Shown: positions 1 to 64,000 of the stretch, in pieces
Layout of the letters: every line of letters begins with the position of its first letter
How positions within the stretch are numbered: the first letter of the stretch is position 1
Sequence record: PX880099.1
DNA: 64,000 bases
Reading direction: 5' to 3' (one strand)
Source of the DNA: a phage
The notes under the pieces: model-generated
What the model was told of the DNA's origin: nothing
Seen by the model: the letters and a program-made list of their open reading frames with translations, nothing else
The model's database searches: none
Program-made: the position numbers and the translations under genes

Positions 1-1167
1 ACGATCATATTGGATATAAACTCGCTCCTCGGTTACTTGCACGTCTACCACATTTTTAAATGTGTAGGTCTGTTGCGTAGTGTAGAGGACACGAACGACA
101 CTCTTCTTACCTACCGGAGGCTTCTTACGAGGCTTACGGTAACGTGGTTTAGGGTTGTTAGTTGGAAGCCAACCAACAATATCCCGATCATATCCAACAT
201 GACCCCAAGTGAAATGCGTAGCCGATCCACTATCCGTAGTTCCGTCACGAAAGAGAACTTCTACGTGACCACCACAAGGGCGGTGTCCACCATTATTATA
301 GTTGTATTTTGCCGTGCGCGGGAGAATGAAGTATTCTTTAATCGCCCACTCTTCCAGATTGTCGATATTCCAAGTGAATACTGTTCCCTTAGCAACATCT
401 GTTTGACCATTGTTGAAGCGAACCTGCACGAAATCTTCCGAAGGCATAACACCTGTGTTCGGCAGATATTCAAATGCAGTATCTTCCGCTACAAACTGTT
501 CTTCCTCTTGCTCCTCAATACTTGGCACAGGCGCAGCTTCATCGTATTTCGCAGCAAACATATTTTTAAATTCTTGAGCCGTGACTTCTACAAGGCCGCG
601 ATCACCAGTAGCAGCAGAGTGTGGGCGTGGTAAATCCCCAACTTCAATATGCATTGCATCTAAGCCTGCTTGACGATCAAAGAAGATAACCTTGCGGAAT
701 TGTTTATCTTTATATTGTGGCAGTTCATACATACTTGGATCGATTGTCTTCAAACGTTCAGCATCTTCTGGCTTCCAGAAGCTTTTACCTGTTGCAAATC
801 TAAAGTCTACCAGTAGTTTAACAACATCTCCTAATGATAAACTATCTGCATCTACGAAAACGTCTTCGATTCCCAATAACCCTGATTTCTTAAGAATCAA
901 ATCTAACATGTAACCTCCTGTGGTTTGTTCTGCGTCTGGATAACGATCAACACTGGTGCTGGTTACACCGTTTATTTCACCAGTGGAGGCATTGTAGGAA
1001 ATATATGGGAAGGTCATATCGTTCATTGCAAAATCACCTGAACAGGTTGGATCATCTTCTCCCTCCCAGCCATACACCTTCACAATACCTTCACACAATT
1101 TGTCATACACACCAGCGCGACGTGCTGCTTCAGCAACTTCCTGTTTACGGGCAAATTTATTAATCAT
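1..1167 (-). CDS. hypothetical protein, N-terminal 389 codons (gene continues beyond window start)
   Basis: Reverse-strand frame open from ATG at 1165-1167 (AGGAGG upstream) to the window edge, translated by hand without a stop; absent from ORF track because no in-window stop. Confidence 0.55.
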   Translation of the reverse strand, partial: MINKFARKQEVAEAARRAGVYDKLCEGIVKVYGWEGEDDPTCSGDFAMNDMTFPYISYNASTGEINGVTSTSVDRYPDAEQTTGGYMLDLILKKSGLLGIEDVFVDADSLSLGDVVKLLVDFRFATGKSFWKPEDAERLKTIDPSMYELPQYKDKQFRKVIFFDRQAGLDAMHIEVGDLPRPHSAATGDRGLVEVTAQEFKNMFAAKYDEAAPVPSIEEQEEEQFVAEDTAFEYLPNTGVMPSEDFVQVRFNNGQTDVAKGTVFTWNIDNLEEWAIKEYFILPRTAKYNYNNGGHRPCGGHVEVLFRDGTTDSGSATHFTWGHVGYDRDIVGWLPTNNPKPRYRKPRKKPPVGKKSVVRVLYTTQQTYTFKNVVDVQVTEERVYIQYDR

Positions 1168-1717
1168 GATTCCTCCTGTTAATTGCCATAGATGCACGAG
1201 GTTCGGCTATGGCTGTTGCATAAATATATGGATGACCTTGTGGGGACAATCTTGTTCCGAATGACCCTAATTCTAAACCATTCATGTCTTCCACGTCAAG
1301 CCCTATTTCTGTTTCTACAATTCTTGTTTGGACTTTGTAGTAGGTCCAGAAGAAGTATCGCATTTCTTCGGCATACTCTTTCACTTCACCAAAGCTGGGA
1401 TAGAACTCAATCAACTCCAGCTTCAAGAAGATGTTGAAGTGAGAATCATCCAACACTTCCTCTGTGCGGTAACATGGTGTCAGGGCCATGTAGGGATGAC
1501 CAGCGATAAACTCGTAGCCATCCTTTTCCATTTGCAAGAATGATTGCTCGGCACTGGCAACATAAAACTTCCCATTAGGATGCCCCAAAGGAGCATCTTC
1601 TTTGCCAGGTGGCAGTGTGAATGCCAAAATATCTGCATCCACTAAATAAGGAACATCTAACATTTCAGCAAAGCGTCCATAACTCTGGATGGCTTCGGCA
1701 ATCACACCTGTGTTCAT
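1160..1717 (-). CDS. class II aminoacyl-tRNA-synthetase-like catalytic-core protein (function unknown)
   Basis: 185 aa; motif-2-like CYRTEE...ELIEF and motif-3-like GLELGSFGTRL; SD before ATG; start overlaps upstream stop. Confidence 0.4.
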   Translation of the reverse strand: MNTGVIAEAIQSYGRFAEMLDVPYLVDADILAFTLPPGKEDAPLGHPNGKFYVASAEQSFLQMEKDGYEFIAGHPYMALTPCYRTEEVLDDSHFNIFLKLELIEFYPSFGEVKEYAEEMRYFFWTYYKVQTRIVETEIGLDVEDMNGLELGSFGTRLSPQGHPYIYATAIAEPRASMAINRRNHD

Positions 1718-1965
1718 GACCTTCCTCCTGTGCGGAAAGCGCGTTTAGTAATGTTGGACATAATGATTAAATCTTGTAAAGTCATATCTGGGAACTGTTG
1801 TTCTAAAACTCCCTCGACAGCCCCTATAATATCTGACAATTCAACAAGTTGCATTATTTTGCAATCCTGCTCAACAGCATCAAAAAGTTCTTCTACTTCC
1901 TCTTTAATCTTTTCTATGCTGCCATAAGGTTGTTTCTTAATGTCTGTTATGTGATACCCTGCCAT
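1714..1965 (-). CDS. small protein, possibly MazG-like NTP pyrophosphohydrolase fold
   Basis: 83 aa, EEVEELFDAVEQD...LSDIIG pattern; SD before ATG. Confidence 0.3.
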   Translation of the reverse strand: MAGYHITDIKKQPYGSIEKIKEEVEELFDAVEQDCKIMQLVELSDIIGAVEGVLEQQFPDMTLQDLIIMSNITKRAFRTGGRS

Positions 1966-3558
1966 TTAACGATCCTCTCTGATTTGATTAATCTTACGAG
2001 CAAGGGCAGCTATAAGCTTATCTTCTTCAGATACAGGAGCCGTGCTCTTACCTAAACGATGCATGTCTAAAATCTCTTGAACAGTTCGGTTCCATTGCAG
2101 ACATTTAATACAACGTGTATGTGCAACATACAGAAGATTTCGTTCTGATTCTTCAAGACCTACCCACTCACCCTTCTTATCGTAATTAGAAGGGAAGTCA
2201 TTTGCAACAATAACCTGATCCCATTCCAAACCTTTTGATTTGTGGGCTGTAGTTAAAGTAACTTTAGCCGTTGGAGAGTTACGGTGCATACGTAAAGTGT
2301 ATGCAATATTATTAGCTTTACCAGAAACAACAATGTTTAAAAGTCGTTTTGCATCAGGATCTGATTCTGCACACTCTACAAATTCTTCCCAAGAAGTGTA
2401 AGGTAGAACTGTCTCATGCTTAACTTTGTCCAAATCACCTCTACGTAAAGCATTAACACTATCAACCATAGAAATGAAATCTTTGGTATCTACGTTAATA
2501 ATAATCTCTTCTCCGTTAGCGATTCGGTCCATAGCTTCGAGCAACAGGGTCAAATTCTTACGGAAAATAATGGTGTAAGGTTTACTATAATCTACCACAT
2601 CAGAATGAAAACTTCCAGTGACAGTATCATAACCTTTCCCTACCAGCGGATGCTTCAGAGGTGAGCGATCAGAAAGGATCGCATTAGCAATGTCCGCAAC
2701 TTTAGGACCAAAGCGAAAACAAGCTGTCAGAGGCAACTCAACCCCATATGTAGCCGTTTGCTTCATCATGTTCTGGCTTCCACGGAACTGATAAATACTC
2801 TGAAACTCATCACCCACAACAACAATACGTTTAGCCGATTTAGCATTGCGAAGGATAGACAGGAATGCAGGGTTAACATCCTGGAATTCATCTCCAAAAA
2901 TAATATCGTATCCTAAATCTTCTTTACTCAATTCAAAGAGTTTCACATAGGTGTCATGAGTCATAATGGTTTCTGATTTAGGATCAATACGCTCACGCCA
3001 AAGTTGCTTCGCATATTTAACAACTTCGTTAATAAGTTTTTGTTCGTTGATGTTCTTACGTTTAAGATCTGACATATGCACTTTAGGAAAATGTTTATGT
3101 CCAATATGTTCATCGTCAGAAAACTCGTATTTAGCTAAAGTTTGTTTTACCATTAACCCGATCATTGCACGAGTCAGTAGCACTTTACCATTCTTATCAA
3201 TCAAGTTCTGAATCTTGAATTTTTTGGCAATCTCACTACCAGTTCCAGCTACGTTAACATATTGACCTTCTGGACGAGACAATTTGTGTCGAAGGTTTTG
3301 TGGAAGACGCTGGTAACAGATTGAATGTAGCGTTCGGCACATAACATTAGGCGGCATTTTACGTCGAGCTTCCTCTGCCATACTTTTGTTAAACGCCAAG
3401 TATAGAATACTATCATTTGTGCCATTAGCCAACATATACAGCGTTGACGTTTTACCTGATCCAGATTTAGCTTGAATTGTAACGAAACGATTTTCTTGAT
3501 ACCCACTTTCAATAGCGTATTGTTCGTCGGTAGGTGTAAAACTCAATTGTGTAGACAC
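1966..3558 (-). CDS. UvrD/Rep-family SF1 DNA helicase
   Basis: 530 aa; Walker A AKSGSGKT, DEFQD box, VGDEFQSIYQFRGS, KSKGLEWDQV, VAHTRC; GTG start with strong SD. Confidence 0.85.
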   Translation of the reverse strand: MSTQLSFTPTDEQYAIESGYQENRFVTIQAKSGSGKTSTLYMLANGTNDSILYLAFNKSMAEEARRKMPPNVMCRTLHSICYQRLPQNLRHKLSRPEGQYVNVAGTGSEIAKKFKIQNLIDKNGKVLLTRAMIGLMVKQTLAKYEFSDDEHIGHKHFPKVHMSDLKRKNINEQKLINEVVKYAKQLWRERIDPKSETIMTHDTYVKLFELSKEDLGYDIIFGDEFQDVNPAFLSILRNAKSAKRIVVVGDEFQSIYQFRGSQNMMKQTATYGVELPLTACFRFGPKVADIANAILSDRSPLKHPLVGKGYDTVTGSFHSDVVDYSKPYTIIFRKNLTLLLEAMDRIANGEEIIINVDTKDFISMVDSVNALRRGDLDKVKHETVLPYTSWEEFVECAESDPDAKRLLNIVVSGKANNIAYTLRMHRNSPTAKVTLTTAHKSKGLEWDQVIVANDFPSNYDKKGEWVGLEESERNLLYVAHTRCIKCLQWNRTVQEILDMHRLGKSTAPVSEEDKLIAALARKINQIREDR

Positions 3559-3572
3559 GTATTTCTCCTCTC

Positions 3573-4082
3573 TTAATAAAAACTCTTGACAATCCTCATC
3601 ATTTCCTTAGCTCTGCTGGCATAAGGTTCTTTTAGATTAGGTGGCAAATGTGCATTAATGTATCCCATTTGTTTTTCCCATGTCCACTTATCTTTAAATC
3701 TTGGCATGGTATCTCCTGCTAAACTGTTTTCTTTTCGTGTTTGAATAATCCAATTACATGGAAAATGCACACCACCTTTACGGAAGGGAATATAATGTCC
3801 CAATGTGAATGCCTTATTGTTCTTTAAACGTCCAGCTAAATTAAGATTAACAATAAGACTACGAAACACATAGTATTGATAAAGATTGTCAACAGTATAT
3901 ACAGAGTAGTATGCTCTAAGTGCATTATCTCTACTAAGATTACCAACATCCAAACTGCACCAGTTTAAATTACTTGGATCATAGTTGTGATTATCAATCC
4001 ATTCTTCTCTTTCCTCAAATTCTGCATTAACAGCAGATTGCCCTGCTGTAGATACAAAAAGAGAATTTGCATCAAAGAACAT
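3573..4082 (-). CDS. hypothetical protein
   Basis: 169 aa ORF, SD AAGGAGGGAG before ATG. Confidence 0.55.
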   Translation of the reverse strand: MFFDANSLFVSTAGQSAVNAEFEEREEWIDNHNYDPSNLNWCSLDVGNLSRDNALRAYYSVYTVDNLYQYYVFRSLIVNLNLAGRLKNNKAFTLGHYIPFRKGGVHFPCNWIIQTRKENSLAGDTMPRFKDKWTWEKQMGYINAHLPPNLKEPYASRAKEMMRIVKSFY

Positions 4083-4092
4083 ACTCCCTCCT

Positions 4093-4446
4093 TTAGTTTA
4101 CATCGTTTAGAGCATTACCAATCTTTAAGATAATAACATCGTTAAGGGCTTCTTCTCCATTAAGGCCAGAGAAAGCAGGAGTAACGAAAGTTACCATATA
4201 ATAATGGTCTTCTTGTAGGATTGCGATAACGCCGTCTAGTTTAACATCTCCTGTGAAACGAAAAACTTTCAACTTTTGTTCTAAAGGAAGATCTCCTTCA
4301 ACATTTAAAACCATATCTCCAACACCAAACTTTTCTGCCCCGATGTAGATGTAAGCTTGGTCCTCTTTTTTATGATAATACAGTGTTGCTTGTTTGTCTT
4401 GTAGTGTTGTGATACCAAACACATCTACATCAATAATATTTTTCAA
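4093..4446 (-). CDS. hypothetical protein (probable TTG start)
   Basis: Track ORF 4093-4503 overlaps upstream gene by 61 nt; GGAGGAG followed by TTG at 4444-4446 gives a TTGA-coupled start. Confidence 0.4.
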   Translation of the reverse strand: MKNIIDVDVFGITTLQDKQATLYYHKKEDQAYIYIGAEKFGVGDMVLNVEGDLPLEQKLKVFRFTGDVKLDGVIAILQEDHYYMVTFVTPAFSGLNGEEALNDVIILKIGNALNDVN

Positions 4447-4811
4447 AAATTCTCCTCCCAAATCCAATAATTGTCTACATAAGTAGGATGCCTTTTGTCC
4501 CACTCTTTTCTAGCCCAAGCCACGGCTGCTATCAATACATCTCCATGACAAGGTTGAGGGGAGCAGAAGCAAACTAAATCTTTCCCTTCTAGCTCTAATA
4601 AATCTTCAAGAGTGATCTTACCACAACGAATTTGCTCCCACAACCACTCTTTATACCTTTGTATAGTTGATCCTCGTGGTTCATCATCTTTTAACTTAAA
4701 AGGGTTTGCAAACTTGGAGGCTTTTAGTCCCATATGTGGCATTGCTCTACCAATATAAACAGCACCTTCTGGGATTGTTTTGCCTAAATGGTAAAAGTTT
4801 AATACCTTCAT
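4443..4811 (-). CDS. DUF4326-family protein
   Basis: 122 aa; VYIGR...ANPF...CFCSPQPCHGDVL pattern typical of DUF4326. Confidence 0.65.
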   Translation of the reverse strand: MKVLNFYHLGKTIPEGAVYIGRAMPHMGLKASKFANPFKLKDDEPRGSTIQRYKEWLWEQIRCGKITLEDLLELEGKDLVCFCSPQPCHGDVLIAAVAWARKEWDKRHPTYVDNYWIWEENF

Positions 4812-4812
4812 A

Positions 4813-5175
4813 TTAACCTAAACACATACGTGCGATCAGACCTTGAATTAGTTTATCTGCTTCTTCTCGATCATAGTCGGTATCTTCTATACCACCATCT
4901 TCGTCACGATAAACTTTACCTTCCAGGTACCCAGCATCGATCAAACCAATAATCAAATCGAACTGCCAACAAGAATTACCGAAAGGACGTTTTCCACTGA
5001 AACTGTCTTCTTCTTCCCAAAGTGTAGAGAGCAGTCGTCTGAAATATTCACGCACAGTAACAGTGCCAAGATCATCGTCTTCAAAAACAACATCTAAAGC
5101 ATCTGGTTCAGCTTTATCTACAACAGGCACATAACGTTGACCATTAATAACAACATCTACAATCGTTTCTCTCAT
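4813..5175 (-). CDS. hypothetical protein
   Basis: 120 aa ORF, SD GAAGGAGG before ATG. Confidence 0.55.
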   Translation of the reverse strand: MRETIVDVVINGQRYVPVVDKAEPDALDVVFEDDDLGTVTVREYFRRLLSTLWEEEDSFSGKRPFGNSCWQFDLIIGLIDAGYLEGKVYRDEDGGIEDTDYDREEADKLIQGLIARMCLG

Positions 5176-5531
5176 TTTTCCTCCTTCTTGTATTCTAAGA
5201 ACATGTCAACTTCATAAGCTGCCCGTTCATTAAATTTACTAGGATCTACTAAAATAAAAAGTTGTTTATTTATATCTTGAAACTCTTTTACTACAATGTA
5301 AAGGTGTTTCTTACAAGAGAAGCCTGTTGCTTGATAAGCATCGCCCCAATCATCCACACCTTTTAATGTTTCTACATACTTACATTTTATTTTATCTTTA
5401 CCGTCTTGGTAAAGTGCTTCACCTCCGAACCATGTGAAGAATTTAGTGCGATCTGCCCCAACCTTAAAGCCGTCACGAGCAAAAACACCAGTAGAGGCTA
5501 ATAACAGCAAGGCAAACAGCACTTTTCTCAT
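5172..5531 (-). CDS. secreted protein with N-terminal signal peptide
   Basis: MRKVLFALLLLASTGVFA signal-like N-terminus; ATG at 5529-5531 with GAGGAG SD (track start is an upstream GTG). Confidence 0.55.
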   Translation of the reverse strand: MRKVLFALLLLASTGVFARDGFKVGADRTKFFTWFGGEALYQDGKDKIKCKYVETLKGVDDWGDAYQATGFSCKKHLYIVVKEFQDINKQLFILVDPSKFNERAAYEVDMFLEYKKEEK

Positions 5532-5839
5532 CACATCTCCTCGTCGGACTTCAAGGCTTTAGAGAATACTACATTAAACATTTCACCGCAACCATTATTA
5601 ACATAATACATGATGTAATTATCATCTTCGTCTACAGGCGCACGATACTCCAATTCATAACTATACAGATTAGAATTACTTGTGCAACCTTGTGGATACC
5701 AAAAGTAAAGTTCACCACAAGATTCTACCCATTTAAGACCAGTCCGATCTTCAAACACCAATGTAGAAGGGTTTTCTGAATCTTTCACAGCTTCTTCATA
5801 CTGTTGATGTACCATAACTGCTAATGATAATGTACTCAT
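5531..5839 (-). CDS. hypothetical protein
   Basis: ORF with GGAGG SD; start re-picked to ATG (MSTLSL). Confidence 0.5.
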   Translation of the reverse strand: MSTLSLAVMVHQQYEEAVKDSENPSTLVFEDRTGLKWVESCGELYFWYPQGCTSNSNLYSYELEYRAPVDEDDNYIMYYVNNGCGEMFNVVFSKALKSDEEM

Positions 5840-6012
5840 CACGCCTCCAAATAGTGTTTACAAATGACAAAACGCCATGTTTGTTTATAATAGTCTCTTT
5901 TTTCAAGAGCCTCTTTGTAAGAGGGTATACGTTGCGACAGAAGCATCCATTCACAATCTGCACCCATTCTTCCATAAAGCGCGTAACGGATGTTACTTTG
6001 TTTATCTCCCAT
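5839..6012 (-). CDS. small hypothetical protein (57 aa)
   Basis: Hand-translated ORF MGDKQSNIRYALYGRMGADCEW..., AAGGAGG SD; below track length cutoff. Confidence 0.4.
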   Translation of the reverse strand: MGDKQSNIRYALYGRMGADCEWMLLSQRIPSYKEALEKRDYYKQTWRFVICKHYLEA

Positions 6013-6055
6013 AAATGCCTCCTTAATCTTGTTTACAAGTATACCCTCTAATTAG

Positions 6056-6253
6056 TTACACTTTTTCCCAAGTACCAAAAGCACAGGAAGGGTAGATTCC
6101 AACTTGAGGGTTTCCGTTATCATCTTTGAAAGTAAAACTGTTGTTGTCTTTATCAAGAACTGTAGAATAAATCTTACCAACAGTAACGCAGTTGGAAGCT
6201 TGACCCAGTTCAGTAAGAGTAAGACATTTCATTTTCTGTTTCTTTGTAGCCAT
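6056..6253 (-). CDS. hypothetical protein
   Basis: 65 aa ORF, SD AAGGAGAC before ATG. Confidence 0.5.
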   Translation of the reverse strand: MATKKQKMKCLTLTELGQASNCVTVGKIYSTVLDKDNNSFTFKDDNGNPQVGIYPSCAFGTWEKV

Positions 6254-6335
6254 TTATAAAGTCTCCTTAGTAAGTGAATCTTTATTCTCCACAAAGAGCT
6301 TTGCACATGTCAAGTAACTCTTTGTGAGATTAATC

Positions 6336-6605
6336 TTAATGATTGATGATGTTGATGACGATCTTAGTTTCAACCTTAGCCCAACAGGAATCTGCTTCAT
6401 TAAAACGACTATTTGCAATGTATTCTCCTGCACGAGAACCTGTTAAGCAAACTGCACCTGTATCTGTAGCTAAGTAGTAGTCCCGTTCTTGTTCATTTAC
6501 TTCTGAGTTGTAGTAATAGAAAACAGACATAGGTTCAATTTCAGATAAACGGTATAACTTTGGAACAGGGGATTTCTCGATAAACTCAACAGAAGTTTTA
6601 CTCAT
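6336..6605 (-). CDS. hypothetical protein
   Basis: 89 aa ORF, SD AGGAGAA. Confidence 0.5.
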   Translation of the reverse strand: MSKTSVEFIEKSPVPKLYRLSEIEPMSVFYYYNSEVNEQERDYYLATDTGAVCLTGSRAGEYIANSRFNEADSCWAKVETKIVINIINH

Positions 6606-6799
6606 TTGTTTTCTCCTAGATCTAAACTAATTAAGAAGTCACGAAGGATGATCATTTGTTCTGTAGACAATGATAATACACCTTCTCCATAAATATCACC
6701 AGACCATTCAGCAGTTAGATCTAGTGTACCAGTACCAGGAAACCAATCAATAGTGATCTGATTACCATTAGAGTCAGGTAGTATTTCACTGACTAACAT
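6602..6799 (-). CDS. hypothetical protein
   Basis: Start re-picked to internal ATG (MLVSEIL) which has a strong SD AATAGGAGAG; track start lacks SD. Confidence 0.45.
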   Translation of the reverse strand: MLVSEILPDSNGNQITIDWFPGTGTLDLTAEWSGDIYGEGVLSLSTEQMIILRDFLISLDLGENK

Positions 6800-6915
6800 A
6801 ACACACTCTCCTATTATTGTTCTTGATCTTACGATCATCTACCGATAAGAACAAGTACTTAAATCTCTGTTCTTCGAACATCTAACGATAGAGATTAATC
6901 TATTACATAATCTAT

Positions 6916-6972
6916 ACTCGCTATCGCTCGACCCTTCGGGGTTAGGGTAGCATATTTTTTGAAAAAAGTCAA
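6916..6972. repeat. conserved 57-bp element, copy 1 (ACTCGCTATCGCTCG - hairpin - TAGGGTAGCATATTTTTTGAAAAAAGTCAA)
   Basis: About 88 percent identical to 43085-43141; internal hairpin ACCC-TTCG-GGGT differs in sequence but not position from copy 2. Confidence 0.6.
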
Positions 6973-7292
6973 CACTTATTTTTGGTAAGTAGATAAATCA
7001 ATTGTTCACCTGCTTCTGGTGCATATAGTGCTTTAGTATCGAAGTCAAAGAAGTGAGTGACTCCTGTTACTTTGGATGCCTGAATAGATAATCGTGCAAG
7101 CTTAAGCAGATTATCCATTTCTGCAATCTTTGCACGAAACACTGCACGTGTAGCGTCAAAAGCTGCATGTGGCATGTATTTACGATTTAGACTACTACGT
7201 TTAAATTTACGATAATCTGCAATGATCTTGTTACGTTCTTTGTTCAAGTGCTTTACCAGTGCAGTGTATACATGTGGTTCTTTGTTAGCCAT
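6969..7292 (-). CDS. hypothetical basic protein
   Basis: Start re-picked to ATG (MANKEPH) preceded by GAGGAG. Confidence 0.5.
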   Translation of the reverse strand: MANKEPHVYTALVKHLNKERNKIIADYRKFKRSSLNRKYMPHAAFDATRAVFRAKIAEMDNLLKLARLSIQASKVTGVTHFFDFDTKALYAPEAGEQLIYLLTKNKC

Positions 7293-7497
7293 TGTTAATC
7301 TCCTCTTCATATGTTGGTAGTGCATGGTATGCGATCACAGGTGCCAAGTCAAAATAAAAATGACCATTGATAACAGCTATCGTGCCATTGCGTGTTTTGT
7401 TAACTTCACAAAATCCCTTCTTGCCGTTTGCCATGATTACAAGCCACTCTCCGATAGGAACATCCTCGGTACCAGATACTTTAATCCATCCACTCAC
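7285..7497 (-). CDS. hypothetical protein (GTG start)
   Basis: 70 aa ORF, AGGGGAAG SD before GTG. Confidence 0.45.
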   Translation of the reverse strand: MSGWIKVSGTEDVPIGEWLVIMANGKKGFCEVNKTRNGTIAVINGHFYFDLAPVIAYHALPTYEEEINNG

Positions 7498-7751
7498 TTT
7501 ACTTCCCCTTTGTAATCGGACACTATACCAGGTCTTACTTTTGCCTTAAGATGTTTCAACTCTACCATAGGAGTTGCCACTTGTATAGGGCTAACTTCAA
7601 CCTTGTAGATAGTATATTCATAAGTCGCATATTTACCGATGGAATGCAAATACTTAATTGCGTGTTCAGGGGAATCTGCTTCAACATACCCTAAATCTTT
7701 CGTAGTACGACCTTCGGTATCGCCTTCAGTGGTTACGTGATAAAGTGTCAT
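7494..7751 (-). CDS. hypothetical protein
   Basis: 85 aa ORF, SD GAAGGAGG. Confidence 0.5.
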   Translation of the reverse strand: MTLYHVTTEGDTEGRTTKDLGYVEADSPEHAIKYLHSIGKYATYEYTIYKVEVSPIQVATPMVELKHLKAKVRPGIVSDYKGEVK

Positions 7752-8071
7752 AAAACCTCCTTCTGGTTGGCTGCTTCAATCATAACGTTAAGAGTCTCCA
7801 TACCGCTTTCAACTGCTTGAGCAATCTCTTGGAACACTGTTTTCTTAAAGATGTATAAAGATCCTGCCTGTAAGCGTTGCACACAGCATAAGAGGGTTTG
7901 GTGATCCATAACAAAGTCTCCATAAGCACAATCAATTTTCCCTGTGATTGGGTTGTCTCGTGAGCGAGGATCGTATTCTAATGTGATATGCGTTACACCA
8001 GGTAAAGTAACAAACTGACAACGGATGTTGACACGTGGTGCAATTGACACGCTAAACAAACTGTTTGACAT
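7748..8071 (-). CDS. hypothetical protein
   Basis: 107 aa ORF, SD GAGGAGG. Confidence 0.5.
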   Translation of the reverse strand: MSNSLFSVSIAPRVNIRCQFVTLPGVTHITLEYDPRSRDNPITGKIDCAYGDFVMDHQTLLCCVQRLQAGSLYIFKKTVFQEIAQAVESGMETLNVMIEAANQKEVL

Positions 8072-8218
8072 TTAAACCTCCTCGTAGTAAGGCAAAGTTT
8101 TGATCAGCTGTTCTGAAGTGCCATTCTCTGTCCATGTAACCCCGTTGTCAAGAGAAACATACCCTTTCTTATCGATAAATTTACGGAGACAACCAGTGAA
8201 CTTGTTTTTGTAGATCAT
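8072..8218 (-). CDS. small hypothetical protein (48 aa)
   Basis: Hand-translated MIYKNKFTGCLRKF..., fills the gap between flanking genes, ATGA overlap. Confidence 0.4.
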   Translation of the reverse strand: MIYKNKFTGCLRKFIDKKGYVSLDNGVTWTENGTSEQLIKTLPYYEEV

Positions 8219-8649
8219 TTCTTCTTTCCTTTCTTTAATTTGTTGTGACCTTTACCCTTATAAAGCTTGTGATTACGAGCAGATGGGTTATTTTGGTTCT
8301 CCAGTCGGCTAACAGGTGTATTCCAAAGATTTCCTGCTACAAAAGATGCTGCCACAAGTTCTTCCAGGTATACAAAATCCAAAGCAGGTATCTTTGTTTC
8401 CCTCATCTTGCGTTCTACATTAGACAACACGCCTTCTTCCTTACTGTCTTCTTTTTCAATTACAGACCAACCCTCTTCCTGCCAAGCTTCCCCTCTGAAC
8501 CAAGTTTCCATGTTATAACCTTGTTCGTCGAGAATAACACCATCTCGCATCTCAAACCATTCACCACCGCAAAAATAACTGTGCTCAACACGTCTACCTT
8601 CCTTCATTGCTTCTTTAGCTTCGGTCCAAGTCAGTTTGATGTTTTGCAT
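8215..8649 (-). CDS. DUF2829-like protein (possible Tad2-type signal-sequestering anti-defence protein) with basic C-terminal tail
   Basis: N-terminal WTEAKEAMKEGRRV...GEW and later EEGWSVIE resemble DUF2829; first gene after the promoter at 8680-8707. Confidence 0.45.
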   Translation of the reverse strand: MQNIKLTWTEAKEAMKEGRRVEHSYFCGGEWFEMRDGVILDEQGYNMETWFRGEAWQEEGWSVIEKEDSKEEGVLSNVERKMRETKIPALDFVYLEELVAASFVAGNLWNTPVSRLENQNNPSARNHKLYKGKGHNKLKKGKKK

Positions 8650-8679
8650 TTGTTTTCTCCTCTTGTTTTGTATGAGTTG

Positions 8680-8707
8680 ATCTTAACAGGACTAAAAAGC
8701 ATGTCAA
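8680..8707 (-). promoter_or_regulatory. sigma70-type promoter for the minus-strand operon (TTGACA-16-TAAGAT)
   Basis: Reverse complement reads TTGACATGCTTTTTAGTCCTGTTAAGAT, same architecture as the PeSL promoters. Confidence 0.45.
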
Positions 8708-8763
8708 TACTTGATCTGAAATTATTTTCAGGTATCATATATGAACATTAACAAGAGAGGTAG

Positions 8764-9057
8764 ATGATGAACATTACTTTAGCAACTAAGAATATTTCTG
8801 AGACAATTAACGGTTTTGGTGTCATTGTAGCCTTACACGGTAACAACGAGAAATGGTTGGCTTCTTTTGAAGAGGATCGTCAGCACAACATTATTTTAGA
8901 TGCTCCTATAAAAGTTATGCATATCGTTGGTGAAAGCAAAGTGCTCACTTCCTCCCGTTCAAAAGAACAAATTACAAATGAATTAGTAAAACTGCTTGAC
9001 AATGTTCTTAACATGTTTGATAATGCACCCATCGATACAAAACGTGTCTTAATGTGA
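8764..9057 (+). CDS. hypothetical protein
   Basis: 97 aa ORF, SD AGAGAGG. Confidence 0.5.
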   Translation: MMNITLATKNISETINGFGVIVALHGNNEKWLASFEEDRQHNIILDAPIKVMHIVGESKVLTSSRSKEQITNELVKLLDNVLNMFDNAPIDTKRVLM

Positions 9058-9069
9058 GAGGAGAACCAA

Positions 9070-9357
9070 ATGTATTATTCACAAAATGAAGTAGCAAACA
9101 TTAAACTGGCAGTTGGCGATCTTATTGTGTCACCTAACTACCATTGGGATAACACAGACTTGGTTGAAGTAGTAACTCATGTTGGGTTTGAGGGTGTTGT
9201 GCTCTACACCCTGGGTGGAGGTGTTGTTGGGGAAATGGAACGTTATACAACGACCAAGAAACTGGTAAGTTCTTATCGTATGTTCTTGCATCAAGGCTCA
9301 GAAGAGTATGCAACCTTCTTGTTGAAATTGGACGCAGATCGGGAGAAGGCACGATGA
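9070..9357 (+). CDS. hypothetical protein
   Basis: 95 aa ORF, SD GAGAGGAG. Confidence 0.5.
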   Translation: MYYSQNEVANIKLAVGDLIVSPNYHWDNTDLVEVVTHVGFEGVVLYTLGGGVVGEMERYTTTKKLVSSYRMFLHQGSEEYATFLLKLDADREKAR

Positions 9358-9710
9358 AAATTGTACACGATGAAATTCAAATAGAAGAAAGTGACCTGAT
9401 GGATTTGGATGCAGCTTTGGGGAAGGTAATCTATGCAGGAATTAAAGCCTTCCGTGAGAAGGCAAACAATAGCACGTTTGTCATGATCCCCACTAAACTG
9501 ATGCGTGTTTTGTATCCAAATAGAAGTGCGCCGTATACAGATGAAGAAGAGGAGACAGGTAGAAGAGAGTGGTTAAATATTTTAGAAAAGATGGAGAATG
9601 CTTTTATTGATAGTGGTAATCCAGAAATCGTGTATACTGAAGATCAAAGGAAGGCACGGTTAGAGGGCCGTCTTTTATTCGCTAGTTATTTTGATAATCT
9701 TTGGAGCTAA
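9354..9710 (+). CDS. hypothetical protein
   Basis: 118 aa ORF, ATGA overlap with upstream stop. Confidence 0.5.
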   Translation: MKIVHDEIQIEESDLMDLDAALGKVIYAGIKAFREKANNSTFVMIPTKLMRVLYPNRSAPYTDEEEETGRREWLNILEKMENAFIDSGNPEIVYTEDQRKARLEGRLLFASYFDNLWS

Positions 9711-9712
9711 AT

Positions 9713-9889
9713 ATGTCTGAATTCTTCACAATGGCTTTCTTAGGGATCTATCTGATTATTAGTGCTGTTGGCTTAATCATGTCTCTAATAGAGGAAATGG
9801 GAATTAAGTGGAATTGTGCATTCGGTATAGCTCTTATGCTCACTCCGGTTTGGATCTACATCTGCAAAGCAGTTGAACTCATTGGTTAA
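9713..9889 (+). CDS. small membrane protein
   Basis: Hydrophobic MSEFFTMAFLGIYLIISAVGLIM...; start re-picked to ATG after GGAG. Confidence 0.45.
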   Translation: MSEFFTMAFLGIYLIISAVGLIMSLIEEMGIKWNCAFGIALMLTPVWIYICKAVELIG

Positions 9890-9899
9890 TGGAGGTAAT

Positions 9900-10238
9900 A
9901 TGTTTAGTAAAGAAATGAGAGAGGTGATCGCTACTCTGGTAGTAGATCATGGTGTTGAAGTTGAGCGTCACGTTTGGAAAGATGAGCCTCCTTTCTTTGA
10001 TTTGGCATCACGGGCTAAAAGTCACATGTATCTCCTTGAAGATGATAAGGATTTTATTCTGCGTATGCGTTATGATCGAGAGTTTAGAATTCCTCTTGAC
10101 ACAGATCCTGATGATGTAGTATTGTGGTTGGCAGAGCATTTCGCATTTAACGCTCTACATGGAAGAAGTTTTGGTAATGAACGTTGGGATACCATTTGTC
10201 GTAAACATAATATTGAACCAGAATACGGGAGTATGTAA
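9900..10238 (+). CDS. hypothetical protein
   Basis: Start re-picked to ATG (MFSKEM) after AATGGAGG. Confidence 0.5.
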   Translation: MFSKEMREVIATLVVDHGVEVERHVWKDEPPFFDLASRAKSHMYLLEDDKDFILRMRYDREFRIPLDTDPDDVVLWLAEHFAFNALHGRSFGNERWDTICRKHNIEPEYGSM

Positions 10239-10489
10239 TGTTAAGTATCAAACCTAAAATGATTACTGAAGATCAAAAAGATTACATTTATAAATGTGGT
10301 CGGGTGTGGAAAGAATACACTAAAGGTAATGAAGTTATTGTAGTTACGGAACATGCTATTTCTTTATCAGATCTTTTTGGTGATTATTTGCAAGTCATTA
10401 AAATTGGTATTGACAGAGGTTTGGTGCAGGTGTTAACATTATCCCAAGTTGAAGCAGAACACTTAGACAAAATCATTGTCGAGTTCTAA
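10238..10489 (+). CDS. hypothetical protein
   Basis: 83 aa ORF, TAATG overlap. Confidence 0.5.
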   Translation: MLSIKPKMITEDQKDYIYKCGRVWKEYTKGNEVIVVTEHAISLSDLFGDYLQVIKIGIDRGLVQVLTLSQVEAEHLDKIIVEF

Positions 10490-10502
10490 GAGGAGAAAGA
10501 AT

Positions 10503-10667
10503 ATGATCTCTTTAGAATCAATAGCTTTTAAGAAGGGGTATACCGCAGGGTTCAAGTTTGGTATGTTTAATAAAGTAAATCCATATTGTCCAATGACACA
10601 CAAAAAGGAATTCGAAGAATGGGAAGATGGATTTTCTAAAGGCTATCAGGCAAAAGGTTGGTTGTAA
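10503..10667 (+). CDS. small hypothetical protein
   Basis: Start re-picked to ATG (MISLES) after AGAGGAGAAAG. Confidence 0.45.
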   Translation: MISLESIAFKKGYTAGFKFGMFNKVNPYCPMTHKKEFEEWEDGFSKGYQAKGWL

Positions 10668-10676
10668 GGAGAGAAT

Positions 10677-10841
10677 ATGATTTTAAACTTCATCATCAAC
10701 TTGTGTTTGACATTGGGGTTACTCTGTGCAATAGTATCCCCTTTGGTTGGTGAATATTGTTCTGAACTGGCGATGTTTATAGTTCTTGGTGCGGCTATTG
10801 CTAATATGTTTGTCGCTGCGATTTGTATGTTGTGGGAATAG
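10677..10841 (+). CDS. small hydrophobic membrane protein (54 aa)
   Basis: Hand-translated MILNFIINLCLTLGLLCAIV..., SD AAGGAGAG. Confidence 0.4.
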   Translation: MILNFIINLCLTLGLLCAIVSPLVGEYCSELAMFIVLGAAIANMFVAAICMLWE

Positions 10842-10852
10842 GAGGGAAGTTT

Positions 10853-11209
10853 ATGAAAAAACTAATCTTAGCCACATTGCTGGCTACCGTAAGCTTCACC
10901 ACTTACGCTCAAAAATTTGTAGCAGTTAAAACAGATATTGGTAAAGATGTTGTGATCACAGGCAACAAGTTTTACTATACACCTGGGAATGGTGTTCTAG
11001 AAGAGTGTAAAGATGTTGAGGCATATACGGGAAAAGAAGATAACACGGAACGTCCTTTTTATTCGATTATAGCTACTTGCAAAAATGAAATAGTAGCTAT
11101 TAAACAATACAAAGATGCCCCTGGAGGAGAATACTTATTAGTCAAGAATATTAAGAGTGAAAAAACTGCAAAGTTTACAGTAATTATTTTAAAAGGAGAA
11201 ACGTTCTAA
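10853..11209 (+). CDS. secreted protein with signal peptide
   Basis: MKKLILATLLATVSFTTYA signal-like N-terminus; SD GGAGGGAAG. Confidence 0.55.
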   Translation: MKKLILATLLATVSFTTYAQKFVAVKTDIGKDVVITGNKFYYTPGNGVLEECKDVEAYTGKEDNTERPFYSIIATCKNEIVAIKQYKDAPGGEYLLVKNIKSEKTAKFTVIILKGETF

Positions 11210-12348
11210 TGAAATACACTATTTTTGGAGATGTAGCTGTTGTAAATAAGGAATATGGCGTTGAAGCTAATAAACTTCCTGCTGGAGTTTGGGTTGTCAA
11301 CTGCGATCCGCACGGTAACTACTCTTTAGTGCGTGGTGAAAGTTTCTCTCTTCCGAACACTCTTTATGGGGAAACTAAAGATCGCGCCGCACATGTTATT
11401 AAAACATTTGCTCGTCGTAGTAAAGAAGGTAAAAATACTGGGGTGTTACTGACAGGGACAAAAGGCAGTGGTAAGACGATGTTAGCTAAACTTATTAGCA
11501 TGTCTCTAATGTCCACAGAAGGTTTAGGTATTCCAACCATTTTGGTTACACAGCCTTACACAGATGCTGGCTTCTTAGAATTTATGAGTAAAATTACAGA
11601 TCGTGCTGTTGTTTTATTTGACGAATTTGATAAAGTGTACGCTAAGAAAGAAGATCAGGAAGCACTGTTGACCTTGTTGGATGGAACAGGAAGTGGGAAT
11701 AAACTTTACATCCTCACTAAAAATAGTGGTTATATCTCGGAATATTTTGTAAACCGTCCTAGTCGTATCTACTACAGTTTCAATTACGATAAACTGTCTA
11801 GTGAAACTATGTTAGATTACTTGGATAAGAACTTGGTAAATAAAAAGCACGTAGATAACTTCCAACGTTTATGGGATGTTAGCACAGAGTTGTCTTTCGA
11901 TGTTATTCAAGGCATTGTAGAAGAATTGAATTTCTATCCAAAAATGACTTTTAAAGAATGTCTTGAAATGATGGGTATTTCTTTAGGGAACGATGCTAAA
12001 TGGAATGTGGCTTCTATCGTAGCTAATGGCAAAACCTTGAAGGTGAATTGGATCAATAACTGGCACGACTTCACCCCTACTAAGTTTTTGTCGGGCGCTT
12101 GTTCCCTGAACATCTATCTACAAAGTTTGAAAGATGATGAAGTGGAAGCAATGGAAACCAACAGTTATGTTATCCTGGATGAAGATGGTGATCCACATAT
12201 TGATCTATGTGCAACGGCTGATGGTCTAACTTGTGATCTGATTGAAGGTGGTAAGATTCTGGTTATGAGCACTACACCAGGAAACACTTTGCGAGTGGTG
12301 CTGGAGCCTGTAACACAACGTTCCACTACACTTGGTAGCGTGTTCTAA
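11209..12348 (+). CDS. AAA-type ATPase
   Basis: 379 aa; Walker A GTKGSGKT, Walker B VVLFDEFDK. Confidence 0.6.
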   Translation: MKYTIFGDVAVVNKEYGVEANKLPAGVWVVNCDPHGNYSLVRGESFSLPNTLYGETKDRAAHVIKTFARRSKEGKNTGVLLTGTKGSGKTMLAKLISMSLMSTEGLGIPTILVTQPYTDAGFLEFMSKITDRAVVLFDEFDKVYAKKEDQEALLTLLDGTGSGNKLYILTKNSGYISEYFVNRPSRIYYSFNYDKLSSETMLDYLDKNLVNKKHVDNFQRLWDVSTELSFDVIQGIVEELNFYPKMTFKECLEMMGISLGNDAKWNVASIVANGKTLKVNWINNWHDFTPTKFLSGACSLNIYLQSLKDDEVEAMETNSYVILDEDGDPHIDLCATADGLTCDLIEGGKILVMSTTPGNTLRVVLEPVTQRSTTLGSVF

Positions 12349-12353
12349 TAAAG

Positions 12354-12378
12354 ATGCCCCGCAAGGGGCATTTGTTAT
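12354..12378 (+). terminator. rho-independent terminator-like hairpin
   Basis: ATGCCCC-GCAA-GGGGCAT followed by TTGTTAT. Confidence 0.5.
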
Positions 12379-12438
12379 GGAGGGATTTTAGTTATTCTTT
12401 TGTTGTAGGCTCGCACTAATAGCTAAAGGGGGGGAGGT

Positions 12439-13899
12439 GTGCCAAAAATAGTCACTTGGGAACAATATAAAACAGATATAAAACAAGCTTATCAAGGTAA
12501 GTCTTGGACTGTTGTAGATTATATTGAGCCGTGGAACGGCAATAAAACTAAACTTAGATGCATCTGTGCTCTGCATGGAGAATGGAAAACAACAAGCATA
12601 AATACCGCTAAACTAGGGAGGGGTTGTCCAGAATGCGGTAGGGAGATTATAAGTAAAGCAGTATCTATAAACAAATCAAAAACCTGGGAGCAATATAAAG
12701 AAGAAGTGCAAACCACTTACAATCAGGCAGGTAAGTTTTGGACTGTTACAGGATGGCACGGAGAATGGAAAGGATGGAATACTAAACTGGTTTGTTGTTG
12801 TGCTTTACATGGGGAGTGGAGGTCTACTTCTATATCTTCTGCGAAAAACGGGAGTGGATGCAGGAAGTGTATGGGAGAAGCAAACAGAGAAAGAACATCG
12901 ATTGCATGGGAGCAATATAAAGAAGAAGTAGAAGAAGCTTATAAAGAAAAACCCTGGATTGTTAGAGGCTATGTGGAACCGTGGAACGGTTCCCGCACTA
13001 AGTTGATTTGTGAGTGTAAGGTTCATGGTCAATGGTGCACTACCACTGTAAACAGTGCTAAACAAGGGACTGGATGCTACAGTTGTCAAAGAGAAATGAC
13101 GAAACAAAGGAATACAATGGAGGATAAACAACATGTTGAAGATTTTATAAAAGCTTGTCCTGATAATGTAGAGCGTAAATATTATCGTAGCGATAGAGTA
13201 GATAGATTAGGTCGTCAGGTTTACTGGATTGTAGAATGTCCTATATGTGCAGAGGATGATTATTGTAAAGAAGGCTTATGCGATAATAAATTTGAGATGA
13301 AGATGAGTCATTTGAAAAGGGGTGGCCTTCCTTGCCGTTGTTCTAAATATTATCATTACACTCCTGAACAATGGGCCTACCGTATGACCAAAGCTTGCCA
13401 GGAACGAGGGGATCAATTTATAGGATTCATTGATAAGGTAAGCAATAACAGCAAGTTTAAATATCTATGTAGGGAGCATGGAGAGCAAACGATCACACCT
13501 ACCGATTATCTCAATGGGAAAGGTTGTCCAGGCTGTAAGAACAGAAATATGCAAGAATTTTACATCAATATTATTCTTGATGAGTACGGAGAAGACACGG
13601 GAGCTTACAAGTTGGGGATTGCAAAGGACAGTGATATCAGGATCAAAGGGCAGAATGCAAACAACAATTACTCTATGCGCCGTATAGCATTGTTCGATCT
13701 GCCGTCCTACCAAGCTTGCAGGGCGTTAGAGAGTAAGCTAAAGTCTAAGACTGATCAGATTCTACCGTCTATTGGCTGTGTAGAACGCTTGCACATGAAA
13801 GATGGTCATAGTGAAACCTTCCTGCGCGAGGATTTGGCTATCGTCTTAAGTGCTATCAACCAAGCAGGTGGAATAATGAGAGAGGAGGAAACATGTTAG
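12439..13899 (+). CDS. cysteine-rich protein with three tandem about 70-aa modules, probable zinc-binding (GTG start)
   Basis: Module WEQYK...EPWNG..TKL.C.C..HGEW.T......G.GC..C repeated three times, then a Cys-rich C-terminal half. Confidence 0.55.
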   Translation: MPKIVTWEQYKTDIKQAYQGKSWTVVDYIEPWNGNKTKLRCICALHGEWKTTSINTAKLGRGCPECGREIISKAVSINKSKTWEQYKEEVQTTYNQAGKFWTVTGWHGEWKGWNTKLVCCCALHGEWRSTSISSAKNGSGCRKCMGEANRERTSIAWEQYKEEVEEAYKEKPWIVRGYVEPWNGSRTKLICECKVHGQWCTTTVNSAKQGTGCYSCQREMTKQRNTMEDKQHVEDFIKACPDNVERKYYRSDRVDRLGRQVYWIVECPICAEDDYCKEGLCDNKFEMKMSHLKRGGLPCRCSKYYHYTPEQWAYRMTKACQERGDQFIGFIDKVSNNSKFKYLCREHGEQTITPTDYLNGKGCPGCKNRNMQEFYINIILDEYGEDTGAYKLGIAKDSDIRIKGQNANNNYSMRRIALFDLPSYQACRALESKLKSKTDQILPSIGCVERLHMKDGHSETFLREDLAIVLSAINQAGGIMREEETC

Positions 13900-14258
13900 T
13901 TGACGTTCAAATTATGCGCAACGAAAGAATGGACTTCTTTGAAGCAGTAGAGAAACATCTGATCAGATGGGACTATGAATTTGTTCCTGCTGGATGTGGA
14001 CCAGTAGAGCATTTAGCGGAAGACGACGATGTATACATGATCATTCGTCAAGTGTACCAGACAGACCAGTGTGAAGAAACTCCCGAACTGATTTTGTTTG
14101 AGTGTAAAGATCTTGCAAAATATTTTGACTATGGCGGAAAAGAGGGTCATAATCTCTCCAGATACAATAAACGTCTACTTATCTTAGACTACATGCGGAA
14201 CAACAAACACAAACTCATCGACGCAGACGCAGTTTATGGCTACTGGTGGATGGACTAA
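13893..14258 (+). CDS. hypothetical protein
   Basis: 121 aa ORF, SD GAGAGGAGG. Confidence 0.5.
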   Translation: MLVDVQIMRNERMDFFEAVEKHLIRWDYEFVPAGCGPVEHLAEDDDVYMIIRQVYQTDQCEETPELILFECKDLAKYFDYGGKEGHNLSRYNKRLLILDYMRNNKHKLIDADAVYGYWWMD

Positions 14259-14271
14259 CAAAGGAGAAACT

Positions 14272-14451
14272 ATGGCACGTTTAGCAGATCATGAAATCTT
14301 TAAACCTATTCTGAACCACTATGATGAACTTAAAGCAGTGTTGGATTGTTATAGAGAGGATGAAGAACGTTTGGAAGTCAATCTTAAGATAGTTCTGATG
14401 AAAGCTTTTCAAGACGGGCAAGCTAAAGTTTTAGAAGGCATGAAAAAATGA
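14272..14451 (+). CDS. small hypothetical protein
   Basis: Start re-picked to ATG (MARLADHE) after AAAGGAGAA. Confidence 0.45.
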   Translation: MARLADHEIFKPILNHYDELKAVLDCYREDEERLEVNLKIVLMKAFQDGQAKVLEGMKK

Positions 14452-14990
14452 GAATAACTGATGAATATGTATTCTTCTTTTCACATAAAGATGTGTTTAG
14501 TAATTGGTATATTGCACCCTTTACAGAAACTGAACCAGGTTACAATGAGACTTTCTGTTGTGTTGAGCAATATATGATGTGGCGTAAGGCTTTGCTGTTC
14601 AAGGATCATGCGATTGCAGCAGCTATCCTTGATCACTCAACTATACGTGACAACGAGAGGAAACAAGCATACTACAAACGTATGGGTCGAGCGGTATCTG
14701 GTTTTAATAATGATATGTGGGAAGAGAACCGTGAGCGTATTGTTATGCGAGGCTTATGCTTGAAATATGTACAGAATCCAGATTTGTATGCAGACTTACA
14801 CCTTTACCAATACAAAACGTTTGTTGAAGCAAATCCTTACGATAAGGTTTACGGTATTGGAATGGGAATGTATGAACCAGGGGTGCTAAACCCTGCTACC
14901 TGGAAAGGGCAGAATCTTTTAGGCAAATATCATAATAAACTGATCGAAATACTTTTCCCAGACAAAATACCGCAAAGACGATATTTGTGA
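14448..14990 (+). CDS. NADAR-domain (YbiA/DUF1768-like) protein, candidate ADP-ribose-processing enzyme
   Basis: 180 aa; FFFSHKDVFSNWYIAPF, CVEQYMMWRKALLF, W..NRERIVMRGLCLKY.QNPDL, GIGMG...W.GQNLLGK match the NADAR pattern. Confidence 0.7.
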   Translation: MRITDEYVFFFSHKDVFSNWYIAPFTETEPGYNETFCCVEQYMMWRKALLFKDHAIAAAILDHSTIRDNERKQAYYKRMGRAVSGFNNDMWEENRERIVMRGLCLKYVQNPDLYADLHLYQYKTFVEANPYDKVYGIGMGMYEPGVLNPATWKGQNLLGKYHNKLIEILFPDKIPQRRYL

Positions 14991-15233
14991 TATTTTAACT
15001 TTTTTCATTTTTAGAACAAAGGTGTCACTTTGTAGCACAGAAATAAGGCTCCTACAGCACCGTAGAGAGCCTGTTATTTTGTCCTATACAAACCCTTGTC
15101 TTTTTCAGTTTGCATCACTAGGATTCGATCTGAGTGGGTTCCTGAAGGTTTACCAATAAGATTAAAGGTTATATCAAATTCCCACTATCTTTTATCTCAA
15201 AAATCCCTCAAATTATTTAAACTTTTTAAGAAT

Positions 15234-15418
15234 TTACAAAAGTGAAAGTTGAAAACCAAAATTTAAAGTTTAGGAAAATTATCTTAAAATGTTAGATACA
15301 AAACAAAACTCAAAAGTCAAGGAAAATTTTAAAAATTTTGCGCGCCCACAGTATTTAAAGTTTTTTTGCTTTTACAAAAATGAAAGTACAAAAGCAAAAT
15401 TTAAAGTTTACAAAAATT
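15234..15418. repeat. pair of about 48-bp direct repeats (15234-15280 and 15371-15418) in an AT-rich non-coding region
   Basis: TTTACAAAAGTGAAAGTTGAAAACCAAAATTTAAAGTTTAGGAAAATT vs TTTACAAAAATGAAAGTACAAAAGCAAAATTTAAAGTTTACAAAAATT. Confidence 0.6.
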
Positions 15419-15433
15419 TTTATGCAGGTGAAA

Positions 15434-15548
15434 ATGAGAAGAGTTCTCATATGGAAATGCAAATGATAATGATTCGCATTTAAGTTTATAAATGAGATTG
15501 ATTCTTATTTAATAAGGTAAATGACAATCATTCTCATTTAGAGAATGA
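15434..15548. promoter_or_regulatory. cluster of palindromic hairpin or operator-like sites built on ATGAGAA/TTCTCAT and AATGAnAAT..ATTCTCAT (Fur-box-like)
   Basis: ATGAGAA-GAG-TTCTCAT (15434-15450), AAATGC-N15-GCATTT (15455-15481), TCATTCTC-ATTTA-GAGAATGA (15528-15548). Confidence 0.45.
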
Positions 15549-15761
15549 CGCGCAGGGGCGGTGTTTGTCTCGCGCTCCCGTGTCCACTCGCCATGTAATA
15601 AGAATAACAGATCCAGCCAGGAAAGCAAGCGATTATTTTATCTTTACATTTCTTTACAAATATATAGCACCCAGCCTACCGGCGATCAACCTTCCAACCA
15701 GTGCCCCCTGGTATGTTAGCCCCGCCTTTACGCCGTGGGGTGGCGCTTCCTCTTCTGTATG
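15541..15761 (-). ncRNA. candidate structured non-coding transcript from a GC-rich island
   Basis: Strong minus-strand promoter at 15768-15796, then about 220 nt of GC-rich sequence with several short stems and no ORF of 60 aa or more on that strand. Confidence 0.25.
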
Positions 15762-15767
15762 TAAAAC

Positions 15768-15796
15768 AGTATAAGCCCGATCCCTGGGCTTGTCAA
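15768..15796 (-). promoter_or_regulatory. sigma70-type promoter on minus strand (TTGACA-17-TATACT)
   Basis: Reverse complement reads TTGACAAGCCCAGGGATCGGGCTTATACT. Confidence 0.5.
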
Positions 15797-15798
15797 GA

Positions 15799-16065
15799 TT
15801 ATTTTTTGTTTTCTTGCCAGGATAGGACACCTAACCAAAAATACATATCGCCCCGCGCCCCTGGTGGTATCTTGCTTTCCCCGCCGCCACTGCAAGCCCA
15901 TAGATAACCATTTGCGAACGTATCAAAATGATCTATCTCTTCCACCTTATGATCGCCCAGGTTGAGAACGGTTTCAACCTTTAAGCCCGTTGCGCTTGCT
16001 ACCTGGTGCACCGTGCCGCCTTGCCAGCCCAATGAGTGCATAAGGTGTAATGTAGTATTTGTCAT
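15799..16065 (-). CDS. hypothetical protein (GC-rich, compositionally atypical)
   Basis: 88 aa ORF with upstream minus-strand TTGCTA-17-TATTAT promoter and a GCGCC..GGCGC hairpin in the leader. Confidence 0.35.
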   Translation of the reverse strand: MTNTTLHLMHSLGWQGGTVHQVASATGLKVETVLNLGDHKVEEIDHFDTFANGYLWACSGGGESKIPPGARGDMYFWLGVLSWQENKK

Positions 16066-16173
16066 GATATCGCCCTTTCTTTGTTGTGCGCCCTGGTTGG
16101 CGCGGTAGAAAGATAATAGCCCTTTTCTTTATATATAGCAAGCAAAAAGAAAATAAAAAAGATTGAAAAATGG

Positions 16174-16230
16174 TTGACGTTAACCAGGCGGCGGCGTAGT
16201 ATTCATCTTGTAGGGCGGCAATGGTGCCGC
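16174..16230 (+). promoter_or_regulatory. PeSL-like cassette 1: early promoter plus GC hairpin
   Basis: TTGACG-N17-TAGTAT, then GCGGCA-ATGG-TGCCGC. Confidence 0.6.
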
Positions 16231-16251
16231 TCACTATTTGGAGTTAAGATC

Positions 16252-16449
16252 ATGGCAACATTGCACATTGTGGCGAAAGCTGGACAAATCAACGTAGTGG
16301 TAAACGGTTTTACTGAGTTCAGTCACCCCCAGGATGATCATGAAACGGTTTTATCTTTCATTGATTCCCTGTTAGAAATGGGAGTCATTACAGAAGACCA
16401 GCACGCTACAAAATGCAAGCGCGTTAATCAAATTGTAGGAATAGAATAA
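16252..16449 (+). CDS. small early protein
   Basis: 65 aa; start at ATG (MATLHIV); track extension is read-through of the hairpin. Confidence 0.5.
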   Translation: MATLHIVAKAGQINVVVNGFTEFSHPQDDHETVLSFIDSLLEMGVITEDQHATKCKRVNQIVGIE

Positions 16450-16455
16450 AAAGTA

Positions 16456-16515
16456 TTGACAACAAACAACAACCTGATAAGATGTATCACATAGGGCGGC
16501 GGAATGGTCCACCGC
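16456..16515 (+). promoter_or_regulatory. PeSL-like cassette 2
   Basis: TTGACA-16-TAAGAT, hairpin GCGGCGG-AATGGT-CCACCGC, conserved leader CACAACAGAAGAGAGATTATCA. Confidence 0.65.
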
Positions 16516-16540
16516 TCACAACAGAAGAGAGATTATCATC

Positions 16541-16813
16541 ATGGCATCATATAGCGCAACAATGATCGTAGCTGGCACCACTGGTAAACCTATGCGCGGT
16601 GGCGGATCTTTCGCTAATATCAATATTGACGGGCGTTTATCCCTGGACGCAGCGATCACCGTGGCGCGGGAAACATTTAAGAAAGAATGTAAATTCAATA
16701 AACAAGATTATCTCGGTTTTGCTATTGAAAAAACCGCGCGCTTTGTTGATTATAAAAGCCCGAAAATGGTTGACACTACATTAAAAGCGCAAGATGTAGC
16801 GTTTTTGCTTTAA
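16541..16813 (+). CDS. small early protein
   Basis: 90 aa ORF behind PeSL leader. Confidence 0.55.
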   Translation: MASYSATMIVAGTTGKPMRGGGSFANINIDGRLSLDAAITVARETFKKECKFNKQDYLGFAIEKTARFVDYKSPKMVDTTLKAQDVAFLL

Positions 16814-16816
16814 GGC

Positions 16817-16871
16817 TTGACATTAACGAATAATTTGTTAATATGTTACATAAAGCGGGAATAGTTCCCGC
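16817..16871 (+). promoter_or_regulatory. PeSL-like cassette 3
   Basis: TTGACA-16-TAATAT, hairpin GCGGGAA-TAG-TTCCCGC. Confidence 0.65.
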
Positions 16872-16889
16872 TATTTGTAAGGTGGTAGA

Positions 16890-17147
16890 ATGTTTTACAT
16901 CAAATTAAAAGGTCACGTGATCGCGTTCAAAGATAACGCTTTTTACAGATTAGCAAAATATGCGTTAATACATCCCCACTATGTTTATATAAGGGGGCGT
17001 GATGAAATAAATATCTTTGATCAAACAACATGCGAGAACATCGAGATCCGCAAGGTTGGCGTACGTGATTATCGTACATCTTTCTACCCTTGCAAGGATT
17101 CAGCAAGTCTTTTTAAAGTATGCCAATTGTTGAAAAAAGGTGGTTAA
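16890..17147 (+). CDS. small early protein
   Basis: 85 aa ORF. Confidence 0.5.
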   Translation: MFYIKLKGHVIAFKDNAFYRLAKYALIHPHYVYIRGRDEINIFDQTTCENIEIRKVGVRDYRTSFYPCKDSASLFKVCQLLKKGG

Positions 17148-17148
17148 T

Positions 17149-17706
17149 ATGGGCCGCGAATATGTGATCCAGTCTTGGGTAAAACATGAAGCAGATGATC
17201 CGCGCATCATTCCCGATCATCTTATCGATGAATCCACGGGATATAGTGGTGAGCAAATAGGTAACAGATTAGCACGTAGTAACGGCAACGTAAAAGCGCG
17301 TTATGTGCGCCCTGGCTGGCTGGCAAATGGTAACGCTGATTTATCCAGTGCGGAAGATGCGAGCGACGGCGCGAAAGATAATCCTTTGTACAAAGTTGAT
17401 CCAGCTTTTCGTGTCCTGGATGAATACCCCAGCAAGATAGCGGCGCTCGATCAGGCCCTGGAAAGTAAGCGCATCACCTGGACCGCTTACAACATGGCAA
17501 AAAACGTACTTGATGGTAAATTGATTCAAGCTGAAAGAAAATTAGCCAAAATTGCAGCCATAGCCCAGGAGGAAGACGAGGAGACAACGGAAGAGGAAGA
17601 GTACGAAGAGATCCCGCCGTTGTTGTGTGTTGATGCTTTTCCTGATTATCAGCCGACAGAGGAAGAAAAAAGGATCGCACTAGAAAACTTTGAAAATAGT
17701 CTTTGA
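17149..17706 (+). CDS. hypothetical protein with acidic C-terminal tail
   Basis: 185 aa; ATG after AAAGGTGG. Confidence 0.5.
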   Translation: MGREYVIQSWVKHEADDPRIIPDHLIDESTGYSGEQIGNRLARSNGNVKARYVRPGWLANGNADLSSAEDASDGAKDNPLYKVDPAFRVLDEYPSKIAALDQALESKRITWTAYNMAKNVLDGKLIQAERKLAKIAAIAQEEDEETTEEEEYEEIPPLLCVDAFPDYQPTEEEKRIALENFENSL

Positions 17707-17760
17707 CATATCGCCGCCACTGGCATAATATTTACCACGTAGGGCGGCAATGGTGCCGCT
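17704..17760 (+). promoter_or_regulatory. PeSL-like cassette 4
   Basis: TTGACA-17-TAATAT, hairpin GCGGCA-ATGG-TGCCGC. Confidence 0.65.
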
Positions 17761-17788
17761 CATAGTGAAATTATGCAAGAGGCTTACA

Positions 17789-17884
17789 ATGATTAATAAA
17801 GAAAATAGCTTGACGGTTGGAACGATTAACGCTATCATTCTAGCCGTTCCATTTTGGGTTGTAGTAGCGGCTATTATTTTCTAA
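17789..17884 (+). CDS. hydrophobic micro-protein (31 aa)
   Basis: Hand-translated MINKENSLTVGTINAIILAVPFWVVVAAIIF between two PeSLs. Confidence 0.3.
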   Translation: MINKENSLTVGTINAIILAVPFWVVVAAIIF

Positions 17885-17892
17885 AAATATTC

Positions 17893-17953
17893 TTGACAAC
17901 GTTTTTTAATCTGATAAGATGTATCACGTAGGGCGGCGGAATACTTCCCCGCC
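17893..17953 (+). promoter_or_regulatory. PeSL-like cassette 5
   Basis: TTGACA-16-TAAGAT, hairpin GGCGG(C)GGAA-TAC-TTCCCCGCC. Confidence 0.65.
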
Positions 17954-17974
17954 AAAACAAAAAAGGGTAACACA

Positions 17975-18337
17975 ATGAGCAAGCAAATCAATACTATCAT
18001 GTTTAATCTGGTATCTTTCCGCGATGATATGAAAAATTTACCACGTGAAACGGTTGATATTCATGTTTCAGCTTATCGCGCCCTTATTGACATGTTACCG
18101 CTAAAACGTGATCAACATGCCGCTAATATGATGCTTAATGCTATGCTTAAAAAGATGATTCAAACGGATCTTACTCTGGCGTATGAGTATCAAGGGCGCT
18201 TATATGCGACTTACAACAAAGCGGTACCTGGTCTGGGAAGTACCGAAGAGTTGCACGGCTTAAACCTGGATCAAAACACTTGGGATAGTATGCGCCGCGT
18301 TATGGTATGGGCCGAAAGCGGTAAAATTTACGAATAA
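17975..18337 (+). CDS. small early protein
   Basis: 120 aa ORF. Confidence 0.55.
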   Translation: MSKQINTIMFNLVSFRDDMKNLPRETVDIHVSAYRALIDMLPLKRDQHAANMMLNAMLKKMIQTDLTLAYEYQGRLYATYNKAVPGLGSTEELHGLNLDQNTWDSMRRVMVWAESGKIYE

Positions 18338-18343
18338 AAACGG

Positions 18344-18400
18344 TTGACACTGTTTAAACTTCTGGTATAGTTTATCACGTAGGGCGGCAATGGTGCCGCC
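18344..18400 (+). promoter_or_regulatory. PeSL-like cassette 6
   Basis: TTGACA-16-TATAGT, hairpin GGCGGCA-ATGG-TGCCGCC. Confidence 0.65.
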
Positions 18401-18420
18401 AACAATAAAAGGTTAACATC

Positions 18421-18600
18421 ATGGCTATCATTGCAAAAACTGAGATTATAGGTTTAGATTCGATCCTCCTGGCTTATGAGGAAACTTTAAAAATGTATGT
18501 AGTGACCTATGGTGATTATGTGCGTGAATACGAATACATTGATCTTGCTTTCGAATGTTACATTCGCCAGGTCAATAAAGCCTATAATGATTATCGTTAA
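18421..18600 (+). CDS. small early protein (59 aa)
   Basis: Hand-translated MAIIAKTEIIGLDS...; conserved ATGGCTATC start. Confidence 0.45.
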   Translation: MAIIAKTEIIGLDSILLAYEETLKMYVVTYGDYVREYEYIDLAFECYIRQVNKAYNDYR

Positions 18601-18619
18601 AAGTTTTAGTCTTATACTA

Positions 18620-18671
18620 TTGACAATGAGTGATAGTATAAGCATAATAACTTTTATCGGGAATACTTCCC
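18620..18671 (+). promoter_or_regulatory. PeSL-like cassette 7 (shortened hairpin)
   Basis: TTGACA-17-CATAAT, hairpin GGGAA-TAC-TTCCC. Confidence 0.5.
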
Positions 18672-18697
18672 ACTAACCAAAAAGAGAGAGTGACACC

Positions 18698-19063
18698 ATG
18701 GCTATTAATATCAATGTTTCCGCTTATGCTACCCTGGCTAACACGGCTAAAATTGAATTATCCAGCATTGAGGCGGTGCATATTAGCGCCCGTCGCTGGT
18801 TTCAACAGTCCTACGGTAACACATATTTTTCTTTAATGGTTGACGTTGAGATCGGCGGTAAACTGATCGAGGTGGTTAACGTTCCGTTTCAATATGGCTA
18901 TGGTGATCATTTTGATACCGTCGCCCTGGAAGAATTTAGCAAGGTTATCAACCTTGAGGGCAAGGAATTTTCACGCGGCGCGTATCTTTCCCGTTTTTGC
19001 CGTGACAATGGGATCACTGTATACAGTCATGCAAGCGATGTAAAACGTAAAAAAGATTTATAA
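18698..19063 (+). CDS. small early protein
   Basis: 121 aa ORF, MAIN start. Confidence 0.55.
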   Translation: MAININVSAYATLANTAKIELSSIEAVHISARRWFQQSYGNTYFSLMVDVEIGGKLIEVVNVPFQYGYGDHFDTVALEEFSKVINLEGKEFSRGAYLSRFCRDNGITVYSHASDVKRKKDL

Positions 19064-19069
19064 AAAGCA

Positions 19070-19128
19070 TTGACAGCACGAATAAAAAGAGTAAACTGTA
19101 TTACATAGAGAGCGGGAATAGTTCCCGC
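19070..19128 (+). promoter_or_regulatory. PeSL-like cassette 8
   Basis: TTGACA-16-TAAACT, hairpin GCGGGAA-TAG-TTCCCGC. Confidence 0.65.
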
Positions 19129-19152
19129 CTCATTCAAAGAGAGATTATCATC

Positions 19153-19392
19153 ATGGCTATTACTAAAACTTACAACGGTCACAAAAACAAAACTCACTGG
19201 AATGTAAGCCTTTGGATTAATAACGACGAATCATTATATCGGTTGGCGAAAGAATTTATCGCCGCTAATACTAATCGTAATGATGCTGCCCGTGATATGA
19301 TGTTATTCCTGGAACAAACTGGACAAGATAAAACTCCAGACGGTTTCAAGTATAGCACTACAGCGATCCGCGCCGCGATGGTTGGAATGTAA
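19153..19392 (+). CDS. small early protein
   Basis: 79 aa ORF, MAIT start. Confidence 0.55.
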   Translation: MAITKTYNGHKNKTHWNVSLWINNDESLYRLAKEFIAANTNRNDAARDMMLFLEQTGQDKTPDGFKYSTTAIRAAMVGM

Positions 19393-19401
19393 TAAAAACA
19401 G

Positions 19402-19461
19402 TTGACAACGTTTAAAATTAGTGTAAGATGTATCACATAGGGCGGGAAGTGGTTTCCCGCC
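19402..19461 (+). promoter_or_regulatory. PeSL-like cassette 9
   Basis: TTGACA-16-TAAGAT, hairpin GGCGGGAA-GTGGT-TTCCCGCC. Confidence 0.65.
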
Positions 19462-19483
19462 AACAACAGAGAGATTAAAGATT

Positions 19484-19711
19484 ATGGCTATCAATATTGT
19501 TCGCGTATCCGGCACCGTTGGCACTTCCCAGGTTATTGCAGTTGTAACAAACAAAAAGATTAATGATGTATGTGAGATCTTGAATAAGTGGGCTATTGCT
19601 AATTTTGGGGAATATGCAAGCGTCGAGTACATCGAATCCTACCAGGTGCCAACCATCAGCCTGACCGATCTCAACGTTGATCGCCTGTTATGCCTGGATG
19701 AATTAATCTGA
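19484..19711 (+). CDS. small early protein
   Basis: 75 aa ORF, MAIN start. Confidence 0.55.
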   Translation: MAINIVRVSGTVGTSQVIAVVTNKKINDVCEILNKWAIANFGEYASVEYIESYQVPTISLTDLNVDRLLCLDELI

Positions 19712-19720
19712 AAAAGATTG

Positions 19721-19776
19721 TTGACACGGGAAAGAAAAAGAGTAAACTGTATTACGTAGGGCGGCAATAGTGCCGC
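19721..19776 (+). promoter_or_regulatory. PeSL-like cassette 10
   Basis: TTGACA-16-TAAACT, hairpin GCGGCA-ATAG-TGCCGC. Confidence 0.65.
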
Positions 19777-19801
19777 TCACAACAGAAGAGAGATTATCAC
19801 G

Positions 19802-20014
19802 ATGGCTAATATCCGCACACTGTTAAAAAATGCAAGTCAAGTTTTATTTTCTGATCACGATCATTTTAATAAAGATATTACAGGCGTGAAGAATATCAAA
19901 GATGTAAAAAGTGTTATGGGTATATATTGCAATGTTAAACGTGTTGGAACGTTCGGTGATAAAGTATTGTACCAATCAGGTGATTACAATTTTACTTTGA
20001 CGATTATTTCATAA
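19802..20014 (+). CDS. small early protein
   Basis: 70 aa ORF. Confidence 0.55.
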   Translation: MANIRTLLKNASQVLFSDHDHFNKDITGVKNIKDVKSVMGIYCNVKRVGTFGDKVLYQSGDYNFTLTIIS

Positions 20015-20019
20015 AACGC

Positions 20020-20081
20020 TTGCAATACTGCAAAAATAAAGTAAACTGTATTACATCAAGGCGGCGGAATGGTCCACCGCC
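20020..20081 (+). promoter_or_regulatory. PeSL-like cassette 11
   Basis: TTGCAA-16-TAAACT, hairpin GGCGGCGGA-ATGG-TCCACCGCC. Confidence 0.6.
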
Positions 20082-20105
20082 TAACAAAGAGAAGAGGAAA
20101 ATATT

Positions 20106-20273
20106 ATGATCACTTTCGCTACCCGTGAAGCCGCTCGCAACGTTGCACGTAAAGTTAACGCCGCCAACCTGGGCGCTACGCTTAAAGCCCCTGTAAAAGA
20201 TGAATCAGGAAAATGGATCTTCCCTGGTCTACGTCATGCTGACAAGTTAGGTACTTTAAGCCTTAAAAAATAA
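20106..20273 (+). CDS. small early protein (55 aa)
   Basis: Hand-translated MITFATREAARNVARKVNAANLG...; shares its first 16 nt with the gene at 20526. Confidence 0.45.
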   Translation: MITFATREAARNVARKVNAANLGATLKAPVKDESGKWIFPGLRHADKLGTLSLKK

Positions 20274-20276
20274 TCG

Positions 20277-20313
20277 TTGACTTTTCGTTATAGCGCCTTA
20301 TAATGGGCGCTAT
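20277..20313 (+). promoter_or_regulatory. promoter with palindrome overlapping the -10 (operator-like)
   Basis: TTGACT-16-TATAAT; inverted repeat ATAGCGCC-N8-GGCGCTAT spans the -10. Confidence 0.45.
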
Positions 20314-20350
20314 AGAGAAGAGAAACCAGTCACAACAGAGAGAAAATATC

Positions 20351-20512
20351 ATGACCAATAAAGAAAAAGCCATCATTAAAGCACATTATCCACATCTAAC
20401 ATTACGTTTTAAAGCCGATGGATCTGTTATGGCCTCCAGTGGGCGCGGGTATGCTTACGGTTTACTTTACACCGCACAACAAGCGCAAGATCATTTAAAC
20501 GCAGTAAAATAA
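20351..20512 (+). CDS. small early protein (53 aa)
   Basis: ATG (MTNKEKAII) after AGAGAGA; track start is upstream read-through. Confidence 0.45.
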   Translation: MTNKEKAIIKAHYPHLTLRFKADGSVMASSGRGYAYGLLYTAQQAQDHLNAVK

Positions 20513-20525
20513 CAAGGAAACCATT

Positions 20526-20747
20526 ATGATCACTTTCGCTATTGTCGCCGTTGTTGCTGGTCAAGTTTACGTAAATGAGACATTTACTACAGAAGACAAG
20601 GCAGCAGGAGATATAACCGCCGTTTACAATGAGTGCAAGGCAGTAGAAAGGATGTTAGCGCCTTGTATGCTAATGAGTGAACGCCAGGACGGAATAACAG
20701 TATTTACTAACATTGGAACAGGGTACCAAATGGTAGTAACAAAATAA
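20526..20747 (+). CDS. small early protein
   Basis: 73 aa ORF, hydrophobic N-terminus MITFAIVAVVAG. Confidence 0.5.
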   Translation: MITFAIVAVVAGQVYVNETFTTEDKAAGDITAVYNECKAVERMLAPCMLMSERQDGITVFTNIGTGYQMVVTK

Positions 20748-20750
20748 AGC

Positions 20751-20807
20751 TTGACACCGATTTAATTTTTAGTAAACTGTTACAGGTAGGGCGGGAATAG
20801 TTCCCGC
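20751..20807 (+). promoter_or_regulatory. PeSL-like cassette 13
   Basis: TTGACA-16-TAAACT, hairpin GCGGGAA-TAG-TTCCCGC. Confidence 0.65.
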
Positions 20808-20826
20808 TCAAAAAGAGAGAAAGACC

Positions 20827-21180
20827 ATGAAAGCACAAAATGCAATTAAAGAGTACATCCTTGCCGCTATCGATTTTAATGATTACGGTATTACAACCGA
20901 AAAAGAGAAGATCGCGGAATTGATGCGCCGTTTTAATTCCGAGTACTGGTACCCTGATAACCAATCACGTTTTAATTATAGTATTGTTAAAGCACTTGCA
21001 TCATGGTTACAAGGTTTGCCATCAGATATCAATATCGCTTTCGAATATTGGGAAATTGATCGCTTGTTAACATCCTGGGGATACATTAAAGAGAATAGCA
21101 GCGATGATAAAATCCAACGAGAAAGGGAAAATTATTGGCTTTATATTGCAGGCGTGATCCTTGCTTGCTCTTATGAATGA
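20827..21180 (+). CDS. small early protein
   Basis: 117 aa ORF. Confidence 0.55.
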   Translation: MKAQNAIKEYILAAIDFNDYGITTEKEKIAELMRRFNSEYWYPDNQSRFNYSIVKALASWLQGLPSDINIAFEYWEIDRLLTSWGYIKENSSDDKIQRERENYWLYIAGVILACSYE

Positions 21181-21186
21181 TAAACC

Positions 21187-21240
21187 TTGACAATTTTACA
21201 AAACAGTTTAAATTAACAATATAGCGGCAATGGTGCCGCT
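21187..21240 (+). promoter_or_regulatory. PeSL-like cassette 14
   Basis: TTGACA-16-TAAATT, hairpin AGCGGCA-ATGG-TGCCGCT. Confidence 0.6.
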
Positions 21241-21259
21241 CATATGAAGAGGAAACAAA

Positions 21260-21406
21260 ATGAATACATCTAATCGCGCAGAAAAAATTCAATCTTCCAA
21301 GATCCGCAAAGCCTGGAACGAGGAAGTGATCCGCAAAGGCGACAAGCGTAATAAAACAAAGCGCGGGAAGAGTGACAAATATAATTGGATGGATTTAGAG
21401 GATTAA
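21260..21406 (+). CDS. small basic protein (48 aa)
   Basis: Hand-translated MNTSNRAEKIQSSKIRKAWN... Confidence 0.4.
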   Translation: MNTSNRAEKIQSSKIRKAWNEEVIRKGDKRNKTKRGKSDKYNWMDLED

Positions 21407-21414
21407 CATAACAA

Positions 21415-21440
21415 GGGCGCATCAAGCGCCCTTTCTTTTT
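21415..21440 (+). terminator. rho-independent terminator
   Basis: GGGCGC-ATCAA-GCGCCC followed by TTTCTTTTT. Confidence 0.65.
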
Positions 21441-21461
21441 ACATGTAGAGGATAAACAAAA

Positions 21462-21647
21462 ATGACTTTAAACGAGCTTAAAACAGCCTACAACGCAACA
21501 TTAAAAATAGCCGTGCGTTACCGTGATGCGTATGGTTTTATCGCGCAGGGCGTGATCCTGGGCTTTTCTGACGATGGTTTGATCTATGTTGATGCACATC
21601 ACAACAAGGTTAAACCTGAAAACGTCATTAGCATAAAATATCTTTAA
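21462..21647 (+). CDS. small early protein
   Basis: 61 aa ORF. Confidence 0.5.
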   Translation: MTLNELKTAYNATLKIAVRYRDAYGFIAQGVILGFSDDGLIYVDAHHNKVKPENVISIKYL

Positions 21648-21653
21648 AAACGG

Positions 21654-21709
21654 TTGACAGCATAACCAAGTATGATAAGATGTATCACATAGGGCGGGAA
21701 TAGTTCCCG
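21654..21709 (+). promoter_or_regulatory. PeSL-like cassette 15
   Basis: TTGACA-16-TAAGAT, hairpin CGGGAA-TAG-TTCCCG. Confidence 0.6.
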
Positions 21710-21732
21710 ACCACATAAAAGAGAAAAACATT

Positions 21733-21945
21733 ATGACCACTATCACAACAAAACAAGAAAAAATTATTACAGACATTGCCGCAGTAGCCGCTATTGCTAT
21801 TATTGGTACCTACTATGACACCGCGCGACCTTCCTCCTTACATGAGATCGCCGCCGTTGCATCAGTTGGCGTACTGTTTTACGTTGGTAAACGCTATTTA
21901 TCACCAATGATTAACAAGCTGACACCGTGGAAAAATAAAGGTTGA
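21733..21945 (+). CDS. small membrane protein
   Basis: 70 aa, hydrophobic core IAAVAAIAIIGTYY...VGVLFYVG. Confidence 0.5.
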   Translation: MTTITTKQEKIITDIAAVAAIAIIGTYYDTARPSSLHEIAAVASVGVLFYVGKRYLSPMINKLTPWKNKG

Positions 21946-21996
21946 TCCTGTTTTATATTGTGTTATAGTTATCGTGTAGGGCGGCAATGGTGCCGC
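21942..21996 (+). promoter_or_regulatory. PeSL-like cassette 16
   Basis: TTGATC-16-TATAGT, hairpin GCGGCA-ATGG-TGCCGC. Confidence 0.6.
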
Positions 21997-22016
21997 GCCC
22001 CTTTGAGGATGCAATC

Positions 22017-22301
22017 ATGCGTAAAGCTAACACCGTGCTAATGTTTTCCCTGATTAATAATGCCGCTTACTTGTCCAACATGACGCAGGAGGGTAACACA
22101 TTAACGGCAACATTCACCAATAAGCTTGACCGAGTGATCATAATCTCACTGAAAACAGTTAGTAAAGGCTTTTACTCGTTAGCTTATCATTGTATCACTG
22201 ACACCGACGAGACAAGCCAGGACTATAGCGCCCCTTTCCCTGAATCAATGGCACGGGAGATCATCGCCGCCGTTGTAAATGATGGTTTGTTTACTGCATA
22301 A
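22017..22301 (+). CDS. small early protein
   Basis: Start at ATG (MRKANTV); track extension is hairpin read-through. Confidence 0.5.
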   Translation: MRKANTVLMFSLINNAAYLSNMTQEGNTLTATFTNKLDRVIIISLKTVSKGFYSLAYHCITDTDETSQDYSAPFPESMAREIIAAVVNDGLFTA

Positions 22302-22318
22302 AATAATTCAGAAAAGGC

Positions 22319-22375
22319 TTGCAATAATTTTCAGACCGTGTATATTTAATTCATAGGGCGGCGGGAATAGTTTCC
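22319..22375 (+). promoter_or_regulatory. PeSL-like cassette 17 (degenerate hairpin)
   Basis: TTGCAA-16-TATATT, weak GGAA..TTCC stem. Confidence 0.4.
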
Positions 22376-22398
22376 TAAGCAAACGAGAGGATTACACG

Positions 22399-22518
22399 AT
22401 GAGCAAGTATACAGTAGAATACACGGTAGAAAATCCGGCAGTATCCGAAGGTAAAAAGATGACATTTGCCATCAGTATAATCGCTTTCGTTATCACTATC
22501 TTATCAATCATCTTATAA
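22399..22518 (+). CDS. hydrophobic micro-protein (39 aa)
   Basis: Hand-translated MSKYTVEYTVENPAVSEGKKMTFAISIIAFVITILSIIL. Confidence 0.35.
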   Translation: MSKYTVEYTVENPAVSEGKKMTFAISIIAFVITILSIIL

Positions 22519-22528
22519 GGTGCGTACT

Positions 22529-22690
22529 ATGAAAACAACAGACATTATCAAAGAGATCGCCCTTGCCGCTGACGTTGAGATCGAGGAAGTGATCGCGCTC
22601 AACCTTACAGAAAACGATCTGCGCAACTATGAAGCGGAAAGCGTGAAAGCAAGCGGCGCGGTCCTGGCATATAATCCGGCTAACAAGTAA
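22529..22690 (+). CDS. small protein (53 aa)
   Basis: Hand-translated MKTTDIIKEIALAADVEIEEV... Confidence 0.4.
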   Translation: MKTTDIIKEIALAADVEIEEVIALNLTENDLRNYEAESVKASGAVLAYNPANK

Positions 22691-22699
22691 GGGGATAAC

Positions 22700-22810
22700 A
22701 TGAATCCAAAAGATATGCAAGCATGGAAAGGGTACGACGATCTAAGCGCCTTGCGCAATAAGTCAAGCCGTAACCTTAGACGGTTGGAAGCAAAGAAAAA
22801 GAAAAAATAG
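22700..22810 (+). CDS. small basic protein (36 aa)
   Basis: Hand-translated MNPKDMQAWKGYDDLSALRNK...KKKKK. Confidence 0.3.
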   Translation: MNPKDMQAWKGYDDLSALRNKSSRNLRRLEAKKKKK

Positions 22811-22811
22811 T

Positions 22812-22867
22812 TTGACAAGTCCGCCTAGTCTGATAATATGTATCTTGTAGGGCGGCAATGGTGCCGC
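22812..22867 (+). promoter_or_regulatory. PeSL-like cassette 18
   Basis: TTGACA-16-TAATAT, hairpin GCGGCA-ATGG-TGCCGC. Confidence 0.65.
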
Positions 22868-22888
22868 TCACAAGAAGAGAGAAAAATC

Positions 22889-23173
22889 ATGAAAATCACA
22901 AAAAGCCTAACTAATTATGCAGCACGTCGCGGATTATGTTTAACCGTTGAAAACTTAGGGAAAGAAGACTTTTTGTGTTTTTGGGAGCTTGAAAATGATT
23001 GCGAGTGGATGTTTTCTTATTCTATCTGCGAAGATCAAAACGGTTGTTTGTTAACCTGGCGCGGTAATATCTATTTACCGGAAGAAATTAAAGAAGAGTT
23101 ACCAGGTACGATCATGACAGAGAGACAGCTTAAGGAAGTGATCAATTTTGTAGGGCAAAACATTAAAAAATAA
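22889..23173 (+). CDS. small early protein
   Basis: Start at ATG (MKITKSL). Confidence 0.5.
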   Translation: MKITKSLTNYAARRGLCLTVENLGKEDFLCFWELENDCEWMFSYSICEDQNGCLLTWRGNIYLPEEIKEELPGTIMTERQLKEVINFVGQNIKK

Positions 23174-23174
23174 T

Positions 23175-23235
23175 TTGACAGTAGGCAAACAACGTAGTAA
23201 AGTTTATTACATAGAGCGGCGGAATGGTCCACCGC
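23175..23235 (+). promoter_or_regulatory. PeSL-like cassette 19
   Basis: TTGACA-17-TAAAGT, hairpin GCGGCGG-AATGGT-CCACCGC. Confidence 0.6.
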
Positions 23236-23258
23236 TCACAACAGAAGAGAAACAAATC

Positions 23259-23429
23259 ATGATCCCGACTATGTTTTATGTATCGCGCAAAGGTCACAAT
23301 ATTTTTTGGTCTGAAGATTTAAATGAAGCTATGACGTTTGCCCGTGATCGTGTTGCTATCGGTGGCGTTAATATCACCGTGACCGATGAAAACGGCATTG
23401 AATACTATAACGGCGATGATGAAGAGTAA
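23259..23429 (+). CDS. small early protein (56 aa)
   Basis: Start at ATG (MIPTMFYV). Confidence 0.45.
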   Translation: MIPTMFYVSRKGHNIFWSEDLNEAMTFARDRVAIGGVNITVTDENGIEYYNGDDEE

Positions 23430-23473
23430 TCAACAAGGCGGGATTAATTCCGCCTATATTAAAGGGTAATACA

Positions 23474-23611
23474 ATGAAAACTTTCAACGCAACAGCCTCG
23501 ACAATTGGTTATATTATTACAGTGCAAGCCGTGGATCTGGTAGCAGCAGCAAACAAGATTAAAAAGATGATCCCGCCAGGTAGTGAATTTTCCGTTTGGG
23601 AAGTAAAATAA
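23474..23611 (+). CDS. small protein (45 aa)
   Basis: Hand-translated MKTFNATASTIGYIITVQAV... Confidence 0.35.
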   Translation: MKTFNATASTIGYIITVQAVDLVAAANKIKKMIPPGSEFSVWEVK

Positions 23612-23614
23612 ACC

Positions 23615-23676
23615 TTGACAATAATTTGTTATCTGGTAAAGTGTATTACGTAGGGCGGGGCAATGGTGCAACGCCC
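23615..23676 (+). promoter_or_regulatory. PeSL-like cassette 20 (variant hairpin)
   Basis: TTGACA-16-TAAAGT, hairpin GGGCG-N13-CGCCC. Confidence 0.5.
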
Positions 23677-23694
23677 ATTAATGAGGGTAGAATC

Positions 23695-23799
23695 ATGTTA
23701 GAGAAAATTTTCACGGTTGTAATAGTGGGCCTGGCGTTATCGGTTGGAGTGGTTGCAACTATGGCTAACATGATCCTATCTTCCCACGGTATCGGTTAA
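23695..23799 (+). CDS. hydrophobic micro-protein (34 aa)
   Basis: MLEKIFTVVIVGLALSVGVVATMANMILSSHGIG. Confidence 0.35.
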   Translation: MLEKIFTVVIVGLALSVGVVATMANMILSSHGIG

Positions 23800-23809
23800 G
23801 GTGAAACAA

Positions 23810-23971
23810 ATGATCACGAACAAAACAGGCAAAACGGAATTTTTACGCGGCTTACAAGTTGGTAAGCCTGAGATCTGGCATTGCACGAAGTCCGCGCATA
23901 ATGAAATGAAAGATTTCACCGCTACTTTACAACGTGTTAAAATATCTATTACGCAGAAAAAGCCTTATTAG
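23810..23971 (+). CDS. small protein (53 aa)
   Basis: Hand-translated MITNKTGKTEFLRGLQVGKP..., SD AAGGTGA. Confidence 0.4.
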   Translation: MITNKTGKTEFLRGLQVGKPEIWHCTKSAHNEMKDFTATLQRVKISITQKKPY

Positions 23972-24020
23972 TAGTAGAAAACGAGATCCCGCAAACCATT
24001 ATTATTGTCGAGCGTACAGC

Positions 24021-24407
24021 ATGAAAACAGAAATCATTAACGAAATCATCAACGGCTATAAAGAAGCCTTTATTTTTGCTGAATCAGCAAGGGATCATGA
24101 AGGTAATTTTATAGATGACATGACTGATTATGATTTTTCAGATCAAGCCCATCAACGGATCGCCCAGGATGTAACAGCCTTTATTAATGCTAATCTTGCC
24201 GCTATCTCTGAGGCAATGAGCGACGGCGCAACAGCCAACCAGATCGGGAATGATTTACATTTTACCCGTAACGGTCACGGCGTAGGATTTTGGGATCGCC
24301 CTGAAATATACACCACTAACACGGCGAACCGCCTAACAAATGCAGCTAAGTTTATGCCGAACGTGTCGGCTTACATTGGTGAAGATAATTTGATTTATAT
24401 TGAATAA
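24021..24407 (+). CDS. hypothetical protein
   Basis: 128 aa from ATG (MKTEIINEI); weak RBS. Confidence 0.45.
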   Translation: MKTEIINEIINGYKEAFIFAESARDHEGNFIDDMTDYDFSDQAHQRIAQDVTAFINANLAAISEAMSDGATANQIGNDLHFTRNGHGVGFWDRPEIYTTNTANRLTNAAKFMPNVSAYIGEDNLIYIE

Positions 24408-24413
24408 AAAGTA

Positions 24414-24470
24414 TTGACACAGATCGCCAGTGTGCTAATATTTACCACGTAGGGCGGCAATGGTGCCGCC
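24414..24470 (+). promoter_or_regulatory. PeSL-like cassette 21
   Basis: TTGACA-16-TAATAT, hairpin GGCGGCA-ATGG-TGCCGCC. Confidence 0.65.
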
Positions 24471-24488
24471 GATAATGAGGAAAATAAA

Positions 24489-24788
24489 ATGGAAACTATC
24501 GCTATTGTTACCGTAGAAAAACTGGTTGTTGGTGATGTGTTCGCGTTAATGGTGCCTAACAGCAGCAAACTGGGCGCTTATGAAGTGATGGACCATAAAA
24601 ATGAATCATTTGGCGACGGTTGCACAATGGCGGTAAAATCCTTAAAGGATGGAATCATCCGCCAGGCTAACTGGCACAAAGGGAATCAAGTCGGTTTAAT
24701 ATCAGCTAATTTCTTGCCAGAAGAGCAAACGTTAGACCAACTATCAGGCGGTAAGACGTTAGCCGAACTACTGGAAACAGCGATCTAA
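24489..24788 (+). CDS. small early protein
   Basis: 99 aa ORF. Confidence 0.55.
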   Translation: METIAIVTVEKLVVGDVFALMVPNSSKLGAYEVMDHKNESFGDGCTMAVKSLKDGIIRQANWHKGNQVGLISANFLPEEQTLDQLSGGKTLAELLETAI

Positions 24789-24796
24789 TCAACAAA

Positions 24797-24812
24797 GGGG
24801 CGGCAACGCCCC
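24797..24812 (+). other. GNRA-loop hairpin (GGGGCG-GCAA-CGCCCC), intergenic
   Basis: Same design as 25079-25094; no T-tract, so RNA stability or processing element rather than a classical terminator. Confidence 0.45.
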
Positions 24813-24832
24813 ACATCAGAAAGGAAAAGATT

Positions 24833-25069
24833 ATGAGTATTGCAACAGTATTAAACGCCGTTAAAACCGCTGAATCATCCGGCTTGCATGTTGAGCTTAT
24901 AGATCAACCAGGTGGCGATCTCCTTGTCCAGGTTTACCCGCCGAAAGTAGGGGATGATTATTATTGGGCTTATTCTGATACGTTCGAACAAGTAGACACG
25001 AAAGCGATCACGGCTTTTATTTTAAAAGCTATTGAAGAAAATAACTTTCATCATAACATCAATCAATAA
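24833..25069 (+). CDS. small early protein
   Basis: 78 aa ORF, SD AAAGGAAAAG. Confidence 0.55.
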   Translation: MSIATVLNAVKTAESSGLHVELIDQPGGDLLVQVYPPKVGDDYYWAYSDTFEQVDTKAITAFILKAIEENNFHHNINQ

Positions 25070-25078
25070 ACCATAAGC

Positions 25079-25094
25079 GGGGCGGTAACGCCCC
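25079..25094 (+). other. GNRA-loop hairpin (GGGGCG-GTAA-CGCCCC), intergenic
   Basis: Paralogous to 24797-24812. Confidence 0.45.
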
Positions 25095-25123
25095 ATTAAA
25101 CGCAATAGGAAGAGGATAGACGC

Positions 25124-25414
25124 ATGAAAAACATGATCGCAGTAGTTGCCCTAGTTGTTGGTATTAACGCGCCTGTACTGGCTAATGAGTTGTCAGAATC
25201 CATCACGCTAACCGATATCAACGCAATAAACCGGATCGGCGTTAATTATCGCCTATGCCTTGCCGCTAAAACTTTCCAGGACGGCACGACAGAATACCAC
25301 GGATTCGAGGGTATCCGCTGCGGTGAGCTTGCACGCGACCTTAAAGAAGATCCAGACCTTGAGGCCATACCGATGACCGTAAACGGTAAAGCTTACGTAA
25401 ACCGCCAACAATGA
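25124..25414 (+). CDS. secreted small protein (signal peptide)
   Basis: MKNMIAVVALVVGINAPVLA signal-like N-terminus. Confidence 0.55.
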   Translation: MKNMIAVVALVVGINAPVLANELSESITLTDINAINRIGVNYRLCLAAKTFQDGTTEYHGFEGIRCGELARDLKEDPDLEAIPMTVNGKAYVNRQQ

Positions 25415-25545
25415 GAAAGGTAATCATCACAATGGGGATCGTAGTAGCAACGCTGGCGCTTATCCCCTTCATGGTTGAACATGTGCTGATCAGTGTTGTC
25501 CTTGTAGTCAGTGACCTATTGGAAACGGTTGGCACCTGGTTTTAA
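25411..25545 (+). CDS. hydrophobic micro-protein (44 aa)
   Basis: Hand-translated MRKVIITMGIVVATLALIPFMVEHVLISVVLVV..., ATGA-coupled. Confidence 0.35.
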   Translation: MRKVIITMGIVVATLALIPFMVEHVLISVVLVVSDLLETVGTWF

Positions 25546-25719
25546 GATAATAAATAGGGCTTGCAATAGTCCTATTTTTTGTTATACTTATTGAACGGGC
25601 GGCACCTGGGAGCAGGTGAAGATAATCACCGGAAGATCCCGCTATATATCGATAGCTAATACCTATCAAACAACAAAACATCAAAGAGATAAACTATCAA
25701 ATCTTTACAATCCTACCTA

Positions 25720-25778
25720 TTGACACCGGATCACGCTTACATTATTATTTATCACGTAGGGCGGGAATGTTTCCCGCC
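25720..25778 (+). promoter_or_regulatory. PeSL-like cassette 22
   Basis: TTGACA-16/17-TATTAT, perfect hairpin GGCGGGAA-TGT-TTCCCGCC. Confidence 0.65.
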
Positions 25779-25796
25779 TGATTTAGGAGTCATATC

Positions 25797-26030
25797 ATGA
25801 TCGAACAAATTAAAAGCACTAAACCAAATGTTAACGGTAATGTTTCTCACTTTATCGGGGATAATGAAAGAGGTACACCGTACGCCGCCGTAACCGTTCA
25901 ACCGAACGGGGATTATTGGTTTACCGTGTACGGATCTTACTCTTTTGGACGTTCGGCACATGATAAGATCTTGCAAGTGGTTAAGCCTACTGGGAAGAAT
26001 ATCACAGCAGAAAAATTTTATAAAAAATAG
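25797..26030 (+). CDS. small early protein
   Basis: 77 aa ORF, SD AGGAG. Confidence 0.55.
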   Translation: MIEQIKSTKPNVNGNVSHFIGDNERGTPYAAVTVQPNGDYWFTVYGSYSFGRSAHDKILQVVKPTGKNITAEKFYKK

Positions 26031-26031
26031 C

Positions 26032-26089
26032 TTGCTTTATATACCCTGTTAACTTATAGTTATTGCGTAGGGCGAGCAATACAGCAAGC
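26032..26089 (+). promoter_or_regulatory. degenerate PeSL-like promoter
   Basis: TTGCTT-17-TATAGT; flanking inverted repeat GCTTGCT...AGCAAGC. Confidence 0.35.
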
Positions 26090-26108
26090 CCACAAAGAGG
26101 AAAATAAA

Positions 26109-26477
26109 ATGAGCAAATCAGCAATTAAAGCACTTGAAAAAGCACAAGAAGTGATCGCAACGTCAACCACTGGCGCAAAGGTTAATCTCGTTTGTTATCT
26201 GACAGATGAAACTATCCGTAAAAATTGGCGTAATGCTGATTTACTGGCTTGCTTATTGATTAATAGTGTCGCTAATGCTTTCCAGTGTGAAACAGCCGAG
26301 AGCCTGGAGGAAAACTTGTTTGATAATATGGATCAAGCCATTGAAACCTATATACAATCAAACCTGGATAGCTGGAACAGTAAAACATGGCCCGACAATT
26401 TACGCGATACAACTGATCAACTGATCCGCCTTGCCCTGATGGTTGAACGCGATAACGTTTACAACAGCACAAAGTAA
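26109..26477 (+). CDS. small early protein
   Basis: 122 aa ORF, SD AAGAGGAAAA. Confidence 0.55.
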   Translation: MSKSAIKALEKAQEVIATSTTGAKVNLVCYLTDETIRKNWRNADLLACLLINSVANAFQCETAESLEENLFDNMDQAIETYIQSNLDSWNSKTWPDNLRDTTDQLIRLALMVERDNVYNSTK

Positions 26478-26487
26478 GATTATACAA

Positions 26488-26507
26488 GGGCGCACTAAGC
26501 GCCCTTT
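26488..26507 (+). terminator. terminator-like hairpin
   Basis: GGGCGC-ACTAA-GCGCCC followed by TTT. Confidence 0.5.
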
Positions 26508-26542
26508 AACGTAAAGAAATGTAAATAATGCGCTATCCCCTA

Positions 26543-26571
26543 TTGACAGGGGATCGGCGTTATATTATATT
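26543..26571 (+). promoter_or_regulatory. sigma70-type promoter with palindrome over the -35
   Basis: TTGACA-17-TATATT; ATCCCCT-ATTGAC-AGGGGAT inverted repeat. Confidence 0.45.
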
Positions 26572-26616
26572 TAACTTACTGGCAGCAAACAACGAAACGA
26601 AACAAAGGACAACATC

Positions 26617-27036
26617 ATGAACATTAAATCAAATAATCCAGCTTACTCCTTCGATAACGCTTTTTGTCACGGTAGCGCCGCCAAAGGCTTCGAAATCGAT
26701 GGTAAATTGGTTATCGTGAACGTTGACGGGGAAGAGGTTGCAGTGTATCCGGTAAACGATGTTAAAAGCCGTTTACAATGCCGCATGGATGTTACCGCAT
26801 ATCAGCTTGATCCGGTCCGTGTAGTTGCCTTGGTGTTAGAGGAAGAGATCAAAGCAATGCATCACAGTAATAAGTTTATTGGTGACGCGCAGGATAATAT
26901 GAACGTTTGCCGCCATAAAGTTAATGAAGCATTGAAAGAATGCGGTTTTAAGGATCTGATGATTAAACGTGATGAAAAATTCCGCTTTCGTAATGACCTG
27001 GCAAACCGGATCTACTCAATCTATGAAGCGTTATAA
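26617..27036 (+). CDS. hypothetical protein
   Basis: 139 aa ORF, SD AAAGGACAA. Confidence 0.55.
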   Translation: MNIKSNNPAYSFDNAFCHGSAAKGFEIDGKLVIVNVDGEEVAVYPVNDVKSRLQCRMDVTAYQLDPVRVVALVLEEEIKAMHHSNKFIGDAQDNMNVCRHKVNEALKECGFKDLMIKRDEKFRFRNDLANRIYSIYEAL

Positions 27037-27051
27037 TTGACAACAAAACAA

Positions 27052-27077
27052 GGGCGCACCAAGCGCCCTTTCTTTTT
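27052..27077 (+). terminator. rho-independent terminator
   Basis: GGGCGC-ACCAA-GCGCCC followed by TTTCTTTTT; closes the PeSL gene cluster. Confidence 0.65.
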
Positions 27078-27283
27078 GCCCGAACAATATTGATAGCTTT
27101 CGCCTATGAAAAACCGACACAGAACAAAACTGAATAAATCGCGGTATCGAGCTAATCAACCAGCAAACGAATAACCATACCTCCCAGGGTTACAGGCTGT
27201 TAGAGAGCCATTTAGAGCGGTTAAAATCGATCAACAACCAACAACAAACCATCAAAAACACCCTTTTACCTCCTTTCTAGTGC

Positions 27284-27302
27284 AATGATAACCATTATCA
27301 TC
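27284..27302. promoter_or_regulatory. near-consensus Fur-box-like site
   Basis: AATGATAACCATTATCATC, 15 of 16 positions match the core of GATAATGATAATCATTATC. Confidence 0.4.
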
Positions 27303-28037
27303 TACCCATGATTATCTATGCAATATAAGCGCATAATTATAATGTTGATAATAGTTCGCAACAACTAACCAACAAACAACATAAAACAATAAGCAAACTA
27401 ATCATAATCAAAGGAATAATAGCAAGATGATTGATAACGACAAACAATCAAACCATGATGAATACTAAGCAAGATAACGATAACACGACAAAACAACCAA
27501 CTAACGAACAATAACAAACGAAACCATTAAAATAATAACTATTAGCAAAATAGTGCATGAATGAAATCATTACAAAACGAATCATTCATAGAGTCATCAT
27601 TAGCACGCTATGCCGGACACATAGCGAGCTAATAATAAGCCAACTACACCCCAACAATCATAACCATCGGTGATGGTTATTTCTTGTTACTGCGTAGCTT
27701 GCAATAATTGCAAGCGTAATGACGCTTACACTTATTGCGCTGGCTTATTATTAGCATTATATGTAATTACCAAGATCATAACATTAGCGCAATAACAATA
27801 ATCATTGTGGTAATTACGTAAGGAAACAATTAGCATGGCAATAATTATGGGGGCAATGGGAGGATGATTATCATCATTCCGATACATTGCACACTATGCA
27901 CATAATAGAATAAAAAGCAATAATTTTGGGGGCGAAATGTTACCGCCACAGGCGGGAATGTTGAGCAAGTTCTCTTAAACGTAAATAAAATCAGAATAAT
28001 CTTGATTTATTTTAGTTTTTATGTTAATAAACGTTTA

Positions 28038-28056
28038 AATAATAATCATTCTCATA
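28038..28056. promoter_or_regulatory. AATGAnAAT..ATTCTCAT motif copy
   Basis: AATAATAATCATTCTCATA. Confidence 0.35.
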
Positions 28057-28215
28057 TAAATAATAGTCTGCTTGTCATGAGCGGGATTAGTTGACAATGT
28101 TCCGTCATATGATGAGGTTGCCAAGCCATTGATAAATAAGTGTTTGTGTGATTTATAATCAGGTGGCCCACCTTGTCGCTATGTTGGCATGAGCCTTGCA
28201 TAAGTCATTGAATAC

Positions 28216-28236
28216 GAATGATAATTATTCTCATTC
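28216..28236. promoter_or_regulatory. palindromic AATGAnAAT..ATTCTCAT motif copy
   Basis: GAATGA-TAATTATTC-TCATTC. Confidence 0.4.
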
Positions 28237-28576
28237 GCATGATATTTGGGAATTGTCGCTGCGTGGACCTGACGGCCCGAAAATTCGCGTTAAGCACTTC
28301 TTACGTATGCACCATGATTTTTGCCATATCATATTGATTCTATTAGATATTCTTGCCATGATTGCCATGAAACAGGGTGTCCCGAAATAATCTCTCCCCG
28401 TAGATATTTTGGGTTACTTTTTATACAAGAGTGGGGTGTCAAAAATAATCGGTATATATGGGATAATTGATAGGAATCCCCTATGATAATTCGATTGTAA
28501 TTCCCTAAGATTGATCGTATGATGTTGGTGATTAATGATTGCCATGAAAGATGGCTAACGATGAGAGGAGATTATC

Positions 28577-28951
28577 ATGCAAGAGAGTAAAAATGTTCCG
28601 TTGAGCAGTGCAACATTGCTTCGCTTCTATAAAGCATGGATTGCCAACTATCCTGCAATGAATCGCACAACGAGTGGCTTATGTGGTTGTCTGGTAGATT
28701 ATGTAGATGATTTTGTTGGTGAGACAACTAGAGAAGAAGATAGAAGATGGCGTGATCATTTGTTGGACCGTTTGAAATATGAAATGAGGAAACAATTTAC
28801 ATGTGCAGGGTTGGACTACAATCTTCCGTTCAATGCAGATTGCATGGATTACCTTTCAGAGTGTATAAACTTGGCGTGTCATACCAACACGTTACGTCTT
28901 CAATGGGTGAAAGACAGAATTGAAGATGCAAATAATGCTTGCATTGAATAA
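28577..28951 (+). CDS. paralog family A member 1
   Basis: FYKAWI...GLCGCL...NLPF...RLQWVKDRI shared with four other genes. Confidence 0.6.
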   Translation: MQESKNVPLSSATLLRFYKAWIANYPAMNRTTSGLCGCLVDYVDDFVGETTREEDRRWRDHLLDRLKYEMRKQFTCAGLDYNLPFNADCMDYLSECINLACHTNTLRLQWVKDRIEDANNACIE

Positions 28952-29000
28952 AGATGTTTGTATAATGGATGACATAACAGATAGCCAATGAGGAGATGAA

Positions 29001-29210
29001 ATGAAGAATTTGAAAACTGTCACAATGTTCTTGACTAATCCTACACGTGTGCAAGCACTGGCTAAAGCCAGCCGTGTAGCTGTAGAATTCCAAAACTTTA
29101 AGCCGTCCGTTGTGACAGGCAGTGAAACGTGTGTTATCGATTTCATTAACGAATACTTCCGAGGGAATCCGGTTGGTCGTTACTTTATTAAGGGTCTGAA
29201 GGATGCATAG
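29001..29210 (+). CDS. hypothetical protein
   Basis: 69 aa ORF, SD GAGGAG. Confidence 0.5.
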   Translation: MKNLKTVTMFLTNPTRVQALAKASRVAVEFQNFKPSVVTGSETCVIDFINEYFRGNPVGRYFIKGLKDA

Positions 29211-29211
29211 C

Positions 29212-29433
29212 ATGAAACGCATGAAAATTCGTATTGAGAATGATGGTGGTTATAAAGGACTTACCCGTGCAAAATTCCCACTTGTGTTGGAAGCTACGGT
29301 GGAATACAGTGGGCTTGCTCATGTGCGATTCTCGAAGATGATGGAAGTGCAGGAATGGTTTTGGGACGAGATAGATGCACGAGAAGGGGAAGATTATGTT
29401 TTCTTTCCTCACGAATATGAAATTGTTTATTAA
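29212..29433 (+). CDS. hypothetical protein
   Basis: ATG (MKRMKIR) after AAGGA. Confidence 0.45.
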   Translation: MKRMKIRIENDGGYKGLTRAKFPLVLEATVEYSGLAHVRFSKMMEVQEWFWDEIDAREGEDYVFFPHEYEIVY

Positions 29434-29445
29434 AGGTTGTATGCA

Positions 29446-29685
29446 ATGATCACACCACAACAAAATGAAGCAGCAATGGATCTTCTTGATAGTTTGTATT
29501 TCGATAATTGGTACTCTGAATGTGAATGGATGAATATGCAAACTCTGAAAGAGAAGACAAAAGCGTTGATTACAGTAGATCAATTTCTTGCAGAGACGGA
29601 AAGAATGAATTATGATATGGCATCTCGCGCACGACGCGTTTCCATTTTCAATAAAATGTTAGCATTATGGGGAGGTAGAAAATGA
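29446..29685 (+). CDS. hypothetical protein
   Basis: ATG (MITPQQN); track start is TTG. Confidence 0.45.
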   Translation: MITPQQNEAAMDLLDSLYFDNWYSECEWMNMQTLKEKTKALITVDQFLAETERMNYDMASRARRVSIFNKMLALWGGRK

Positions 29686-30143
29686 GACAATTCACTATAC
29701 TGGCAGCTTATGTGCAATGTGTTCACGATTATGTTAGTGCTCATACAGGTTTGCTGGAAGTTACCAGTAAAATTGAAGGTAATATGGGTACTGTCTGTGT
29801 GCAACATACTTTATCCAATGTGCCGTTTAAAGTGTTCACTGTTGTAGCTGCCGATTACAATCGTGTAGATGTGCGTTTCTTGGATCATAATTTTCGTAAC
29901 GCACTAGATAATATCGAAGATTATCTTCCCGTGAAACCTTTGTCATTTCCACCAAGTCGTGCAAATAATGTAGTGACAAATCTTAATGAAAGAAATGTGG
30001 CTATGCACAAAAAAGTCCGTCAACTGAAAATGCTGATGGAAATGCAAGAAGAGATTGAAAAAGAACTGAAAGAAGATTTTGGTATGCTTCCAAAAGACGC
30101 TTTGAAATGGTATGATGAACTAGGAGGAGAAAGTTATGAATAA
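29682..30143 (+). CDS. hypothetical protein
   Basis: 153 aa ORF, SD GGGGAGG. Confidence 0.55.
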   Translation: MRQFTILAAYVQCVHDYVSAHTGLLEVTSKIEGNMGTVCVQHTLSNVPFKVFTVVAADYNRVDVRFLDHNFRNALDNIEDYLPVKPLSFPPSRANNVVTNLNERNVAMHKKVRQLKMLMEMQEEIEKELKEDFGMLPKDALKWYDELGGESYE

Positions 30144-30330
30144 AGGAACTACTGTATATTTAGTGACTAAGAACACCCCAGGTTGGAATCAGTGCACAAC
30201 GACTCCATATAAGATTTGTGCAACACTGGAACTAGCACAACGTGCAGAAGCGGAAGTTGATGCTATGCGATACAGCTACGGGGAGATCATTCCTTTCACT
30301 CTGGAACAAGAAGGAGCACATAGTGTTTAA
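30136..30330 (+). CDS. stand-alone copy of the family-B C-terminal module
   Basis: VYLVTK...LELAQRAEAE...YGEIIPF resembles C-termini of the four family-B genes. Confidence 0.5.
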   Translation: MNKGTTVYLVTKNTPGWNQCTTTPYKICATLELAQRAEAEVDAMRYSYGEIIPFTLEQEGAHSV

Positions 30331-30778
30331 GGTAGGGTTTACTTATAAATTCAAAAGCGTTGCTGACCAAGGAGATATGGCAACACATGACAAAGCAAAT
30401 ATTGCTGTTTGCCAAGCGATTGGAAACGAAGTTTTCAAAGTTATGAATACAGATGATAAGTATGGTCATGTTCTTGAGTTTTATATCAATGGTACCCTCT
30501 ATACAGCAGGTGTTACCCCAGGGTTTAATTCGTATACTTATTTGATTGATAACGAAGAATTTAAATATTTTGAAGAAGTAAAGGAGGAAACAATGGGTAA
30601 AGCAGAACCACAATGGCATGTTGTGATCGTAGGATCAGAGTGTGTAGATGTTTGTTCTAGTTTTGAAAAAGCTTCTGAAGTCGCTACAAAAGCTAAGAAG
30701 GACTATCCGTCGAAGACGGTTGAGATTTACGCTCGTGTTGCAGTAGCAAACGCCACAATCACTATTGATAAGGAGTAA
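30323..30778 (+). CDS. paralog family B member 1 (GTG start)
   Basis: N-terminus (M)FKVGFTYKFKS after AAGGAG; conserved C-terminal VEIYARV. Confidence 0.55.
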   Translation: MFKVGFTYKFKSVADQGDMATHDKANIAVCQAIGNEVFKVMNTDDKYGHVLEFYINGTLYTAGVTPGFNSYTYLIDNEEFKYFEEVKEETMGKAEPQWHVVIVGSECVDVCSSFEKASEVATKAKKDYPSKTVEIYARVAVANATITIDKE

Positions 30779-30783
30779 AGCCA

Positions 30784-31242
30784 ATGTTCAAAGAAGGTCA
30801 TGTCTACCGTTTCCAGGATGAGGATTATATGCGACTATATTCTACCTTTGATAACAGTATTGCGGCTATCATTGGAGAGAATTTTTTCGAGGTGTTGAGC
30901 ACTGATGCAAATGGTAATATCTTGTCAATGGTTGTAATAGGTATGAGAGATGGTATTATCACTGCTGGTGATGGGGATCGTTACATAATCAATTCTGCTC
31001 ATATAGATTATTTTGTTGACGGTGGTGTTCGTGGTGGTCGTGGAAAACCCCAAGAAGAACCTGTTGATACGACAAAAGAAGAGTGGTATGTTGTAATGAC
31101 TGATGACACCTGTATTTCTGGATTTGAAAGTTATGAAGAAGCTTTGAAAGAAGCAGCAGAGCATAAAATGGCTAATCCTACAGAAGAGGTTGAAGTTTAT
31201 AAACGTCTGGTTGTTGCTACCATCGGCGTATCTTTTGTTTAA
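30784..31242 (+). CDS. paralog family B member 2
   Basis: MFKEGHVYRFQ...VEVYKRL. Confidence 0.55.
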   Translation: MFKEGHVYRFQDEDYMRLYSTFDNSIAAIIGENFFEVLSTDANGNILSMVVIGMRDGIITAGDGDRYIINSAHIDYFVDGGVRGGRGKPQEEPVDTTKEEWYVVMTDDTCISGFESYEEALKEAAEHKMANPTEEVEVYKRLVVATIGVSFV

Positions 31243-31254
31243 AAGGGGAATGTT

Positions 31255-32040
31255 ATGTTTAAAGTAGGTTTTGTTTATAATTTCAAATCGGAAGATACCA
31301 AAAAGAATTTTGGTAAAGCTAGTATTCGTAACGCTTTCTTTGTAGGTTGCATTCAAGATAGCAAGTTTAAAGTTTTAGATGTTGATTTTCTAGGTTCTGT
31401 GTCAAAGGTGAAGGTATTAGACACAAATAAGATCATCGAAGGTAGTTCTGGGCTTTTTCCTGAAGGCTATAAGCTTGTAAGTTGTATAGATTATAGTCGT
31501 TTTGAAGAACATCCTCCTGAAGATTATGAGGATTCTCCTACAGGAGGTTGTGTCTTTGTAGAAGGTGGTGTCTATAAGTTTGCAAGTGAACAAGATCGTA
31601 AGCTTTTCGCCAATTATATTGACGGCGGACAAACGACAAACAATGTAAACCGAAAAATTTCCGATCTTATTGGAGATGATCCTTTCGTGATCACAAAGAT
31701 GGTTGGACAAGATGTAACAGCAATCCGTAGGCTTGTATGTAATACAAATCATGTAGCAGGTGAAGGTTGGTTCAAAGAAGCTTGTGCACTGCTAATCAAA
31801 AGCGATAACCCTTACTTTAAAAATATTAAAAATGCTGTTGAGCCTAAACAAGAGGAACCCGCAGCGAATTTTAAACACTATGCTATTGTTAAAGGTATGA
31901 ATGTCCAACTGGTGTCACATTCTTACGAAGAGATCGCCACAGAAGCAAAAAAGATGAAGGAAGAATACCCAATTTCTACTGTTGAGATCTATGAGCGTAT
32001 TGGTGTTGTTAGTATTGAGCCTACTGCGGTAATAAAATAA
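31255..32040 (+). CDS. paralog family B member 3 (internally duplicated)
   Basis: MFKVGFVYNFKS...GGVYKFAS...VEIYERI. Confidence 0.55.
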   Translation: MFKVGFVYNFKSEDTKKNFGKASIRNAFFVGCIQDSKFKVLDVDFLGSVSKVKVLDTNKIIEGSSGLFPEGYKLVSCIDYSRFEEHPPEDYEDSPTGGCVFVEGGVYKFASEQDRKLFANYIDGGQTTNNVNRKISDLIGDDPFVITKMVGQDVTAIRRLVCNTNHVAGEGWFKEACALLIKSDNPYFKNIKNAVEPKQEEPAANFKHYAIVKGMNVQLVSHSYEEIATEAKKMKEEYPISTVEIYERIGVVSIEPTAVIK

Positions 32041-32049
32041 GGAGCTATT

Positions 32050-32487
32050 ATGTTCAAAGCTAATGCTGTTTACTGTTTCAAAAGTAAAGCTGCCTGTGAA
32101 GCTTTCTCTGTGATCTCGGATGAAAATTTCAAAATGGCAGCTTTGATTGAAGGGTCTTGTTTCCGCGTCGAAGATGTTAGTGAATCAGGGTCTGTTTGCT
32201 CATTGACTTTATTGGACAGCGGGGATATTATTGAAGCTGGACAGTATCCGTTCAGAAGTTGGGAGATATTGTTAGCTCGCGGAGAGCGTAACTTTTTTAT
32301 GTGTGTGTCTGCGGGGGAAGTTGTGAAAGAAACTAATGATGTTTCTGTTTACAATTCTGAATTTATAAGTTATAGTGAGTATCAACATCTGGAAGGCATT
32401 GTTGGTCACTTGTTATCTCTGATTGACGTTGAATGTGACCTGCCTGAATCATTGAAAGAAGAATTGAAAGCATTAGATCTGTTATAA
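32050..32487 (+). CDS. paralog family B member 4
   Basis: MFKANAVYCFKS... Confidence 0.55.
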   Translation: MFKANAVYCFKSKAACEAFSVISDENFKMAALIEGSCFRVEDVSESGSVCSLTLLDSGDIIEAGQYPFRSWEILLARGERNFFMCVSAGEVVKETNDVSVYNSEFISYSEYQHLEGIVGHLLSLIDVECDLPESLKEELKALDLL

Positions 32488-32514
32488 TGTTTCGCACAAC
32501 GAAAGGAGAATAAG

Positions 32515-32814
32515 ATGAATCTGACCGAACAGTTACGCCGTATTGCAAAAGAAACTTCCTTCAACTTCCCTGTTGAAGAAGTGATCGAGACATGTTTTGC
32601 TGAAGCACGAGCGGGAAACTTTTCAAGGAATTTCACGCCCTCTGATTTTGGTCTGGATAATTCCCCTACCCACCCAGGGGAGATCTACAATCAGGTGAAG
32701 TGGATGGATGAAGCAGTAGCAATTCTTCGTGAGCGTGGGCTTATTGTTTATAAAGAAATGGATCTGAATGGGGCATACGAGTGGATCACTATTGACTGGT
32801 CGGAGGTGAAATAA
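32515..32814 (+). CDS. hypothetical protein
   Basis: 99 aa ORF, SD AAAGGAGAA. Confidence 0.55.
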   Translation: MNLTEQLRRIAKETSFNFPVEEVIETCFAEARAGNFSRNFTPSDFGLDNSPTHPGEIYNQVKWMDEAVAILRERGLIVYKEMDLNGAYEWITIDWSEVK

Positions 32815-33023
32815 TGGTTACTATCACATTGACAGTTACACAAGAGCAAGCAGAAGAATTACGTGATGCAGTAGCATATATGGGGCGCTCTTATTATATG
32901 CCTCATAAATCACAAGATGTTTTTGCTACAGCCGTTGAGAAAGCTTTAAACAAATACCGAGAAACTCATGCCGTTCCTAAAGTATCAGTAGAAGAGTTTG
33001 GCACTTGGCACGAAGTTCACTAA
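32814..33023 (+). CDS. hypothetical protein
   Basis: 69 aa ORF, SD GGAGGTG. Confidence 0.5.
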   Translation: MVTITLTVTQEQAEELRDAVAYMGRSYYMPHKSQDVFATAVEKALNKYRETHAVPKVSVEEFGTWHEVH

Positions 33024-33033
33024 GGAGGTTTCG

Positions 33034-33267
33034 ATGAAAGGTAACAAGATGAAAGTTAATCAGGTACCGAGCGCATACACTCTGTGGCTTGCGCGAGCGT
33101 TAAACCAGACGATCAAAAATCCTAAGAAGCCAATGAAGAGTGGGAAGAAGTTTATGTCTAAGGGCAAAACAACCTTTGGCTTCACTCGTATGTCTGTTAA
33201 GATGAAAAGACTGGGGTATAAGCCAAACTACGCTCGTTACCCTTCCGAATACAACTGGTTTGATTAA
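33034..33267 (+). CDS. small basic protein
   Basis: ATG (MKGNKMKV) after AAGGAGG. Confidence 0.5.
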   Translation: MKGNKMKVNQVPSAYTLWLARALNQTIKNPKKPMKSGKKFMSKGKTTFGFTRMSVKMKRLGYKPNYARYPSEYNWFD

Positions 33268-33282
33268 AGAGGAGAACAAAAC

Positions 33283-33567
33283 ATGAAAACATCTATTCGC
33301 GTGAAACATGATCCAAACAGCAGTTACCCATACGCGTATGTTGAACGTCATGAAGGAGACTATTACACCATAAAACGTAAAGTCCCAACTGATACAGGGT
33401 TTAACTTCGATGTTATCGCACTGGATGATCAAGGTGTTGATAATCTGGTGAACGCATTACTCGCATTGAAGGAAGTACGACATGAAAATCAGACTAAAGG
33501 TAAAGTGGCTTTCGATTCTTGTGATCGTTTAGCCGAAGAGATTGCCGAATGGCGTGACACTAACTAA
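33283..33567 (+). CDS. hypothetical protein
   Basis: 94 aa ORF, SD AAGAGGAGAA. Confidence 0.55.
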   Translation: MKTSIRVKHDPNSSYPYAYVERHEGDYYTIKRKVPTDTGFNFDVIALDDQGVDNLVNALLALKEVRHENQTKGKVAFDSCDRLAEEIAEWRDTN

Positions 33568-33582
33568 AACAGGAGAAAGATT

Positions 33583-33759
33583 ATGGCTACTTTTCAACAA
33601 CTGAAAGATGTTTCACGTTTAGTAAGAAAAATCCGAGAAGCAGACGCTGCTGTGCGAAATGCACTAACGCCAGCAGAGCGTGAAGATCTTGAAGAGGAGG
33701 TGAAAACAGCCGAGAATGCTTTTGCTGCGTATCTTTCAACACTGTATACAGGAGGTTAA
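33583..33759 (+). CDS. small protein (58 aa)
   Basis: Hand-translated MATFQQLKDVSRLVRKIREAD..., SD CAGGAGAAAG. Confidence 0.45.
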   Translation: MATFQQLKDVSRLVRKIREADAAVRNALTPAEREDLEEEVKTAENAFAAYLSTLYTGG

Positions 33760-34074
33760 ATGTCAGAAGAACTTAAAGAATTTTATCAGGCATATCATAA
33801 CTGGCTATTAGCTGGTGCTCCAGATAATAATCCTTTCTGGCATGATAAAGGGTTATGTAGCTGCCTATATCTTTGGTCTGGTGGTTATGATGACCTAAAT
33901 TATGAAATGCAAATGCAATTCCGCGAAGCAGGTTTGTCTGAAGAATACCCGTTTGATGATGGGGATTGGTTTAAATATGATTTTGCACAAAGAAACGGGC
34001 TGCTACATTTGAATGCTGCTCGTATAAAATGGGTAAAAGATCATGTCACACAGGAGGATGTGCAATGCCTATAG
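33760..34074 (+). CDS. paralog family A member 2
   Basis: FYQAYHNWL...GLCSCL...EYPF...RIKWVKDHV. Confidence 0.6.
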   Translation: MSEELKEFYQAYHNWLLAGAPDNNPFWHDKGLCSCLYLWSGGYDDLNYEMQMQFREAGLSEEYPFDDGDWFKYDFAQRNGLLHLNAARIKWVKDHVTQEDVQCL

Positions 34075-34265
34075 TGTTTGTTTTCTTGGCAATTGTTATG
34101 GTGGTTCTTTTCGCTGTATGGCTTTGGGATTTTGACCCAGGAGCCGCGCAGCAAAGAGCTACAGACTTGAAAGAACAATGTATTGTGCTCAAACATGAAC
34201 GAAATGCGGAGAAATTTCTTGACCTGGAGTGTGATCGCCTTGTAAGATACAAGCAAGATAAATAA
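34065..34265 (+). CDS. small membrane protein
   Basis: MPIVFVFLAIVMVVLFAVWLW after CAGGAGG. Confidence 0.45.
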   Translation: MPIVFVFLAIVMVVLFAVWLWDFDPGAAQQRATDLKEQCIVLKHERNAEKFLDLECDRLVRYKQDK

Positions 34266-34279
34266 CCTTGAGGTGCAAA

Positions 34280-34468
34280 ATGGTAATTGAGATTAAACTT
34301 GAATATGCTGGGGCTGTTGCCTTGATCGCACAAATGCTTGGAGCAAAGATTGAAGAAGTGTATATCAACGCCTGGAGCGTAGAGATTGATGTTCCTATGG
34401 ACAACATTGCTAATCGCTTGCTGGTGGCAGAGTGTGAACGCACCAACATAATCTACAAAGGAACATAA
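34280..34468 (+). CDS. small hypothetical protein
   Basis: ATG (MVIEIKL) after GAGGTG. Confidence 0.45.
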   Translation: MVIEIKLEYAGAVALIAQMLGAKIEEVYINAWSVEIDVPMDNIANRLLVAECERTNIIYKGT

Positions 34469-34469
34469 T

Positions 34470-34691
34470 ATGAAAATTAGAGTTTGTGATGTATTGGGTT
34501 ATGTTGGTTTTGAGAATGTTCAGATTCCTTTTGTTGTTGAAGCACATCTTGTTAGTGAGGATATGACAACATTCTTTGTTACGATAGAAGAAATGTCCAA
34601 AGTTGAGGGATGGGAGTGGTTTGAAGAAGATGTTTGGGAAGGTTGTGATTACGTATTTTTCTCTGACGAAGTGAATGTTCTTGCGGAGTAG
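34470..34691 (+). CDS. hypothetical protein
   Basis: 73 aa ORF. Confidence 0.5.
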   Translation: MKIRVCDVLGYVGFENVQIPFVVEAHLVSEDMTTFFVTIEEMSKVEGWEWFEEDVWEGCDYVFFSDEVNVLAE

Positions 34692-34693
34692 GT

Positions 34694-34900
34694 ATGTCTT
34701 GTTTTACAAAAGCAGTCTCCATATGTAAGAAACAGTATGAAAGTGATTACGGAATATTTAATATTCCAGTAGATCATACAGTGTATTGTTCATGTGGTGG
34801 CAGAATGAAGAAAACAGTGATTTATGCGGATAATGGAGATGAACTTGTTCCAGTTATGGTTTGCAAAGCTTGTCATTCTGTTAAAACATTAAAAGCGTAA
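34694..34900 (+). CDS. small zinc-ribbon-like protein
   Basis: CSCGG...CKACH cysteine pairs. Confidence 0.5.
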   Translation: MSCFTKAVSICKKQYESDYGIFNIPVDHTVYCSCGGRMKKTVIYADNGDELVPVMVCKACHSVKTLKA

Positions 34901-34996
34901 GGAGTCGGGACACCCGACGATTGGAGCTAAAAATTTTGCGTACAACCCTTTCCGCCCAACAGGGGGCGCATCGGGTAAACAAAGAGGAGAGTTTAT

Positions 34997-35395
34997 ATGA
35001 AAAAGATTATCGTAGGTTTATTGTTACTCATTGCATCTCTTGGAACAGCGAATGCATCTCAAGTTTATGAGTGTGTATCAGACGTAGTTGTTAAAAATCT
35101 GAAAGGTGAAGTGATTTCTGGTCCTAAGAAAATGGCTTCTGTTGTCATTAATAAAGACAACTCCTTTATCCTTAAAAATTCGGGTGGTGCTTTGATGAGC
35201 GGTATTCTTCAAAACACAGGAGGAAAGAGTAAAGATGGAAGTTCTATGTACGGTTCACAGCAGTTTATTGGCACTACCGAAGTTGTGATGATGCGCACAG
35301 AGTATCGAGATACTTTAGCTTGGTTTGCATTTCTAAAAAATGATAAAACAATAACGAATGTTCTTACTCTAGAAGCTGATTGTACGCAACGATAA
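34997..35395 (+). CDS. secreted protein (signal peptide)
   Basis: MKKIIVGLLLLIASLGTANA. Confidence 0.55.
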   Translation: MKKIIVGLLLLIASLGTANASQVYECVSDVVVKNLKGEVISGPKKMASVVINKDNSFILKNSGGALMSGILQNTGGKSKDGSSMYGSQQFIGTTEVVMMRTEYRDTLAWFAFLKNDKTITNVLTLEADCTQR

Positions 35396-35403
35396 GGGGA
35401 TTT

Positions 35404-35850
35404 ATGACTAAAGTGAGGCATTACGCTGTAAACTGCAACGATGCTTGGCGTTTGTGTCCTGATGATCCGACAGAAGGCACATTTGTAAGATATGAGGATT
35501 ATAAAGAGTTATCGGATGCTGTGATCGCATTGTTAACTGATATCCGTTCACGTTATCCAGGACAAGATTTCACTTGCCCTCACATCAAACTTCTTGCTTG
35601 TCTGGTAGAAGGTGAGAAAGAAGTGGAAGATGGCTTCAAGCGTGTAGAGTATCAAGGTGAAACTTTAGAGGTTCCTGAATTTGTTAATTATATTGCAACA
35701 GATTCGAGTGGCGAGCGTTATGGCTACAGCCATAAGCCAGAGATTCCTGATTGGATTCCCGCTTGGAGATATTCCGTTAGGACCGGAGACTATATCTTCC
35801 TTGGTGTAGGTAGTAGTAAGGATTGGCGTTTCTCTTTGACAGAGGTTTAA
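35404..35850 (+). CDS. hypothetical protein
   Basis: ATG (MTKVRHY) after AAGGGGA. Confidence 0.5.
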   Translation: MTKVRHYAVNCNDAWRLCPDDPTEGTFVRYEDYKELSDAVIALLTDIRSRYPGQDFTCPHIKLLACLVEGEKEVEDGFKRVEYQGETLEVPEFVNYIATDSSGERYGYSHKPEIPDWIPAWRYSVRTGDYIFLGVGSSKDWRFSLTEV

Positions 35851-35854
35851 TAAT

Positions 35855-36118
35855 ATGGAAGAAACATTACCAGCAGCATATCGTTTGAATGATGAGCGTA
35901 TTTGGGAGTGGACCGACGTTTCTTGTTTTTACCCTGAAATAGTTCAGTATTGGCGAGCGAAAGGGTGTGTTGTAGTTATCAACCCTTGTGGACCAGTGGA
36001 TGAAGATTGCTTGTATCTCGATGGAAAGTGGCACAGTTATTGTCGCTGGCCTTTTGAGTGGATGTGTAAAGAAGATCTCCCAGAGGGTTGGGAGTATCCA
36101 AAAGCAAATAGGAGATAA
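35855..36118 (+). CDS. hypothetical Cys/Trp-rich protein
   Basis: 87 aa ORF. Confidence 0.5.
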   Translation: MEETLPAAYRLNDERIWEWTDVSCFYPEIVQYWRAKGCVVVINPCGPVDEDCLYLDGKWHSYCRWPFEWMCKEDLPEGWEYPKANRR

Positions 36119-36119
36119 T

Positions 36120-36482
36120 ATGTCTAAAGATTTTGTTGAAGTGTTTGTCAAAGATGAAGAAACTGGTTTAGGCACGGGTTTCATTTGTGAAGAAACTTTT
36201 AAACGTGAACAAGAAAAAGCTATCCTTATGCGAAACTATGATCATGCACTAGAACAATGGAAAAATGCAGAACAAAAATGCAAAAACCTTTATGCAGAAA
36301 ATAGAAAACTACAAGATCAAATGGAGTTGTTAGCTATCAGTTTACGATCTCTCATTTTGGCTGTAGAAGATGGTTTTAAAAATCCAGATGGTTTTCCTGT
36401 GAGCGATATTGAACATGATTTGTATCTTGCTCGTGGTGCTTACTTTTATGTTAAACAGAAGTCTGTAGAAGGAGAGAAGTGA
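36120..36482 (+). CDS. hypothetical protein, coiled-coil-like
   Basis: ATG (MSKDFVEV) after AGGAGA. Confidence 0.5.
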   Translation: MSKDFVEVFVKDEETGLGTGFICEETFKREQEKAILMRNYDHALEQWKNAEQKCKNLYAENRKLQDQMELLAISLRSLILAVEDGFKNPDGFPVSDIEHDLYLARGAYFYVKQKSVEGEK

Positions 36483-36679
36483 TGGAAGAAAAACTGGAAC
36501 GTATTATCGAGTTAGCCATGTCTATTGGCTACGACGATTGTTTTCTCCAAACTATTGGAGAAACACAGAACGATTACGACTCTTGGGTGAAAGAGTTGGA
36601 AGAACTCAAAACTTCCTTGATTGCTGACTTTGCTGAAGCAGAGGATAAAGCGGATCGTTACAACTATCTGTGTCGATAA
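36479..36679 (+). CDS. hypothetical protein
   Basis: 66 aa ORF, SD GGAGAG. Confidence 0.5.
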   Translation: MMEEKLERIIELAMSIGYDDCFLQTIGETQNDYDSWVKELEELKTSLIADFAEAEDKADRYNYLCR

Positions 36680-36683
36680 ACCT

Positions 36684-36712
36684 TGACATTTCTTTTATGT
36701 ATGGTATACATA
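36684..36712 (+). promoter_or_regulatory. sigma70-type promoter
   Basis: TTGACA with A/T-rich -10 region (TATACA/TACATA) 15-17 bp downstream. Confidence 0.4.
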
Positions 36713-36740
36713 CATTATCAACACAGATAAGGAGAGAAAA

Positions 36741-37085
36741 ATGATTAAACTCTTATGTGCAGAGTCTTCTGTCGAGTTCCTTAAAGAGGGTAAGCAGTAT
36801 CTAGCTTCCCAAGTTATAGATAATCCAGGTTTGTTTTATATTACAGACGAAGAAGGGGATACCCTGTGTATCTCTTTGATTATGGATTGTGGTCGGTTTC
36901 ATGTAATTGAGGATGACACTATTCGTCTCTTTGAGGTTTCCTACACAAAAGACAATGGTCCTGTCCGTAAATATCAAATTCCAGCAAAATCCGCCTTTAA
37001 CGCATGTGTACGATTAGGTCAAATCTACGGGGACGATAAAGATTGTCGTGAAGATGTATTTATCAACGTGATCGAGGTAAAATAA
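36741..37085 (+). CDS. hypothetical protein
   Basis: 114 aa ORF, SD AAGGAGAG. Confidence 0.55.
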   Translation: MIKLLCAESSVEFLKEGKQYLASQVIDNPGLFYITDEEGDTLCISLIMDCGRFHVIEDDTIRLFEVSYTKDNGPVRKYQIPAKSAFNACVRLGQIYGDDKDCREDVFINVIEVK

Positions 37086-37411
37086 TGAAAACAAGTAAAG
37101 ATTTGATGGAGTTTTATAAAATTTATCTAGCATGGATTGATGTTGGTGCTCCTGATGGTAAACCTTTTCGGCGGGATTGTGGTTTGTGTGCCAACTTGTT
37201 CGATTATGTGCACAGAGGTAATTACAACCCCATTATAACAACCTTGTCAGATGAAATGCACGCACAGTTTTACCATAAAGGGTTGAATCAAGGACTCCCT
37301 TTCAATGAGAACTACGATGCATATGTCTTAGAGTCAGATGCAGATGCCTGTCACCTGAACGTGGACAGAATTAATTGGGTAAGAGATCGTATTGCAGAGG
37401 AGGATGAATAA
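37085..37411 (+). CDS. paralog family A member 3
   Basis: FYKIYLAWI...GLCANL...GLPF...RINWVRDRI. Confidence 0.6.
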   Translation: MKTSKDLMEFYKIYLAWIDVGAPDGKPFRRDCGLCANLFDYVHRGNYNPIITTLSDEMHAQFYHKGLNQGLPFNENYDAYVLESDADACHLNVDRINWVRDRIAEEDE

Positions 37412-37638
37412 TGTCGGATTATAACTGGTATGAACTTGAAGCTGTTTGTCAGTTTTATGATTCAATAGTTCTACGTGATCCAATCTGTCAAGAATTGAGT
37501 CGCCGTGCAAGTGCATTGGCAATCCGTGTTAAAATAAATGGTTGGAACCCAGACTTGGAAAAAGAGTTGGAATTTCTCTTAGAAACAACACGTGTCTTCC
37601 ACAAAGTGTTCCCTGAATGGTTTGAGATGGAAGAATGA
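37411..37638 (+). CDS. hypothetical protein
   Basis: 75 aa ORF, SD GAGGAGGA. Confidence 0.5.
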   Translation: MSDYNWYELEAVCQFYDSIVLRDPICQELSRRASALAIRVKINGWNPDLEKELEFLLETTRVFHKVFPEWFEMEE

Positions 37639-37856
37639 TCATGTGGATTGTGCGTCTTAAGTATGATGGCCCTAATCCTTGGGTGAGAACAGTTTGCGGA
37701 TGTGATACTAAAGAGTCAGCAGATAAAGCTGGAAGAATGATAAGTGCCTTTTATAATAGTAAACCTCTTTGTTTAGAAATGTCTGGTGTGGTTTGTATGA
37801 GCATGTTCGAATACTACTCTTATGAGATCAAAGAACACCAAGGAGAATGGAAATAA
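37635..37856 (+). CDS. hypothetical protein
   Basis: 73 aa ORF, ATGA-coupled. Confidence 0.5.
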   Translation: MIMWIVRLKYDGPNPWVRTVCGCDTKESADKAGRMISAFYNSKPLCLEMSGVVCMSMFEYYSYEIKEHQGEWK

Positions 37857-37860
37857 ATCG

Positions 37861-37889
37861 TTGACAGAAGGATCTGTCTTTGTCATAAT
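37861..37889 (+). promoter_or_regulatory. sigma70-type promoter with GACAGA..TCTGTC palindrome
   Basis: TTGACA-17-CATAAT. Confidence 0.45.
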
Positions 37890-37918
37890 CATCTCATCGA
37901 AACAAAGAGGAGAAAATC

Positions 37919-38332
37919 ATGAAAAAGTTTATTTGCACCCGTTCCACTAACAGTGATATCCTTGTAGGTAAGGTTATCAAAGGAGAACTCTTCCATGCAA
38001 ACGGTAAGAAATATATTCTGCTGAAAGATTCTTTCAACGGGGAATATCCGCGCTGCACTTTCTTCAATTACAACACTCCGTTTGCTTTAGAAGGAGATGC
38101 TTGGGAATGGGCTGAACTCAATCCTTGTTGTGAGGAAGAAGAATCTATGTTCTTAGGTTTAAACGTTTACCGTGTAGATTACACCATGTGCGGAGCGGAA
38201 CATTCTGTTCGCGTAGAAGCCGAATCCAAACTACAAGCACCTTTCAAGGCAGGATTGACTTTGGGTCATTGTTTGGCAAACATTGAAGATGTTGTGATCC
38301 AAAGAGTTGTTTTAGAGAAAGAGGCTATTTGA
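37919..38332 (+). CDS. hypothetical protein
   Basis: 137 aa ORF, SD AGAGGAGAAAA. Confidence 0.55.
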   Translation: MKKFICTRSTNSDILVGKVIKGELFHANGKKYILLKDSFNGEYPRCTFFNYNTPFALEGDAWEWAELNPCCEEEESMFLGLNVYRVDYTMCGAEHSVRVEAESKLQAPFKAGLTLGHCLANIEDVVIQRVVLEKEAI

Positions 38333-38384
38333 GAGAAGACGGCACAATATTTAAATATAAAGATTAACCACAAAGGAGATAGAT

Positions 38385-38684
38385 ATGCAAGTTGAAGACC
38401 TGATCAAAATTTTGAATGAAGCCAAAGAGAAAGGTGCTATCAAGGACTGGAAACGTGAAACAAGTGAAGACCTATCTCACTGTTGCCGAGAATTTTACAT
38501 CGAAGGTATTGCTAACGATCATTATACTATTGAATGGTATATTAACTTAATGACTCTTAAACACGGTTCATTTGAGGTTTGGTTTGATGACATTGATGTA
38601 AATGGTTTTCATCCTGGCTATAAAATCGCTATGCAGTTATCTTATCGTAGAGAAGTTGTAGCACATTTGGGTTTACATAACTAA
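38385..38684 (+). CDS. hypothetical protein
   Basis: 99 aa ORF, SD AAAGGAGA. Confidence 0.55.
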   Translation: MQVEDLIKILNEAKEKGAIKDWKRETSEDLSHCCREFYIEGIANDHYTIEWYINLMTLKHGSFEVWFDDIDVNGFHPGYKIAMQLSYRREVVAHLGLHN

Positions 38685-38694
38685 GGAGAAAAGA

Positions 38695-39018
38695 ATGCAA
38701 GCAGTTGTTAACGAAGCTATTATGAACTTATCCTTCTTGTTAGCTGGTTTAGGAGGTGTTCTCATAGGTTTGGCTCTTATCTGGTGTATTCGTCGATTAA
38801 TCGGGTACCGACAAAAAGGTGTTTCATGTTTTGTATCTTACAATTTTACAACTGCTTACAGCAATGAGGTTGGATCTGGTAATGCTCAAGCATTTTTACC
38901 AACATATCCTCCTACGGTGGAAGATATTCGAAACTTGGAAGTAGAACTTATGGGACTAAGTGATAACTATACATCTCTCGTTATTCAAAATATTTTTCGA
39001 CTAAAACAGGAGGCGTGA
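38695..39018 (+). CDS. membrane-anchored hypothetical protein
   Basis: N-terminal hydrophobic LSFLLAGLGGVLIGLALIWCI. Confidence 0.5.
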   Translation: MQAVVNEAIMNLSFLLAGLGGVLIGLALIWCIRRLIGYRQKGVSCFVSYNFTTAYSNEVGSGNAQAFLPTYPPTVEDIRNLEVELMGLSDNYTSLVIQNIFRLKQEA

Positions 39019-39231
39019 ATGAAGGCACATTACCCTCATCCCTTTGATCCTAAAAACAAAGCCGTAATTCTTCGTCAGTGGCAACGGGTTTGTCGTACTA
39101 AATGTCCAATTAATAGCCAACACAATGTGGACAAGGACTATCTTGGGACATTTGTTGAATACACTTACATAGACAAAAACAAGCGTAAACAACATGTCGA
39201 GGAATACTGTTTAAGAGTAGAATGGCTGTAA
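39019..39231 (+). CDS. hypothetical protein
   Basis: 70 aa ORF, SD CAGGAGG. Confidence 0.5.
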   Translation: MKAHYPHPFDPKNKAVILRQWQRVCRTKCPINSQHNVDKDYLGTFVEYTYIDKNKRKQHVEEYCLRVEWL

Positions 39232-39243
39232 ATAATAAATACC

Positions 39244-39272
39244 TTGACAAGTGTTTATTCGTTTTGTAAAGT
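39244..39272 (+). promoter_or_regulatory. sigma70-type promoter upstream of the recombinase gene
   Basis: TTGACA-17-TAAAGT. Confidence 0.45.
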
Positions 39273-39301
39273 GAGAATACAGCAATGGTTTAGGAGTGGT
39301 T

Positions 39302-39973
39302 ATGAAAAAGTTTGTTGTTTACAGTCGTCTTTCTAAACAGAAAAAAGGTGAGGCACAATATGGTATGGAGAGCCAAGAGAATGATATCCGTTACTTCTTA
39401 GACTCTGTGCCTGATGCGGAAGTTATTGGTCAATTTTCTGAATACTATTCTGGTAAGGGCGATTGGAAGCAACGTAAGGAACTGGTTAAAGCGGTTGAAA
39501 TGTGTAAAGCTACCGGAGCAACTTTATTGGTAGCTAAAGTTGACCGCTTGGGTCGTAACAACGCCTCCGTAGCAACTCTTCTGGAGATGATCGATGTTAA
39601 GATAGCCATCATGCCAGACGCAGATAAAATGGTTATACAGCTTCTATCTGTTCTGGCTGAACAAGAAGTTAGAGGTATTGCTGATCGTATTAAAAAGGGT
39701 CTTGCTGTAGCAAAAAGTAAAGGTGTTTTATTAGGTAGTGCTAATCCTAAAACTGCCGCTGCACGTAGAAAAGGAAAAATGGAATACAACTCTGTTAAAG
39801 CAGACGCTTTTGCAGAGACATTCCGTGAACGCTTGGAGATCCTTAGAGATTTAAATACACCTTACAAAACTATTGCTGAAAAATTCAATAGTAAGAAAAT
39901 AGCAACAGCACGTGGTGGTAAATGGGATGCTAAAACTGTTTCTCGTTTGTGTGCCAGACTTAACATTAAATAG
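39302..39973 (+). CDS. serine recombinase (resolvase/invertase family)
   Basis: 223 aa; VVYSRLSKQ catalytic-serine region, LLVAKVDRLGRN, C-terminal HTH-like segment; ATG after AGGAG. Confidence 0.6.
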   Translation: MKKFVVYSRLSKQKKGEAQYGMESQENDIRYFLDSVPDAEVIGQFSEYYSGKGDWKQRKELVKAVEMCKATGATLLVAKVDRLGRNNASVATLLEMIDVKIAIMPDADKMVIQLLSVLAEQEVRGIADRIKKGLAVAKSKGVLLGSANPKTAAARRKGKMEYNSVKADAFAETFRERLEILRDLNTPYKTIAEKFNSKKIATARGGKWDAKTVSRLCARLNIK

Positions 39974-39981
39974 GAGAGGAT

Positions 39982-40392
39982 ATGAAACAAGAAAATGAAT
40001 CTGTAGATCACTTAATCATGCTGTCAACCCTTTTTGCCGGATGGGACGTATTTTTTGAAAATTTGTTCAATTCTGCTACAGATGGTTCCGATTTTATGCG
40101 GCAGTTTAAACGACGAACTGTTGAGGACTATGCTTTCTATTCAGGTCGGATTGAAAAAGGTTACGAAGATACAAATACAACACTCACCATTAAAGTTTTA
40201 GATGTGATGTTTAGTGTTATAGATGCTATCGACGAAAGTCTTCCGATCCTGGACAATTGTAATACGAAAGCCTATGTTTACAAAATAGCCCGTGCTTATG
40301 TGTCTGCAAACAGTTGTCTTCTTTCCACGCAGATTGCCGTGAACAATCTTGCCAACTTGTTCGACGAAGGAGAAACTTTTTATGACAATTGA
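39982..40392 (+). CDS. hypothetical protein
   Basis: 136 aa ORF, SD AGGAGAGGA. Confidence 0.55.
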   Translation: MKQENESVDHLIMLSTLFAGWDVFFENLFNSATDGSDFMRQFKRRTVEDYAFYSGRIEKGYEDTNTTLTIKVLDVMFSVIDAIDESLPILDNCNTKAYVYKIARAYVSANSCLLSTQIAVNNLANLFDEGETFYDN

Positions 40393-40747
40393 TTTGAAGT
40401 GTAAAAGGATTCTTTTAGATTTCTATAATAATTGGTTAGAACACCTCCGTCTCTTTCCAAGAGAAAGTGGTTACGCTGATGTTGGCTTATGCCGAGGTCT
40501 ACGTATGTATATAAGTGATGAATTTCGGGCCGAGCATTCTTTAGCATATTCTGTTTATGGTATGCAATTAGCCAGTTTTGAAAACGCTGGCTTAGATACA
40601 ACTTTCCCATTTAACACAGCAAAATCTTTTGAGCAAGAGTGTAAGGAAAAACGTTGCATGTTTAATGAAAAACGTGTACAGTGGGTTAAGGATCGAGTTA
40701 AACAACTGGAACAAGAGTTGGATTTCTTCTATGATGAGGCAGAATAA
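40382..40747 (+). CDS. paralog family A member 4
   Basis: ATG (MTIDLKC) after GAAGGAGAA; FYNNWL...GLCRGL...TFPF...RVQWVKDRV. Confidence 0.55.
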   Translation: MTIDLKCKRILLDFYNNWLEHLRLFPRESGYADVGLCRGLRMYISDEFRAEHSLAYSVYGMQLASFENAGLDTTFPFNTAKSFEQECKEKRCMFNEKRVQWVKDRVKQLEQELDFFYDEAE

Positions 40748-41019
40748 TGGATAGACAAACCTTAAAAACAATGGCAGATGCCACTAATTCCCCGTACTTT
40801 GAAAAAGTAAGTAAATTGGTAGCTCAAGCCGCAGAGGAAGGATATTATAACATAAACATCCACAACCCAAGTCTTATACTAGAAATGCCAAGTGATAAGA
40901 AGATACAAGAAAGTATCTGTGAAGGTATTGTTAGTTACTGGCGCGAGCGTGGGTGTGGTGCAAACATGGCTTTAGACAGTGCAAACATTGTAAGATATAT
41001 AAATATTTCTTGGGGGTGA
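40747..41019 (+). CDS. hypothetical protein
   Basis: 90 aa ORF. Confidence 0.5.
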   Translation: MDRQTLKTMADATNSPYFEKVSKLVAQAAEEGYYNINIHNPSLILEMPSDKKIQESICEGIVSYWRERGCGANMALDSANIVRYINISWG

Positions 41020-41023
41020 TTTT

Positions 41024-41635
41024 ATGATTCAATGCACTCATATCCAAATTACTTGGAGAGATGAACTTTACCATTTGGGACAATTTACTGTAGGGGAAAC
41101 ATACCCTATCATTAAACATAATCCTAACATCGCAAACTTTGACAGGATGGTTCTTGTTGAGGACGATCTAGGTCAAACTTATTCTTTAGATCTAAAATAT
41201 CCGTTTTCTTACGGCTACGATTGGATCGTTACTTTTGAAGACGTGGAGGAAAATAAAACAATGAACGAAAAAAATTCTTGGTATTATCGTTGTGAACTGC
41301 CGCCAGTAGGTGAAAAGGTTATCTTTGTTCCTGATTTGGAAAGATATTCTTGGGACAGTTCTTATTCTGTTCCTAAAGAAGGCACCGAAGTTGAAGTTAT
41401 TGCACATCGCACAACTTCGCATGGTAACGATGTAGCAGTTGTTTTCTGGGATGATGAAGGCGCTGCTTGTGCAGGTGGCTTTGTTGCAGGTAATTTTGAA
41501 CCCCTGCCAGATCCTTTGAAGGAGGCAATTTTAGGCGTAGCTTCTTTTGGACTCTCTTACACATCTGCACAGGAGATCGTAGAAGGTATTTTAAACGGTA
41601 CCGTTCCAAACGAAATTTTCAAACAGATTAAATAA
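41024..41635 (+). CDS. hypothetical protein
   Basis: 203 aa ORF. Confidence 0.55.
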   Translation: MIQCTHIQITWRDELYHLGQFTVGETYPIIKHNPNIANFDRMVLVEDDLGQTYSLDLKYPFSYGYDWIVTFEDVEENKTMNEKNSWYYRCELPPVGEKVIFVPDLERYSWDSSYSVPKEGTEVEVIAHRTTSHGNDVAVVFWDDEGAACAGGFVAGNFEPLPDPLKEAILGVASFGLSYTSAQEIVEGILNGTVPNEIFKQIK

Positions 41636-41640
41636 CAGTT

Positions 41641-41668
41641 GCACCCCGTTCTTCGGGGTGTTATTGTA
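41641..41668 (+). terminator. terminator-like hairpin
   Basis: GCACCCCG-TTCTT-CGGGGTG followed by TTATTGTAT. Confidence 0.5.
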
Positions 41669-41686
41669 TACGTAAAGGAGGAGATA

Positions 41687-42025
41687 ATGTATTACACTGA
41701 AGACTACATACTGTATAACTTTTTTAAAGGCTGGTTGAAATGGGCTGAACAAGCTCCTGTCGGAGATTGTGTTTTTCCTTGGGATTCTCGTCAAGGTTTG
41801 TGTCGTTGTTTGGAAGATTGGCTTATAACCACAAACTACAACTCAGAAACTAAGAAATCTACATCACAGAGACTAAAAATGTTATTTGAAGAAGATGGTT
41901 TAGATCCGATTTATCCTTTCGGTGAGGAAAGTTTCCACAATGGTCTTTTCCTTGGCACTCAACATTATGATAAAGATCGTGTAGATTGGGTAAAAGAAAA
42001 GGTAGCACAGTATGAATGGGGTTAA
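41687..42025 (+). CDS. paralog family A member 5
   Basis: ATG (MYYTEDY) after AAGGAGGAG; FFKGWL...GLCRCL...IYPF...RVDWVKEKV. Confidence 0.55.
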   Translation: MYYTEDYILYNFFKGWLKWAEQAPVGDCVFPWDSRQGLCRCLEDWLITTNYNSETKKSTSQRLKMLFEEDGLDPIYPFGEESFHNGLFLGTQHYDKDRVDWVKEKVAQYEWG

Positions 42026-42215
42026 GAATTATCACCGCTGGTTAGAAAGCTATCTTAAGAAATGTGAACTTGGTGTTCCAGGTTATACTTACGACACGGA
42101 CGAGATTCTTGATGAAATGGAAGTTTGGTTTAAAGAGCCTCGTGAACTATTGGCAAATATTCTAATGGCTTGGGATGGTACGGCACAAAGCATCGGAGGA
42201 GGTAGAAATGAGTAA
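42012..42215 (+). CDS. hypothetical protein
   Basis: 67 aa ORF. Confidence 0.45.
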   Translation: MNGVKNYHRWLESYLKKCELGVPGYTYDTDEILDEMEVWFKEPRELLANILMAWDGTAQSIGGGRNE

Positions 42216-42342
42216 GAAATTGTTTAATATTCGTGAGAACCGTGATGGATCGTTCTCTGTAGTCAATGAGTTTAACGTTTCGGTTGGGACTTTTATTACT
42301 AAACGTCAAGCAGAACAAGTAAGAGATACTTTAAACAAGTAA
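42208..42342 (+). CDS. small protein (44 aa)
   Basis: Hand-translated MSKKLFNIRENRDGSFSVVNEF..., SD GGAGGAGG. Confidence 0.4.
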   Translation: MSKKLFNIRENRDGSFSVVNEFNVSVGTFITKRQAEQVRDTLNK

Positions 42343-42359
42343 GTTTTTAAGGGGGACTT

Positions 42360-42779
42360 ATGTTAGGTAACATCAAAGCTTTTTTCAAACGTATTGTTGA
42401 AGGAAGTCCAACAGAAGGTGCATTAGGAAGATCTCTAACAGGAGAACCCCTTGCCATAATTTCTATCAGTCGGCATGGTGGATATTCCATTCGACAAACA
42501 CCTTTAGGTATAGAAGGTAGTATGCTTTCTTGGACAATATCTCAAGTTGGTGATAACAGACTTGCAGCTATAGCGTTACTTCGTGGGGAGTATGACTATT
42601 GTTTATCAGCATCTTGTAAAAAGCACCTCATAGAGCACATTAGAGACAGAGTAGAAAGAGAAGGCGGATACTTCTTCGAAACTAAGAGAAACGAACAAGG
42701 AACTCTTGACTTCACTAAGGTTTACTGGGACAATCATACTCGTCAAACTGTTGAACAACTTCTGGAGGAAAGATGTTAA
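42360..42779 (+). CDS. hypothetical protein
   Basis: 139 aa ORF, SD AAGGGGGA. Confidence 0.55.
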   Translation: MLGNIKAFFKRIVEGSPTEGALGRSLTGEPLAIISISRHGGYSIRQTPLGIEGSMLSWTISQVGDNRLAAIALLRGEYDYCLSASCKKHLIEHIRDRVEREGGYFFETKRNEQGTLDFTKVYWDNHTRQTVEQLLEERC

Positions 42780-42982
42780 AAGCTTTTGCTGTATACTCTA
42801 CTGTAGGATTCTTTTATTGGATTATAGTTATTGTCGGATGTTGGTTAGGTTCTTGTGTTGTGATGGGAGAATGGTTAACATACAATGTATTCGAATGGGA
42901 TGTAGTTTGTAGATCATTACTTGTTATATGGACTGCTATTGTTTGTTGGATAACTGTTAGTCTAACATTAGATCTATATTGA
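42773..42982 (+). CDS. small membrane protein
   Basis: Hydrophobic FAVYSTVGFFYWIIVIVGCWLGSCVVMG. Confidence 0.5.
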   Translation: MLKAFAVYSTVGFFYWIIVIVGCWLGSCVVMGEWLTYNVFEWDVVCRSLLVIWTAIVCWITVSLTLDLY

Positions 42983-43084
42983 TTAATAGATGGTAGATAG
43001 ATGATCATAGTTTATCTACCTTCACTTACGTTTCATACCTCACTATCGTGAGTAACATGAAACATTATTATATAGAAATCTACT

Positions 43085-43141
43085 ACTCGCTATCGCTCGT
43101 AAACATATGTTTAGGGTACCATACTTTTTTGAAAAAGTCAA
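43085..43141. repeat. conserved 57-bp element, copy 2
   Basis: ACTCGCTATCGCTCG - AAACAT/ATGTTT hairpin - TAGGGTACCATACTTTTTTGAAAAAGTCAA; matches 6916-6972. Confidence 0.6.
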
Positions 43142-43275
43142 TGGTGACTCACCTATCAATTATCTGTTTAAGATAAGTCTTACCTATCAATCTAACTCTT
43201 AACTAGTATTGCACCTATAGTAAGACTATTCCTATAGTTATTAACCCTCTTCTTCTGTAGAATGTAATTAGATCC

Positions 43276-43304
43276 TTGACAAACTCACAAAACTTGTGTT
43301 ACAT
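43276..43304 (+). promoter_or_regulatory. sigma70-type promoter
   Basis: TTGACA-17-TTACAT. Confidence 0.4.
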
Positions 43305-43342
43305 TGTGTCTCACAGGTGAATAATACCGAACAGGAGGAAGA

Positions 43343-43558
43343 ATGAGTTCCAATTTTCTATACAAAGCAAAAGATTCACGAGATGGAGAGAACCATTGGT
43401 GGTTGATCACAGAAGATGGTGTTATCATCCTACCGTGGGACGGAGAGACGAAAGTTCAAATATTAGAGAAAGTAAAAGGTGTTAGTTTTAATGTTAGTCA
43501 TGACATAACAACTTTCAAAGCTTTTGCTGTGAATCCTAGTCTTGTTGCTGAATGGTAA
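43343..43558 (+). CDS. hypothetical protein
   Basis: 71 aa ORF, SD CAGGAGGAAG. Confidence 0.55.
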   Translation: MSSNFLYKAKDSRDGENHWWLITEDGVIILPWDGETKVQILEKVKGVSFNVSHDITTFKAFAVNPSLVAEW

Positions 43559-43571
43559 TCCAGGAGAAAAT

Positions 43572-43790
43572 ATGACTAAAATGTATGCAGCCGTTGATAA
43601 GCTGGATGGGTCTGATTCTGTTTTTATTTTGAATAAAATGGGTGTCTTAGTTTATGCCCGAACTTCTCAAAACATAGAACACCAAGTGGAAGCAGCACAA
43701 ATTTTAGAGCAAATAACCCCTCCATACCTATACTCAAATGTTGAGCGTTTTAACGATGCACTTGGTTTGACGTTAATAGCGGAATGGTAA
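43572..43790 (+). CDS. hypothetical protein
   Basis: ATG (MTKMYAAV) after CAGGAGAAAA. Confidence 0.5.
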   Translation: MTKMYAAVDKLDGSDSVFILNKMGVLVYARTSQNIEHQVEAAQILEQITPPYLYSNVERFNDALGLTLIAEW

Positions 43791-43792
43791 TA

Positions 43793-43978
43793 ATGGCGAA
43801 AATGTTGGAAATTGATAATGTCGTAACAATCAACTTTACGTCCATACCTTGCCCCTATTGTGGTGGTGCAGGATATGTTATGGCGGATGTAGGTCAAATT
43901 TACGAGTGTAACCCGTGCAAAACCACAGGCTATATCGAAATAGAATCAGAGGAGAAACACTATGAGCCAAAACGCTAA
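43793..43978 (+). CDS. small zinc-ribbon-like protein
   Basis: CPYCGG...CNPCK. Confidence 0.5.
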   Translation: MAKMLEIDNVVTINFTSIPCPYCGGAGYVMADVGQIYECNPCKTTGYIEIESEEKHYEPKR

Positions 43979-44411
43979 AGAAAAAGAAGTAATCACGGTA
44001 ATCCGTCAGATGGAAGGTGCCGAAAACAACGCTTTTGTTACTAAGATTCTTCTTAATATCTTTGAAGATATTATTTTAAACAATCCTGGTCATAAAGATT
44101 ATCAGTATGATGTTATGATGGGTGCTTTGCTTGAGATTAACAAAAACACTTTTGCTGAATATGAGCAACACATGCTTTTACCAGAGGAAGATCAGGATTA
44201 TTTGTTATCTGGTGCTTTAAGTGCACAAGAAAATTTCTACCACGTTCTTAATATGGCTTATGCAGATGAACTTGCTGTTTCCCTTGAAGAGCGTATTCAA
44301 ATGGTTCGTGATGTGATGAATGAACAAATCCAAGAAGTTGAAGACTTGGTAGCAGAACCTTTAGCAGAAATTCGTGCAGCTATTGAAAAACAAAAAGGAA
44401 CTCAATCATGA
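43962..44411 (+). CDS. hypothetical protein
   Basis: 149 aa ORF, SD AGAGGAGAAA. Confidence 0.55.
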   Translation: MSQNAKEKEVITVIRQMEGAENNAFVTKILLNIFEDIILNNPGHKDYQYDVMMGALLEINKNTFAEYEQHMLLPEEDQDYLLSGALSAQENFYHVLNMAYADELAVSLEERIQMVRDVMNEQIQEVEDLVAEPLAEIRAAIEKQKGTQS

Positions 44412-44575
44412 TGCAAGTAGGTGATGTGGTTTGCCTTAAAGGTGCAAACAAACAAATGACAGTAATAGAAAGTTATGGTGAATCTTGTAAAGTAACTTGG
44501 TTCGATGAAAACGGGGAATTGCAACACGCCATATTCGATCAAAAAGCTTTGAGGAAGGTTGAAGAAAAAGAATGA
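44408..44575 (+). CDS. YodC/DUF2158-like small protein (55 aa)
   Basis: Hand-translated MMQVGDVVCLKGANKQMTVIESYGE... Confidence 0.45.
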   Translation: MMQVGDVVCLKGANKQMTVIESYGESCKVTWFDENGELQHAIFDQKALRKVEEKE

Positions 44576-44835
44576 GCCATCCGTCAATATTTTTCTGTTT
44601 TGTAGATCTTGAAAACGAGTCTTTAATCGTTGATAGTGAGGGTTACTTCACTTATTGGGAATCCGAGCACGAAACTATAAGTGTAGTGAAAGAAATTATG
44701 CAAACCAATCCAAGCCTACCAGCGCATAAGTACGGTATTGCAAAAGTGTTTGTTACTAAAACAGAGTACACAAAAGAGCGAAGCACTTTGTACCATAATA
44801 TTGAAGTGATTCACTATTTCAAAGATGTTATTTAG
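44572..44835 (+). CDS. hypothetical protein
   Basis: 87 aa ORF, ATGA-coupled. Confidence 0.5.
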   Translation: MSHPSIFFCFVDLENESLIVDSEGYFTYWESEHETISVVKEIMQTNPSLPAHKYGIAKVFVTKTEYTKERSTLYHNIEVIHYFKDVI

Positions 44836-44843
44836 GAGGTTAT

Positions 44844-45452
44844 ATGGAAGAGAAGATTTGGGATGGTAAAGATCCTTTAGAAGTTGGACACGTAGCGCGT
44901 GTCAAAAAATCTACTACGGGTCCTGGTTTTTCTGGTTTGTATCATATACCAGAAGAAGGTCAGCACGTTACAATTTTGGCTCGTGACAAACAAAACGGAG
45001 CAACGCCTGTGTGGATTGTTCGTTGGTATGACAAAGATCTTAACATTTGCTTGTCACCTATTATGGCTCATTTGCTGGAAGCCCCTTGCTCTGAAGAAGC
45101 TCTCATTTTTGTTTCTGCTTTTCAGAAAGCCACAGGTTTAACATTAGATGCAAAAGATGTGCAAAAAGCACTTGACATTATTGAGGAAGACAACGATACT
45201 ACATCTAACGACGAACTGGTTGAAGTTACAATATTATCTTCAGCAGATATCCGAGAGATTGAGAATTGTGATTTTCCAATCACATTTAAAATGTCGCAGA
45301 AAGACGTGCAGTCATCTGGAAGTTGTTTTGGCATACCTCGTTGGTTTTTTGATTCTATCAAAAATTCTACTACAGAGGGATCAGACTATGATCAAGATGA
45401 CATGCTTTGGTTCTTAAAAAACCGAGAGATTGTTCTCTCACCACTTAAGTAA
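44844..45452 (+). CDS. hypothetical protein
   Basis: 202 aa ORF, SD TAGGAGGTT. Confidence 0.55.
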   Translation: MEEKIWDGKDPLEVGHVARVKKSTTGPGFSGLYHIPEEGQHVTILARDKQNGATPVWIVRWYDKDLNICLSPIMAHLLEAPCSEEALIFVSAFQKATGLTLDAKDVQKALDIIEEDNDTTSNDELVEVTILSSADIREIENCDFPITFKMSQKDVQSSGSCFGIPRWFFDSIKNSTTEGSDYDQDDMLWFLKNREIVLSPLK

Positions 45453-45461
45453 GGAGAAATA

Positions 45462-45563
45462 ATGGTTTCATTTATCGTAGGTGTAGTTGTAGGCTATCTT
45501 ATTAACAAATATCAAGACGTTATCACGGCAAAAGTAAAAGACATTTTAGACTCATCTAAATAA
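45462..45563 (+). CDS. micro-protein (33 aa) with hydrophobic N-terminus
   Basis: Hand-translated MVSFIVGVVVGYLINKYQDVITAKVKDILDSSK, SD AAGGAGAAA. Confidence 0.35.
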   Translation: MVSFIVGVVVGYLINKYQDVITAKVKDILDSSK

Positions 45564-45572
45564 TCTATCAAA

Positions 45573-45600
45573 GCTGCATCTTCAATAGGTGCAGCCTTTT
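45573..45600 (+). terminator. rho-independent terminator
   Basis: GCTGCA-N11-TGCAGC followed by CTTTT. Confidence 0.5.
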
Positions 45601-45615
45601 AAAAGGAGATATGGC

Positions 45616-45789
45616 ATGACTAAACGCACTGATTTTAAATGTATGCATTGTGGGAAATCTTTTGGGGATCATCAAGCTCGCACATTCAACTGTCCACGTA
45701 AAGGTCGCGGAAATTTTAAAGGTTTTAATCCCGCACATGTTTATTCTCCAGATTACGATAAGCCAGAAGAAGAAAAATTTGTTATTTAA
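45616..45789 (+). CDS. small zinc-finger-like protein
   Basis: ATG (MTKRTDF) after AAAAGGAGA; CMHCGKSF...H...CPRKG. Confidence 0.45.
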   Translation: MTKRTDFKCMHCGKSFGDHQARTFNCPRKGRGNFKGFNPAHVYSPDYDKPEEEKFVI

Positions 45790-45801
45790 TAAGGAGGTCA
45801 T

Positions 45802-46083
45802 ATGGAACTCGTTCAAGAATTGTATAATGCTTTAGGAGCAAAAGGAAAAGATTGGCCCGAACATGCGCTTATTGCTATAAGAGACTCCGATGGTGAGATT
45901 AAGTTTTCAAGCGTAAGTAAAGAGCACATCGTAGAAACAAAACTGGGTATTTACATGCGTGGAACTTATTGCTTATTCAACACCAGAATGGTAGAAGCCC
46001 CTGTTATCGAGGATGGAACAAAAGGTTGCCCCACAATCGTAACAAAATCTGAATATGAGAAGTTTTTCTACGCTAAGGCTTGA
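45802..46083 (+). CDS. hypothetical protein
   Basis: 93 aa ORF, SD AAGGAGGT. Confidence 0.55.
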   Translation: MELVQELYNALGAKGKDWPEHALIAIRDSDGEIKFSSVSKEHIVETKLGIYMRGTYCLFNTRMVEAPVIEDGTKGCPTIVTKSEYEKFFYAKA

Positions 46084-46127
46084 CACAGAAACAATACTAT
46101 AGGATAGTGATCCTATCGTAGCAATAG

Positions 46128-46150
46128 AACCCGCTTCGGCGGGTTTTTTC
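46128..46150 (+). terminator. strong rho-independent terminator
   Basis: AACCCGC-TTCG-GCGGGTT followed by TTTTT; same hairpin recurs at 50869-50890 on the other strand. Confidence 0.7.
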
Positions 46151-46174
46151 ATATCTGTAGCAATAGGAGGTCGT

Positions 46175-46405
46175 GTGTTAAATAAAATCGAAGAAGGTTG
46201 TATGGCATTTTTGGTAGATAACCCGTTTCCCTTTATGGTTAAGGTCCATGTAGGAGAGTATTTAGGTTATGACGAATGGGATTGTAGTATCAATAGTGAA
46301 ATGCACCACTACCAACCAACAATACTTAAGACGGATCAAATGGCGCGTATTACAGTAGAGGATGAATTGATCATTGAGTTATACGAGAGAGCACTACACA
46401 AGTAA
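46175..46405 (+). CDS. hypothetical protein (GTG start)
   Basis: 76 aa ORF, AGGAGG before GTG. Confidence 0.45.
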   Translation: MLNKIEEGCMAFLVDNPFPFMVKVHVGEYLGYDEWDCSINSEMHHYQPTILKTDQMARITVEDELIIELYERALHK

Positions 46406-46450
46406 GCTAGAACCCACCTAAATCGAACAGAGACGCTCTAAAATAGAAAA

Positions 46451-46479
46451 GGCACCCACTTGGGTGCCTTTGTTTTATT
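46451..46479 (+). terminator. terminator at the convergence of plus and minus blocks
   Basis: GGCACCC-ACTT-GGGTGCC followed by TTTGTTTTATT. Confidence 0.6.
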
Positions 46480-46747
46480 CTTCGTTAGATTGCGTCTCAG
46501 ACGCGTTAAATTCGGTTTCAGTACAACTTGCTAGGTAACTTATATTTTGCATCACTACGACTACAGGTGTTTGAAGTTTATCTTCTAGCCCCGCAGCCAC
46601 TTGAGCCAAGGCATTATCAATATTTGATTTCCTAACGCCTGTTCCATGTCCTGTTGCCAAGTAAAGATTACCTTCCCCTTTTTGTGTAGCATTAGCAAAG
46701 TAGTAAACGTAATGTGCAAGGTAGTAATCACGGATTTCTTCAGTCAT
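46475..46747 (-). CDS. hypothetical protein
   Basis: 90 aa ORF, SD AGGAG. Confidence 0.5.
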   Translation of the reverse strand: MTEEIRDYYLAHYVYYFANATQKGEGNLYLATGHGTGVRKSNIDNALAQVAAGLEDKLQTPVVVVMQNISYLASCTETEFNASETQSNEE

Positions 46748-46758
46748 TTTATTCTCCT

Positions 46759-46781
46759 AATAAGAAAGGGGCCGAAGCCCC
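46759..46781 (-). terminator. terminator-like hairpin GGGGC-CGAA-GCCCC
   Basis: On the minus strand followed by TTTCTTATT; identical stem-loop recurs at 58868-58886. Confidence 0.5.
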
Positions 46782-46790
46782 TTGAGTGGT

Positions 46791-47606
46791 TTATTTGTTT
46801 AAGTGGTCTTCGACCATTTTAATGAAACCTTCATTGCTGAAGGCTGTTGCAGCTTTTTCTCGGTAAACAAAAACTCCACGATCTTCATAGAGAAGTGTTT
46901 CTTCGTAATTAACTCCAGGGTTAACTACAACCATTTTTGTACCCATACTAAGCGCAGGGAATAATTCCCAATTAAAATTGATAACTTGGTTTGAACATCC
47001 TACTACTACAACCAAATCTTGCATGGTCAAAGTATCGAACAAGTGAGCCATATCTGCATACAAAGGTGCAGCCTCACCAAAAAATACAACATTAGGCTTC
47101 ACCCAGTTATAATCATCTATGTTTATACTATTGTAACCAATATCTACCAGTGTTTTGTAATCTCCAGGATGCATACGGTAAACTACTTCAGGAAGATATC
47201 CGTGCACGTGAATAACAGAATCTCTGTCTACACCTGCTCGCTCTAATAGATCATCAACGTTTGTCGTCAAGTTTACTACTTGGTTAGGATATTCCTTAAA
47301 CCACTTTGCTATTTGAATATGTGCAGCATTAGGTTGTACATCTTTAAGCTCAACACGTCTTTTGTTATAAAATTCGTGTGTTTTGGCATACAAATCCATA
47401 CCGTTCTCGTCTACACCACCGACCACTGGAAGATCTGGAGATGTTCTAACACGATAACCTGCTTGGAAAGCTCCAATATCGCAGACCTCTTCTAAATCAT
47501 ATTCTTCCCATAAGGCACGACCACTATCGGTGTCTGTTCGGAATGTTCTAATCCCACTATCTGCACTTAAACCTGCACCGCTTACAAAAATCACTCGTCT
47601 TGGCAT
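46791..47606 (-). CDS. Sir2-family (sirtuin-like) NAD-dependent enzyme lacking an obvious zinc ribbon
   Basis: 271 aa; FVSGAGLSADSGIRTFR, TTNVDDL, VIHVHG, VVFFGE, VVVVGCS. Confidence 0.7.
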   Translation of the reverse strand: MPRRVIFVSGAGLSADSGIRTFRTDTDSGRALWEEYDLEEVCDIGAFQAGYRVRTSPDLPVVGGVDENGMDLYAKTHEFYNKRRVELKDVQPNAAHIQIAKWFKEYPNQVVNLTTNVDDLLERAGVDRDSVIHVHGYLPEVVYRMHPGDYKTLVDIGYNSINIDDYNWVKPNVVFFGEAAPLYADMAHLFDTLTMQDLVVVVGCSNQVINFNWELFPALSMGTKMVVVNPGVNYEETLLYEDRGVFVYREKAATAFSNEGFIKMVEDHLNK

Positions 47607-48082
47607 TCTTCCTCCTCATAATCATCATAATCTTCGTCATCCAAATCGTACACTTCGTCTTGAGAATAACTCACTTCAAAGTAAATATCAAACTCCGCAA
47701 ACAAACGTAGAATGTTGGACATGCTATAATAATTATCGTAGGCAGATTCAGCTTCATAGTAAACATAAAGCAAATGGTTAGCCTTATCATCTTCCAAATA
47801 TTTCCCGTCTGCATACGCATAGTCTGCATATGCTTTACCTGCATCTTCCACAAGAGAACGATCAAGCAGAGTAGGAAATGGTTTCTCTTTTTCTTTTAGT
47901 TTGCTCACCAACCAGTGTGCAATATCATGCCAATCTGCATCCTCTCCGCTGAAGCAGCTTGCGATTTCGCCAAACTTGGCATCTCCTAAGTCTCCGCTAA
48001 TAGTGATCATGGTTGAACTATTGTAACCACAAGTTTCGCAATTTGAACAACTGTTGTGCACATGAATTTCTACTTGAAACAT
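47591..48082 (-). CDS. hypothetical protein with Cys-rich N-terminus and acidic C-terminal tail
   Basis: 163 aa ORF, SD AGGAGGGAAT. Confidence 0.5.
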   Translation of the reverse strand: MFQVEIHVHNSCSNCETCGYNSSTMITISGDLGDAKFGEIASCFSGEDADWHDIAHWLVSKLKEKEKPFPTLLDRSLVEDAGKAYADYAYADGKYLEDDKANHLLYVYYEAESAYDNYYSMSNILRLFAEFDIYFEVSYSQDEVYDLDDEDYDDYEEEECQDE

Positions 48083-48140
48083 ATTCCCTCCTATAAAAGA
48101 AAAGCCCCCTGAAACAGGAGGCTTTGTTCAGATATCGGCA

Positions 48141-48794
48141 CTATACCAGACTTTCAAGGTATTTGTCAAGGGCTTCTTGATCACCTTGACAAACATAGCA
48201 ACGGAAGTCTTGAGCCGAAGGTTGTTTATTTTCATCCCAGTCCCAATAAACATTACCCTTATAACGTGAACCAGGAAACTCAAAAGAGGCTGTATGTGTA
48301 ATGTATCCTGGGCCACCAGTGAAATCACAGAATGAGAATTGGGGGTATGCCGCCTTTACTGCCTCAATAAACCAAGCTTTACGATCTAAAGCTTCATTGA
48401 TGCTATACGCATGTCTCTCCATTTCTTCCCACGTTTTCCAGACACTTCTTTCATCAGGAGAAAAGACAAGCCATTCTGGAAGGTAGAGAGTGTCATAGTA
48501 ATCATCATATTCGATCTCGGAGGCGCACGAGGCTGACTCCTCCAGTCTTGAGTAATCAAAAGCAGAATATACCCACCAACCATCTTCCAGTAAGGCTTTG
48601 ATAGGGACGAAGCCTTTATCAGCATATTGATCGAATTGTTTGACACGGTGGCTTGTGCAGTCTTCAAACTCACATTCTAAACGATATGACCCTTTTCGAC
48701 GAGCCTCAAGACCGTGTGTACTGAAAATAACAACACTTCCTTCACCATCATTACGATCTACTTGATAAGCAACTACTGGTTTTGAATTTGACAT
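48141..48794 (-). CDS. hypothetical protein
   Basis: 217 aa ORF, SD AAGGAGAAA. Confidence 0.55.
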   Translation of the reverse strand: MSNSKPVVAYQVDRNDGEGSVVIFSTHGLEARRKGSYRLECEFEDCTSHRVKQFDQYADKGFVPIKALLEDGWWVYSAFDYSRLEESASCASEIEYDDYYDTLYLPEWLVFSPDERSVWKTWEEMERHAYSINEALDRKAWFIEAVKAAYPQFSFCDFTGGPGYITHTASFEFPGSRYKGNVYWDWDENKQPSAQDFRCYVCQGDQEALDKYLESLV

Positions 48795-49477
48795 TATTTC
48801 TCCTTATCTAGAAGATTATTAGACAAAAACACTGCACGGGCAAAACCACGTGCTGTTAGTGATCTAAGTTGTTTTGTTTTTGCACTAGCTCCACCTAAGC
48901 TTTTCCAACCCCAGAAGCAGCCTATATGATCTACTGGTTTCTTCACTGGTTGAACAAAACCATTGCCGTGCCAAATACAAGTTTTCTTTGTATACCCATC
49001 ACGGGTAGGCATTTTAGGATGAAAGCTTCCTTCCTCTTCAAACAAATACCCACCATACTCATAAGGATCAAAGTAAAAATCGGGTTTACGCCATAAGGTT
49101 GAAAGTTTACCTACTGGGTTCTCAATCATCCAAGGAACATTATATTTGTTACCCAAAGCTTCCACTACACGAATATTAGCTAAAGCTTCATCTAATTCCT
49201 CTGTGCTACGTTCGTGTTTGCTACCACTACCTGCTAACATAGTGCAAGGTGGAAATCCAAAAATAATATCGGGTTTAGGTATCCCATAATCTTCAGGGTT
49301 GAATGTAGAATCTATCCAGGCATTCACATAGGTTATGTTTGGGTGCTCCATCCTAACCTCGTATTTACCGTGATCCCCTTCATCAGCGTTTACACAAAAA
49401 CACTTGTGACCTGCTTCGGCATAACGTAACACCATGATCCCAGATCCGTCAAACATAGACAAAACTGTTTTACTCAT
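48794..49477 (-). CDS. compact DNA (cytosine-5)-methyltransferase-like protein
   Basis: 227 aa from ATG (MSKTVL) after GGAGGGG; motif I LSMFDGSG, motif IV FGFPPC, ENPVG. Confidence 0.55.
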   Translation of the reverse strand: MSKTVLSMFDGSGIMVLRYAEAGHKCFCVNADEGDHGKYEVRMEHPNITYVNAWIDSTFNPEDYGIPKPDIIFGFPPCTMLAGSGSKHERSTEELDEALANIRVVEALGNKYNVPWMIENPVGKLSTLWRKPDFYFDPYEYGGYLFEEEGSFHPKMPTRDGYTKKTCIWHGNGFVQPVKKPVDHIGCFWGWKSLGGASAKTKQLRSLTARGFARAVFLSNNLLDKEK

Positions 49478-49865
49478 TACCCCTCCATTCAAGACAAGCC
49501 ATAACTTTACGCCAATCACTTTCTGTAAGAAAAATCTCGTTTGCTTTCTTCCACAAATCTAAATCGTGAAGGGTTGGAATACGATATGTTAGTTCACAGA
49601 ATCTATGCTCTTCTTCTGTAATATAACCAAAATGCAGAGCCACATCGTGAAACCAACACCAACCATGCATCTCTCGAACAACATGGTCATGTTGAGACAT
49701 TGTTTTATGCCGTAAACCTAACCAACAAGGAACGGATACTTTAGTAGTCTTTAATCTGTGATCAACAGTATTAGAGTATTCAATAATAGCTGTCAGTTTC
49801 AATCGTGCTTTTTCTAAATCCTCATGCGTCACTTTGAAATAACTTTCTGAAAGATATCCACACAT
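49470..49865 (-). CDS. hypothetical protein
   Basis: ATG (MCGYLSE) after GAAGGAGG; track start is TTG. Confidence 0.5.
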   Translation of the reverse strand: MCGYLSESYFKVTHEDLEKARLKLTAIIEYSNTVDHRLKTTKVSVPCWLGLRHKTMSQHDHVVREMHGWCWFHDVALHFGYITEEEHRFCELTYRIPTLHDLDLWKKANEIFLTESDWRKVMACLEWRGNE

Positions 49866-49866
49866 A

Positions 49867-50808
49867 TTAATAACCTCCTTCAAAAGGCTTTACTACATGT
49901 TGATTAGCTTTAAAACGTTCAACATAGTCGTTTTCACCCATGTTTTCATATAGTTTAGTAACAACATAAAAGTTTTCCCAAGCATATTCCCTAAACCAAC
50001 CACTAGTGATGGATGTGCAGACTTTAGATAAAGCCATTATAAAACTTTGCTTAGGGGTTGGACCTCCGATCTCTTCACCGAAAGGAATTTGTGAACGTTC
50101 CAAAGCCAAAACACACGCTTCTTCATAAACACCTAACAGGCGCACATGTTTTGGTTGAGCAAAAAACTTTTCTTTGCTGGTCATAACTTCACTTCCATCT
50201 TTCATATAAGATTTATATGCTGGAGCATCCATTACCGCGATTGCTTCATGGATAGAATCATGATCATAAACATACGGAACCTCATCACCTTTAAAGAAGT
50301 CTTTACTTTTTACGTTTAAGTTTGGATGAGAGTAAGTGTATGTTTCTTTCTCACGCAACTCATAAATACTCTTAAGATTTTCTGGGATCTTTGCGCCCAG
50401 TGATCGCATGAAATGAATATCTTTCATAGTTTTAAAGAAGTGAGGACTATCCTTTTTAAAACGATGACTCATTTTAAGAAGGTAGAGCACATCTAAAGGA
50501 GCAACAACGTGTCCAGCGTAAGTTCGACGAATATCATCAGAGTCTTCACAATAACTAATCAAAGCTTCTGTGCTATCTCCTTGAGAAGCAATATCGTATT
50601 CCAAATGTGCACCAGCTATCATTTTGACATGGCCTTTGTTCCCTTTACGTTCTACAAGTTCAACAAACTCATCTTGAGAGAACATTTTTGATAATTCTTC
50701 CCACTCTTGTTCTGTACACAGGTAATCTAGATCTACACAAGGGCGATACAAGTCTTTTCCCATGTCCATAGCATGAATTTGTAATGCACGGCTACCAATT
50801 AACACCAT
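49867..50808 (-). CDS. hypothetical protein, fold unassigned
   Basis: 313 aa ORF, SD GAGGAGAAA; N-terminal IGSRAL...DLD loosely reminiscent of a nucleotidyltransferase motif. Confidence 0.5.
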   Translation of the reverse strand: MVLIGSRALQIHAMDMGKDLYRPCVDLDYLCTEQEWEELSKMFSQDEFVELVERKGNKGHVKMIAGAHLEYDIASQGDSTEALISYCEDSDDIRRTYAGHVVAPLDVLYLLKMSHRFKKDSPHFFKTMKDIHFMRSLGAKIPENLKSIYELREKETYTYSHPNLNVKSKDFFKGDEVPYVYDHDSIHEAIAVMDAPAYKSYMKDGSEVMTSKEKFFAQPKHVRLLGVYEEACVLALERSQIPFGEEIGGPTPKQSFIMALSKVCTSITSGWFREYAWENFYVVTKLYENMGENDYVERFKANQHVVKPFEGGY

Positions 50809-50838
50809 AATATTTCTCCTCTATTGGTTGATAGGTTA

Positions 50839-50868
50839 AGTTTATCAAGCTTCCAGATTCCTGTCAAT
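50839..50868 (-). promoter_or_regulatory. sigma70-type promoter (TTGACA-17/18-TAAACT) on minus strand
   Basis: Reverse complement TTGACAGGAATCTGGAAGCTTGATAAACT just downstream of the terminator. Confidence 0.45.
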
Positions 50869-50890
50869 AAAAAACCCGCCGAAGCGGGTT
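50869..50890 (-). terminator. rho-independent terminator (ACCCGC-TTCG-GCGGGT plus T-run)
   Basis: Same sequence as the plus-strand terminator at 46128-46150. Confidence 0.65.
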
Positions 50891-50898
50891 ATTATTTA

Positions 50899-51171
50899 CT
50901 AACACATTGAGGAAGAAGAGATCCAAACACCTCTTGTGGTTAAACCATTTTCATCCAACTCTACACCATAATCTTCACAAATGAAATCAATATAGTGATC
51001 TGCGGCTGGCGTTCCTGTAGGGTAATAAGTTTCTCCGTTACCGTAGTCACCTATCCAAGCTTGTTCCTGGAACTGTTCACAAAGTTCTTCAATTTCCTTA
51101 CGAAACTTTCTTTGTGCTTGTTCCATCTCTTTAACTTTCTTTTTTATCAGCAGTTCGCCTTCAGATTCCAC
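50899..51171 (-). CDS. paralog family C member 1, small acidic protein (GTG start)
   Basis: C-terminus GVWISSSSMC shared with two neighbours. Confidence 0.5.
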   Translation of the reverse strand: MESEGELLIKKKVKEMEQAQRKFRKEIEELCEQFQEQAWIGDYGNGETYYPTGTPAADHYIDFICEDYGVELDENGLTTRGVWISSSSMC

Positions 51172-51180
51172 AATCTCTCC

Positions 51181-51399
51181 TTAACAGCTACTACTGTGCC
51201 AAACGCCTTGAGAATTAACGACGAAACCATCATCACCTTCACCATAACAAGAAGAGGATTGCCAATCTTCAAAACAGATTGCGTCATTTTCTAAACTAAG
51301 ACCAAAACCAGCATCTTCAGCTTCTTTTGTAAGTTCGTCCACTAAAGCCATAATAGCTTGGGCTTTTTCAGTTAATTCTTCAACATTACGATCACTCAT
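51181..51399 (-). CDS. paralog family C member 2, small acidic protein
   Basis: ATG (MSDRNVEE) after GGAGGAG; C-terminus GVWHSSSC. Confidence 0.5.
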   Translation of the reverse strand: MSDRNVEELTEKAQAIMALVDELTKEAEDAGFGLSLENDAICFEDWQSSSCYGEGDDGFVVNSQGVWHSSSC

Positions 51400-51674
51400 T
51401 AGTATTTCTCCTCCGGTTGGAAAACTGAACGACAAGCCCACATACTAGCTTCTTTTAAATGTTTAATAGCACAACGGATTTGATCAATACGTTCGTATGC
51501 AAGATCTAATTCTTTTTCTGTGCCGTCAAAAGACCCATGATATGCTTCACAATACTCTTCCTCTAAAGCTTTGAAGATTAAACCTAAACGCTCTTCTGCA
51601 TCTTTAATAGCGTTAACCTTGCCAATCTTATCGTCAGTATGCGCCTTATAACCTTTGATATCTTCGATTCCCAC
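51399..51674 (-). CDS. hypothetical protein (GTG start)
   Basis: GTG after TAGGAGG; track start is TTG. Confidence 0.4.
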   Translation of the reverse strand: MGIEDIKGYKAHTDDKIGKVNAIKDAEERLGLIFKALEEEYCEAYHGSFDGTEKELDLAYERIDQIRCAIKHLKEASMWACRSVFQPEEKY

Positions 51675-51685
51675 TTTACCTCCTA

Positions 51686-51883
51686 TTAACAACTTAAAGA
51701 AGATGGATGCCAATTTGTTCCAGTATTCTCATTTTCATCTTCTGGATCATAATAACCACCCATCCCATATTCAGGGGAGAAACGGAAACCTTTACCAGTC
51801 TCATCTGCTAACTGCTCTGCTTCCGCTAAAGCCTCATAAGCTGCTTTTACGGCTTCTTCTACTGTTTTAAACTTGGTCGTCAT
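51686..51883 (-). CDS. paralog family C member 3, small acidic protein
   Basis: C-terminus NWHPSSLSC; SD GGAGAGGAG. Confidence 0.5.
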   Translation of the reverse strand: MTTKFKTVEEAVKAAYEALAEAEQLADETGKGFRFSPEYGMGGYYDPEDENENTGTNWHPSSLSC

Positions 51884-52157
51884 AAAATTTCTCCTCTCCT
51901 AAAGACATGTTGACATGAAATGCACGATATGTAAATTCGTTGTCCGTTGTGTTTGAATAAAACTCAAATTGAACAACACCGTCTTGAGAAGACAGATACA
52001 TGCCAATTTGAACTGTTCCTTCTGGTACCAGGTAAGCATACTCTGGACGTAGTGTTACATTGTAAAAATAAAGTTCCCCAACACCCATTTCATCCCAAGC
52101 TTCCCAAGCGGTAACGAAGTTACTTTCAAAACTTGTTACTGATCCGAACTCTGCCAT
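51867..52157 (-). CDS. hypothetical protein
   Basis: 96 aa ORF, SD GAGGAGG. Confidence 0.5.
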   Translation of the reverse strand: MAEFGSVTSFESNFVTAWEAWDEMGVGELYFYNVTLRPEYAYLVPEGTVQIGMYLSSQDGVVQFEFYSNTTDNEFTYRAFHVNMSLGEEKFYDDQV

Positions 52158-52648
52158 AAAACCTCCTCAATCTTGTAGTTTGACTCCATCTCCAACACAT
52201 TTCCACGAACGTCTCTCCGAAGAAAGGCATAAGCTTTATTAGGTATTGTAGACTCATATTTAACCATATCTGGCACAGCAAAAGATACTACTACTCCTGC
52301 TGGGCTTCTGTCAAGAGCCTTATTAATATTTCTAAGGATATCGTTAGCCAAGATTTCTGCCAATTCTCCAAGAACAGTTTCGGTTATATCTTTATATCCC
52401 ATTAAGTATTTGTTGATATCTTTCATCTCTGTATTGTTCAGAGTATAGTCCAAAGGATAGAAATTCAAAGCGGAGTCACTTTTATGTGTCCACATGAAAT
52501 GCACCCGATCCGAGCAGAATCGTAACCCTCTGTGAAGAATATCTTCTACAACAGGGAGAATTTCTTTTGTCACATCATTAACCATGTTGTAATCTAAGAT
52601 TTCTGCCAAGTTTGTTCTTTGTTCACCACGTTTACGTTTAGGAATCAC
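52136..52648 (-). CDS. hypothetical protein (GTG start)
   Basis: 170 aa ORF. Confidence 0.45.
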   Translation of the reverse strand: MIPKRKRGEQRTNLAEILDYNMVNDVTKEILPVVEDILHRGLRFCSDRVHFMWTHKSDSALNFYPLDYTLNNTEMKDINKYLMGYKDITETVLGELAEILANDILRNINKALDRSPAGVVVSFAVPDMVKYESTIPNKAYAFLRRDVRGNVLEMESNYKIEEVLWQSSDQ

Positions 52649-53219
52649 TTGTTATTGCCCTCATTACCAAAGGTCGTAGAAAATCGTAAATCTCTTGTTT
52701 TGTTTTCCCACGAATGTTTAAACAAGGAACATTATTGGCTTTAGCTATCTTCCAAGCCGTAGCTGTTCCACCTTTTGCATCTCCATGTTTATCAGTATTA
52801 GCACAAGCCAACAAGAAACATGATGGAGCAGGATTCTCCAAATCTCTACCTAACACTTGATGCACATTACGTTGGTGCAATTTTCTAGCACCCTGCTTAA
52901 GCTTTTCATAGGCTGGGTGAACATCTTTGATCCATTGCACAGAGATAGCATAGTTCATTGTATCTGGTTTTGCAAGAACAATAACATCCCCTGGAATCTG
53001 ATTACCTTTGAAATTTTCCCAAGGAACATAAATCTCCTTGTTAGTAGGATTTTCAGACTCTTGGACACCTGTTTCAAAAGCAGAATCACTACCCTCTGCC
53101 TTCCCAGACCTTAATTTAAACCCAAGGTTTGAAAGCCATTTCCCTATGCCTACCATCAAAGCCCACTCTTCTTCGGATATGTCTCTACTTCCAACTCCCG
53201 TATAGAACAGTTCTGCCAT
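52638..53219 (-). CDS. DprA/SLOG-like Rossmann-fold protein
   Basis: ATG (MAELFYTGVGSR) after GAGGTG; TGVGSRDIS and LRSGKAEGSDSAFETG resemble the DprA nucleotide-binding core. Confidence 0.4.
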   Translation of the reverse strand: MAELFYTGVGSRDISEEEWALMVGIGKWLSNLGFKLRSGKAEGSDSAFETGVQESENPTNKEIYVPWENFKGNQIPGDVIVLAKPDTMNYAISVQWIKDVHPAYEKLKQGARKLHQRNVHQVLGRDLENPAPSCFLLACANTDKHGDAKGGTATAWKIAKANNVPCLNIRGKTKQEIYDFLRPLVMRAITSDS

Positions 53220-53226
53220 AATCACC

Positions 53227-53535
53227 TCAACAAGTAATTTCAAAAGGTGTATAGGGTTCCGTATTTCTCATGATCCAAGGACTGCTAGGATTGCTCGGAT
53301 CATAAGGACCGAAAGGTTTTATGGTAGGTTGTGTTTCTTTCTTCTGAATCTCTTCAAAAATACGACGAAGTTCAGAATATTCTTGATCCACCATAAGATT
53401 CGGTGCATCTGATTCTACAGCTTGCAGGTTATTTTCCTTAAAAACAACCTCACGAACAAGATTAACATCCTCTGTTTCTAAGATAACTTCTTTACGGATA
53501 TTACCTACACTTTGAATAATTGTAATCTTATACAT
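53227..53535 (-). CDS. hypothetical protein
   Basis: 102 aa ORF, SD GAGGAGG. Confidence 0.5.
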   Translation of the reverse strand: MYKITIIQSVGNIRKEVILETEDVNLVREVVFKENNLQAVESDAPNLMVDQEYSELRRIFEEIQKKETQPTIKPFGPYDPSNPSSPWIMRNTEPYTPFEITC

Positions 53536-54278
53536 TAATCCTCCTCAAGAGTTGAATAAAATTGAAGACCACCGTCCATATCGAAATAAGCAAATGTTAA
53601 GTTATTATTGAACACAGATCCAGTATCCATATAAACACGATTCGCATTGATAATAGGTGTTTTTACATAAGAGTGTCCATGAAACACATAATCCACACCC
53701 ATCACAACAGGAAGTTTCATTCCCTCTTTAGCACAGTCTACCATGTCTCTGTCCCACATAAGTGCTTCAGCAAAACGGTTTTCCTGTGTTTTTGTCATCT
53801 TCAAAATGTATTCTGGAATATCTGTTACAGGGAGATATTCCAAAGAAGATGGATACCCACCATGAATAAACGCAAGTTTCATGCCTCTGTAGTTAACAAT
53901 GAGAACAACAGGTAAATCTTCTGTCATCATTGCTAAGGCTGTAGCTCCTTCTTCACCACATTCTTCAAGGACCGTATATCCTCCATTTTGATACCAACAC
54001 TCGAAGTAGCTACGATCTCCTTCCAGCATACCTTTAATCATCATATCTTCATGATTTCCACGAACAGCGTAGCGATTGTGTTTACGAGTAAATTCTAAAA
54101 CACAACGAAAGTTTTGCTTTCCACGGTCAGTAAGATCTCCTAAAGATACAACTACATCTGTATCTCGGATACCTAACTTTGCCTTTCCTTTTTCATACAA
54201 ATTATAACAACCGTGTAGATCTCCAATTATAAAAAGATCTTGATCGCTTTTAACAGTAATTTCTCTGTGTATGATCAC
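53535..54278 (-). CDS. Ser/Thr protein phosphatase (calcineurin-like metallophosphoesterase)
   Basis: GDLHG, GDLTDRG, GNHE motifs; GTG start after GAGGAGGA. Confidence 0.8.
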   Translation of the reverse strand: MIIHREITVKSDQDLFIIGDLHGCYNLYEKGKAKLGIRDTDVVVSLGDLTDRGKQNFRCVLEFTRKHNRYAVRGNHEDMMIKGMLEGDRSYFECWYQNGGYTVLEECGEEGATALAMMTEDLPVVLIVNYRGMKLAFIHGGYPSSLEYLPVTDIPEYILKMTKTQENRFAEALMWDRDMVDCAKEGMKLPVVMGVDYVFHGHSYVKTPIINANRVYMDTGSVFNNNLTFAYFDMDGGLQFYSTLEED

Positions 54279-54604
54279 TTATCCTCCTCAAAATCTAAGA
54301 AAATAAAAATATTTACCTTTCCTTCAATCTCTTGTTCTAAAACAAGATCGGCAAATTCTGCATAAGCTTTCTCTTCAACTTTTTCAATATGTTCTGCGGC
54401 ATCTTTAAAAGGTGTATCCCCATCCACCTTTACTAATAAGAAAAGAGATCGCATTTCGACGCTTTTACTGTTACGAGGAAGGAAATCTACAGCTTCAACA
54501 ATTCTCCAACCCAAATAGCCAGGGGTTTTATGAATCTCCCCTAAATACTTTTCTAAGATTTTACGACCCTCGTCGATAAGGGCTTGTTCTGTAGTAATTT
54601 CCAT
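54275..54604 (-). CDS. hypothetical protein
   Basis: 109 aa ORF, SD GAGGAGGAAGG. Confidence 0.5.
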   Translation of the reverse strand: MEITTEQALIDEGRKILEKYLGEIHKTPGYLGWRIVEAVDFLPRNSKSVEMRSLFLLVKVDGDTPFKDAAEHIEKVEEKAYAEFADLVLEQEIEGKVNIFIFLDFEEDK

Positions 54605-54614
54605 TCCTTCCTCC

Positions 54615-55205
54615 TCAAATTATTAACGAAACCGCATGACTAAATCTTGGTTCAGATATAACCTCTGCTACAGTCACATATGTATCGTGCAGCCAAAAAG
54701 ATTCTACTCTACAAACACAAATACCGTTGATAATGAAATCTACACAGGATTTATTATTTTCGCACACCTGTTGACTATAAACAACCCCTAAAGAGTCATA
54801 AAGTGATCTCACTGTTGCTATCATTTCATCTGTTTCGTCTTCCTGTGAAACAAAGAAAACGAATACAGACAAGTTATTAGCGAAAGTATTGCTATTCTCT
54901 ACTTCAACCGACTTACAAGGTAAAAAGGAGTAATATTTACCGCTAGGTATCAATTTCGCCTCAACCTGGTTAAGTATGCTTTGAGATGGTTTTGTTACAT
55001 AAAAAAGATTTTCTGTTGGGTTTTCAACATTACTCCTTACTATGCAACGAGTGGGGTTCGAAGGATCAAAAACATGATCGAAATCGACACACACAGGTAA
55101 GTTAACAACTTTAAACTTTTTGCTAAGAATGCTTACTGCTGTAAAAATCAAACCAGCATTTATTTTGCCAGTGAAAGTTGAACGCATAACTACTCCTCGG
55201 ATCAT
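54615..55205 (-). CDS. hypothetical protein
   Basis: 196 aa ORF, ATGA-coupled. Confidence 0.5.
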   Translation of the reverse strand: MIRGVVMRSTFTGKINAGLIFTAVSILSKKFKVVNLPVCVDFDHVFDPSNPTRCIVRSNVENPTENLFYVTKPSQSILNQVEAKLIPSGKYYSFLPCKSVEVENSNTFANNLSVFVFFVSQEDETDEMIATVRSLYDSLGVVYSQQVCENNKSCVDFIINGICVCRVESFWLHDTYVTVAEVISEPRFSHAVSLII

Positions 55206-55396
55206 TCTACCAAAGAGAATTCCGCCTCTTCCAGGTAGATTACAGACCTTGTTGCATGATATTTAACGCTCCAGAAATTACCTTCGCGCCGTAAAAGTAT
55301 CTCATTCACATCAAGATTGCTTAGAAAAACCATATAACTTAAAGCTTGTTGACGCGTTGAGAATTGTTTCTCTAAAAGTTCTTCTCCGCTCTGCAT
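55202..55396 (-). CDS. hypothetical protein
   Basis: 64 aa ORF, SD AAGGAGGG. Confidence 0.5.
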   Translation of the reverse strand: MQSGEELLEKQFSTRQQALSYMVFLSNLDVNEILLRREGNFWSVKYHATRSVIYLEEAEFSLVE

Positions 55397-55407
55397 AATC
55401 CCTCCTT

Positions 55408-55434
55408 AAAATACTCCCTCCGAAAAGGGAGTAT
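55408..55434 (-). terminator. terminator-like hairpin
   Basis: ATACTCCC-N8-GGGAGTAT; followed on minus strand by ATTTTAAGG. Confidence 0.4.
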
Positions 55435-55441
55435 AAGTATA

Positions 55442-55645
55442 TCACGTAGTTGTTATGTTGTCTTCTTGGATACTAGAATCCACTTCTGCAAACATATCTT
55501 CTGCACTGTAATTATTTCCAGTCCAGCGTGATAAAAGGACAGCACCAATCTCTTTTGCATGAGATTCGGACTCCGCATAAACGTTAGTCCCAGTGTCACC
55601 TTTTTTCTTTTCATGTGCATAAATGCAGTAATAATTGTAAGCCAT
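55442..55645 (-). CDS. hypothetical protein
   Basis: 67 aa ORF. Confidence 0.5.
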   Translation of the reverse strand: MAYNYYCIYAHEKKKGDTGTNVYAESESHAKEIGAVLLSRWTGNNYSAEDMFAEVDSSIQEDNITTT

Positions 55646-55881
55646 TAGTCTTCCCAGTCATTGTCCTCGGTAGAGTGAACCAAAGCTCGCACGATACCAC
55701 CGTAATCTACTGCCTGATTTGCAGCATGTTCGGCATAAACTTCAATGGCTTTTTTGAAGAAAAGAGCAGTAGCTGCTTCAATATTATCCATTTCGCCATC
55801 TACATCAGTAGAAAGTGAAAGGTTGAGGCTTTCATCTACTTCATCAAAATCAATAGCCACTGTCATAATTAGTTTACCCAT
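55645..55881 (-). CDS. hypothetical acidic protein
   Basis: 78 aa ORF, SD AAGGAGTG. Confidence 0.5.
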   Translation of the reverse strand: MGKLIMTVAIDFDEVDESLNLSLSTDVDGEMDNIEAATALFFKKAIEVYAEHAANQAVDYGGIVRALVHSTEDNDWED

Positions 55882-55893
55882 AGTTCACACTCC

Positions 55894-56403
55894 TTAAACA
55901 AAATAAAATGGTTGAGAGAGGCCCAAACGATTCTTTGGGTCGTATACATACCAAGCGTATGCTGTCTTATCTGTTCCACCTGCAACAAACGAAGGCCGTT
56001 CTGAAAGGACTATAAGGTTCGTTGGTGGATTCTTTTGATGGAACTCTCGTCGTTTCTTTGACTCCAAGAAGCCCAACCGAAGAAGATAAATACAAACATC
56101 CGCCTCTTTTAAGCTCTTTTCCAAGAACTCCATTGCTAACTTGAATGGAGGATTTGTGATTATAATGTCGGGACGATTTTCCCATTCATGACTAAAATAA
56201 TCTTTACCTTCTTCAAGTTCACAATATTCTGAACCTTCAGGAAAATGGCGATAAATCGCTTCAGCTTCACCTCTACAAGGTTCTGCAAAAACCCAACCTT
56301 CTTCCTTTAGATTTTTGAAATCTATAACACTAAACAAACTATTGATTGCTTTTTGCGGTGTCGGATAATAATCGCTCGTTGGGCGATCATAATCTAATGC
56401 CAT
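55894..56403 (-). CDS. small SAM-dependent methyltransferase-like protein with NPPF motif (candidate N6-adenine or N4-cytosine DNA MTase)
   Basis: 169 aa; IIITNPPF catalytic-type motif; SD AGAGGAGA. Confidence 0.45.
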   Translation of the reverse strand: MALDYDRPTSDYYPTPQKAINSLFSVIDFKNLKEEGWVFAEPCRGEAEAIYRHFPEGSEYCELEEGKDYFSHEWENRPDIIITNPPFKLAMEFLEKSLKEADVCIYLLRLGFLESKKRREFHQKNPPTNLIVLSERPSFVAGGTDKTAYAWYVYDPKNRLGLSQPFYFV

Positions 56404-56821
56404 CTAAAATCTCCTCTTTTGTAATATTATCCAACTCTTTAAAGGATGAAATCTCATTTAATAATCCTATTTGATCAGCCTCTAGAGGATAAGTGTTTTT
56501 ATCTGTTTTTCTAGACAGAATATCTTCAACAAACTTATCAATAGCCAAAGAAGAATCATAAAATTTTAAAAGTTGGTAATCCATAGGAGATATTTTGTCA
56601 TCTCTTAGAAATATTTCTAACATGTTTTCAGGAGTATCGTGGTTTAGTTTATGTTCACCAAAAATATTAACTTCGTAAACATCTTTGCCAAACCAACGTT
56701 TTTTCTTTTCAACAGTATAGGTTTTTGCCACCAGACCATCTAAACAGTTTCTTGCCCTCTTACATGTTTGACGGTAAGAGTGGATAGCGCCTTCAACAAA
56801 CTTAGCAGGAACTTGTAACAT
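56387..56821 (-). CDS. hypothetical protein
   Basis: 144 aa ORF, SD TAGGAGA. Confidence 0.5.
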   Translation of the reverse strand: MLQVPAKFVEGAIHSYRQTCKRARNCLDGLVAKTYTVEKKKRWFGKDVYEVNIFGEHKLNHDTPENMLEIFLRDDKISPMDYQLLKFYDSSLAIDKFVEDILSRKTDKNTYPLEADQIGLLNEISSFKELDNITKEEILDGIRL

Positions 56822-56837
56822 TATTAATCTCCTATGT

Positions 56838-56861
56838 TTAAGAAATGCCCCCGAAGGGGCA
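56838..56861 (-). terminator. terminator hairpin GCCCC-TTCG-GGGGC (minus strand)
   Basis: Followed on minus strand by TTTCTTAAA. Confidence 0.5.
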
Positions 56862-56866
56862 GTTTG

Positions 56867-57559
56867 TTAAATAGCGGTTCCTTCGAAATCCGCCACATTT
56901 ACGAGATTAATATTTTCAGATTTAGAAGTCAAGTTGTTTTCTGCAACAGATTTTTCTTCAGTATCCGCCTCGTTACCTGCCACGTTACGAGGTTCTTCTT
57001 CACCGTAGGGATTACCGAATTTCAAAAGATTGATTAATTCTTCTTTGGAGAAGTTTTCTAAATCATCGTCTGTTAATTCAATAATCTCGTCTTGTTCTTC
57101 AATAAATGTTTCACCACCAGAAAAAGCATCTCGCTTTTTAGCTACTTCCATAGCCTGTTCTGGTGTTGCCCCTGCATCAAGAGCAGCTAAAGCAAAGTCT
57201 GACCCACTCCCCACTGCATAATATTCTTCATCAATCGGATATGCACGTGTTGGGTTGTTACCTTCGTGCAGGAAAATACGTCCGTCTGGATGAACAACAA
57301 GTGCAATAAACTCTTCATCTTCTTTGTCTGGATCAGAATGAATCATCAAACCAGGGACAGCATCGCGTGCTGCTTCGCACTGTAGATTTTGTTCAAACCA
57401 TTGAAAGAAAGAAAGCACGGAGGTCAGACGACCAGCACCACCTACAAGGTAATCTCCAATTTTTCGGACCTTTTTGAAATTAATAGAATCTACACGTCCA
57501 CCAAAAGTTACCTTACCATCACTCAAAATCTTATTTTTGGTTGCAATAATTGTCGTCAC
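56867..57559 (-). CDS. HslV/proteasome-beta-like Ntn hydrolase with acidic C-terminal extension
   Basis: N-terminus M-TTIIATKNKI (Thr right after initiator), KVRKIG, GGAGR, VGSGSDFALAA pattern; GTG start after GAGGAGG. Confidence 0.55.
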   Translation of the reverse strand: MTTIIATKNKILSDGKVTFGGRVDSINFKKVRKIGDYLVGGAGRLTSVLSFFQWFEQNLQCEAARDAVPGLMIHSDPDKEDEEFIALVVHPDGRIFLHEGNNPTRAYPIDEEYYAVGSGSDFALAALDAGATPEQAMEVAKKRDAFSGGETFIEEQDEIIELTDDDLENFSKEELINLLKFGNPYGEEEPRNVAGNEADTEEKSVAENNLTSKSENINLVNVADFEGTAI

Positions 57560-58059
57560 TATTCTTCCTCCTCTGTTAATGTTTTAAGAACCGCTTTCCC
57601 GCCATTCACATATTTGCAGATGTATTCTATCGCACGTAGTGTCTCTTTGTCAACAAAAATTTGATCAGACGTTGCGAGCGGGTTATTAAGAAGATCACTG
57701 CAATCACGAACAAGCAGTGCTTTCTTATTAAACAAATTACTTAAGAACAGTAACTTCGCCTCTTCTTCTGTTATATGCAGAAGGCTAGGATCGGAGCCAG
57801 CTATTCCTATTATACAATCAAACAAGCTTTCTTTACTATCAGAAAGTTCTTGAAAATGGTTTAAAAGCCAATCTTCTCCTAGACACCAACATTTAAACAT
57901 TTCCAGTTTATCTCGGAGGGTCATATTCTCTAAAGTAAGAGCAATCTCTTTTTCAATATGGTTTACACAAATTTGACGAAATTCGTTAGGTTTTACGAGT
58001 CCCGTTTGATAGCACTCATCTATACCGCTTCTTCCGATAGCTATTGTTGCTACACCCAT
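57559..58059 (-). CDS. hypothetical protein
   Basis: ATG (MGVATIA) after AAGGAGG; track start is TTG. Confidence 0.5.
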   Translation of the reverse strand: MGVATIAIGRSGIDECYQTGLVKPNEFRQICVNHIEKEIALTLENMTLRDKLEMFKCWCLGEDWLLNHFQELSDSKESLFDCIIGIAGSDPSLLHITEEEAKLLFLSNLFNKKALLVRDCSDLLNNPLATSDQIFVDKETLRAIEYICKYVNGGKAVLKTLTEEEE

Positions 58060-58094
58060 CAATCCTCCTTATAAATGGCTTCCCTGCCATGTTA

Positions 58095-58853
58095 TTAAAT
58101 AAACACTTCAGTAATCAGTTTAGACAAACGTCCACGTTTATTATCGTCCGTTGTCAGTTCAACGTATCCAATAAAATCTACAATTGGCTCACGAACACCT
58201 TCTTCATTTTCTGGATACAAAAGTTCCAAAATTTGATGCAGACCATTGCTACGTTTTTTAATTGCATATGTCTGGCGAACATCGCCTAATACAATAACAT
58301 GCGTATTAATACCTGCACGTTCAATAAGAAGTTTAAGTGTTTCTGTTGACATAAGTTGTGCTTCGTCAATAATGACGATTGTATTATCCAGGGTAGCCCC
58401 CAACAAATAGTTAGGAATATTCAATTCGATCTTACCTGATCCAATATCGTTTTCCAATTTGTTGGCTGTCATGAATTGCTGGAAAATACGTTTTGTAGAT
58501 TCATAGTGTGCTGCTAGTTTATCTGTTTTATCCCCAGACAAGAAACCAATCTGGTCATCTCCGACTTCAGTAGGGTTCTTAATAAAAAGTAGTTTACGGA
58601 AGTCTCCTGAACGAAGCATCTGCAAAGCTTTCCATAAAGCAACAGAGGTTTTACCAGTCCCTGCCGGAGCATTTACAACAGTCAGATCATTCCAAATCAT
58701 ACTTTGAACAATCTTATTTTGGTCCCCTTCAGGCATAAATTCATCTAAACGGTAATCGTCATTACCTACCGCTTTTGCTGCATAACGGCTTTCAATCTTT
58801 GCTGAATTAGCCAGTTTCTGCCGTTGTGTTTTAGCTGCGGTTTTATTTCCCAT
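58095..58853 (-). CDS. phoH: PhoH-like ATPase
   Basis: APAGTGKTSVAL Walker A, IVIIDEAQLMS Walker B; ATG (MGNKTAA) after AAGGAG; track N-terminal extension overlaps a terminator hairpin. Confidence 0.8.
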   Translation of the reverse strand: MGNKTAAKTQRQKLANSAKIESRYAAKAVGNDDYRLDEFMPEGDQNKIVQSMIWNDLTVVNAPAGTGKTSVALWKALQMLRSGDFRKLLFIKNPTEVGDDQIGFLSGDKTDKLAAHYESTKRIFQQFMTANKLENDIGSGKIELNIPNYLLGATLDNTIVIIDEAQLMSTETLKLLIERAGINTHVIVLGDVRQTYAIKKRSNGLHQILELLYPENEEGVREPIVDFIGYVELTTDDNKRGRLSKLITEVFI

Positions 58854-58867
58854 AGTAGCACTCCTTT

Positions 58868-58886
58868 TAGAAGGGGCCGAAGCCCC
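58868..58886 (-). terminator. hairpin GGGGC-CGAA-GCCCC downstream of lysozyme gene
   Basis: Identical stem-loop to 46759-46781. Confidence 0.45.
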
Positions 58887-58890
58887 TTTA

Positions 58891-59391
58891 TTAGTTGTAA
58901 GCATCTAAAGTTCCAGAAGTCAGAACTTTAATTACTCGTTCAGCACGGTTTGGCGTCTGGCTATACCATCGGCTTTTACGCATGTTTTTACCTGCTTGAG
59001 TATAATATGCATTGCTGATTAAAGTCAAGCTATTTTGAAACCCTTCAGCACCTTTTAACCCCAACTGGAAAACCATGTTGATTATTCCCAATTTACGAGT
59101 ATCACTAACCTTATCATAGATTGGTGATAAGATAGTACTGTTTTTTATGTCTCTCTTCACTTTTGCAACATCGTCAGCAAAGATTTGACGGGCTTCTTTT
59201 TCTGTGATAACTCCATTAGTCTTACGACCAAGAAGATTATCTAAGATTTGAATAGCCTTTGCTTTATCTTTTATTTTAGTCAGAAGGTGTCCTATGCCGA
59301 CTGTCCAATAACCAAGATGGTCTTGATAAACAGTAAGCTTCAGTCCTTCATCGACTCGTAGCATATCAAACTCATCTACTACTTTAGCCAT
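58891..59391 (-). CDS. T4-type lysozyme (endolysin, GH24-like)
   Basis: LRVDEGLKLTVYQDHLGYWTVGIGHLLTK, INMVFQLG, KSRWYSQTPNRAERV closely parallel T4 lysozyme. Confidence 0.85.
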   Translation of the reverse strand: MAKVVDEFDMLRVDEGLKLTVYQDHLGYWTVGIGHLLTKIKDKAKAIQILDNLLGRKTNGVITEKEARQIFADDVAKVKRDIKNSTILSPIYDKVSDTRKLGIINMVFQLGLKGAEGFQNSLTLISNAYYTQAGKNMRKSRWYSQTPNRAERVIKVLTSGTLDAYN

Positions 59392-59398
59392 TTACTTC

Positions 59399-59548
59399 CT
59401 ATTCGTCGTCTCCTACTCCGTGATCCAACTCGTTAAACAACAGATGTTCTGGAGAAGTTTCACGTTTTGGTTTCGTTTTCTTTATGTTGGACTTCAGCTC
59501 ATTTGCCAAAGCACGAGAAAAGATCTTACGTTTCTGTTTACTTTTCAT
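59399..59548 (-). CDS. small basic protein (49 aa)
   Basis: Hand-translated MKSKQKRKIFSRALANELKS..., SD GGAGTAA. Confidence 0.4.
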   Translation of the reverse strand: MKSKQKRKIFSRALANELKSNIKKTKPKRETSPEHLLFNELDHGVGDDE

Positions 59549-59553
59549 AATTG

Positions 59554-59814
59554 TTACTCCGCAATTTGAGCCATGAGATCACGCAGTTCGGTAAAACCGC
59601 CTACGTATGTTACCTCCCCGTTCACTTCAGACAGAATTTGTGGAAATGTGCGTGGAGGAACTCCGGTAAGATCAACAACTGTTTTAGTCATTGATTCTAA
59701 ATCATAGTCTTGGTCAAGACTTAAATATTCAAACTGTTTATTGCGCATAGTCAATAGTTGTTTTGACATTTCACAAAATTGACAGTTAGGTTTACCAAAA
59801 ATTACAAATTCCAT
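59554..59814 (-). CDS. nrdC: glutaredoxin-like protein (NrdC-type)
   Basis: 86 aa; CQFC active-site CxxC, GGF..LR C-terminal region. Confidence 0.7.
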   Translation of the reverse strand: MEFVIFGKPNCQFCEMSKQLLTMRNKQFEYLSLDQDYDLESMTKTVVDLTGVPPRTFPQILSEVNGEVTYVGGFTELRDLMAQIAE

Positions 59815-60656
59815 TACCTCTCCTTATTAAGTAATACTGCTAAAGACTGTTCAATACCTTTATTTAAATCTGATTTTGTAAGATAGTGACTGGTTACTAG
59901 TTGTGACTTCACCGGACGTGCTGCTGGAGCATTATAGGTTGAAGCTGATACCGCCGATATCTTAACAGGTTCTGGCATCTGTGTCAAGATCTTTTCCGCA
60001 AACTCCGCCCAAGAAATAAGATGGCTTCCTGCAAAATGGTAAGTCTTAACAGACCTTGACCAACCTGTTTTTAATACTTCAAAAATAGCTTCTGCTAAAT
60101 CTGGAGCATATGTTGGACAAGAGAACTGATCAGCAACAATAATAAAATCACGTTGTCCATCATTATAGCGAGACAACATGGTTTTTAGAAAGTTATTTCC
60201 AAATTCGCTATATACCGAGGCTGTTCGAATAATATATGCATTTGGGTTAACTCCTCGCACCATTTTTTCACCAAGTTCTTTCGTATACCCATAATTGTTT
60301 ATTGGGTTAGGTGTAGTATCTTCAAAAATAGGATGAGAATAATTAAAAATATAGTCTGTGGAAATATGCACAAAATCAATTTTAAGTTTGCTGCACACTG
60401 CCGCAATATTTGCAGGGCCATAAGCATTAACAGCCAAAGCAGTAGCAAAATCTTGTTCGGCTTTATCTACAGCCGTATAAGCGGCGCAATTAATAACACC
60501 ATCTACATAATCTTCAATAATAGCGTTTCGCACAGCTTCAAAATTTGTAATATCTACACGTTCTTTAGGATAAATTAAAGATACATTTGCAGGGGCAACT
60601 TTACGTAAAGCTTGTCCCAGTTGTCCATTACCACCCAATACCAAATATGTTAGCAT
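59814..60656 (-). CDS. rmlD: dTDP-4-dehydrorhamnose reductase
   Basis: LVLGGNGQLG Rossmann N-terminus, overall RfbD/RmlD pattern; last gene of the four-gene operon. Confidence 0.85.
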   Translation of the reverse strand: MLTYLVLGGNGQLGQALRKVAPANVSLIYPKERVDITNFEAVRNAIIEDYVDGVINCAAYTAVDKAEQDFATALAVNAYGPANIAAVCSKLKIDFVHISTDYIFNYSHPIFEDTTPNPINNYGYTKELGEKMVRGVNPNAYIIRTASVYSEFGNNFLKTMLSRYNDGQRDFIIVADQFSCPTYAPDLAEAIFEVLKTGWSRSVKTYHFAGSHLISWAEFAEKILTQMPEPVKISAVSASTYNAPAARPVKSQLVTSHYLTKSDLNKGIEQSLAVLLNKER

Positions 60657-61216
60657 ACACCCTCGCTACGTAACTGTTGAAAAGATTTAGCCATTGCATC
60701 TTTTGTTGATAGGATAGGTTTAAAACCTTCATCAAAAATCATATCGAAGCCCCAATCGATCCCTATATCAGGATCATCCCAACGTAAACTTTGTTCACTA
60801 GAAGGGTCGTATGGAGTTGTGCATTTGTATTCAAAGATAGCATCCATACTCAAAACTATAAAACCATGTGCCAAACCAGGTGGAAGCCAAAACTGCGTAT
60901 GGTGTCGTGCACGAAGAACAACACCGTCCCAAGCACCGTAAGTAGGACTATCTTTACGTAAGTCTACAGCGAAATCCAATACTTCACCACTTACACAACG
61001 AACAAGCTTACCTTGCGGATTATTTGTTTGAAAGTGCATTCCTCGCAAAACACCGAAGTTTGATTTAGACATGTTATCTTGAACGAAAGTTTGTCTACCA
61101 ATAATATCTTCGTATTTTTGTTCATTATATGTTTCTAAAAAGAAACCACGGTCATCTTTATAAACGTCTGGTTTGATAATTACCGCACCTTCAATTTTTG
61201 TTTTTTCTACTTTCAT
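60650..61216 (-). CDS. rmlC: dTDP-4-dehydrorhamnose 3,5-epimerase
   Basis: ATG ([10 protein letters not shown]) after GGAGGGAAA; [24 protein letters not shown] cupin motifs. Confidence 0.85.
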
Positions 61217-62091
61217 TTTCCCTCCGCTAATTTGAGTAGGTATTGCCCGTACTCTGTTTTCTTCAGTGAGTTTCCATGATAGACCAAAGTCTCTAAAGAA
61301 ATCCACCCTTTTTTGAAAGCAATTTCTTCCAGGCACGCAATCTTCAATCCTTGACAGTTCTCAATAGTCTGCACGAATTGACCAGCTTCCATCAGACTGG
61401 CGTGTGTTCCTGTGTCAAGCCAAGTAAATCCTCGTCCGAGAACTTCTACTTGTAACTTCCTGTCTTCGAGGTAGCTGCGATTGATATCGGTGATCTCCAG
61501 TTCTCCACGCGCGGAAGGGGTTACTTCTAATGCACGTTGAATAACAGAGTTATCATAGAAATACAAACCTGTGACAGCATAATCTGATTTAGGATTTTCA
61601 GGTTTCTCTTCAATAGAAATAACTTGACGATTACTCCCAAATTCAACCACACCGAATCGTTCAGGATCTTTCACCAAACACCCGAAGATACAAGCTCCGC
61701 CCCAAACATCTACCATCTCACTAGCGTTAATCAGTAGTTTACCAAAGCTTTGTCCGAAGAACAGGTTGTCACCTAAAATAAGAGCAACAGAGTCTTCTCC
61801 GATAAAATCTTTACCGATGATGAAAGCGTCCGCAAGACCTCGTGGCTCGGATTGGATTGCGTAAGTGAGTTTTATCCCAAACATAGACCCATCTCCAAGA
61901 AGATGCTCAAAGTCTTCCTGATCGCCTGGTGTGGTGATGATTAAGATATCCTTAATGTCAGCCAACATCAATACCGATAAAGGGTAGTAGATCATGGGTT
62001 TGTCATACACAGGGAGCAATTGCTTGCTCACACTGCGTGTTACCGGATGAAGGCGGGTTCCACTTCCTCCCGCCAAAATAATACCTTTCAT
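61213..62091 (-). CDS. rmlA: glucose-1-phosphate thymidylyltransferase
   Basis: [18 protein letters not shown]...LGDN, full-length RmlA pattern. Confidence 0.9.
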
Positions 62092-62099
62092 AACCCTCC

Positions 62100-63092
62100 T
62101 TAAATCTTCTCACTCCACCATTGAGGGTTGTTTAAGTACCATTCAATCGTTGAGTAGAGATCTTGTTCAAATGTAGAGTTTGCACTCCAACCCAGTTCAG
62201 ACTCTATTTTAGAAGGATTGATTTCATAACGCAAGTCATGTCCTTTACGATCTTCAACAAAAGTTATCAAGTTGGAAGAAGGGTAGGTTCCTGCTTCTGG
62301 ATGTACAGCATCCATGTAGTCACAAACCATATAGATGATCTCCATATTGGTTTTGGGATTACGTGTTCCAACATTATACGTTTGACCTGGTTCTCCACCT
62401 GTTGCCACTTGAAGAATAGCTCGCGCATGATCCTCAACAAAAAGCCAGTCTCGCACCTGATCGCCTTTACCATACACCGGAATCTCTTTATTCGTCAAGA
62501 TACTTGTGATGATTTTTGGGATCAGCTTTTCTGGATGTTGATAAGGTCCAAAGTTATTGGAGCAGTTGGTTATCACAACAGGTAAACCGTAGGTACGGTA
62601 CCAAGCTTTCACAAGATGGTCAGATGCTGCCTTAGACGCACTGTACGGGCTTGAAGGGGCATAAGCTGTCTCTTCGGTAAAGGGAACGCCAGAGTCTGCC
62701 ATATCGCCGTACACTTCGTCTGTGGAGACGTGTACGAACATCTTCAGTTTATTTTTTGGGAGGAGCCTTGCAGCTTCCAATAAATTGTATGTGCCAATAA
62801 TATTGGAGTCGATGAAAACTCGTGGATTCTTGATAGAATTATCCACATGACTCTCTGCCGCTAAGTGAATGATGAAATCGGGATTGCACTCTACTACTAA
62901 ACTTTTGACCTGGGTTTCGTTTGCCAAATCTGTTATGCTTAGTTTAACGTGAGTGATATCGCCTACATTCTCAATATCTGCTGCATAGCCCATCTTATCA
63001 ACGACAAAAACTTCGTTATTGGGATCTTGACAAAGAGAGCGCACCACGGCACTCCCAATAAAACCAAGACCACCTGTTACCAGATAGCGCAT
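62100..63092 (-). CDS. rmlB: dTDP-glucose 4,6-dehydratase
   Basis: [22 protein letters not shown] catalytic triad region. Confidence 0.9.
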
Positions 63093-63101
63093 CAGTTCTC
63101 C

Positions 63102-63428
63102 TTACCAGACATGTTGAGAAATAATAGTTTCCGTTTTAATGTTATATTTTTCAAGTAGCTTTGCATAGGCTTCTTTTGCATTCTCATTCAATTGCTCAAG
63201 ATCTACAGCTATGCTTCCTTCTCCGCCTTCTAAATCAAGGCCATATATGCAATAAGACTCATCCGCATCGTAGAAAGGAGAGATGCGGCTTAAGTCAAGA
63301 CCTTCTTGTAAGAACCAGTTAAAATCTCCGTCAAATTCTTCTTCAATTCTAGGATCTTCTCCTACAGCCTCTTCCCACTTATTAAAAGGTGCACCCTGTA
63401 ACATACGCCATTCGATATCAATACCCAT
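63102..63428 (-). CDS. hypothetical acidic protein
   Basis: 108 aa ORF. Confidence 0.5.
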   Translation of the reverse strand: MGIDIEWRMLQGAPFNKWEEAVGEDPRIEEEFDGDFNWFLQEGLDLSRISPFYDADESYCIYGLDLEGGEGSIAVDLEQLNENAKEAYAKLLEKYNIKTETIISQHVW

Positions 63429-63582
63429 TTTTCATCTCCTCCTCTTCTTGAGCAGCTTTAATAATTGCTTCATAAATATCGTAAGCAATGCCTCCACAAC
63501 ATCTAGCTTCGAAAGCTATTGCTTCTGCAATGTGATCTGTTAATTCTCGTGGAATGCGAACATACTCTTTTTCACTCTCCAT
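63418..63582 (-). CDS. small protein (54 aa)
   Basis: Hand-translated MESEKEYVRIPRELTDHIAEAIAFEARCCGG..., SD GGAGG. Confidence 0.4.
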   Translation of the reverse strand: MESEKEYVRIPRELTDHIAEAIAFEARCCGGIAYDIYEAIIKAAQEEEEMKNGY

Positions 63583-63724
63583 CTTCTACCTCCAACCCTT
63601 CTTTTTCAAAGACTACTACTCGTCCCTCACCATGACAATTCAGGCAAGGAAATGTTACCATAATTTCCACTTCCATCTGTCCCGTCCCACCGCACACAGG
63701 ACAAAAAATAAGTTTTTCAGCCAC
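63572..63724 (-). CDS. small zinc-ribbon-like protein (50 aa, GTG start)
   Basis: Hand-translated (M)AEKLIFCPVCGGTGQMEVEIMVTFPCLNCHGEG..., AAGGAGG before GTG. Confidence 0.35.
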   Translation of the reverse strand: MAEKLIFCPVCGGTGQMEVEIMVTFPCLNCHGEGRVVVFEKEGLEVEDGE

Positions 63725-63933
63725 TATTCCTCCTTAATTATTTCAAATTTGGCAACACCATTTACAATAATATGACCACAAGACATAACTCCTAGCCAAG
63801 GATCGCCGTTTTTCTTCAGGCGTTTACCGAATACATCACAAAAACCATTCTTCATTTCAGAGGCTTCATAAGAAGCCCCTTTATCAAAAACGTCTTTGAA
63901 TGTGTCAATTATACCAACACATTTCAAAATCAT
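63724..63933 (-). CDS. hypothetical protein
   Basis: 69 aa ORF. Confidence 0.5.
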   Translation of the reverse strand: MILKCVGIIDTFKDVFDKGASYEASEMKNGFCDVFGKRLKKNGDPWLGVMSCGHIIVNGVAKFEIIKEE

Positions 63934-64000
63934 TCGAAGTCAAGCTCCTCATCATCAGAGAGATCTTTGTTAGCTGAATTCAATTTGTAGTTAGTTAACT
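63930..64000 (-). CDS. 3' end of a gene that starts beyond the window end
   Basis: Reverse-strand frame open from the window edge to a stop at 63930-63932 (...DDEELDFE*). Confidence 0.3.
   Translation of the reverse strand, partial: LTNYKLNSANKDLSDDEELDFE

Follow-up and report, generated by a model that had tools for sequence, protein, structure and literature searches.

Introduction

The closest described counterparts of the locus analysed here are the PeSL elements of the T4-type phages RB49/phi1, PST/T4 and nt-1/KVP40 (Arbiol et al. 2010, PMC2839356; Comeau et al. 2014, PMC4122927). In all five PeSL subclasses, the stem-loop precedes the start site, its place being upstream of the promoter, within it or directly behind it, and it has been shown to be a terminator/attenuator (PMC2839356, PMC4122927). 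The RB49 stem-loop, consisting of a G-run, a loop and a C-run, was as effective as rrnB T1 in lowering lacZ expression, and G-then-C hairpins of this phage that have no U-tract lowered downstream lacZ expression as well (PMC2839356).

We analysed a stretch of 64,000 nucleotides of phage DNA (record PX880099.1; hereafter the window), in which an earlier note had recognised an array of PeSL-like promoter and stem-loop cassettes and likened it to those of T4-type phages. The T4-type setting does not apply, since the source phage is a Phapecoctavirus, i.e., a large, phAPEC8-like myovirus that infects E. coli.

Results

The array occupies 16174..27070 on the + strand and contains 35 small ATG-initiated ORFs and 25 promoter cassettes. 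It ends at a strong terminator (27050..27077; AAGGGCGC/ACCAA/GCGCCCTT followed by TCTTTTT), and beyond this final + strand unit lies a 1.5-kb non-coding region. Within this 10-kb region, a repeated unit of approximately 85 bp precedes almost every tiny early gene and consists of, in order, a stop codon with an A-rich tract, a near-consensus sigma70 promoter, a GC-rich hairpin of 7 to 10 bp, an unstructured A/C/G-rich leader that contains a GAG-type ribosome site, and the ATG. The genes behind the cassettes are mutually unrelated, every tested gene being a separate PHROG of unknown function. We count 25 sigma70-type promoters on the + strand between 16174 and 26617, compared to the 23 cassettes counted earlier: 24 lie in 16174-26090, and one more is present at 26543. 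In the window, 31 sites match the motif TTGACA-N15-18-TAnnnT versus 5.05 expected, a number reached in none of 100 shuffles, and 17 of the 31 sites are on the + strand from 16456 to 26543. An independent promoter scan found the same sites, with spacers of 16 to 17 nt and TAAGAT, TAAACT, TAATAT, TAAAGT and TATAGT as -10 hexamers; together with the motif count, this bears out the module that had been proposed to precede the small ORFs. In a strict scan, all 17 promoter-like sites of the array have a hairpin, as compared to none on the + strand of the window outside the array and 0 to 3 promoter plus hairpin sites in each of the other strands and regions scanned.

A hairpin of the same family is present in 21 of the 25 cassettes. 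TTGACA-16-TAAGAT promoters drive cassettes 2 (16456..16540; hairpin 16494-16517 with a C.A mismatch in the stem), 5 (17893..17974; 17932-17953, with a bulged C), 9 (19402..19483; 19441-19461, GGCGGGAA/GTGGT/TTCCCGCC) and 15 (21654..21732; 21693-21712), and TTGACA-16-TAAACT is found in cassettes 8 (19070..19152; 19108-19131), 10 (19721..19801; 19759-19778) and 13 (20751..20826; 20789-20809), with TTGCAA-16-TAAACT in cassette 11 (20020..20105; 20059-20082). The -10 TAATAT follows TTGACA after 16 nt in cassettes 3 (16817..16889; 16854-16872, AGCGGGAA/TAG/TTCCCGCT), 18 (22812..22888; 22846-22872) and 21 (24414..24488; 24453-24470), and after 17 nt in cassette 4 (17703..17788; 17742-17761). TATAGT is preceded by TTGACA-16 in cassette 6 (18344..18420; 18383-18400), by TTGATC-16 in cassette 16 (21942..22016; 21979-21998) and by TTGCTT-17 in cassette 24 (26032..26108), the hairpin of which is divergent (26070-26091). 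Cassettes 19 (TTGACA-17-TAAAGT, 23175..23258; 23214-23237) and 20 (TTGACA-16-TAAAGT, 23615..23694) share their -10, and the hairpin of the latter (23653-23676) is composed of two helices and an internal loop. The remaining four are cassette 1 (TTGACG-17-TAGTAT, 16174..16251; 16213-16232, GGGCGGCA/ATGG/TGCCGCTC), cassette 14 (TTGACA-16-TAAATT, 21187..21259; 21223-21240), cassette 17 (TTGCAA-16-TATATT, 22319..22398), with a decayed hairpin containing a G.U pair (22358-22380, -5.5 kcal/mol), and cassette 23 (TTGACA-17-TATTAT, 25720..25796; 25759-25779). The hairpin variants quoted in the earlier note were all found in the window.

The first base of the family hairpins lies 9 to 12 nt past the last base of the -10. 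The same distance to the first paired base was obtained for 21 of 22 measured cassettes; the hairpin at 22812 scored 7 nt only because the fold lengthens its stem. The family hairpins have free energies of about -9 to -15 kcal/mol and end 16 to 27 nt before the ATG, and the ribosome site is left unpaired in the computed folds. The motif TAGGGCGG occurs 15 times in the window, always on the + strand and within the array. The outer GGCGG/CCGCC halves are 18 to 23 nt apart, bulges are present, and the loops measure 3 to 6 nt. None of the 21 family hairpins is followed by a T-run, and none is among the terminators called on the + strand, of which only those at 21413, 25552 and 27050 are convincing. 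The first of these (21413..21440; AAGGGCGC/ATCAA/GCGCCCTT plus TCTTTTT) lies within the array, and the next gene (21462) lacks its own promoter.

The 4 variant cassettes have a different geometry. In cassette 7 (18611..18697; -10 CATAAT), an AU-rich stem (18611-18642) surrounds the -35 (TTGACA at 18620), and there is an additional weak 5' hairpin at 18659-18671. Cassette 12 (20277..20350; TTGACT-16-TATAAT) has the RB49 PeSL geometry, with the -10 inside the loop of hairpin 20285-20318, and cassette 25 (26530..26616; -10 TATATT) has a hairpin (26530-26560) around the -35 (TTGACA at 26543); the 5' hairpin is absent from both. In cassette 22 (25552..25719), a terminator-like hairpin with a T-run (25552-25577) surrounds the -35 (TTGCAA at 25561), and the -10 is TATACT (25583-25588). 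Just outside the array, a - strand promoter (15768..15796; TTGACA-17-TATACT) carries a GC hairpin in its spacer, which is the published PeSL geometry. GC hairpins are also found in every intergenic gap of at least 44 nt in the array bar one, including four gaps without a promoter; promoter-less examples are 23436..23455 (AGGCGGGA/TTAA/TTCCGCCT, without a T-run), 24797..24812 (GGGGCG/GCAA/CGCCCC) and 25079..25094 (GGGGCG/GTAA/CGCCCC), all on the + strand.

The earlier note had suggested a covariance-model test of the hairpin. The model (R1), applied to 150.5 kb (a 150-kb genome equivalent), matches only the array and one site in L004, confirming that the element is confined; the + strand outscores the - strand at the same loci, and the top match in the window is the hairpin of cassette 23 (41.8 bits). 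Paired cells amount to 93.9%, compared to 88.6% in shuffles, with 0 of 500 shuffles reaching the observed value, and slid controls are 40 to 73% paired. Two-sided changes are present at 4 of the 9 hairpin pairs, with loop-proximal pairs changing from C-G to G-C and from A-U to G-C. This is in line with the claim that structure rather than sequence is conserved, but only to a limited extent, as the GCGG/CCGC core shows no variation within Phapecoctavirus. Recent common ancestry or gene conversion, rather than selection on structure, may be behind that invariance, and independent compensatory events are few in number. On the + rows, G.U occurs in 38 cells versus 13 for A.C. The fold is better on the sense strand for 41 distinct hairpins and on the antisense strand for 20, which is modest evidence from non-independent data because a recurrent C.A mismatch (in three window cassettes and some relatives) favours the antisense fold.

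Stems of other sequence are present at a comparable distance from the -10 in Justusliebigvirus, Vequintavirus and the jumbo Asteriusvirus; in phi92-like phages, FV3 and the jumbo phage CRJP21, they lie 10 to 14 nt past the -10. A loop-closing AA...TT and the loops TAG, ATGG and TGG recur across four lineages, and TAC, TGT, CAC, AAC, CGG, AAAA and ACGTC loops are found as well. The stems of FV3, CRJP21 and some Phapecoctavirus copies lack GCGG. Our literature search retrieved no published description of such cassettes for these phage groups.

The gene content of related genomes differs by whole gene units, and the junctions fall within cassettes. The gene unit downstream of cassette 6 is missing in 5 relatives, and the slot downstream of cassette 12 has three states. 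Three cassettes in relatives are chimeric, combining one window promoter on the left with another window leader on the right, and in two of them identity is 100% on both sides: ESCO25 joins the promoter at 19070 (cassette 8) to the leader at 20020 (cassette 11), while nieznany joins 19721 (cassette 10) to 20020 and, at a 1.5-kb deletion, 22812 (cassette 18) to 24414 (cassette 21). In L005, L006 and L008, the hairpin of the cassette orthologous to cassette 2 has been swapped, and in L012 and L015, the junctions of a gene-unit deletion are the promoter-less hairpins at 24797 and 25079. Since close relatives have chimeric cassettes exactly at gene-unit deletions, the proposal that small genes are shuffled by recombination between cassettes holds; repeats unlinked to gene-content breakpoints, which had been named as evidence against it, are not what the genome comparison shows. 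Breakpoints are enriched in cassettes (21 of 50, with cassettes making up 22.7% of the region; p = 0.002) and 10 of the 50 are inside CDS, which make up 70% of the region, but this is weaker evidence than the chimeras because HSP ends tend toward conserved cassettes by construction.

The sharing of leaders had been overstated: the full 22-nt leader CACAACAGAAGAGAGATTATCA, said to be common to many copies, occurs only twice in the array (cassettes 2 and 10), whereas a 14-nt version is present in 3 copies and CACAACAG in 4. Four consecutive genes (18421, 18698, 19153 and 19484) start with ATGGCTAT, and the next one (19802) starts with ATGGCTAAT. As noticed earlier, genes 20106 and 20526 begin with the same ATGATCACTTTCGCTA; their PHROGs differ.

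Discussion

Like PeSLs, the array is made up of composites of approximately 100 bp, in which a stop codon with an AT-rich tract is followed by a near-consensus sigma70 promoter, a G-then-C stem-loop, an SD and a start codon. The composites recur ahead of unrelated small ORFans, the region is plastic, and chimeric cassettes are found at indels between close relatives. The published geometry itself is present in four + strand copies (around 18611, 20285, 25552 and 26530) and at the - strand site. However, the carrier is a Phapecoctavirus and not a T4-type phage, and the density is one cassette per approximately 410 bp, compared to eight in approximately 5 kb in RB49. Most importantly, 21 of the 25 stem-loops begin 9 to 12 nt past the -10 and hence past the start site predicted from promoter geometry, so that they would be transcribed as the 5' end of the mRNA, and the published terminator role does not fit hairpins without a T-run. 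The PeSL-like label therefore holds in part, for the recombining promoter/stem-loop/SD cassettes, and we regard the array as a variant of PeSL-type organisation with a hairpin that is predicted to be transcribed.

Other parallels concern the transcript. The 5'-terminal stem-loop of the ompA leader reportedly stabilises E. coli mRNA (Emory, Bouvet and Belasco, 1992), and 5' hairpins have also been engineered as stabilisers or insulators. As in these, a short stable hairpin lies a few nt from the predicted 5' end and ahead of an accessible ribosome site, and structure counts rather than sequence; they are, however, single-gene leaders or synthetic parts, whereas here one hairpin family is found on about 21 tandem promoters with predicted 5' ends. 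Host-takeover or early modules of large virulent phages, such as the SPO1 terminal-redundancy module and the T4 hyperplastic regions, likewise lie close to a genome end and are densely packed with very small genes whose function is not known, all or nearly all of which have a strong host-type early promoter and a good ribosome site; to our knowledge, one conserved transcribed hairpin at a fixed promoter distance has not been described for them. The small hairpins close to the 5' end of early transcripts also recall lambda nut (boxA-boxB) and HK022 put, and CGCTCACAACA, behind some hairpins, loosely resembles lambda boxA. We set this reading aside given about 21 copies versus two, loops unlike boxB, and CGCTC belonging to the stem; no N-like protein was identified for the array phage.

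The locus is probably an early region transcribed by host RNA polymerase and built of repeated, recombining cassettes whose 5' hairpin stabilises or insulates the mRNA, stabiliser or insulator being the most likely hairpin function on the modelled geometry. Transcription is inferred to start 7 to 8 nt past the -10, which would place the hairpin start at about +3 to +5. RppH and the 5' sensor of RNase E require unpaired 5' nucleotides, and a hairpin at this position could block 5'-end-dependent attack by both. An assumed start at the 8th nt leaves 2 to 4 nt unpaired, which would be at the presumed limit of 5'-end protection. As a structural insulator, the hairpin would also keep the ribosome site accessible, whether the transcript originates from the cassette itself or is a read-through or processed product of cassettes further upstream. 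Together, these actions would allow each tiny gene to be expressed immediately, strongly and independently of its context. A side effect would be that the 25 direct repeats serve as substrates for homologous recombination or gene conversion, through which whole gene units are deleted, inserted and swapped and the cassettes become homogenised.

Tagging of early mRNAs for recognition by an RNA-binding factor of the phage or the host, leading to timed shut-off by cleavage or translational repression, or to sparing from degradation, is an unlikely alternative. It would account for the invariance of TAGGGCGG and the GCGG/CCGC core in Phapecoctavirus, the closing AA...TT and TAG, ATGG and TGG loops common to four lineages, and the tightly fixed promoter-hairpin distance. 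However, many other loops and stems without GCGG exist, no candidate RNA-binding protein was identified among the array genes, all of unknown function, and gene conversion among repeats also explains invariance, as illustrated by the hairpin swap at 16456. We consider it improbable that the hairpin has a true PeSL function, terminating or attenuating transcription that arrives from the cassette upstream and thereby leaving each gene to its own promoter alone. The similar build and rrnB T1-like effect of the RB49 stem-loop (PMC2839356), the hairpins inside the promoter in four + cassettes and one - site, and the T-run at 25552-25577 agree with such a role, but a hairpin past its own predicted start would equally terminate its own transcript, the family hairpins lack both T-runs and terminator calls, and separate canonical terminators are present at 21413 and 27050.

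An action at the DNA level is highly improbable, even though an inverted repeat at +3 to +25, just past the start site, would occupy a classical operator position for a dimeric repressor shutting off early promoters, or could form a cruciform, and a palindrome would also survive symmetric changes. The variable spacing of the outer half-sites, together with the bulges and variable loops, cannot be reconciled with a fixed dimeric DNA site, and both the excess of G.U over A.C and the better sense-strand folds point to RNA, as do copies between genes without a promoter. Equally hard to credit is that the repeats have no RNA function and are scars of recombination or duplication, with the palindromes as hot spots of replication slippage: chimeric cassettes and hairpin-to-hairpin deletions (24816-25079) do occur, but two-sided changes keep the pairing, four lineages hold the same geometry with differing sequences, and hairpin position is constrained relative to both the -10 and the ATG.

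In addition to their probable role in stabilising or insulating the mRNA, the family hairpins may, by analogy with those of RB49 (PMC2839356), have some attenuator activity. In cassette 22, a conserved structured leader starts at 25597 and is followed by about 125 nt without an ORF, a stretch that is a candidate small RNA.

A promoter and hairpin array ahead of small early genes

Sites of the form TTGACA-N15-18-TAnnnT occur 31 times in the window against 5.05 expected, a number reached in 0 of 100 shuffles, and 17 of these sites lie on the + strand from 16456 to 26543. An independent scan for consensus promoters recovered identical sites. Together with reading of the sequence, after which coordinates were refined, this gives 25 promoter cassettes of approximately 85 bp, named here by start coordinate, among the 35 small + strand ORFs between 16174 and 27070. 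The array described in the earlier note is real and statistically clear; the 23 cassettes counted there in 16174-26090 become 24 promoters, plus one at 26543. The promoters are near-consensus and of the sigma70 type expected of early genes, with 18 perfect TTGACA elements, spacers of 16-17 nt and TAnnnT at -10.

In 21 of the 25 cassettes a GC hairpin of one family (class I; -9 to -15 kcal/mol) begins 9-12 nt past the last base of the -10 element. From promoter geometry, its stem would start at position +3 to +5 of the transcript; its end lies 16-27 nt before the ATG, and the ribosome site is unpaired in the folds. A strict scan found the hairpin at all 17 promoter-like sites of the array, with 0 promoter-coupled hairpins on the remaining + strand of the window and 0-3 on every other strand scanned, the remainder of the genome included. 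Every intergenic gap of at least 44 nt in the array contains a GC hairpin, with one exception, and 4 of these gaps bear a hairpin and no promoter. The exception is a 49-nt gap that follows ORF 23810-23971, which looks truncated because it matches positions 1-52 only of the 72 in phrog_5988.

Shared sequence extends beyond the hairpin. The element TAGGGCGG occurs 15 times, always on the + strand and inside the array, and ATGGCTAT/ATGGCTAAT open five consecutive genes, bearing out the common first codons noticed earlier. Genes 20106 and 20526 do start with the same 16 nt and belong to different PHROGs. The leader said to be common to many copies is present, but in its full 22-nt form in only 2 copies and partially in 3 or 4.

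The hairpin as a probable RNA structure

Sequence-only MAFFT alignments (A2 and A3) misplaced the 3' arms by one column, so that RNAalifold detected just 4 pairs; a seed annotated by hand, with a covariance model and promoter-anchored folding, took their place. The model, seeded with 14 hand-chosen hairpins, was searched against 150.5 kb, the equivalent of a whole genome (the window plus the other 86 kb of the closest relative, MH160766.1). It matched the array and a single further site at approximately 116 kb of MH160766 (L004 30025-30090, - strand; MH160766.1 approximately 116.0 kb), where TTGACA-16-TAAGAT is followed by GCGGGGAA/TAG/TTCCCCGC upstream of a gene annotated "integral membrane protein". 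At the same loci, plus-strand scores were well over those of the minus strand.

The 150 matches analysed come from ten loci and comprise 84 distinct rows. In them, 93.9% of cells are paired versus 88.6% in shuffles, with 0 of 500 shuffles reaching the observed value, in an alignment that is fitted to the covariance model and made up of related sequences. Sliding the partner as a control lowered pairing to 40-73%. The compensatory changes that had been described are two-sided in 4 of 9 pairs (for example, G-C 68 / C-G 15; A-U 71 / G-C 8 / G-U 4), but the GCGG/CCGC core never varies, so that independent compensatory events are few. With this caveat of a core invariant within the genus, the two-sided changes, the degree of pairing and the fact that further lineages place stems of their own at this position support the view that structure rather than sequence is conserved.

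The strand preference is modest: + rows have 38 G.U cells versus 13 A.C cells, and among 79 distinct promoter-anchored hairpins 41 fold better in sense and 20 in antisense, and a recurrent C.A mismatch makes this bias weaker evidence. A dimeric operator, in which the two arms would be half-sites on DNA, was considered and rejected: the outer GGCGG/CCGCC halves are 18-23 nt apart, with bulges and with loops of 3-6 nt, a pattern compatible with folding of one strand but not with a dimeric DNA site of fixed spacing. This variation in spacing, taken with the differing stems in other lineages, is stronger evidence for structure than the strand bias. Rfam 15 gave no covariance-model match at E <= 1 across 15500-28600.

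Recombination between cassettes

Comparison of the window with ten Phapecoctavirus genomes revealed 25 distinct structural differences. Cassettes make up 22.7% of the region and contain 21 of the 50 breakpoints (p = 0.002); 19 fall at other intergenic spots and only 10 inside coding sequence, which occupies 70% of the region. Since the ends of HSPs are biased to conserved cassettes, chimeric cassettes provide the decisive evidence. In phage ESCO25, a single cassette combines the promoter of 19070 with hairpin and leader from 20020, each with 100% identity; the crossover falls in the common GTAAACTGTATTACAT and three genes are missing. Phage nieznany has two chimeras, one joining 19721 to 20020 (100% identity on each side, one gene missing) and one combining 22812 (promoter 83% identical) with 24414 (leader 100%), with 1.5 kb missing.

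Whole units are also deleted between 18344 and 18620 (18428-18694) and between 25720 and 26032 (25763-26054), and the deletion 24816-25079 is flanked by two hairpins that lack a promoter. Behind cassette 20277, the slot contains a 53-aa gene in some genomes, an unrelated 72-aa gene in others, or no gene. Orthologues of cassette 16456 in relatives differ in their hairpin only, with promoter and gene unchanged, which points to gene conversion as the probable route of hairpin exchange. The cassettes had been proposed to be mobile units that shuffle small genes; in these genomes they do bound gene-content breakpoints, and the comparison supports recombination as the probable source of the array's variation.

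Related cassettes in other phage lineages

By sequence, the window derives from a phAPEC8-like myovirus (Stephanstirmvirinae, Phapecoctavirus) and not from a T4-type (Tevenvirinae-like) phage, the group with which the earlier note had compared it. This assignment follows from 98.8% identity of 16100-26100 to Escherichia phage vB_EcoM-Ro121lw and from matches to 277 phage records, the majority Phapecoctavirus and Justusliebigvirus (both Stephanstirmvirinae); Vequintavirus (rV5/FV3) and jumbo phages give short matches only. Among the matching records, 19 carry the name "Campylobacter phage" and one "Acinetobacter phage", those listed being approximately 95-96% identical to this coliphage region; these host labels are doubtful, and the sequences are perhaps those of contaminating coliphages.

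In phi92-like phages, FV3 and the jumbo Asteriusvirus CRJP21, quite different stem sequences (such as GGCGGTGG/CCACCGCC, GGGGCAA/TTGCCCC, GGGCC/GGCCC and GGGGAGAA/TTCTCCCC) occupy the same position, 10-14 nt from the -10 element. Four lineages or more thereby share the cassette. In CRJP21, no fewer than 18 analogous cassettes fall within the first 19 kb (2115-18400), each laid out as TTGCAA or TTGACA, 16 nt, TATAAT, approximately 12 nt, a GC hairpin (for example, GGGGAGAA/TTCTCCCC), SD and ATG (often ATGGCTA); the literature searched yielded no published account of them. The 79-aa gene 19153 (phrog_871) has 77-88% DNA identity to jumbo Asteriusvirus phages, with a match that covers part of its cassette too, and to the T7-like phage PGT2, in which the gene matches and the cassette does not. 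The segments concerned are 19070-19392 in the window, 2115-2433 in L017 and in L019, which is CRJP21, and 1483-1722 in L018. This distribution indicates that gene 19153 probably moved recently by horizontal transfer between unrelated phage groups.

A bolder reading, which we regard as rather improbable, is that promoter, 5' hairpin and leader form an "early-expression cassette" exchanged among unrelated large enterobacterial myovirus lineages (Stephanstirmvirinae, Vequintavirinae and jumbo Asteriusvirus), the hairpin being a specific 5' tag for a host or phage factor instead of a generic stabiliser. Early mRNAs so tagged might, for example, be spared phage-induced RNA decay, or be shut off together.

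Possible function of the hairpin

The annotation of the closest genome lists no RNA polymerase gene in 36-122 kb, and the largest ORF of the window has 530 aa; with host-type promoters and no evident phage RNA polymerase, the cassettes probably drive early units. From promoter geometry, transcription would start 7-8 nt past the -10 element, at the purine of CAC-R-TAG, leaving a predicted 2-4 unpaired nucleotides ahead of the stem. In E. coli, mRNA decay is influenced by 5' stem-loops such as that of the ompA leader, and RppH and RNase E act in a manner dependent on the 5' end. We infer, as the best reading, that the hairpin is a 5' mRNA stabiliser that may also act as an insulator, keeping sequence from upstream away from the ribosome site when transcripts are processed or arise by read-through. 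Across lineages the distance from the -10 element stays constant with differing sequence in between, which is consistent with a constraint set by the 5' end.

A GC hairpin between genes could also be an intrinsic (Rho-independent) terminator, but class-I hairpins are followed by no T-run, and none was called a terminator; the only + strand sites that convincingly resemble one are at 21413, 25552 and 27050. Hairpin promoters of the N4 type were rejected given the sigma70 promoter ahead of each hairpin and the lack of an annotated RNA polymerase gene, and the stems are too short for RNase III sites. Integron attC sites were rejected because no integrase is annotated and every cassette is equipped with a promoter. 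Elements of the nut/put type were likewise rejected.

Relation to promoter-early stem-loops

The promoter-early stem-loops (PeSL) of T4-type phages fall into five subclasses, with the stem-loop upstream of, within or just after the promoter and always before the transcription start (PMC2839356, PMC4122927), and the stem-loop was shown to lower downstream expression (PMC2839356). The array resembles them in recombination footprint and in its composite, which joins a stable stem-loop and a promoter in approximately 100 bp, from an upstream stop codon or AT-rich tract to a downstream SD and ATG. It too clusters in a hyperplastic region of small ORFans, as seen from the distinct PHROGs and the 25 structural differences. 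By contrast, 21 of 25 stems here begin after the -10 element at the distance described, and a hairpin within the promoter, before the start, is found only in the + strand copies at approximately 18611, 20285, 25552 and 26530 and at the - strand promoter 15768-15796. The PeSL label and mechanism given to the array earlier are only partly supported: promoter, composite and evolutionary behaviour agree, whereas stem-loop position and phage lineage do not. Because most copies differ in position and the phage lineage is another, the array is PeSL-like in evolutionary behaviour and not a member of the class.

Papers on rV5-, phAPEC8-, phi92-, PVP-SE1-, PBECO4- and RaK2-like phages list or count promoters and terminators, and the supplementary promoter table for rV5 ends 7 nt past the -10 element. 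The literature found on these phages, Phapecoctavirus isolates and PA5oct, which covers them incompletely, does not mention a coupled 5' hairpin, and no transcriptome for these groups was found in the literature searched. In the PeSL idea, repeated regulatory cassettes both express genes and provide the sites at which recombination shuffles ORFans. This idea would now extend beyond T4-type phages to three or more further groups of large coliphages, phage-therapy candidates among them, and to another arrangement, the hairpin being predicted to be shifted into the transcript. The approximately 21 natural variants with compensatory stem differences offer a cheap and precise set for testing a 5' hairpin against mRNA stability and translation in infection, and the combination of promoter, putative insulator and RBS may provide compact natural parts for synthetic biology.

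Non-coding segments and the end of the array

Within 25552-25720, the -35 element of a TTGCAA-16-TATACT promoter lies inside a terminator-like hairpin; a conserved leader of approximately 50 nt (GGGCGGCACCTGG...) and approximately 125 nt without an ORF come next. Phapecoctavirus, Justusliebigvirus and the Vequintavirus FV3 all conserve the 5' part, and the product is a candidate early small RNA. The leader (25594-25722) folds only marginally better than shuffles (z = -1.67), with no covariation among five sequences and no Rfam match.

Downstream of the array, 27071-28560 is AT-rich and 1.5 kb long, without a convincing ORF. The phi92 record terminates in an annotated direct terminal repeat, and by homology the array is probably the final + strand transcription unit ahead of a non-coding region holding the physical genome end. 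This end should lie near 28.1-28.5 kb, so that the window would span joined genome ends.

Gene products and start codons

The genes of relatives under the 16100-26100 match are all annotated "hypothetical". Each of 30 array proteins falls in a different PHROG, all of unknown function except one annotated "membrane protein" only, and the 10 largest have no match in Pfam; gene function consequently gives no clue to the array. For ORFs directly after cassettes, position 1 of the PHROG profile aligns with residue 1, supporting those start codons. Mechanical ORF calls at 21987, 20303, 23596 and 16174 place the start inside a cassette, as do some annotations in relatives, for example at the ATG of an AATGGT hairpin loop (21987) or of TATAATGGG (20303). 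As a rule for annotating very small early genes, the true starts are predicted to be the ATGs 16-27 nt past the hairpin that match profile position 1.

Follow-up and report, generated by a model that had tools for sequence, protein, structure and literature searches.

Small membrane proteins with regulatory or protective roles have been described in both bacteria and their phages. T4 Imm and Sp are membrane proteins that act in exclusion (PMC11436027), while small membrane proteins of the MgrB type regulate larger membrane proteins (PMC12648545). In the T4-type phages RB49 and phi1, ORFans are flanked by PeSL (promoter-early stem-loop) cassettes (PMC2839356). The window analysed here, a 64,000 nt stretch of record PX880099.1, belongs to a Phapecoctavirus, a phAPEC8/phi92-like E. 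coli myovirus whose closest relative is vB_EcoM-Ro121lw (98.6% identity), and contains six micro-genes, A to F, that can be compared with these systems.

The six lie in the plus-strand accessory block of Phapecoctavirus as separate small genes with no relationship to one another. They occupy coding-strand gaps, and their ATG starts fall exactly on the positions given by the first-pass annotation (Table 1). The gene positions are the same in Ro121lw, Mt1B1_P17 and tuntematon. A six-frame search of the plus-strand block at 8.7–46.45 kb recovered 10 hydrophobic ATG-initiated ORFs of 30–55 aa, against 1.0 ± 1.0 expected from first-order Markov random sequence, and six of the 10 were gap-filling coding-strand ORFs. 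A seventh small membrane gene, absent from the earlier list, was also recognised.

Table 1. Micro-genes and associated features in the window.
Feature	Coordinates	Strand	Length	Description
Seventh small membrane gene	9713..9889	+	58 aa	two hydrophobic helices; full-length phrog_22639 match
Micro-gene E	10677..10841	+	54 aa	two-helix hairpin, four cysteines, operon-internal
Promoter/stem-loop cassette of A	17703..17759	+		TTGACA-17-TAATAT then GCGGCAATGGTGCCGC; promoter-like site 17703-17731
Micro-gene A	17789..17884	+	31 aa	MINKENSLTVGTINAIILAVPFWVVVAAIIF
Promoter-like site of B, weaker	22319..22346	+		TTGCAA-16-TATATT, then degenerate stem-loop
Micro-gene B	22399..22518	+	39 aa	MSKYTVEYTVENPAVSEGKKMTFAISIIAFVITILSIIL
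Promoter/stem-loop cassette of C	23615..23676	+		TTGACA-16-TAAAGT with TG, GC-rich hairpin; promoter-like site 23615-23642
Micro-gene C	23695..23799	+	34 aa	MLEKIFTVVIVGLALSVGVVATMANMILSSHGIG
Upstream neighbour of D, phrog_9845	25124..25414	+	96 aa	N-terminal signal-peptide-like segment MKNMIAVVALVVGINAPVLANE
Micro-gene D	25411..25545	+	44 aa	MRKVIITMGIVVATLALIPFMVEHVLISVVLVVSDLLETVGTWF
Terminator-like hairpin and T-run directly 3' of D	25552..25577	+		
Micro-gene F	45462..45563	+	33 aa	MVSFIVGVVVGYLINKYQDVITAKVKDILDSSK

Comparative sequence evidence identifies A–F as genuine conserved genes under purifying selection. Substitutions are enriched at third codon positions (variable columns per codon position summed to 40, 16 and 62; p=1.4e-6), with counts of 11, 5 and 20 in A, 4, 1 and 10 in C, and 18, 6 and 22 in D; the bias for B by itself is not significant (p=0.28). 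The pN/pS ratios lie mostly at 0.12–0.5 (0.15–0.5 for A) and reach 0.58–0.83 in near-identical pairs with only 3–4 substitutions, several comparisons being between very similar sequences and thus resting on small counts. Among the fetched relatives the reading frame is intact in 10/10 for A and C, in 8/10 for D, which is absent from phi92 and ESCO9, and in 7/10 for B; in three further relatives, divergent B copies were detected as tblastn matches. Phage records retrieved by tblastn numbered 108 for A, 64 for B, 228 for C, 68 for D, 71 for E and 127 for F, nearly all of them full-length, and all 228 records for C cover at least 80% of the query. Every start is served by a ribosome-binding site or by start-stop coupling.

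It is therefore highly improbable that A–F yield no functional proteins, whether as chance ORFs or as leader or upstream ORFs whose translation regulates a downstream gene. Their shortness, the start of the next gene 10 nt after B and C (a phrog_5988 gene in the case of C) and the disagreement of gene callers over the starts of C and D would fit such a role, but the conservation acts at the amino-acid level with third-position bias, full length is preserved in up to 228 genomes at identities down to 50%, and the hydrophobic helices survive substitutions among relatives. Furthermore, no downstream gene is coupled to A, which is followed by a new promoter, or to D, which is followed by a terminator. 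As for the disputed starts, the 48–67 aa versions of C produced by some pipelines read through its cassette, and an in-frame stop 9 nt upstream of C in Murica fixes the 34-aa reading, while the Ro121lw annotation of D uses an alternative 37-aa start at 25432.

Micro-genes of this kind had been thought to be usually missed by annotation, which is mostly an overstatement here: Ro121lw annotates all six as hypothetical proteins, the RefSeq record of Mt1B1_P17 annotates A, B (as 'membrane protein') and D, and A is annotated in tuntematon as well. Furthermore, B–F belong to known PHROG families, none with an assigned function. The full-length matches are to phrog_10979 'membrane protein' for B (E=4.9e-23, 1-39 of 39), phrog_14631 for C (E=1.7e-22, 1-34 of 34), phrog_16005 for D (E=5.5e-30, 1-44 of 44), phrog_27459 for E (E=1.4e-38, 1-54 of 54) and phrog_11666 for F (E=1.4e-12, residues 1-33 on profile positions 1-48 of 49); A matched neither a PHROG nor a Pfam family. 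Omission is frequent for C, with approximately 14 of 27 sampled annotated records having no feature over it, and possible for D (6 of 14 records), although the overlap of D with its neighbour makes the latter count ambiguous.

Five of the six products are predicted small membrane proteins. The best 19-residue Kyte-Doolittle means are 2.4–2.7 for A–E and only 1.19 for F, and sums over 19 residues on the Hessa biological scale are negative for A–E, which predicts insertion, but +9.75 for F. The products of A–E and of the 9713 ORF thus combine a Kyte-Doolittle mean of at least 2.4 over 17/19 residues with a negative Hessa sum. F is conserved, but with only 14 apolar residues and a positive Hessa sum it is not convincing as a transmembrane peptide. 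The earlier description of all six as hydrophobic single-helix peptides consequently holds for A–D, each with one predicted helix, but not for F, which lacks a credible transmembrane helix, or for E, which has two (residues 2–23 and 29–53 in a single-sequence AlphaFold2 model with a mean pLDDT of 76). A, B, C and D would most likely insert in the inner membrane as single-pass proteins with a cytoplasmic N-terminus, E may insert as a helical hairpin, and F would be at most peripherally anchored. We found no ribosome profiling, proteomics or fractionation in the literature on this phage group.

The expression context divides the set into two groups. A, B and C lie directly behind promoter-like sites, and each is the first gene behind a promoter/stem-loop cassette, so that the label 'cassette-driven' suits these three; D, E and F are operon-internal and have no such element immediately ahead of them. 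The cassettes of A and C are PeSL-like (10/12 hexamer matches and a hairpin), while that of B is weaker (9/12 matches and a degenerate hairpin). A is the sole gene between two cassettes; its own cassette also occurs in tuntematon and is missing ahead of A in phi92, ESCO9, PD211 and the phiWec phages. Likewise, C has no cassette ahead of it in phi92, Murica or phita32. The promoter-like site of B is conserved in tuntematon, phiWec179 and phiWec188, and B heads a three-gene unit continuing with 22529-22690 and 22700-22810. D is the fourth gene behind a promoter at 24414 and the last in its transcription unit. Its start codon shares bases (ATGA) with the stop codon of the upstream neighbour, a phrog_9845 gene that is also present in Vequintavirus loci without D. 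The starts of E and F are both preceded by a stop codon and a GGAG ribosome-binding site, and the gene after E (10853-11209) encodes a signal-peptide protein. Translation of D, E and F is predicted to be that of operon-internal genes, D via its stop-start overlap. The surroundings are dense in promoter/stem-loop cassettes of the sigma-70 type, as would be expected of early expression. Host RNA polymerase probably transcribes A–F early from such promoters.

A different part of each peptide is conserved. A joins a polar N-terminal stretch of some 10 residues to a C-terminal predicted transmembrane helix with Pro21 and Trp23. Its copies are 31–35 aa long and retain the N-terminal two-thirds, while the C-terminal end varies; the N-terminus and the helix with its Pro and Trp are the parts conserved. 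B consists of a polar N-terminal 20-residue peptide, predicted to be cytoplasmic, and a C-terminal predicted transmembrane anchor. The peptide, with the motif YTV.Y..ENPA...G(K/R), is kept at 39–51% overall identity while the helix is freely replaced, as seen in Justusliebigvirus (39–42%) and in PMBT28, an unrelated 48-kb phage of Salmonella (51%), whose locus has only B in common with this phage. C has a short N-terminus (MLEK) and one predicted transmembrane helix, and keeps the outer half of that helix and the SSHGIG tail, the ATMANMILSSHGIG end. In Vequintavirinae, where C is found at 50–59% identity, the C-terminal half is kept and the N-terminal half replaced; the copies of Murica and phita32 retain ATM(A/S)NMILSS(H/N)GIG and have a different N-terminal half. 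D combines an MRK N-terminus, a predicted transmembrane helix at residues 4–22 and a second hydrophobic stretch with a conserved C-terminal end, SDLL..(V/I)GT(W/L)F. Copies of E at 40–47% identity maintain the succession of helix, P..(I/V)GE turn and helix as well as the ...CML(W/L/F)(E/D) end, and F, about 60% identical in Justusliebigvirus, joins a 14-residue hydrophobic N-terminus to a charged amphipathic tail. The sharing of B alone with the PMBT28 locus, and the occurrence of C with or without its own cassette, indicate that these genes are independent units.

Searches of A–F against Pfam, NCBIfam, PADLOC, PHROGs and PDB returned no homolog of known function, and no gene of known function was found among their neighbours. 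On the roles proposed at first, namely superinfection exclusion and transporter or division inhibition, neither homology nor gene context nor any published experiment was found to bear. The retention of a different specific part in each peptide speaks for the recognition of specific membrane targets and against generic damage to the membrane. We posit, with a probability of roughly 55%, that A–F are separate accessory genes for membrane peptides that bind particular partners in a sequence-specific manner. Most likely, each peptide would attach to a membrane protein of the host or of the phage, which may then be modulated in the manner of MgrB or of T4 Imm and Sp. The most plausible outcomes would be superinfection exclusion and the adjustment of a machine serving the envelope or transport.

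Alternatively, the peptides might be non-specific membrane-active agents resembling type I toxins or holins, which would form oligomers and make the inner membrane lose its polarisation or become permeable. This might, for instance, shut down the metabolism of the host or, by collapsing the proton-motive force, keep out the DNA of other phages. Their size and composition are like those of type I toxins (<60 aa, one helix and short termini; PMC12648545), the small residues of C (G12, S16, G18, A21, A24) form pairs that could pack helices, and F has a weak, non-significant similarity to a holin PHROG (E=0.091). Motif conservation could also stem from oligomerisation, as in a pore, instead of target binding. 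We nevertheless regard this as unlikely, as conservation resides in specific polar or terminal motifs and not in overall hydrophobicity, and depolarisation at the early stage suggested by the sigma-70-type promoters would presumably hurt the phage's own replication. No toxin or holin family was matched: for Hok/Gef, TisB, Ldr, Ibs and ShoB there was no Pfam or NCBIfam match at E<=1 for A–D, and E and F gave sub-threshold noise. An identity as holins was likewise rejected, the lysozyme gene (58891-59391, minus strand) being not adjacent but 13–40 kb away and A, B and C ending in apolar or neutral residues in place of the charged C-terminal tail of holins.

Counter-defence genes are usually located in variable accessory regions of small genes, and A–F occupy such a region, variable between phages. 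They might thus be anti-defence factors that neutralise membrane-bound effectors of host defence, for example the pore formers of abortive infection, membrane nucleases or complexes of the Zorya type. This would agree with the movement of B as a single gene between unrelated phages and with the description of E. coli defence systems that act on Stephanstirmvirinae and Vequintavirinae (PMC13463889). It is quite unlikely, however, given that A, C and F are near-universal in their subfamily or subfamilies, a distribution more in keeping with a core role in infection than with a strain-specific arms race, and that no known anti-defence or defence-associated protein was matched. The 22399-23799 region is phage-only, with no copy among 5,426 complete E. 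coli genomes.

The nearest relatives of these genes, the genes listed in GenBank as 'hypothetical protein' in Phapecoctavirus and Justusliebigvirus genomes and PHROG families 10979, 14631, 16005, 27459 and 11666, are the same families as B–F and show no substantive difference. Type I toxins (Hok/Gef, TisB, Ldr, Ibs) are comparable in length and likewise possess one hydrophobic helix (PMC12648545) but differ in their arrangement: the micro-genes stand behind strong constitutive-type promoters with good ribosome-binding sites, and an antisense RNA arrangement is not evident, promoter-like sites on the antisense strand being at background level. As in the PeSL systems, a strong sigma-70-like promoter and a GC-rich stem-loop are repeated between small accessory genes, and relatives differ in whether a given gene is accompanied by the cassette; the phage subfamily and cassette sequence are not the same, however, and the stem-loop here lies downstream of the -10 element. 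MgrB, AcrZ, KdpF and CydX are single-helix proteins of 30–50 aa that contact their partners through few specific residues (PMC12648545). Such concentration of function in few residues fits the motif-restricted conservation of B and C, although the micro-proteins lack homology to these and similar bacterial proteins. At about 80–100 aa or more, Imm, Sp and HK97 gp15 are larger than the micro-proteins, and A–F have no homology to exclusion proteins by PHROG exclusion annotation, Pfam or PADLOC. Imm and Sp act in lytic infection (PMC11436027), and gp15 is a prophage moron product. All three are nonetheless likewise phage-encoded small inner-membrane proteins, blocking the entry of superinfecting DNA, and this likeness makes them the most plausible parallel to the way in which the micro-proteins may act.

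The six micro-genes under study (A–F; see table) lie in a plus-strand block of small genes at about 8.7–46.4 kb of the window, which on a rough map holds about 107 genes, 24 of them encoding products of ≤60 aa. The stretch at 17500–26000 is 98.6% identical to Escherichia phage vB_EcoM-Ro121lw over 98% of its length and 95–97% identical to Mt1B1_P17, tuntematon and other Phapecoctavirus (Stephanstirmvirinae), and shares patches of about 85% identity with phi92-like Justusliebigvirus. Phages of both genera are virulent myoviruses that infect E. coli, with genomes of about 150 kb. A search for related loci with a 104-aa neighbouring gene as query found one IMG/VR contig. Several phage records that carry the region or the micro-genes have doubtful-looking host labels (Campylobacter, Acinetobacter, Pseudomonas and Klebsiella): vB_AbaM_ABPW7 (labelled Acinetobacter) is 96.1% identical across the region, Campylobacter phage A150 matches 44% of it at about 86% identity, and ZCKP1 (labelled Klebsiella; A 96.8%, E 100%) and PsgM04F (labelled Pseudomonas; F 82%, E 40%) have peptide matches only.

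Small genes with predicted or assessed membrane character in the plus-strand block, with PHROG families (full-length matches for B–F) and the number of records with tblastn matches among 50,697 phage records
Gene	Coordinates	Strand	Product	PHROG	tblastn records
A	17789-17884	+	31 aa, ATG		108
B	22399-22518	+	39 aa, ATG	10979	64
C	23695-23799	+	34 aa, ATG	14631	228
D	25411-25545	+	44 aa, ATG	16005	68
E	10677-10841	+	54 aa, ATG	27459	71
F	45462-45563	+	33 aa, ATG	11666	127
Additional gene	9713-9889	+	58 aa, two hydrophobic helices	phrog_22639	

The first-pass annotation had described A–F as hydrophobic, single-helix micro-proteins, and all six ORFs are present as it reported, starting with ATG and of the lengths given. 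The observation is correct and exceeds chance: across six frames of the block, ten hydrophobic ATG-initiated ORFs of 30–55 aa occur against an expectation of 1.0 ± 1.0 in first-order Markov random sequence, and six of the ten are exactly those that fill coding-strand gaps. The additional small membrane gene in the table was absent from its list. Other genes of the block with predicted helices are 34065-34265 (66 aa, N-terminal helix), 38695-39018 (107 aa), 42773-42982 (69 aa, several helices) and 21733-21945 (70 aa, two moderately hydrophobic stretches), and a scan for still smaller ORFs (10–30 aa with a ribosome-binding site, in gaps of 8.7–27.1 kb) gave one weak candidate, at 8701.

A–E each contain a hydrophobic stretch of membrane-spanning length, with Kyte-Doolittle 19-residue means of 2.4–2.7 and negative sums on the Hessa biological scale, on which F scores +9.75 over 19 residues. 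Transmembrane prediction upheld the description as single-helix membrane peptides for A–D. E has two helices, at residues 2–23 and 29–53 (AlphaFold2 single-sequence model, mean pLDDT 76). F, in which only about 14 apolar N-terminal residues precede a charged amphipathic tail, fails as a transmembrane protein and should not be counted among such peptides.

We have high confidence that A, C, D, E and F are genes and good confidence in B, and A–E are very probably real small membrane-protein genes. In a set of ten relatives drawn from two genera, the ATG-initiated frame is preserved in 10/10 for A, 7/10 for B, 10/10 for C and 8/10 for D; B also has divergent copies, at 39–42% identity, in three further relatives (tblastn matches with frames unchecked). 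The tblastn matches of A–F are almost all full-length, and C extends into another subfamily, the Vequintavirinae (rV5-like), at 50–59% identity. Values of pN/pS against the window sequence are mostly 0.12–0.5, with 0.58–0.83 in near-identical pairs that differ by only 3–4 substitutions. Variable columns at the three codon positions number 11, 5 and 20 in A, 7, 4 and 10 in B, 4, 1 and 10 in C, and 18, 6 and 22 in D, a sum of 40, 16 and 62 (chi-square p=1.4e-6); the bias is not significant for B alone. That these ORFs are non-functional or purely regulatory is highly improbable.

The 34-aa form of C is the conserved reading; in Murica, an rV5-like phage, a stop codon lies in frame 9 nt before the ATG. 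Versions of 48–67 aa, often chosen by gene callers and pipelines, read through the promoter cassette. On both grounds we rejected the 67-aa TTG start. For D, an alternative start at 25432, giving 37 aa, is possible.

The expectation that such genes are usually missed by annotation proved mostly wrong. All six are hypothetical proteins in Ro121lw (C in the 67-aa TTG version and D in the 37-aa version), and the RefSeq record of Mt1B1_P17 annotates A, B and D, with B as 'membrane protein'. C is without a feature in about 14 of the 27 annotated records sampled and D in 6 of 14, the latter count being ambiguous because D overlaps its neighbour. All six already stand in the databases as hypothetical proteins, and phage accessory regions are known to encode small membrane proteins. 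As real genes, A–F merit retention in annotation, with C in its 34-aa rather than its 48–67-aa read-through form. In tuntematon and ESCO9 the 120-aa gene after A (17975-18337) carries the label 'membrane protein', but it lacks any hydrophobic segment (its best Kyte-Doolittle mean over 17 residues is 0.94) and probably owes this label to an annotation-transfer error.

The repeated cassette to which expression of the micro-genes had been attributed is real, consisting of TTGACA, 16–17 nt, TAnnnT and, about 10 nt on, a GC-rich hairpin (for example GCGGCAATGGTGCCGC). It stands directly before A (promoter-like site 17703-17731) and C (23615-23642, with TG), and in weaker form before B (22319-22346; 9/12 matches, degenerate hairpin). 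The attribution does not extend to the other three: the start codon of D shares bases with the stop codon that ends the 96-aa gene before it (ATGA), D is gene no. 4 behind a promoter at 24414 and precedes a terminator-like hairpin at 25552-25577, and E and F lie inside long operons, each preceded by a stop codon together with a GGAG ribosome-binding site. Cassette and peptide gene are not tied together, C being without its own promoter in phi92, Murica and phita32, and A in phi92, ESCO9, PD211 and the phiWec phages. These phiWec phages (phiWec179, 186 and 188) have an extra 27-codon hydrophobic ORF (MFTTSLFFAINFIPGFRAALEIILWTL), absent from the window, directly after a cassette hairpin and about 95–10 nt upstream of the A homolog (2363). 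The organisation parallels that of T4-type phages, in which PeSL cassettes shuffle ORFans (PMC2839356).

Searches of Pfam, NCBIfam and PADLOC gave no meaningful match to the peptides, nor did a PDB sequence search of B, C, D and E, and B and C lengthened by a few upstream in-frame codons matched only entries from the same phage family in a large protein database. A role as anti-defence factors against membrane-bound defence effectors seems quite unlikely. No host or prophage copy of 22399-23799 was found in 5,426 complete E. coli genomes, and ten neighbouring genes matched only PHROGs of unknown function and no Pfam domain. A literature search for experiments on the peptides, and for early transcription or translation in Phapecoctavirus, phi92 or rV5, yielded nothing specific, and no paper in the library searched covers transcription, translation or function of these genes.

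Three neighbourhoods recur, those of C, D and E. D is coupled to the gene for a 96-aa protein (25124-25414), and a gene for a 118-aa protein (10853-11209) follows E; both proteins have signal-peptide-like N-termini, which hints at envelope-directed gene pairs. A third gene for a small protein with such an N-terminus lies at 34997-35395. The lysozyme gene (58891-59391, minus strand) is far from the micro-genes, making a lysis-cassette holin role unlikely. A gene of family phrog_5988 starts 10 nt after C in both subfamilies. The window copy (23810-24025) is frameshifted, with a 53-aa product versus 71 aa in relatives, by an indel at about 23957-23961 (A5 versus A6 in Mt1B1_P17, tuntematon and ESCO9); PD211 shares the A5 run. 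Either this tract truly varies or the homopolymer was missequenced. The third gene of the B unit (22700-22810) is a very basic 36-aa micro-ORF (MNPKDMQAWKGYDDLSALRNKSSRNLRRLEAKKKKK), annotated in relatives as a 111-nt CDS, whose non-membrane product is possibly nucleic-acid binding. Elsewhere in the block, an AT-rich 72-nt direct repeat occurs twice (15209-15418; copies 82% identical and 138 nt apart) in a gene-poor stretch at about 14990-16250 without a convincing ORF.

No two of the six peptides are related, and the conserved part differs in each. In A it is MI(N/K)KENSLTVGTINAI.L.VP.W, with a C-terminal end variable in sequence and length (31–35 aa); in D it is MRK..., ATLALIPF and SDLL..(V/I)GT(W/L)F, with residue 23 alternating among E, K and R. 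E at 40–47% identity keeps a helix, a P..(I/V)GE turn, a second helix and a ...CML(W/L/F)(E/D) end. In rV5-like copies of C the N-terminal half is replaced (MKQKLIDAAILIIAL...) and G.(I/V)ATM(A/S)NMILSS(H/N)GIG is kept; across the 228 genomes of two phage subfamilies, the predicted outer-leaflet half of C and its SSHGIG tail hardly vary. B keeps its polar N-terminal 20 residues, MSKYTV(E/Q)YT.ENPA..(E/A)G(K/R), with the helix swapped for other apolar residues, both in the divergent copies of Justusliebigvirus and in that of an unrelated phage, the 48-kb Salmonella phage PMBT28 (51% identity; 2501-2620 of its locus). B is the only gene common to the PMBT28 locus and the window, and thus travels as a single-gene unit. 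PMBT28 also has a 40-aa hydrophobic ORF near its B homolog (4198-4320 of the same locus).

We posit that the block would be transcribed early by host RNA polymerase from its sigma-70-type promoters, that the peptides would insert into the inner membrane, A–D with the N-terminus inside as the positive-inside rule predicts (K4; K19/K20; K4; R2/K3, respectively), and that each may bind a specific membrane or membrane-proximal partner. We place the probability of this target-binding picture as a whole at roughly 0.55. Conservation restricted to motifs would be expected of partner recognition through a few defined residues, and would be less expected if the peptides needed bulk hydrophobicity only; that they are generic depolarising or pore-forming peptides appears unlikely. 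The first-pass interpretation seems reasonable and, as regards the cassette, annotation and F, partly overstated.

As a class, small membrane proteins are under-studied, and Phapecoctavirus and phi92-like phages are in use against pathogenic E. coli. Phage small membrane proteins, when they bind a membrane machine of the host, can expose weak points of the cell envelope or account for superinfection exclusion in therapy-candidate phages. On present evidence the finding opens no new kind of biology; it is ordinary and modest in interest, with C and B the best follow-up candidates and the conserved motifs pointing to residues for first mutation. It is conceivable, though doubtful, that C acts on a single inner-membrane machine of the host as a specific peptide inhibitor or adaptor (the machine could serve DNA entry, envelope biogenesis or division, for instance) and that B is a membrane-tethered 20-residue cytoplasmic ligand moved alone between unrelated phages; if so, C and B would each represent a new pairing of a phage peptide with a host target. 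The closest working analogies for the target-binding picture are small membrane regulators known from bacteria, of the MgrB type (PMC12648545), and, from T4, the membrane exclusion proteins Imm and Sp (PMC11436027).
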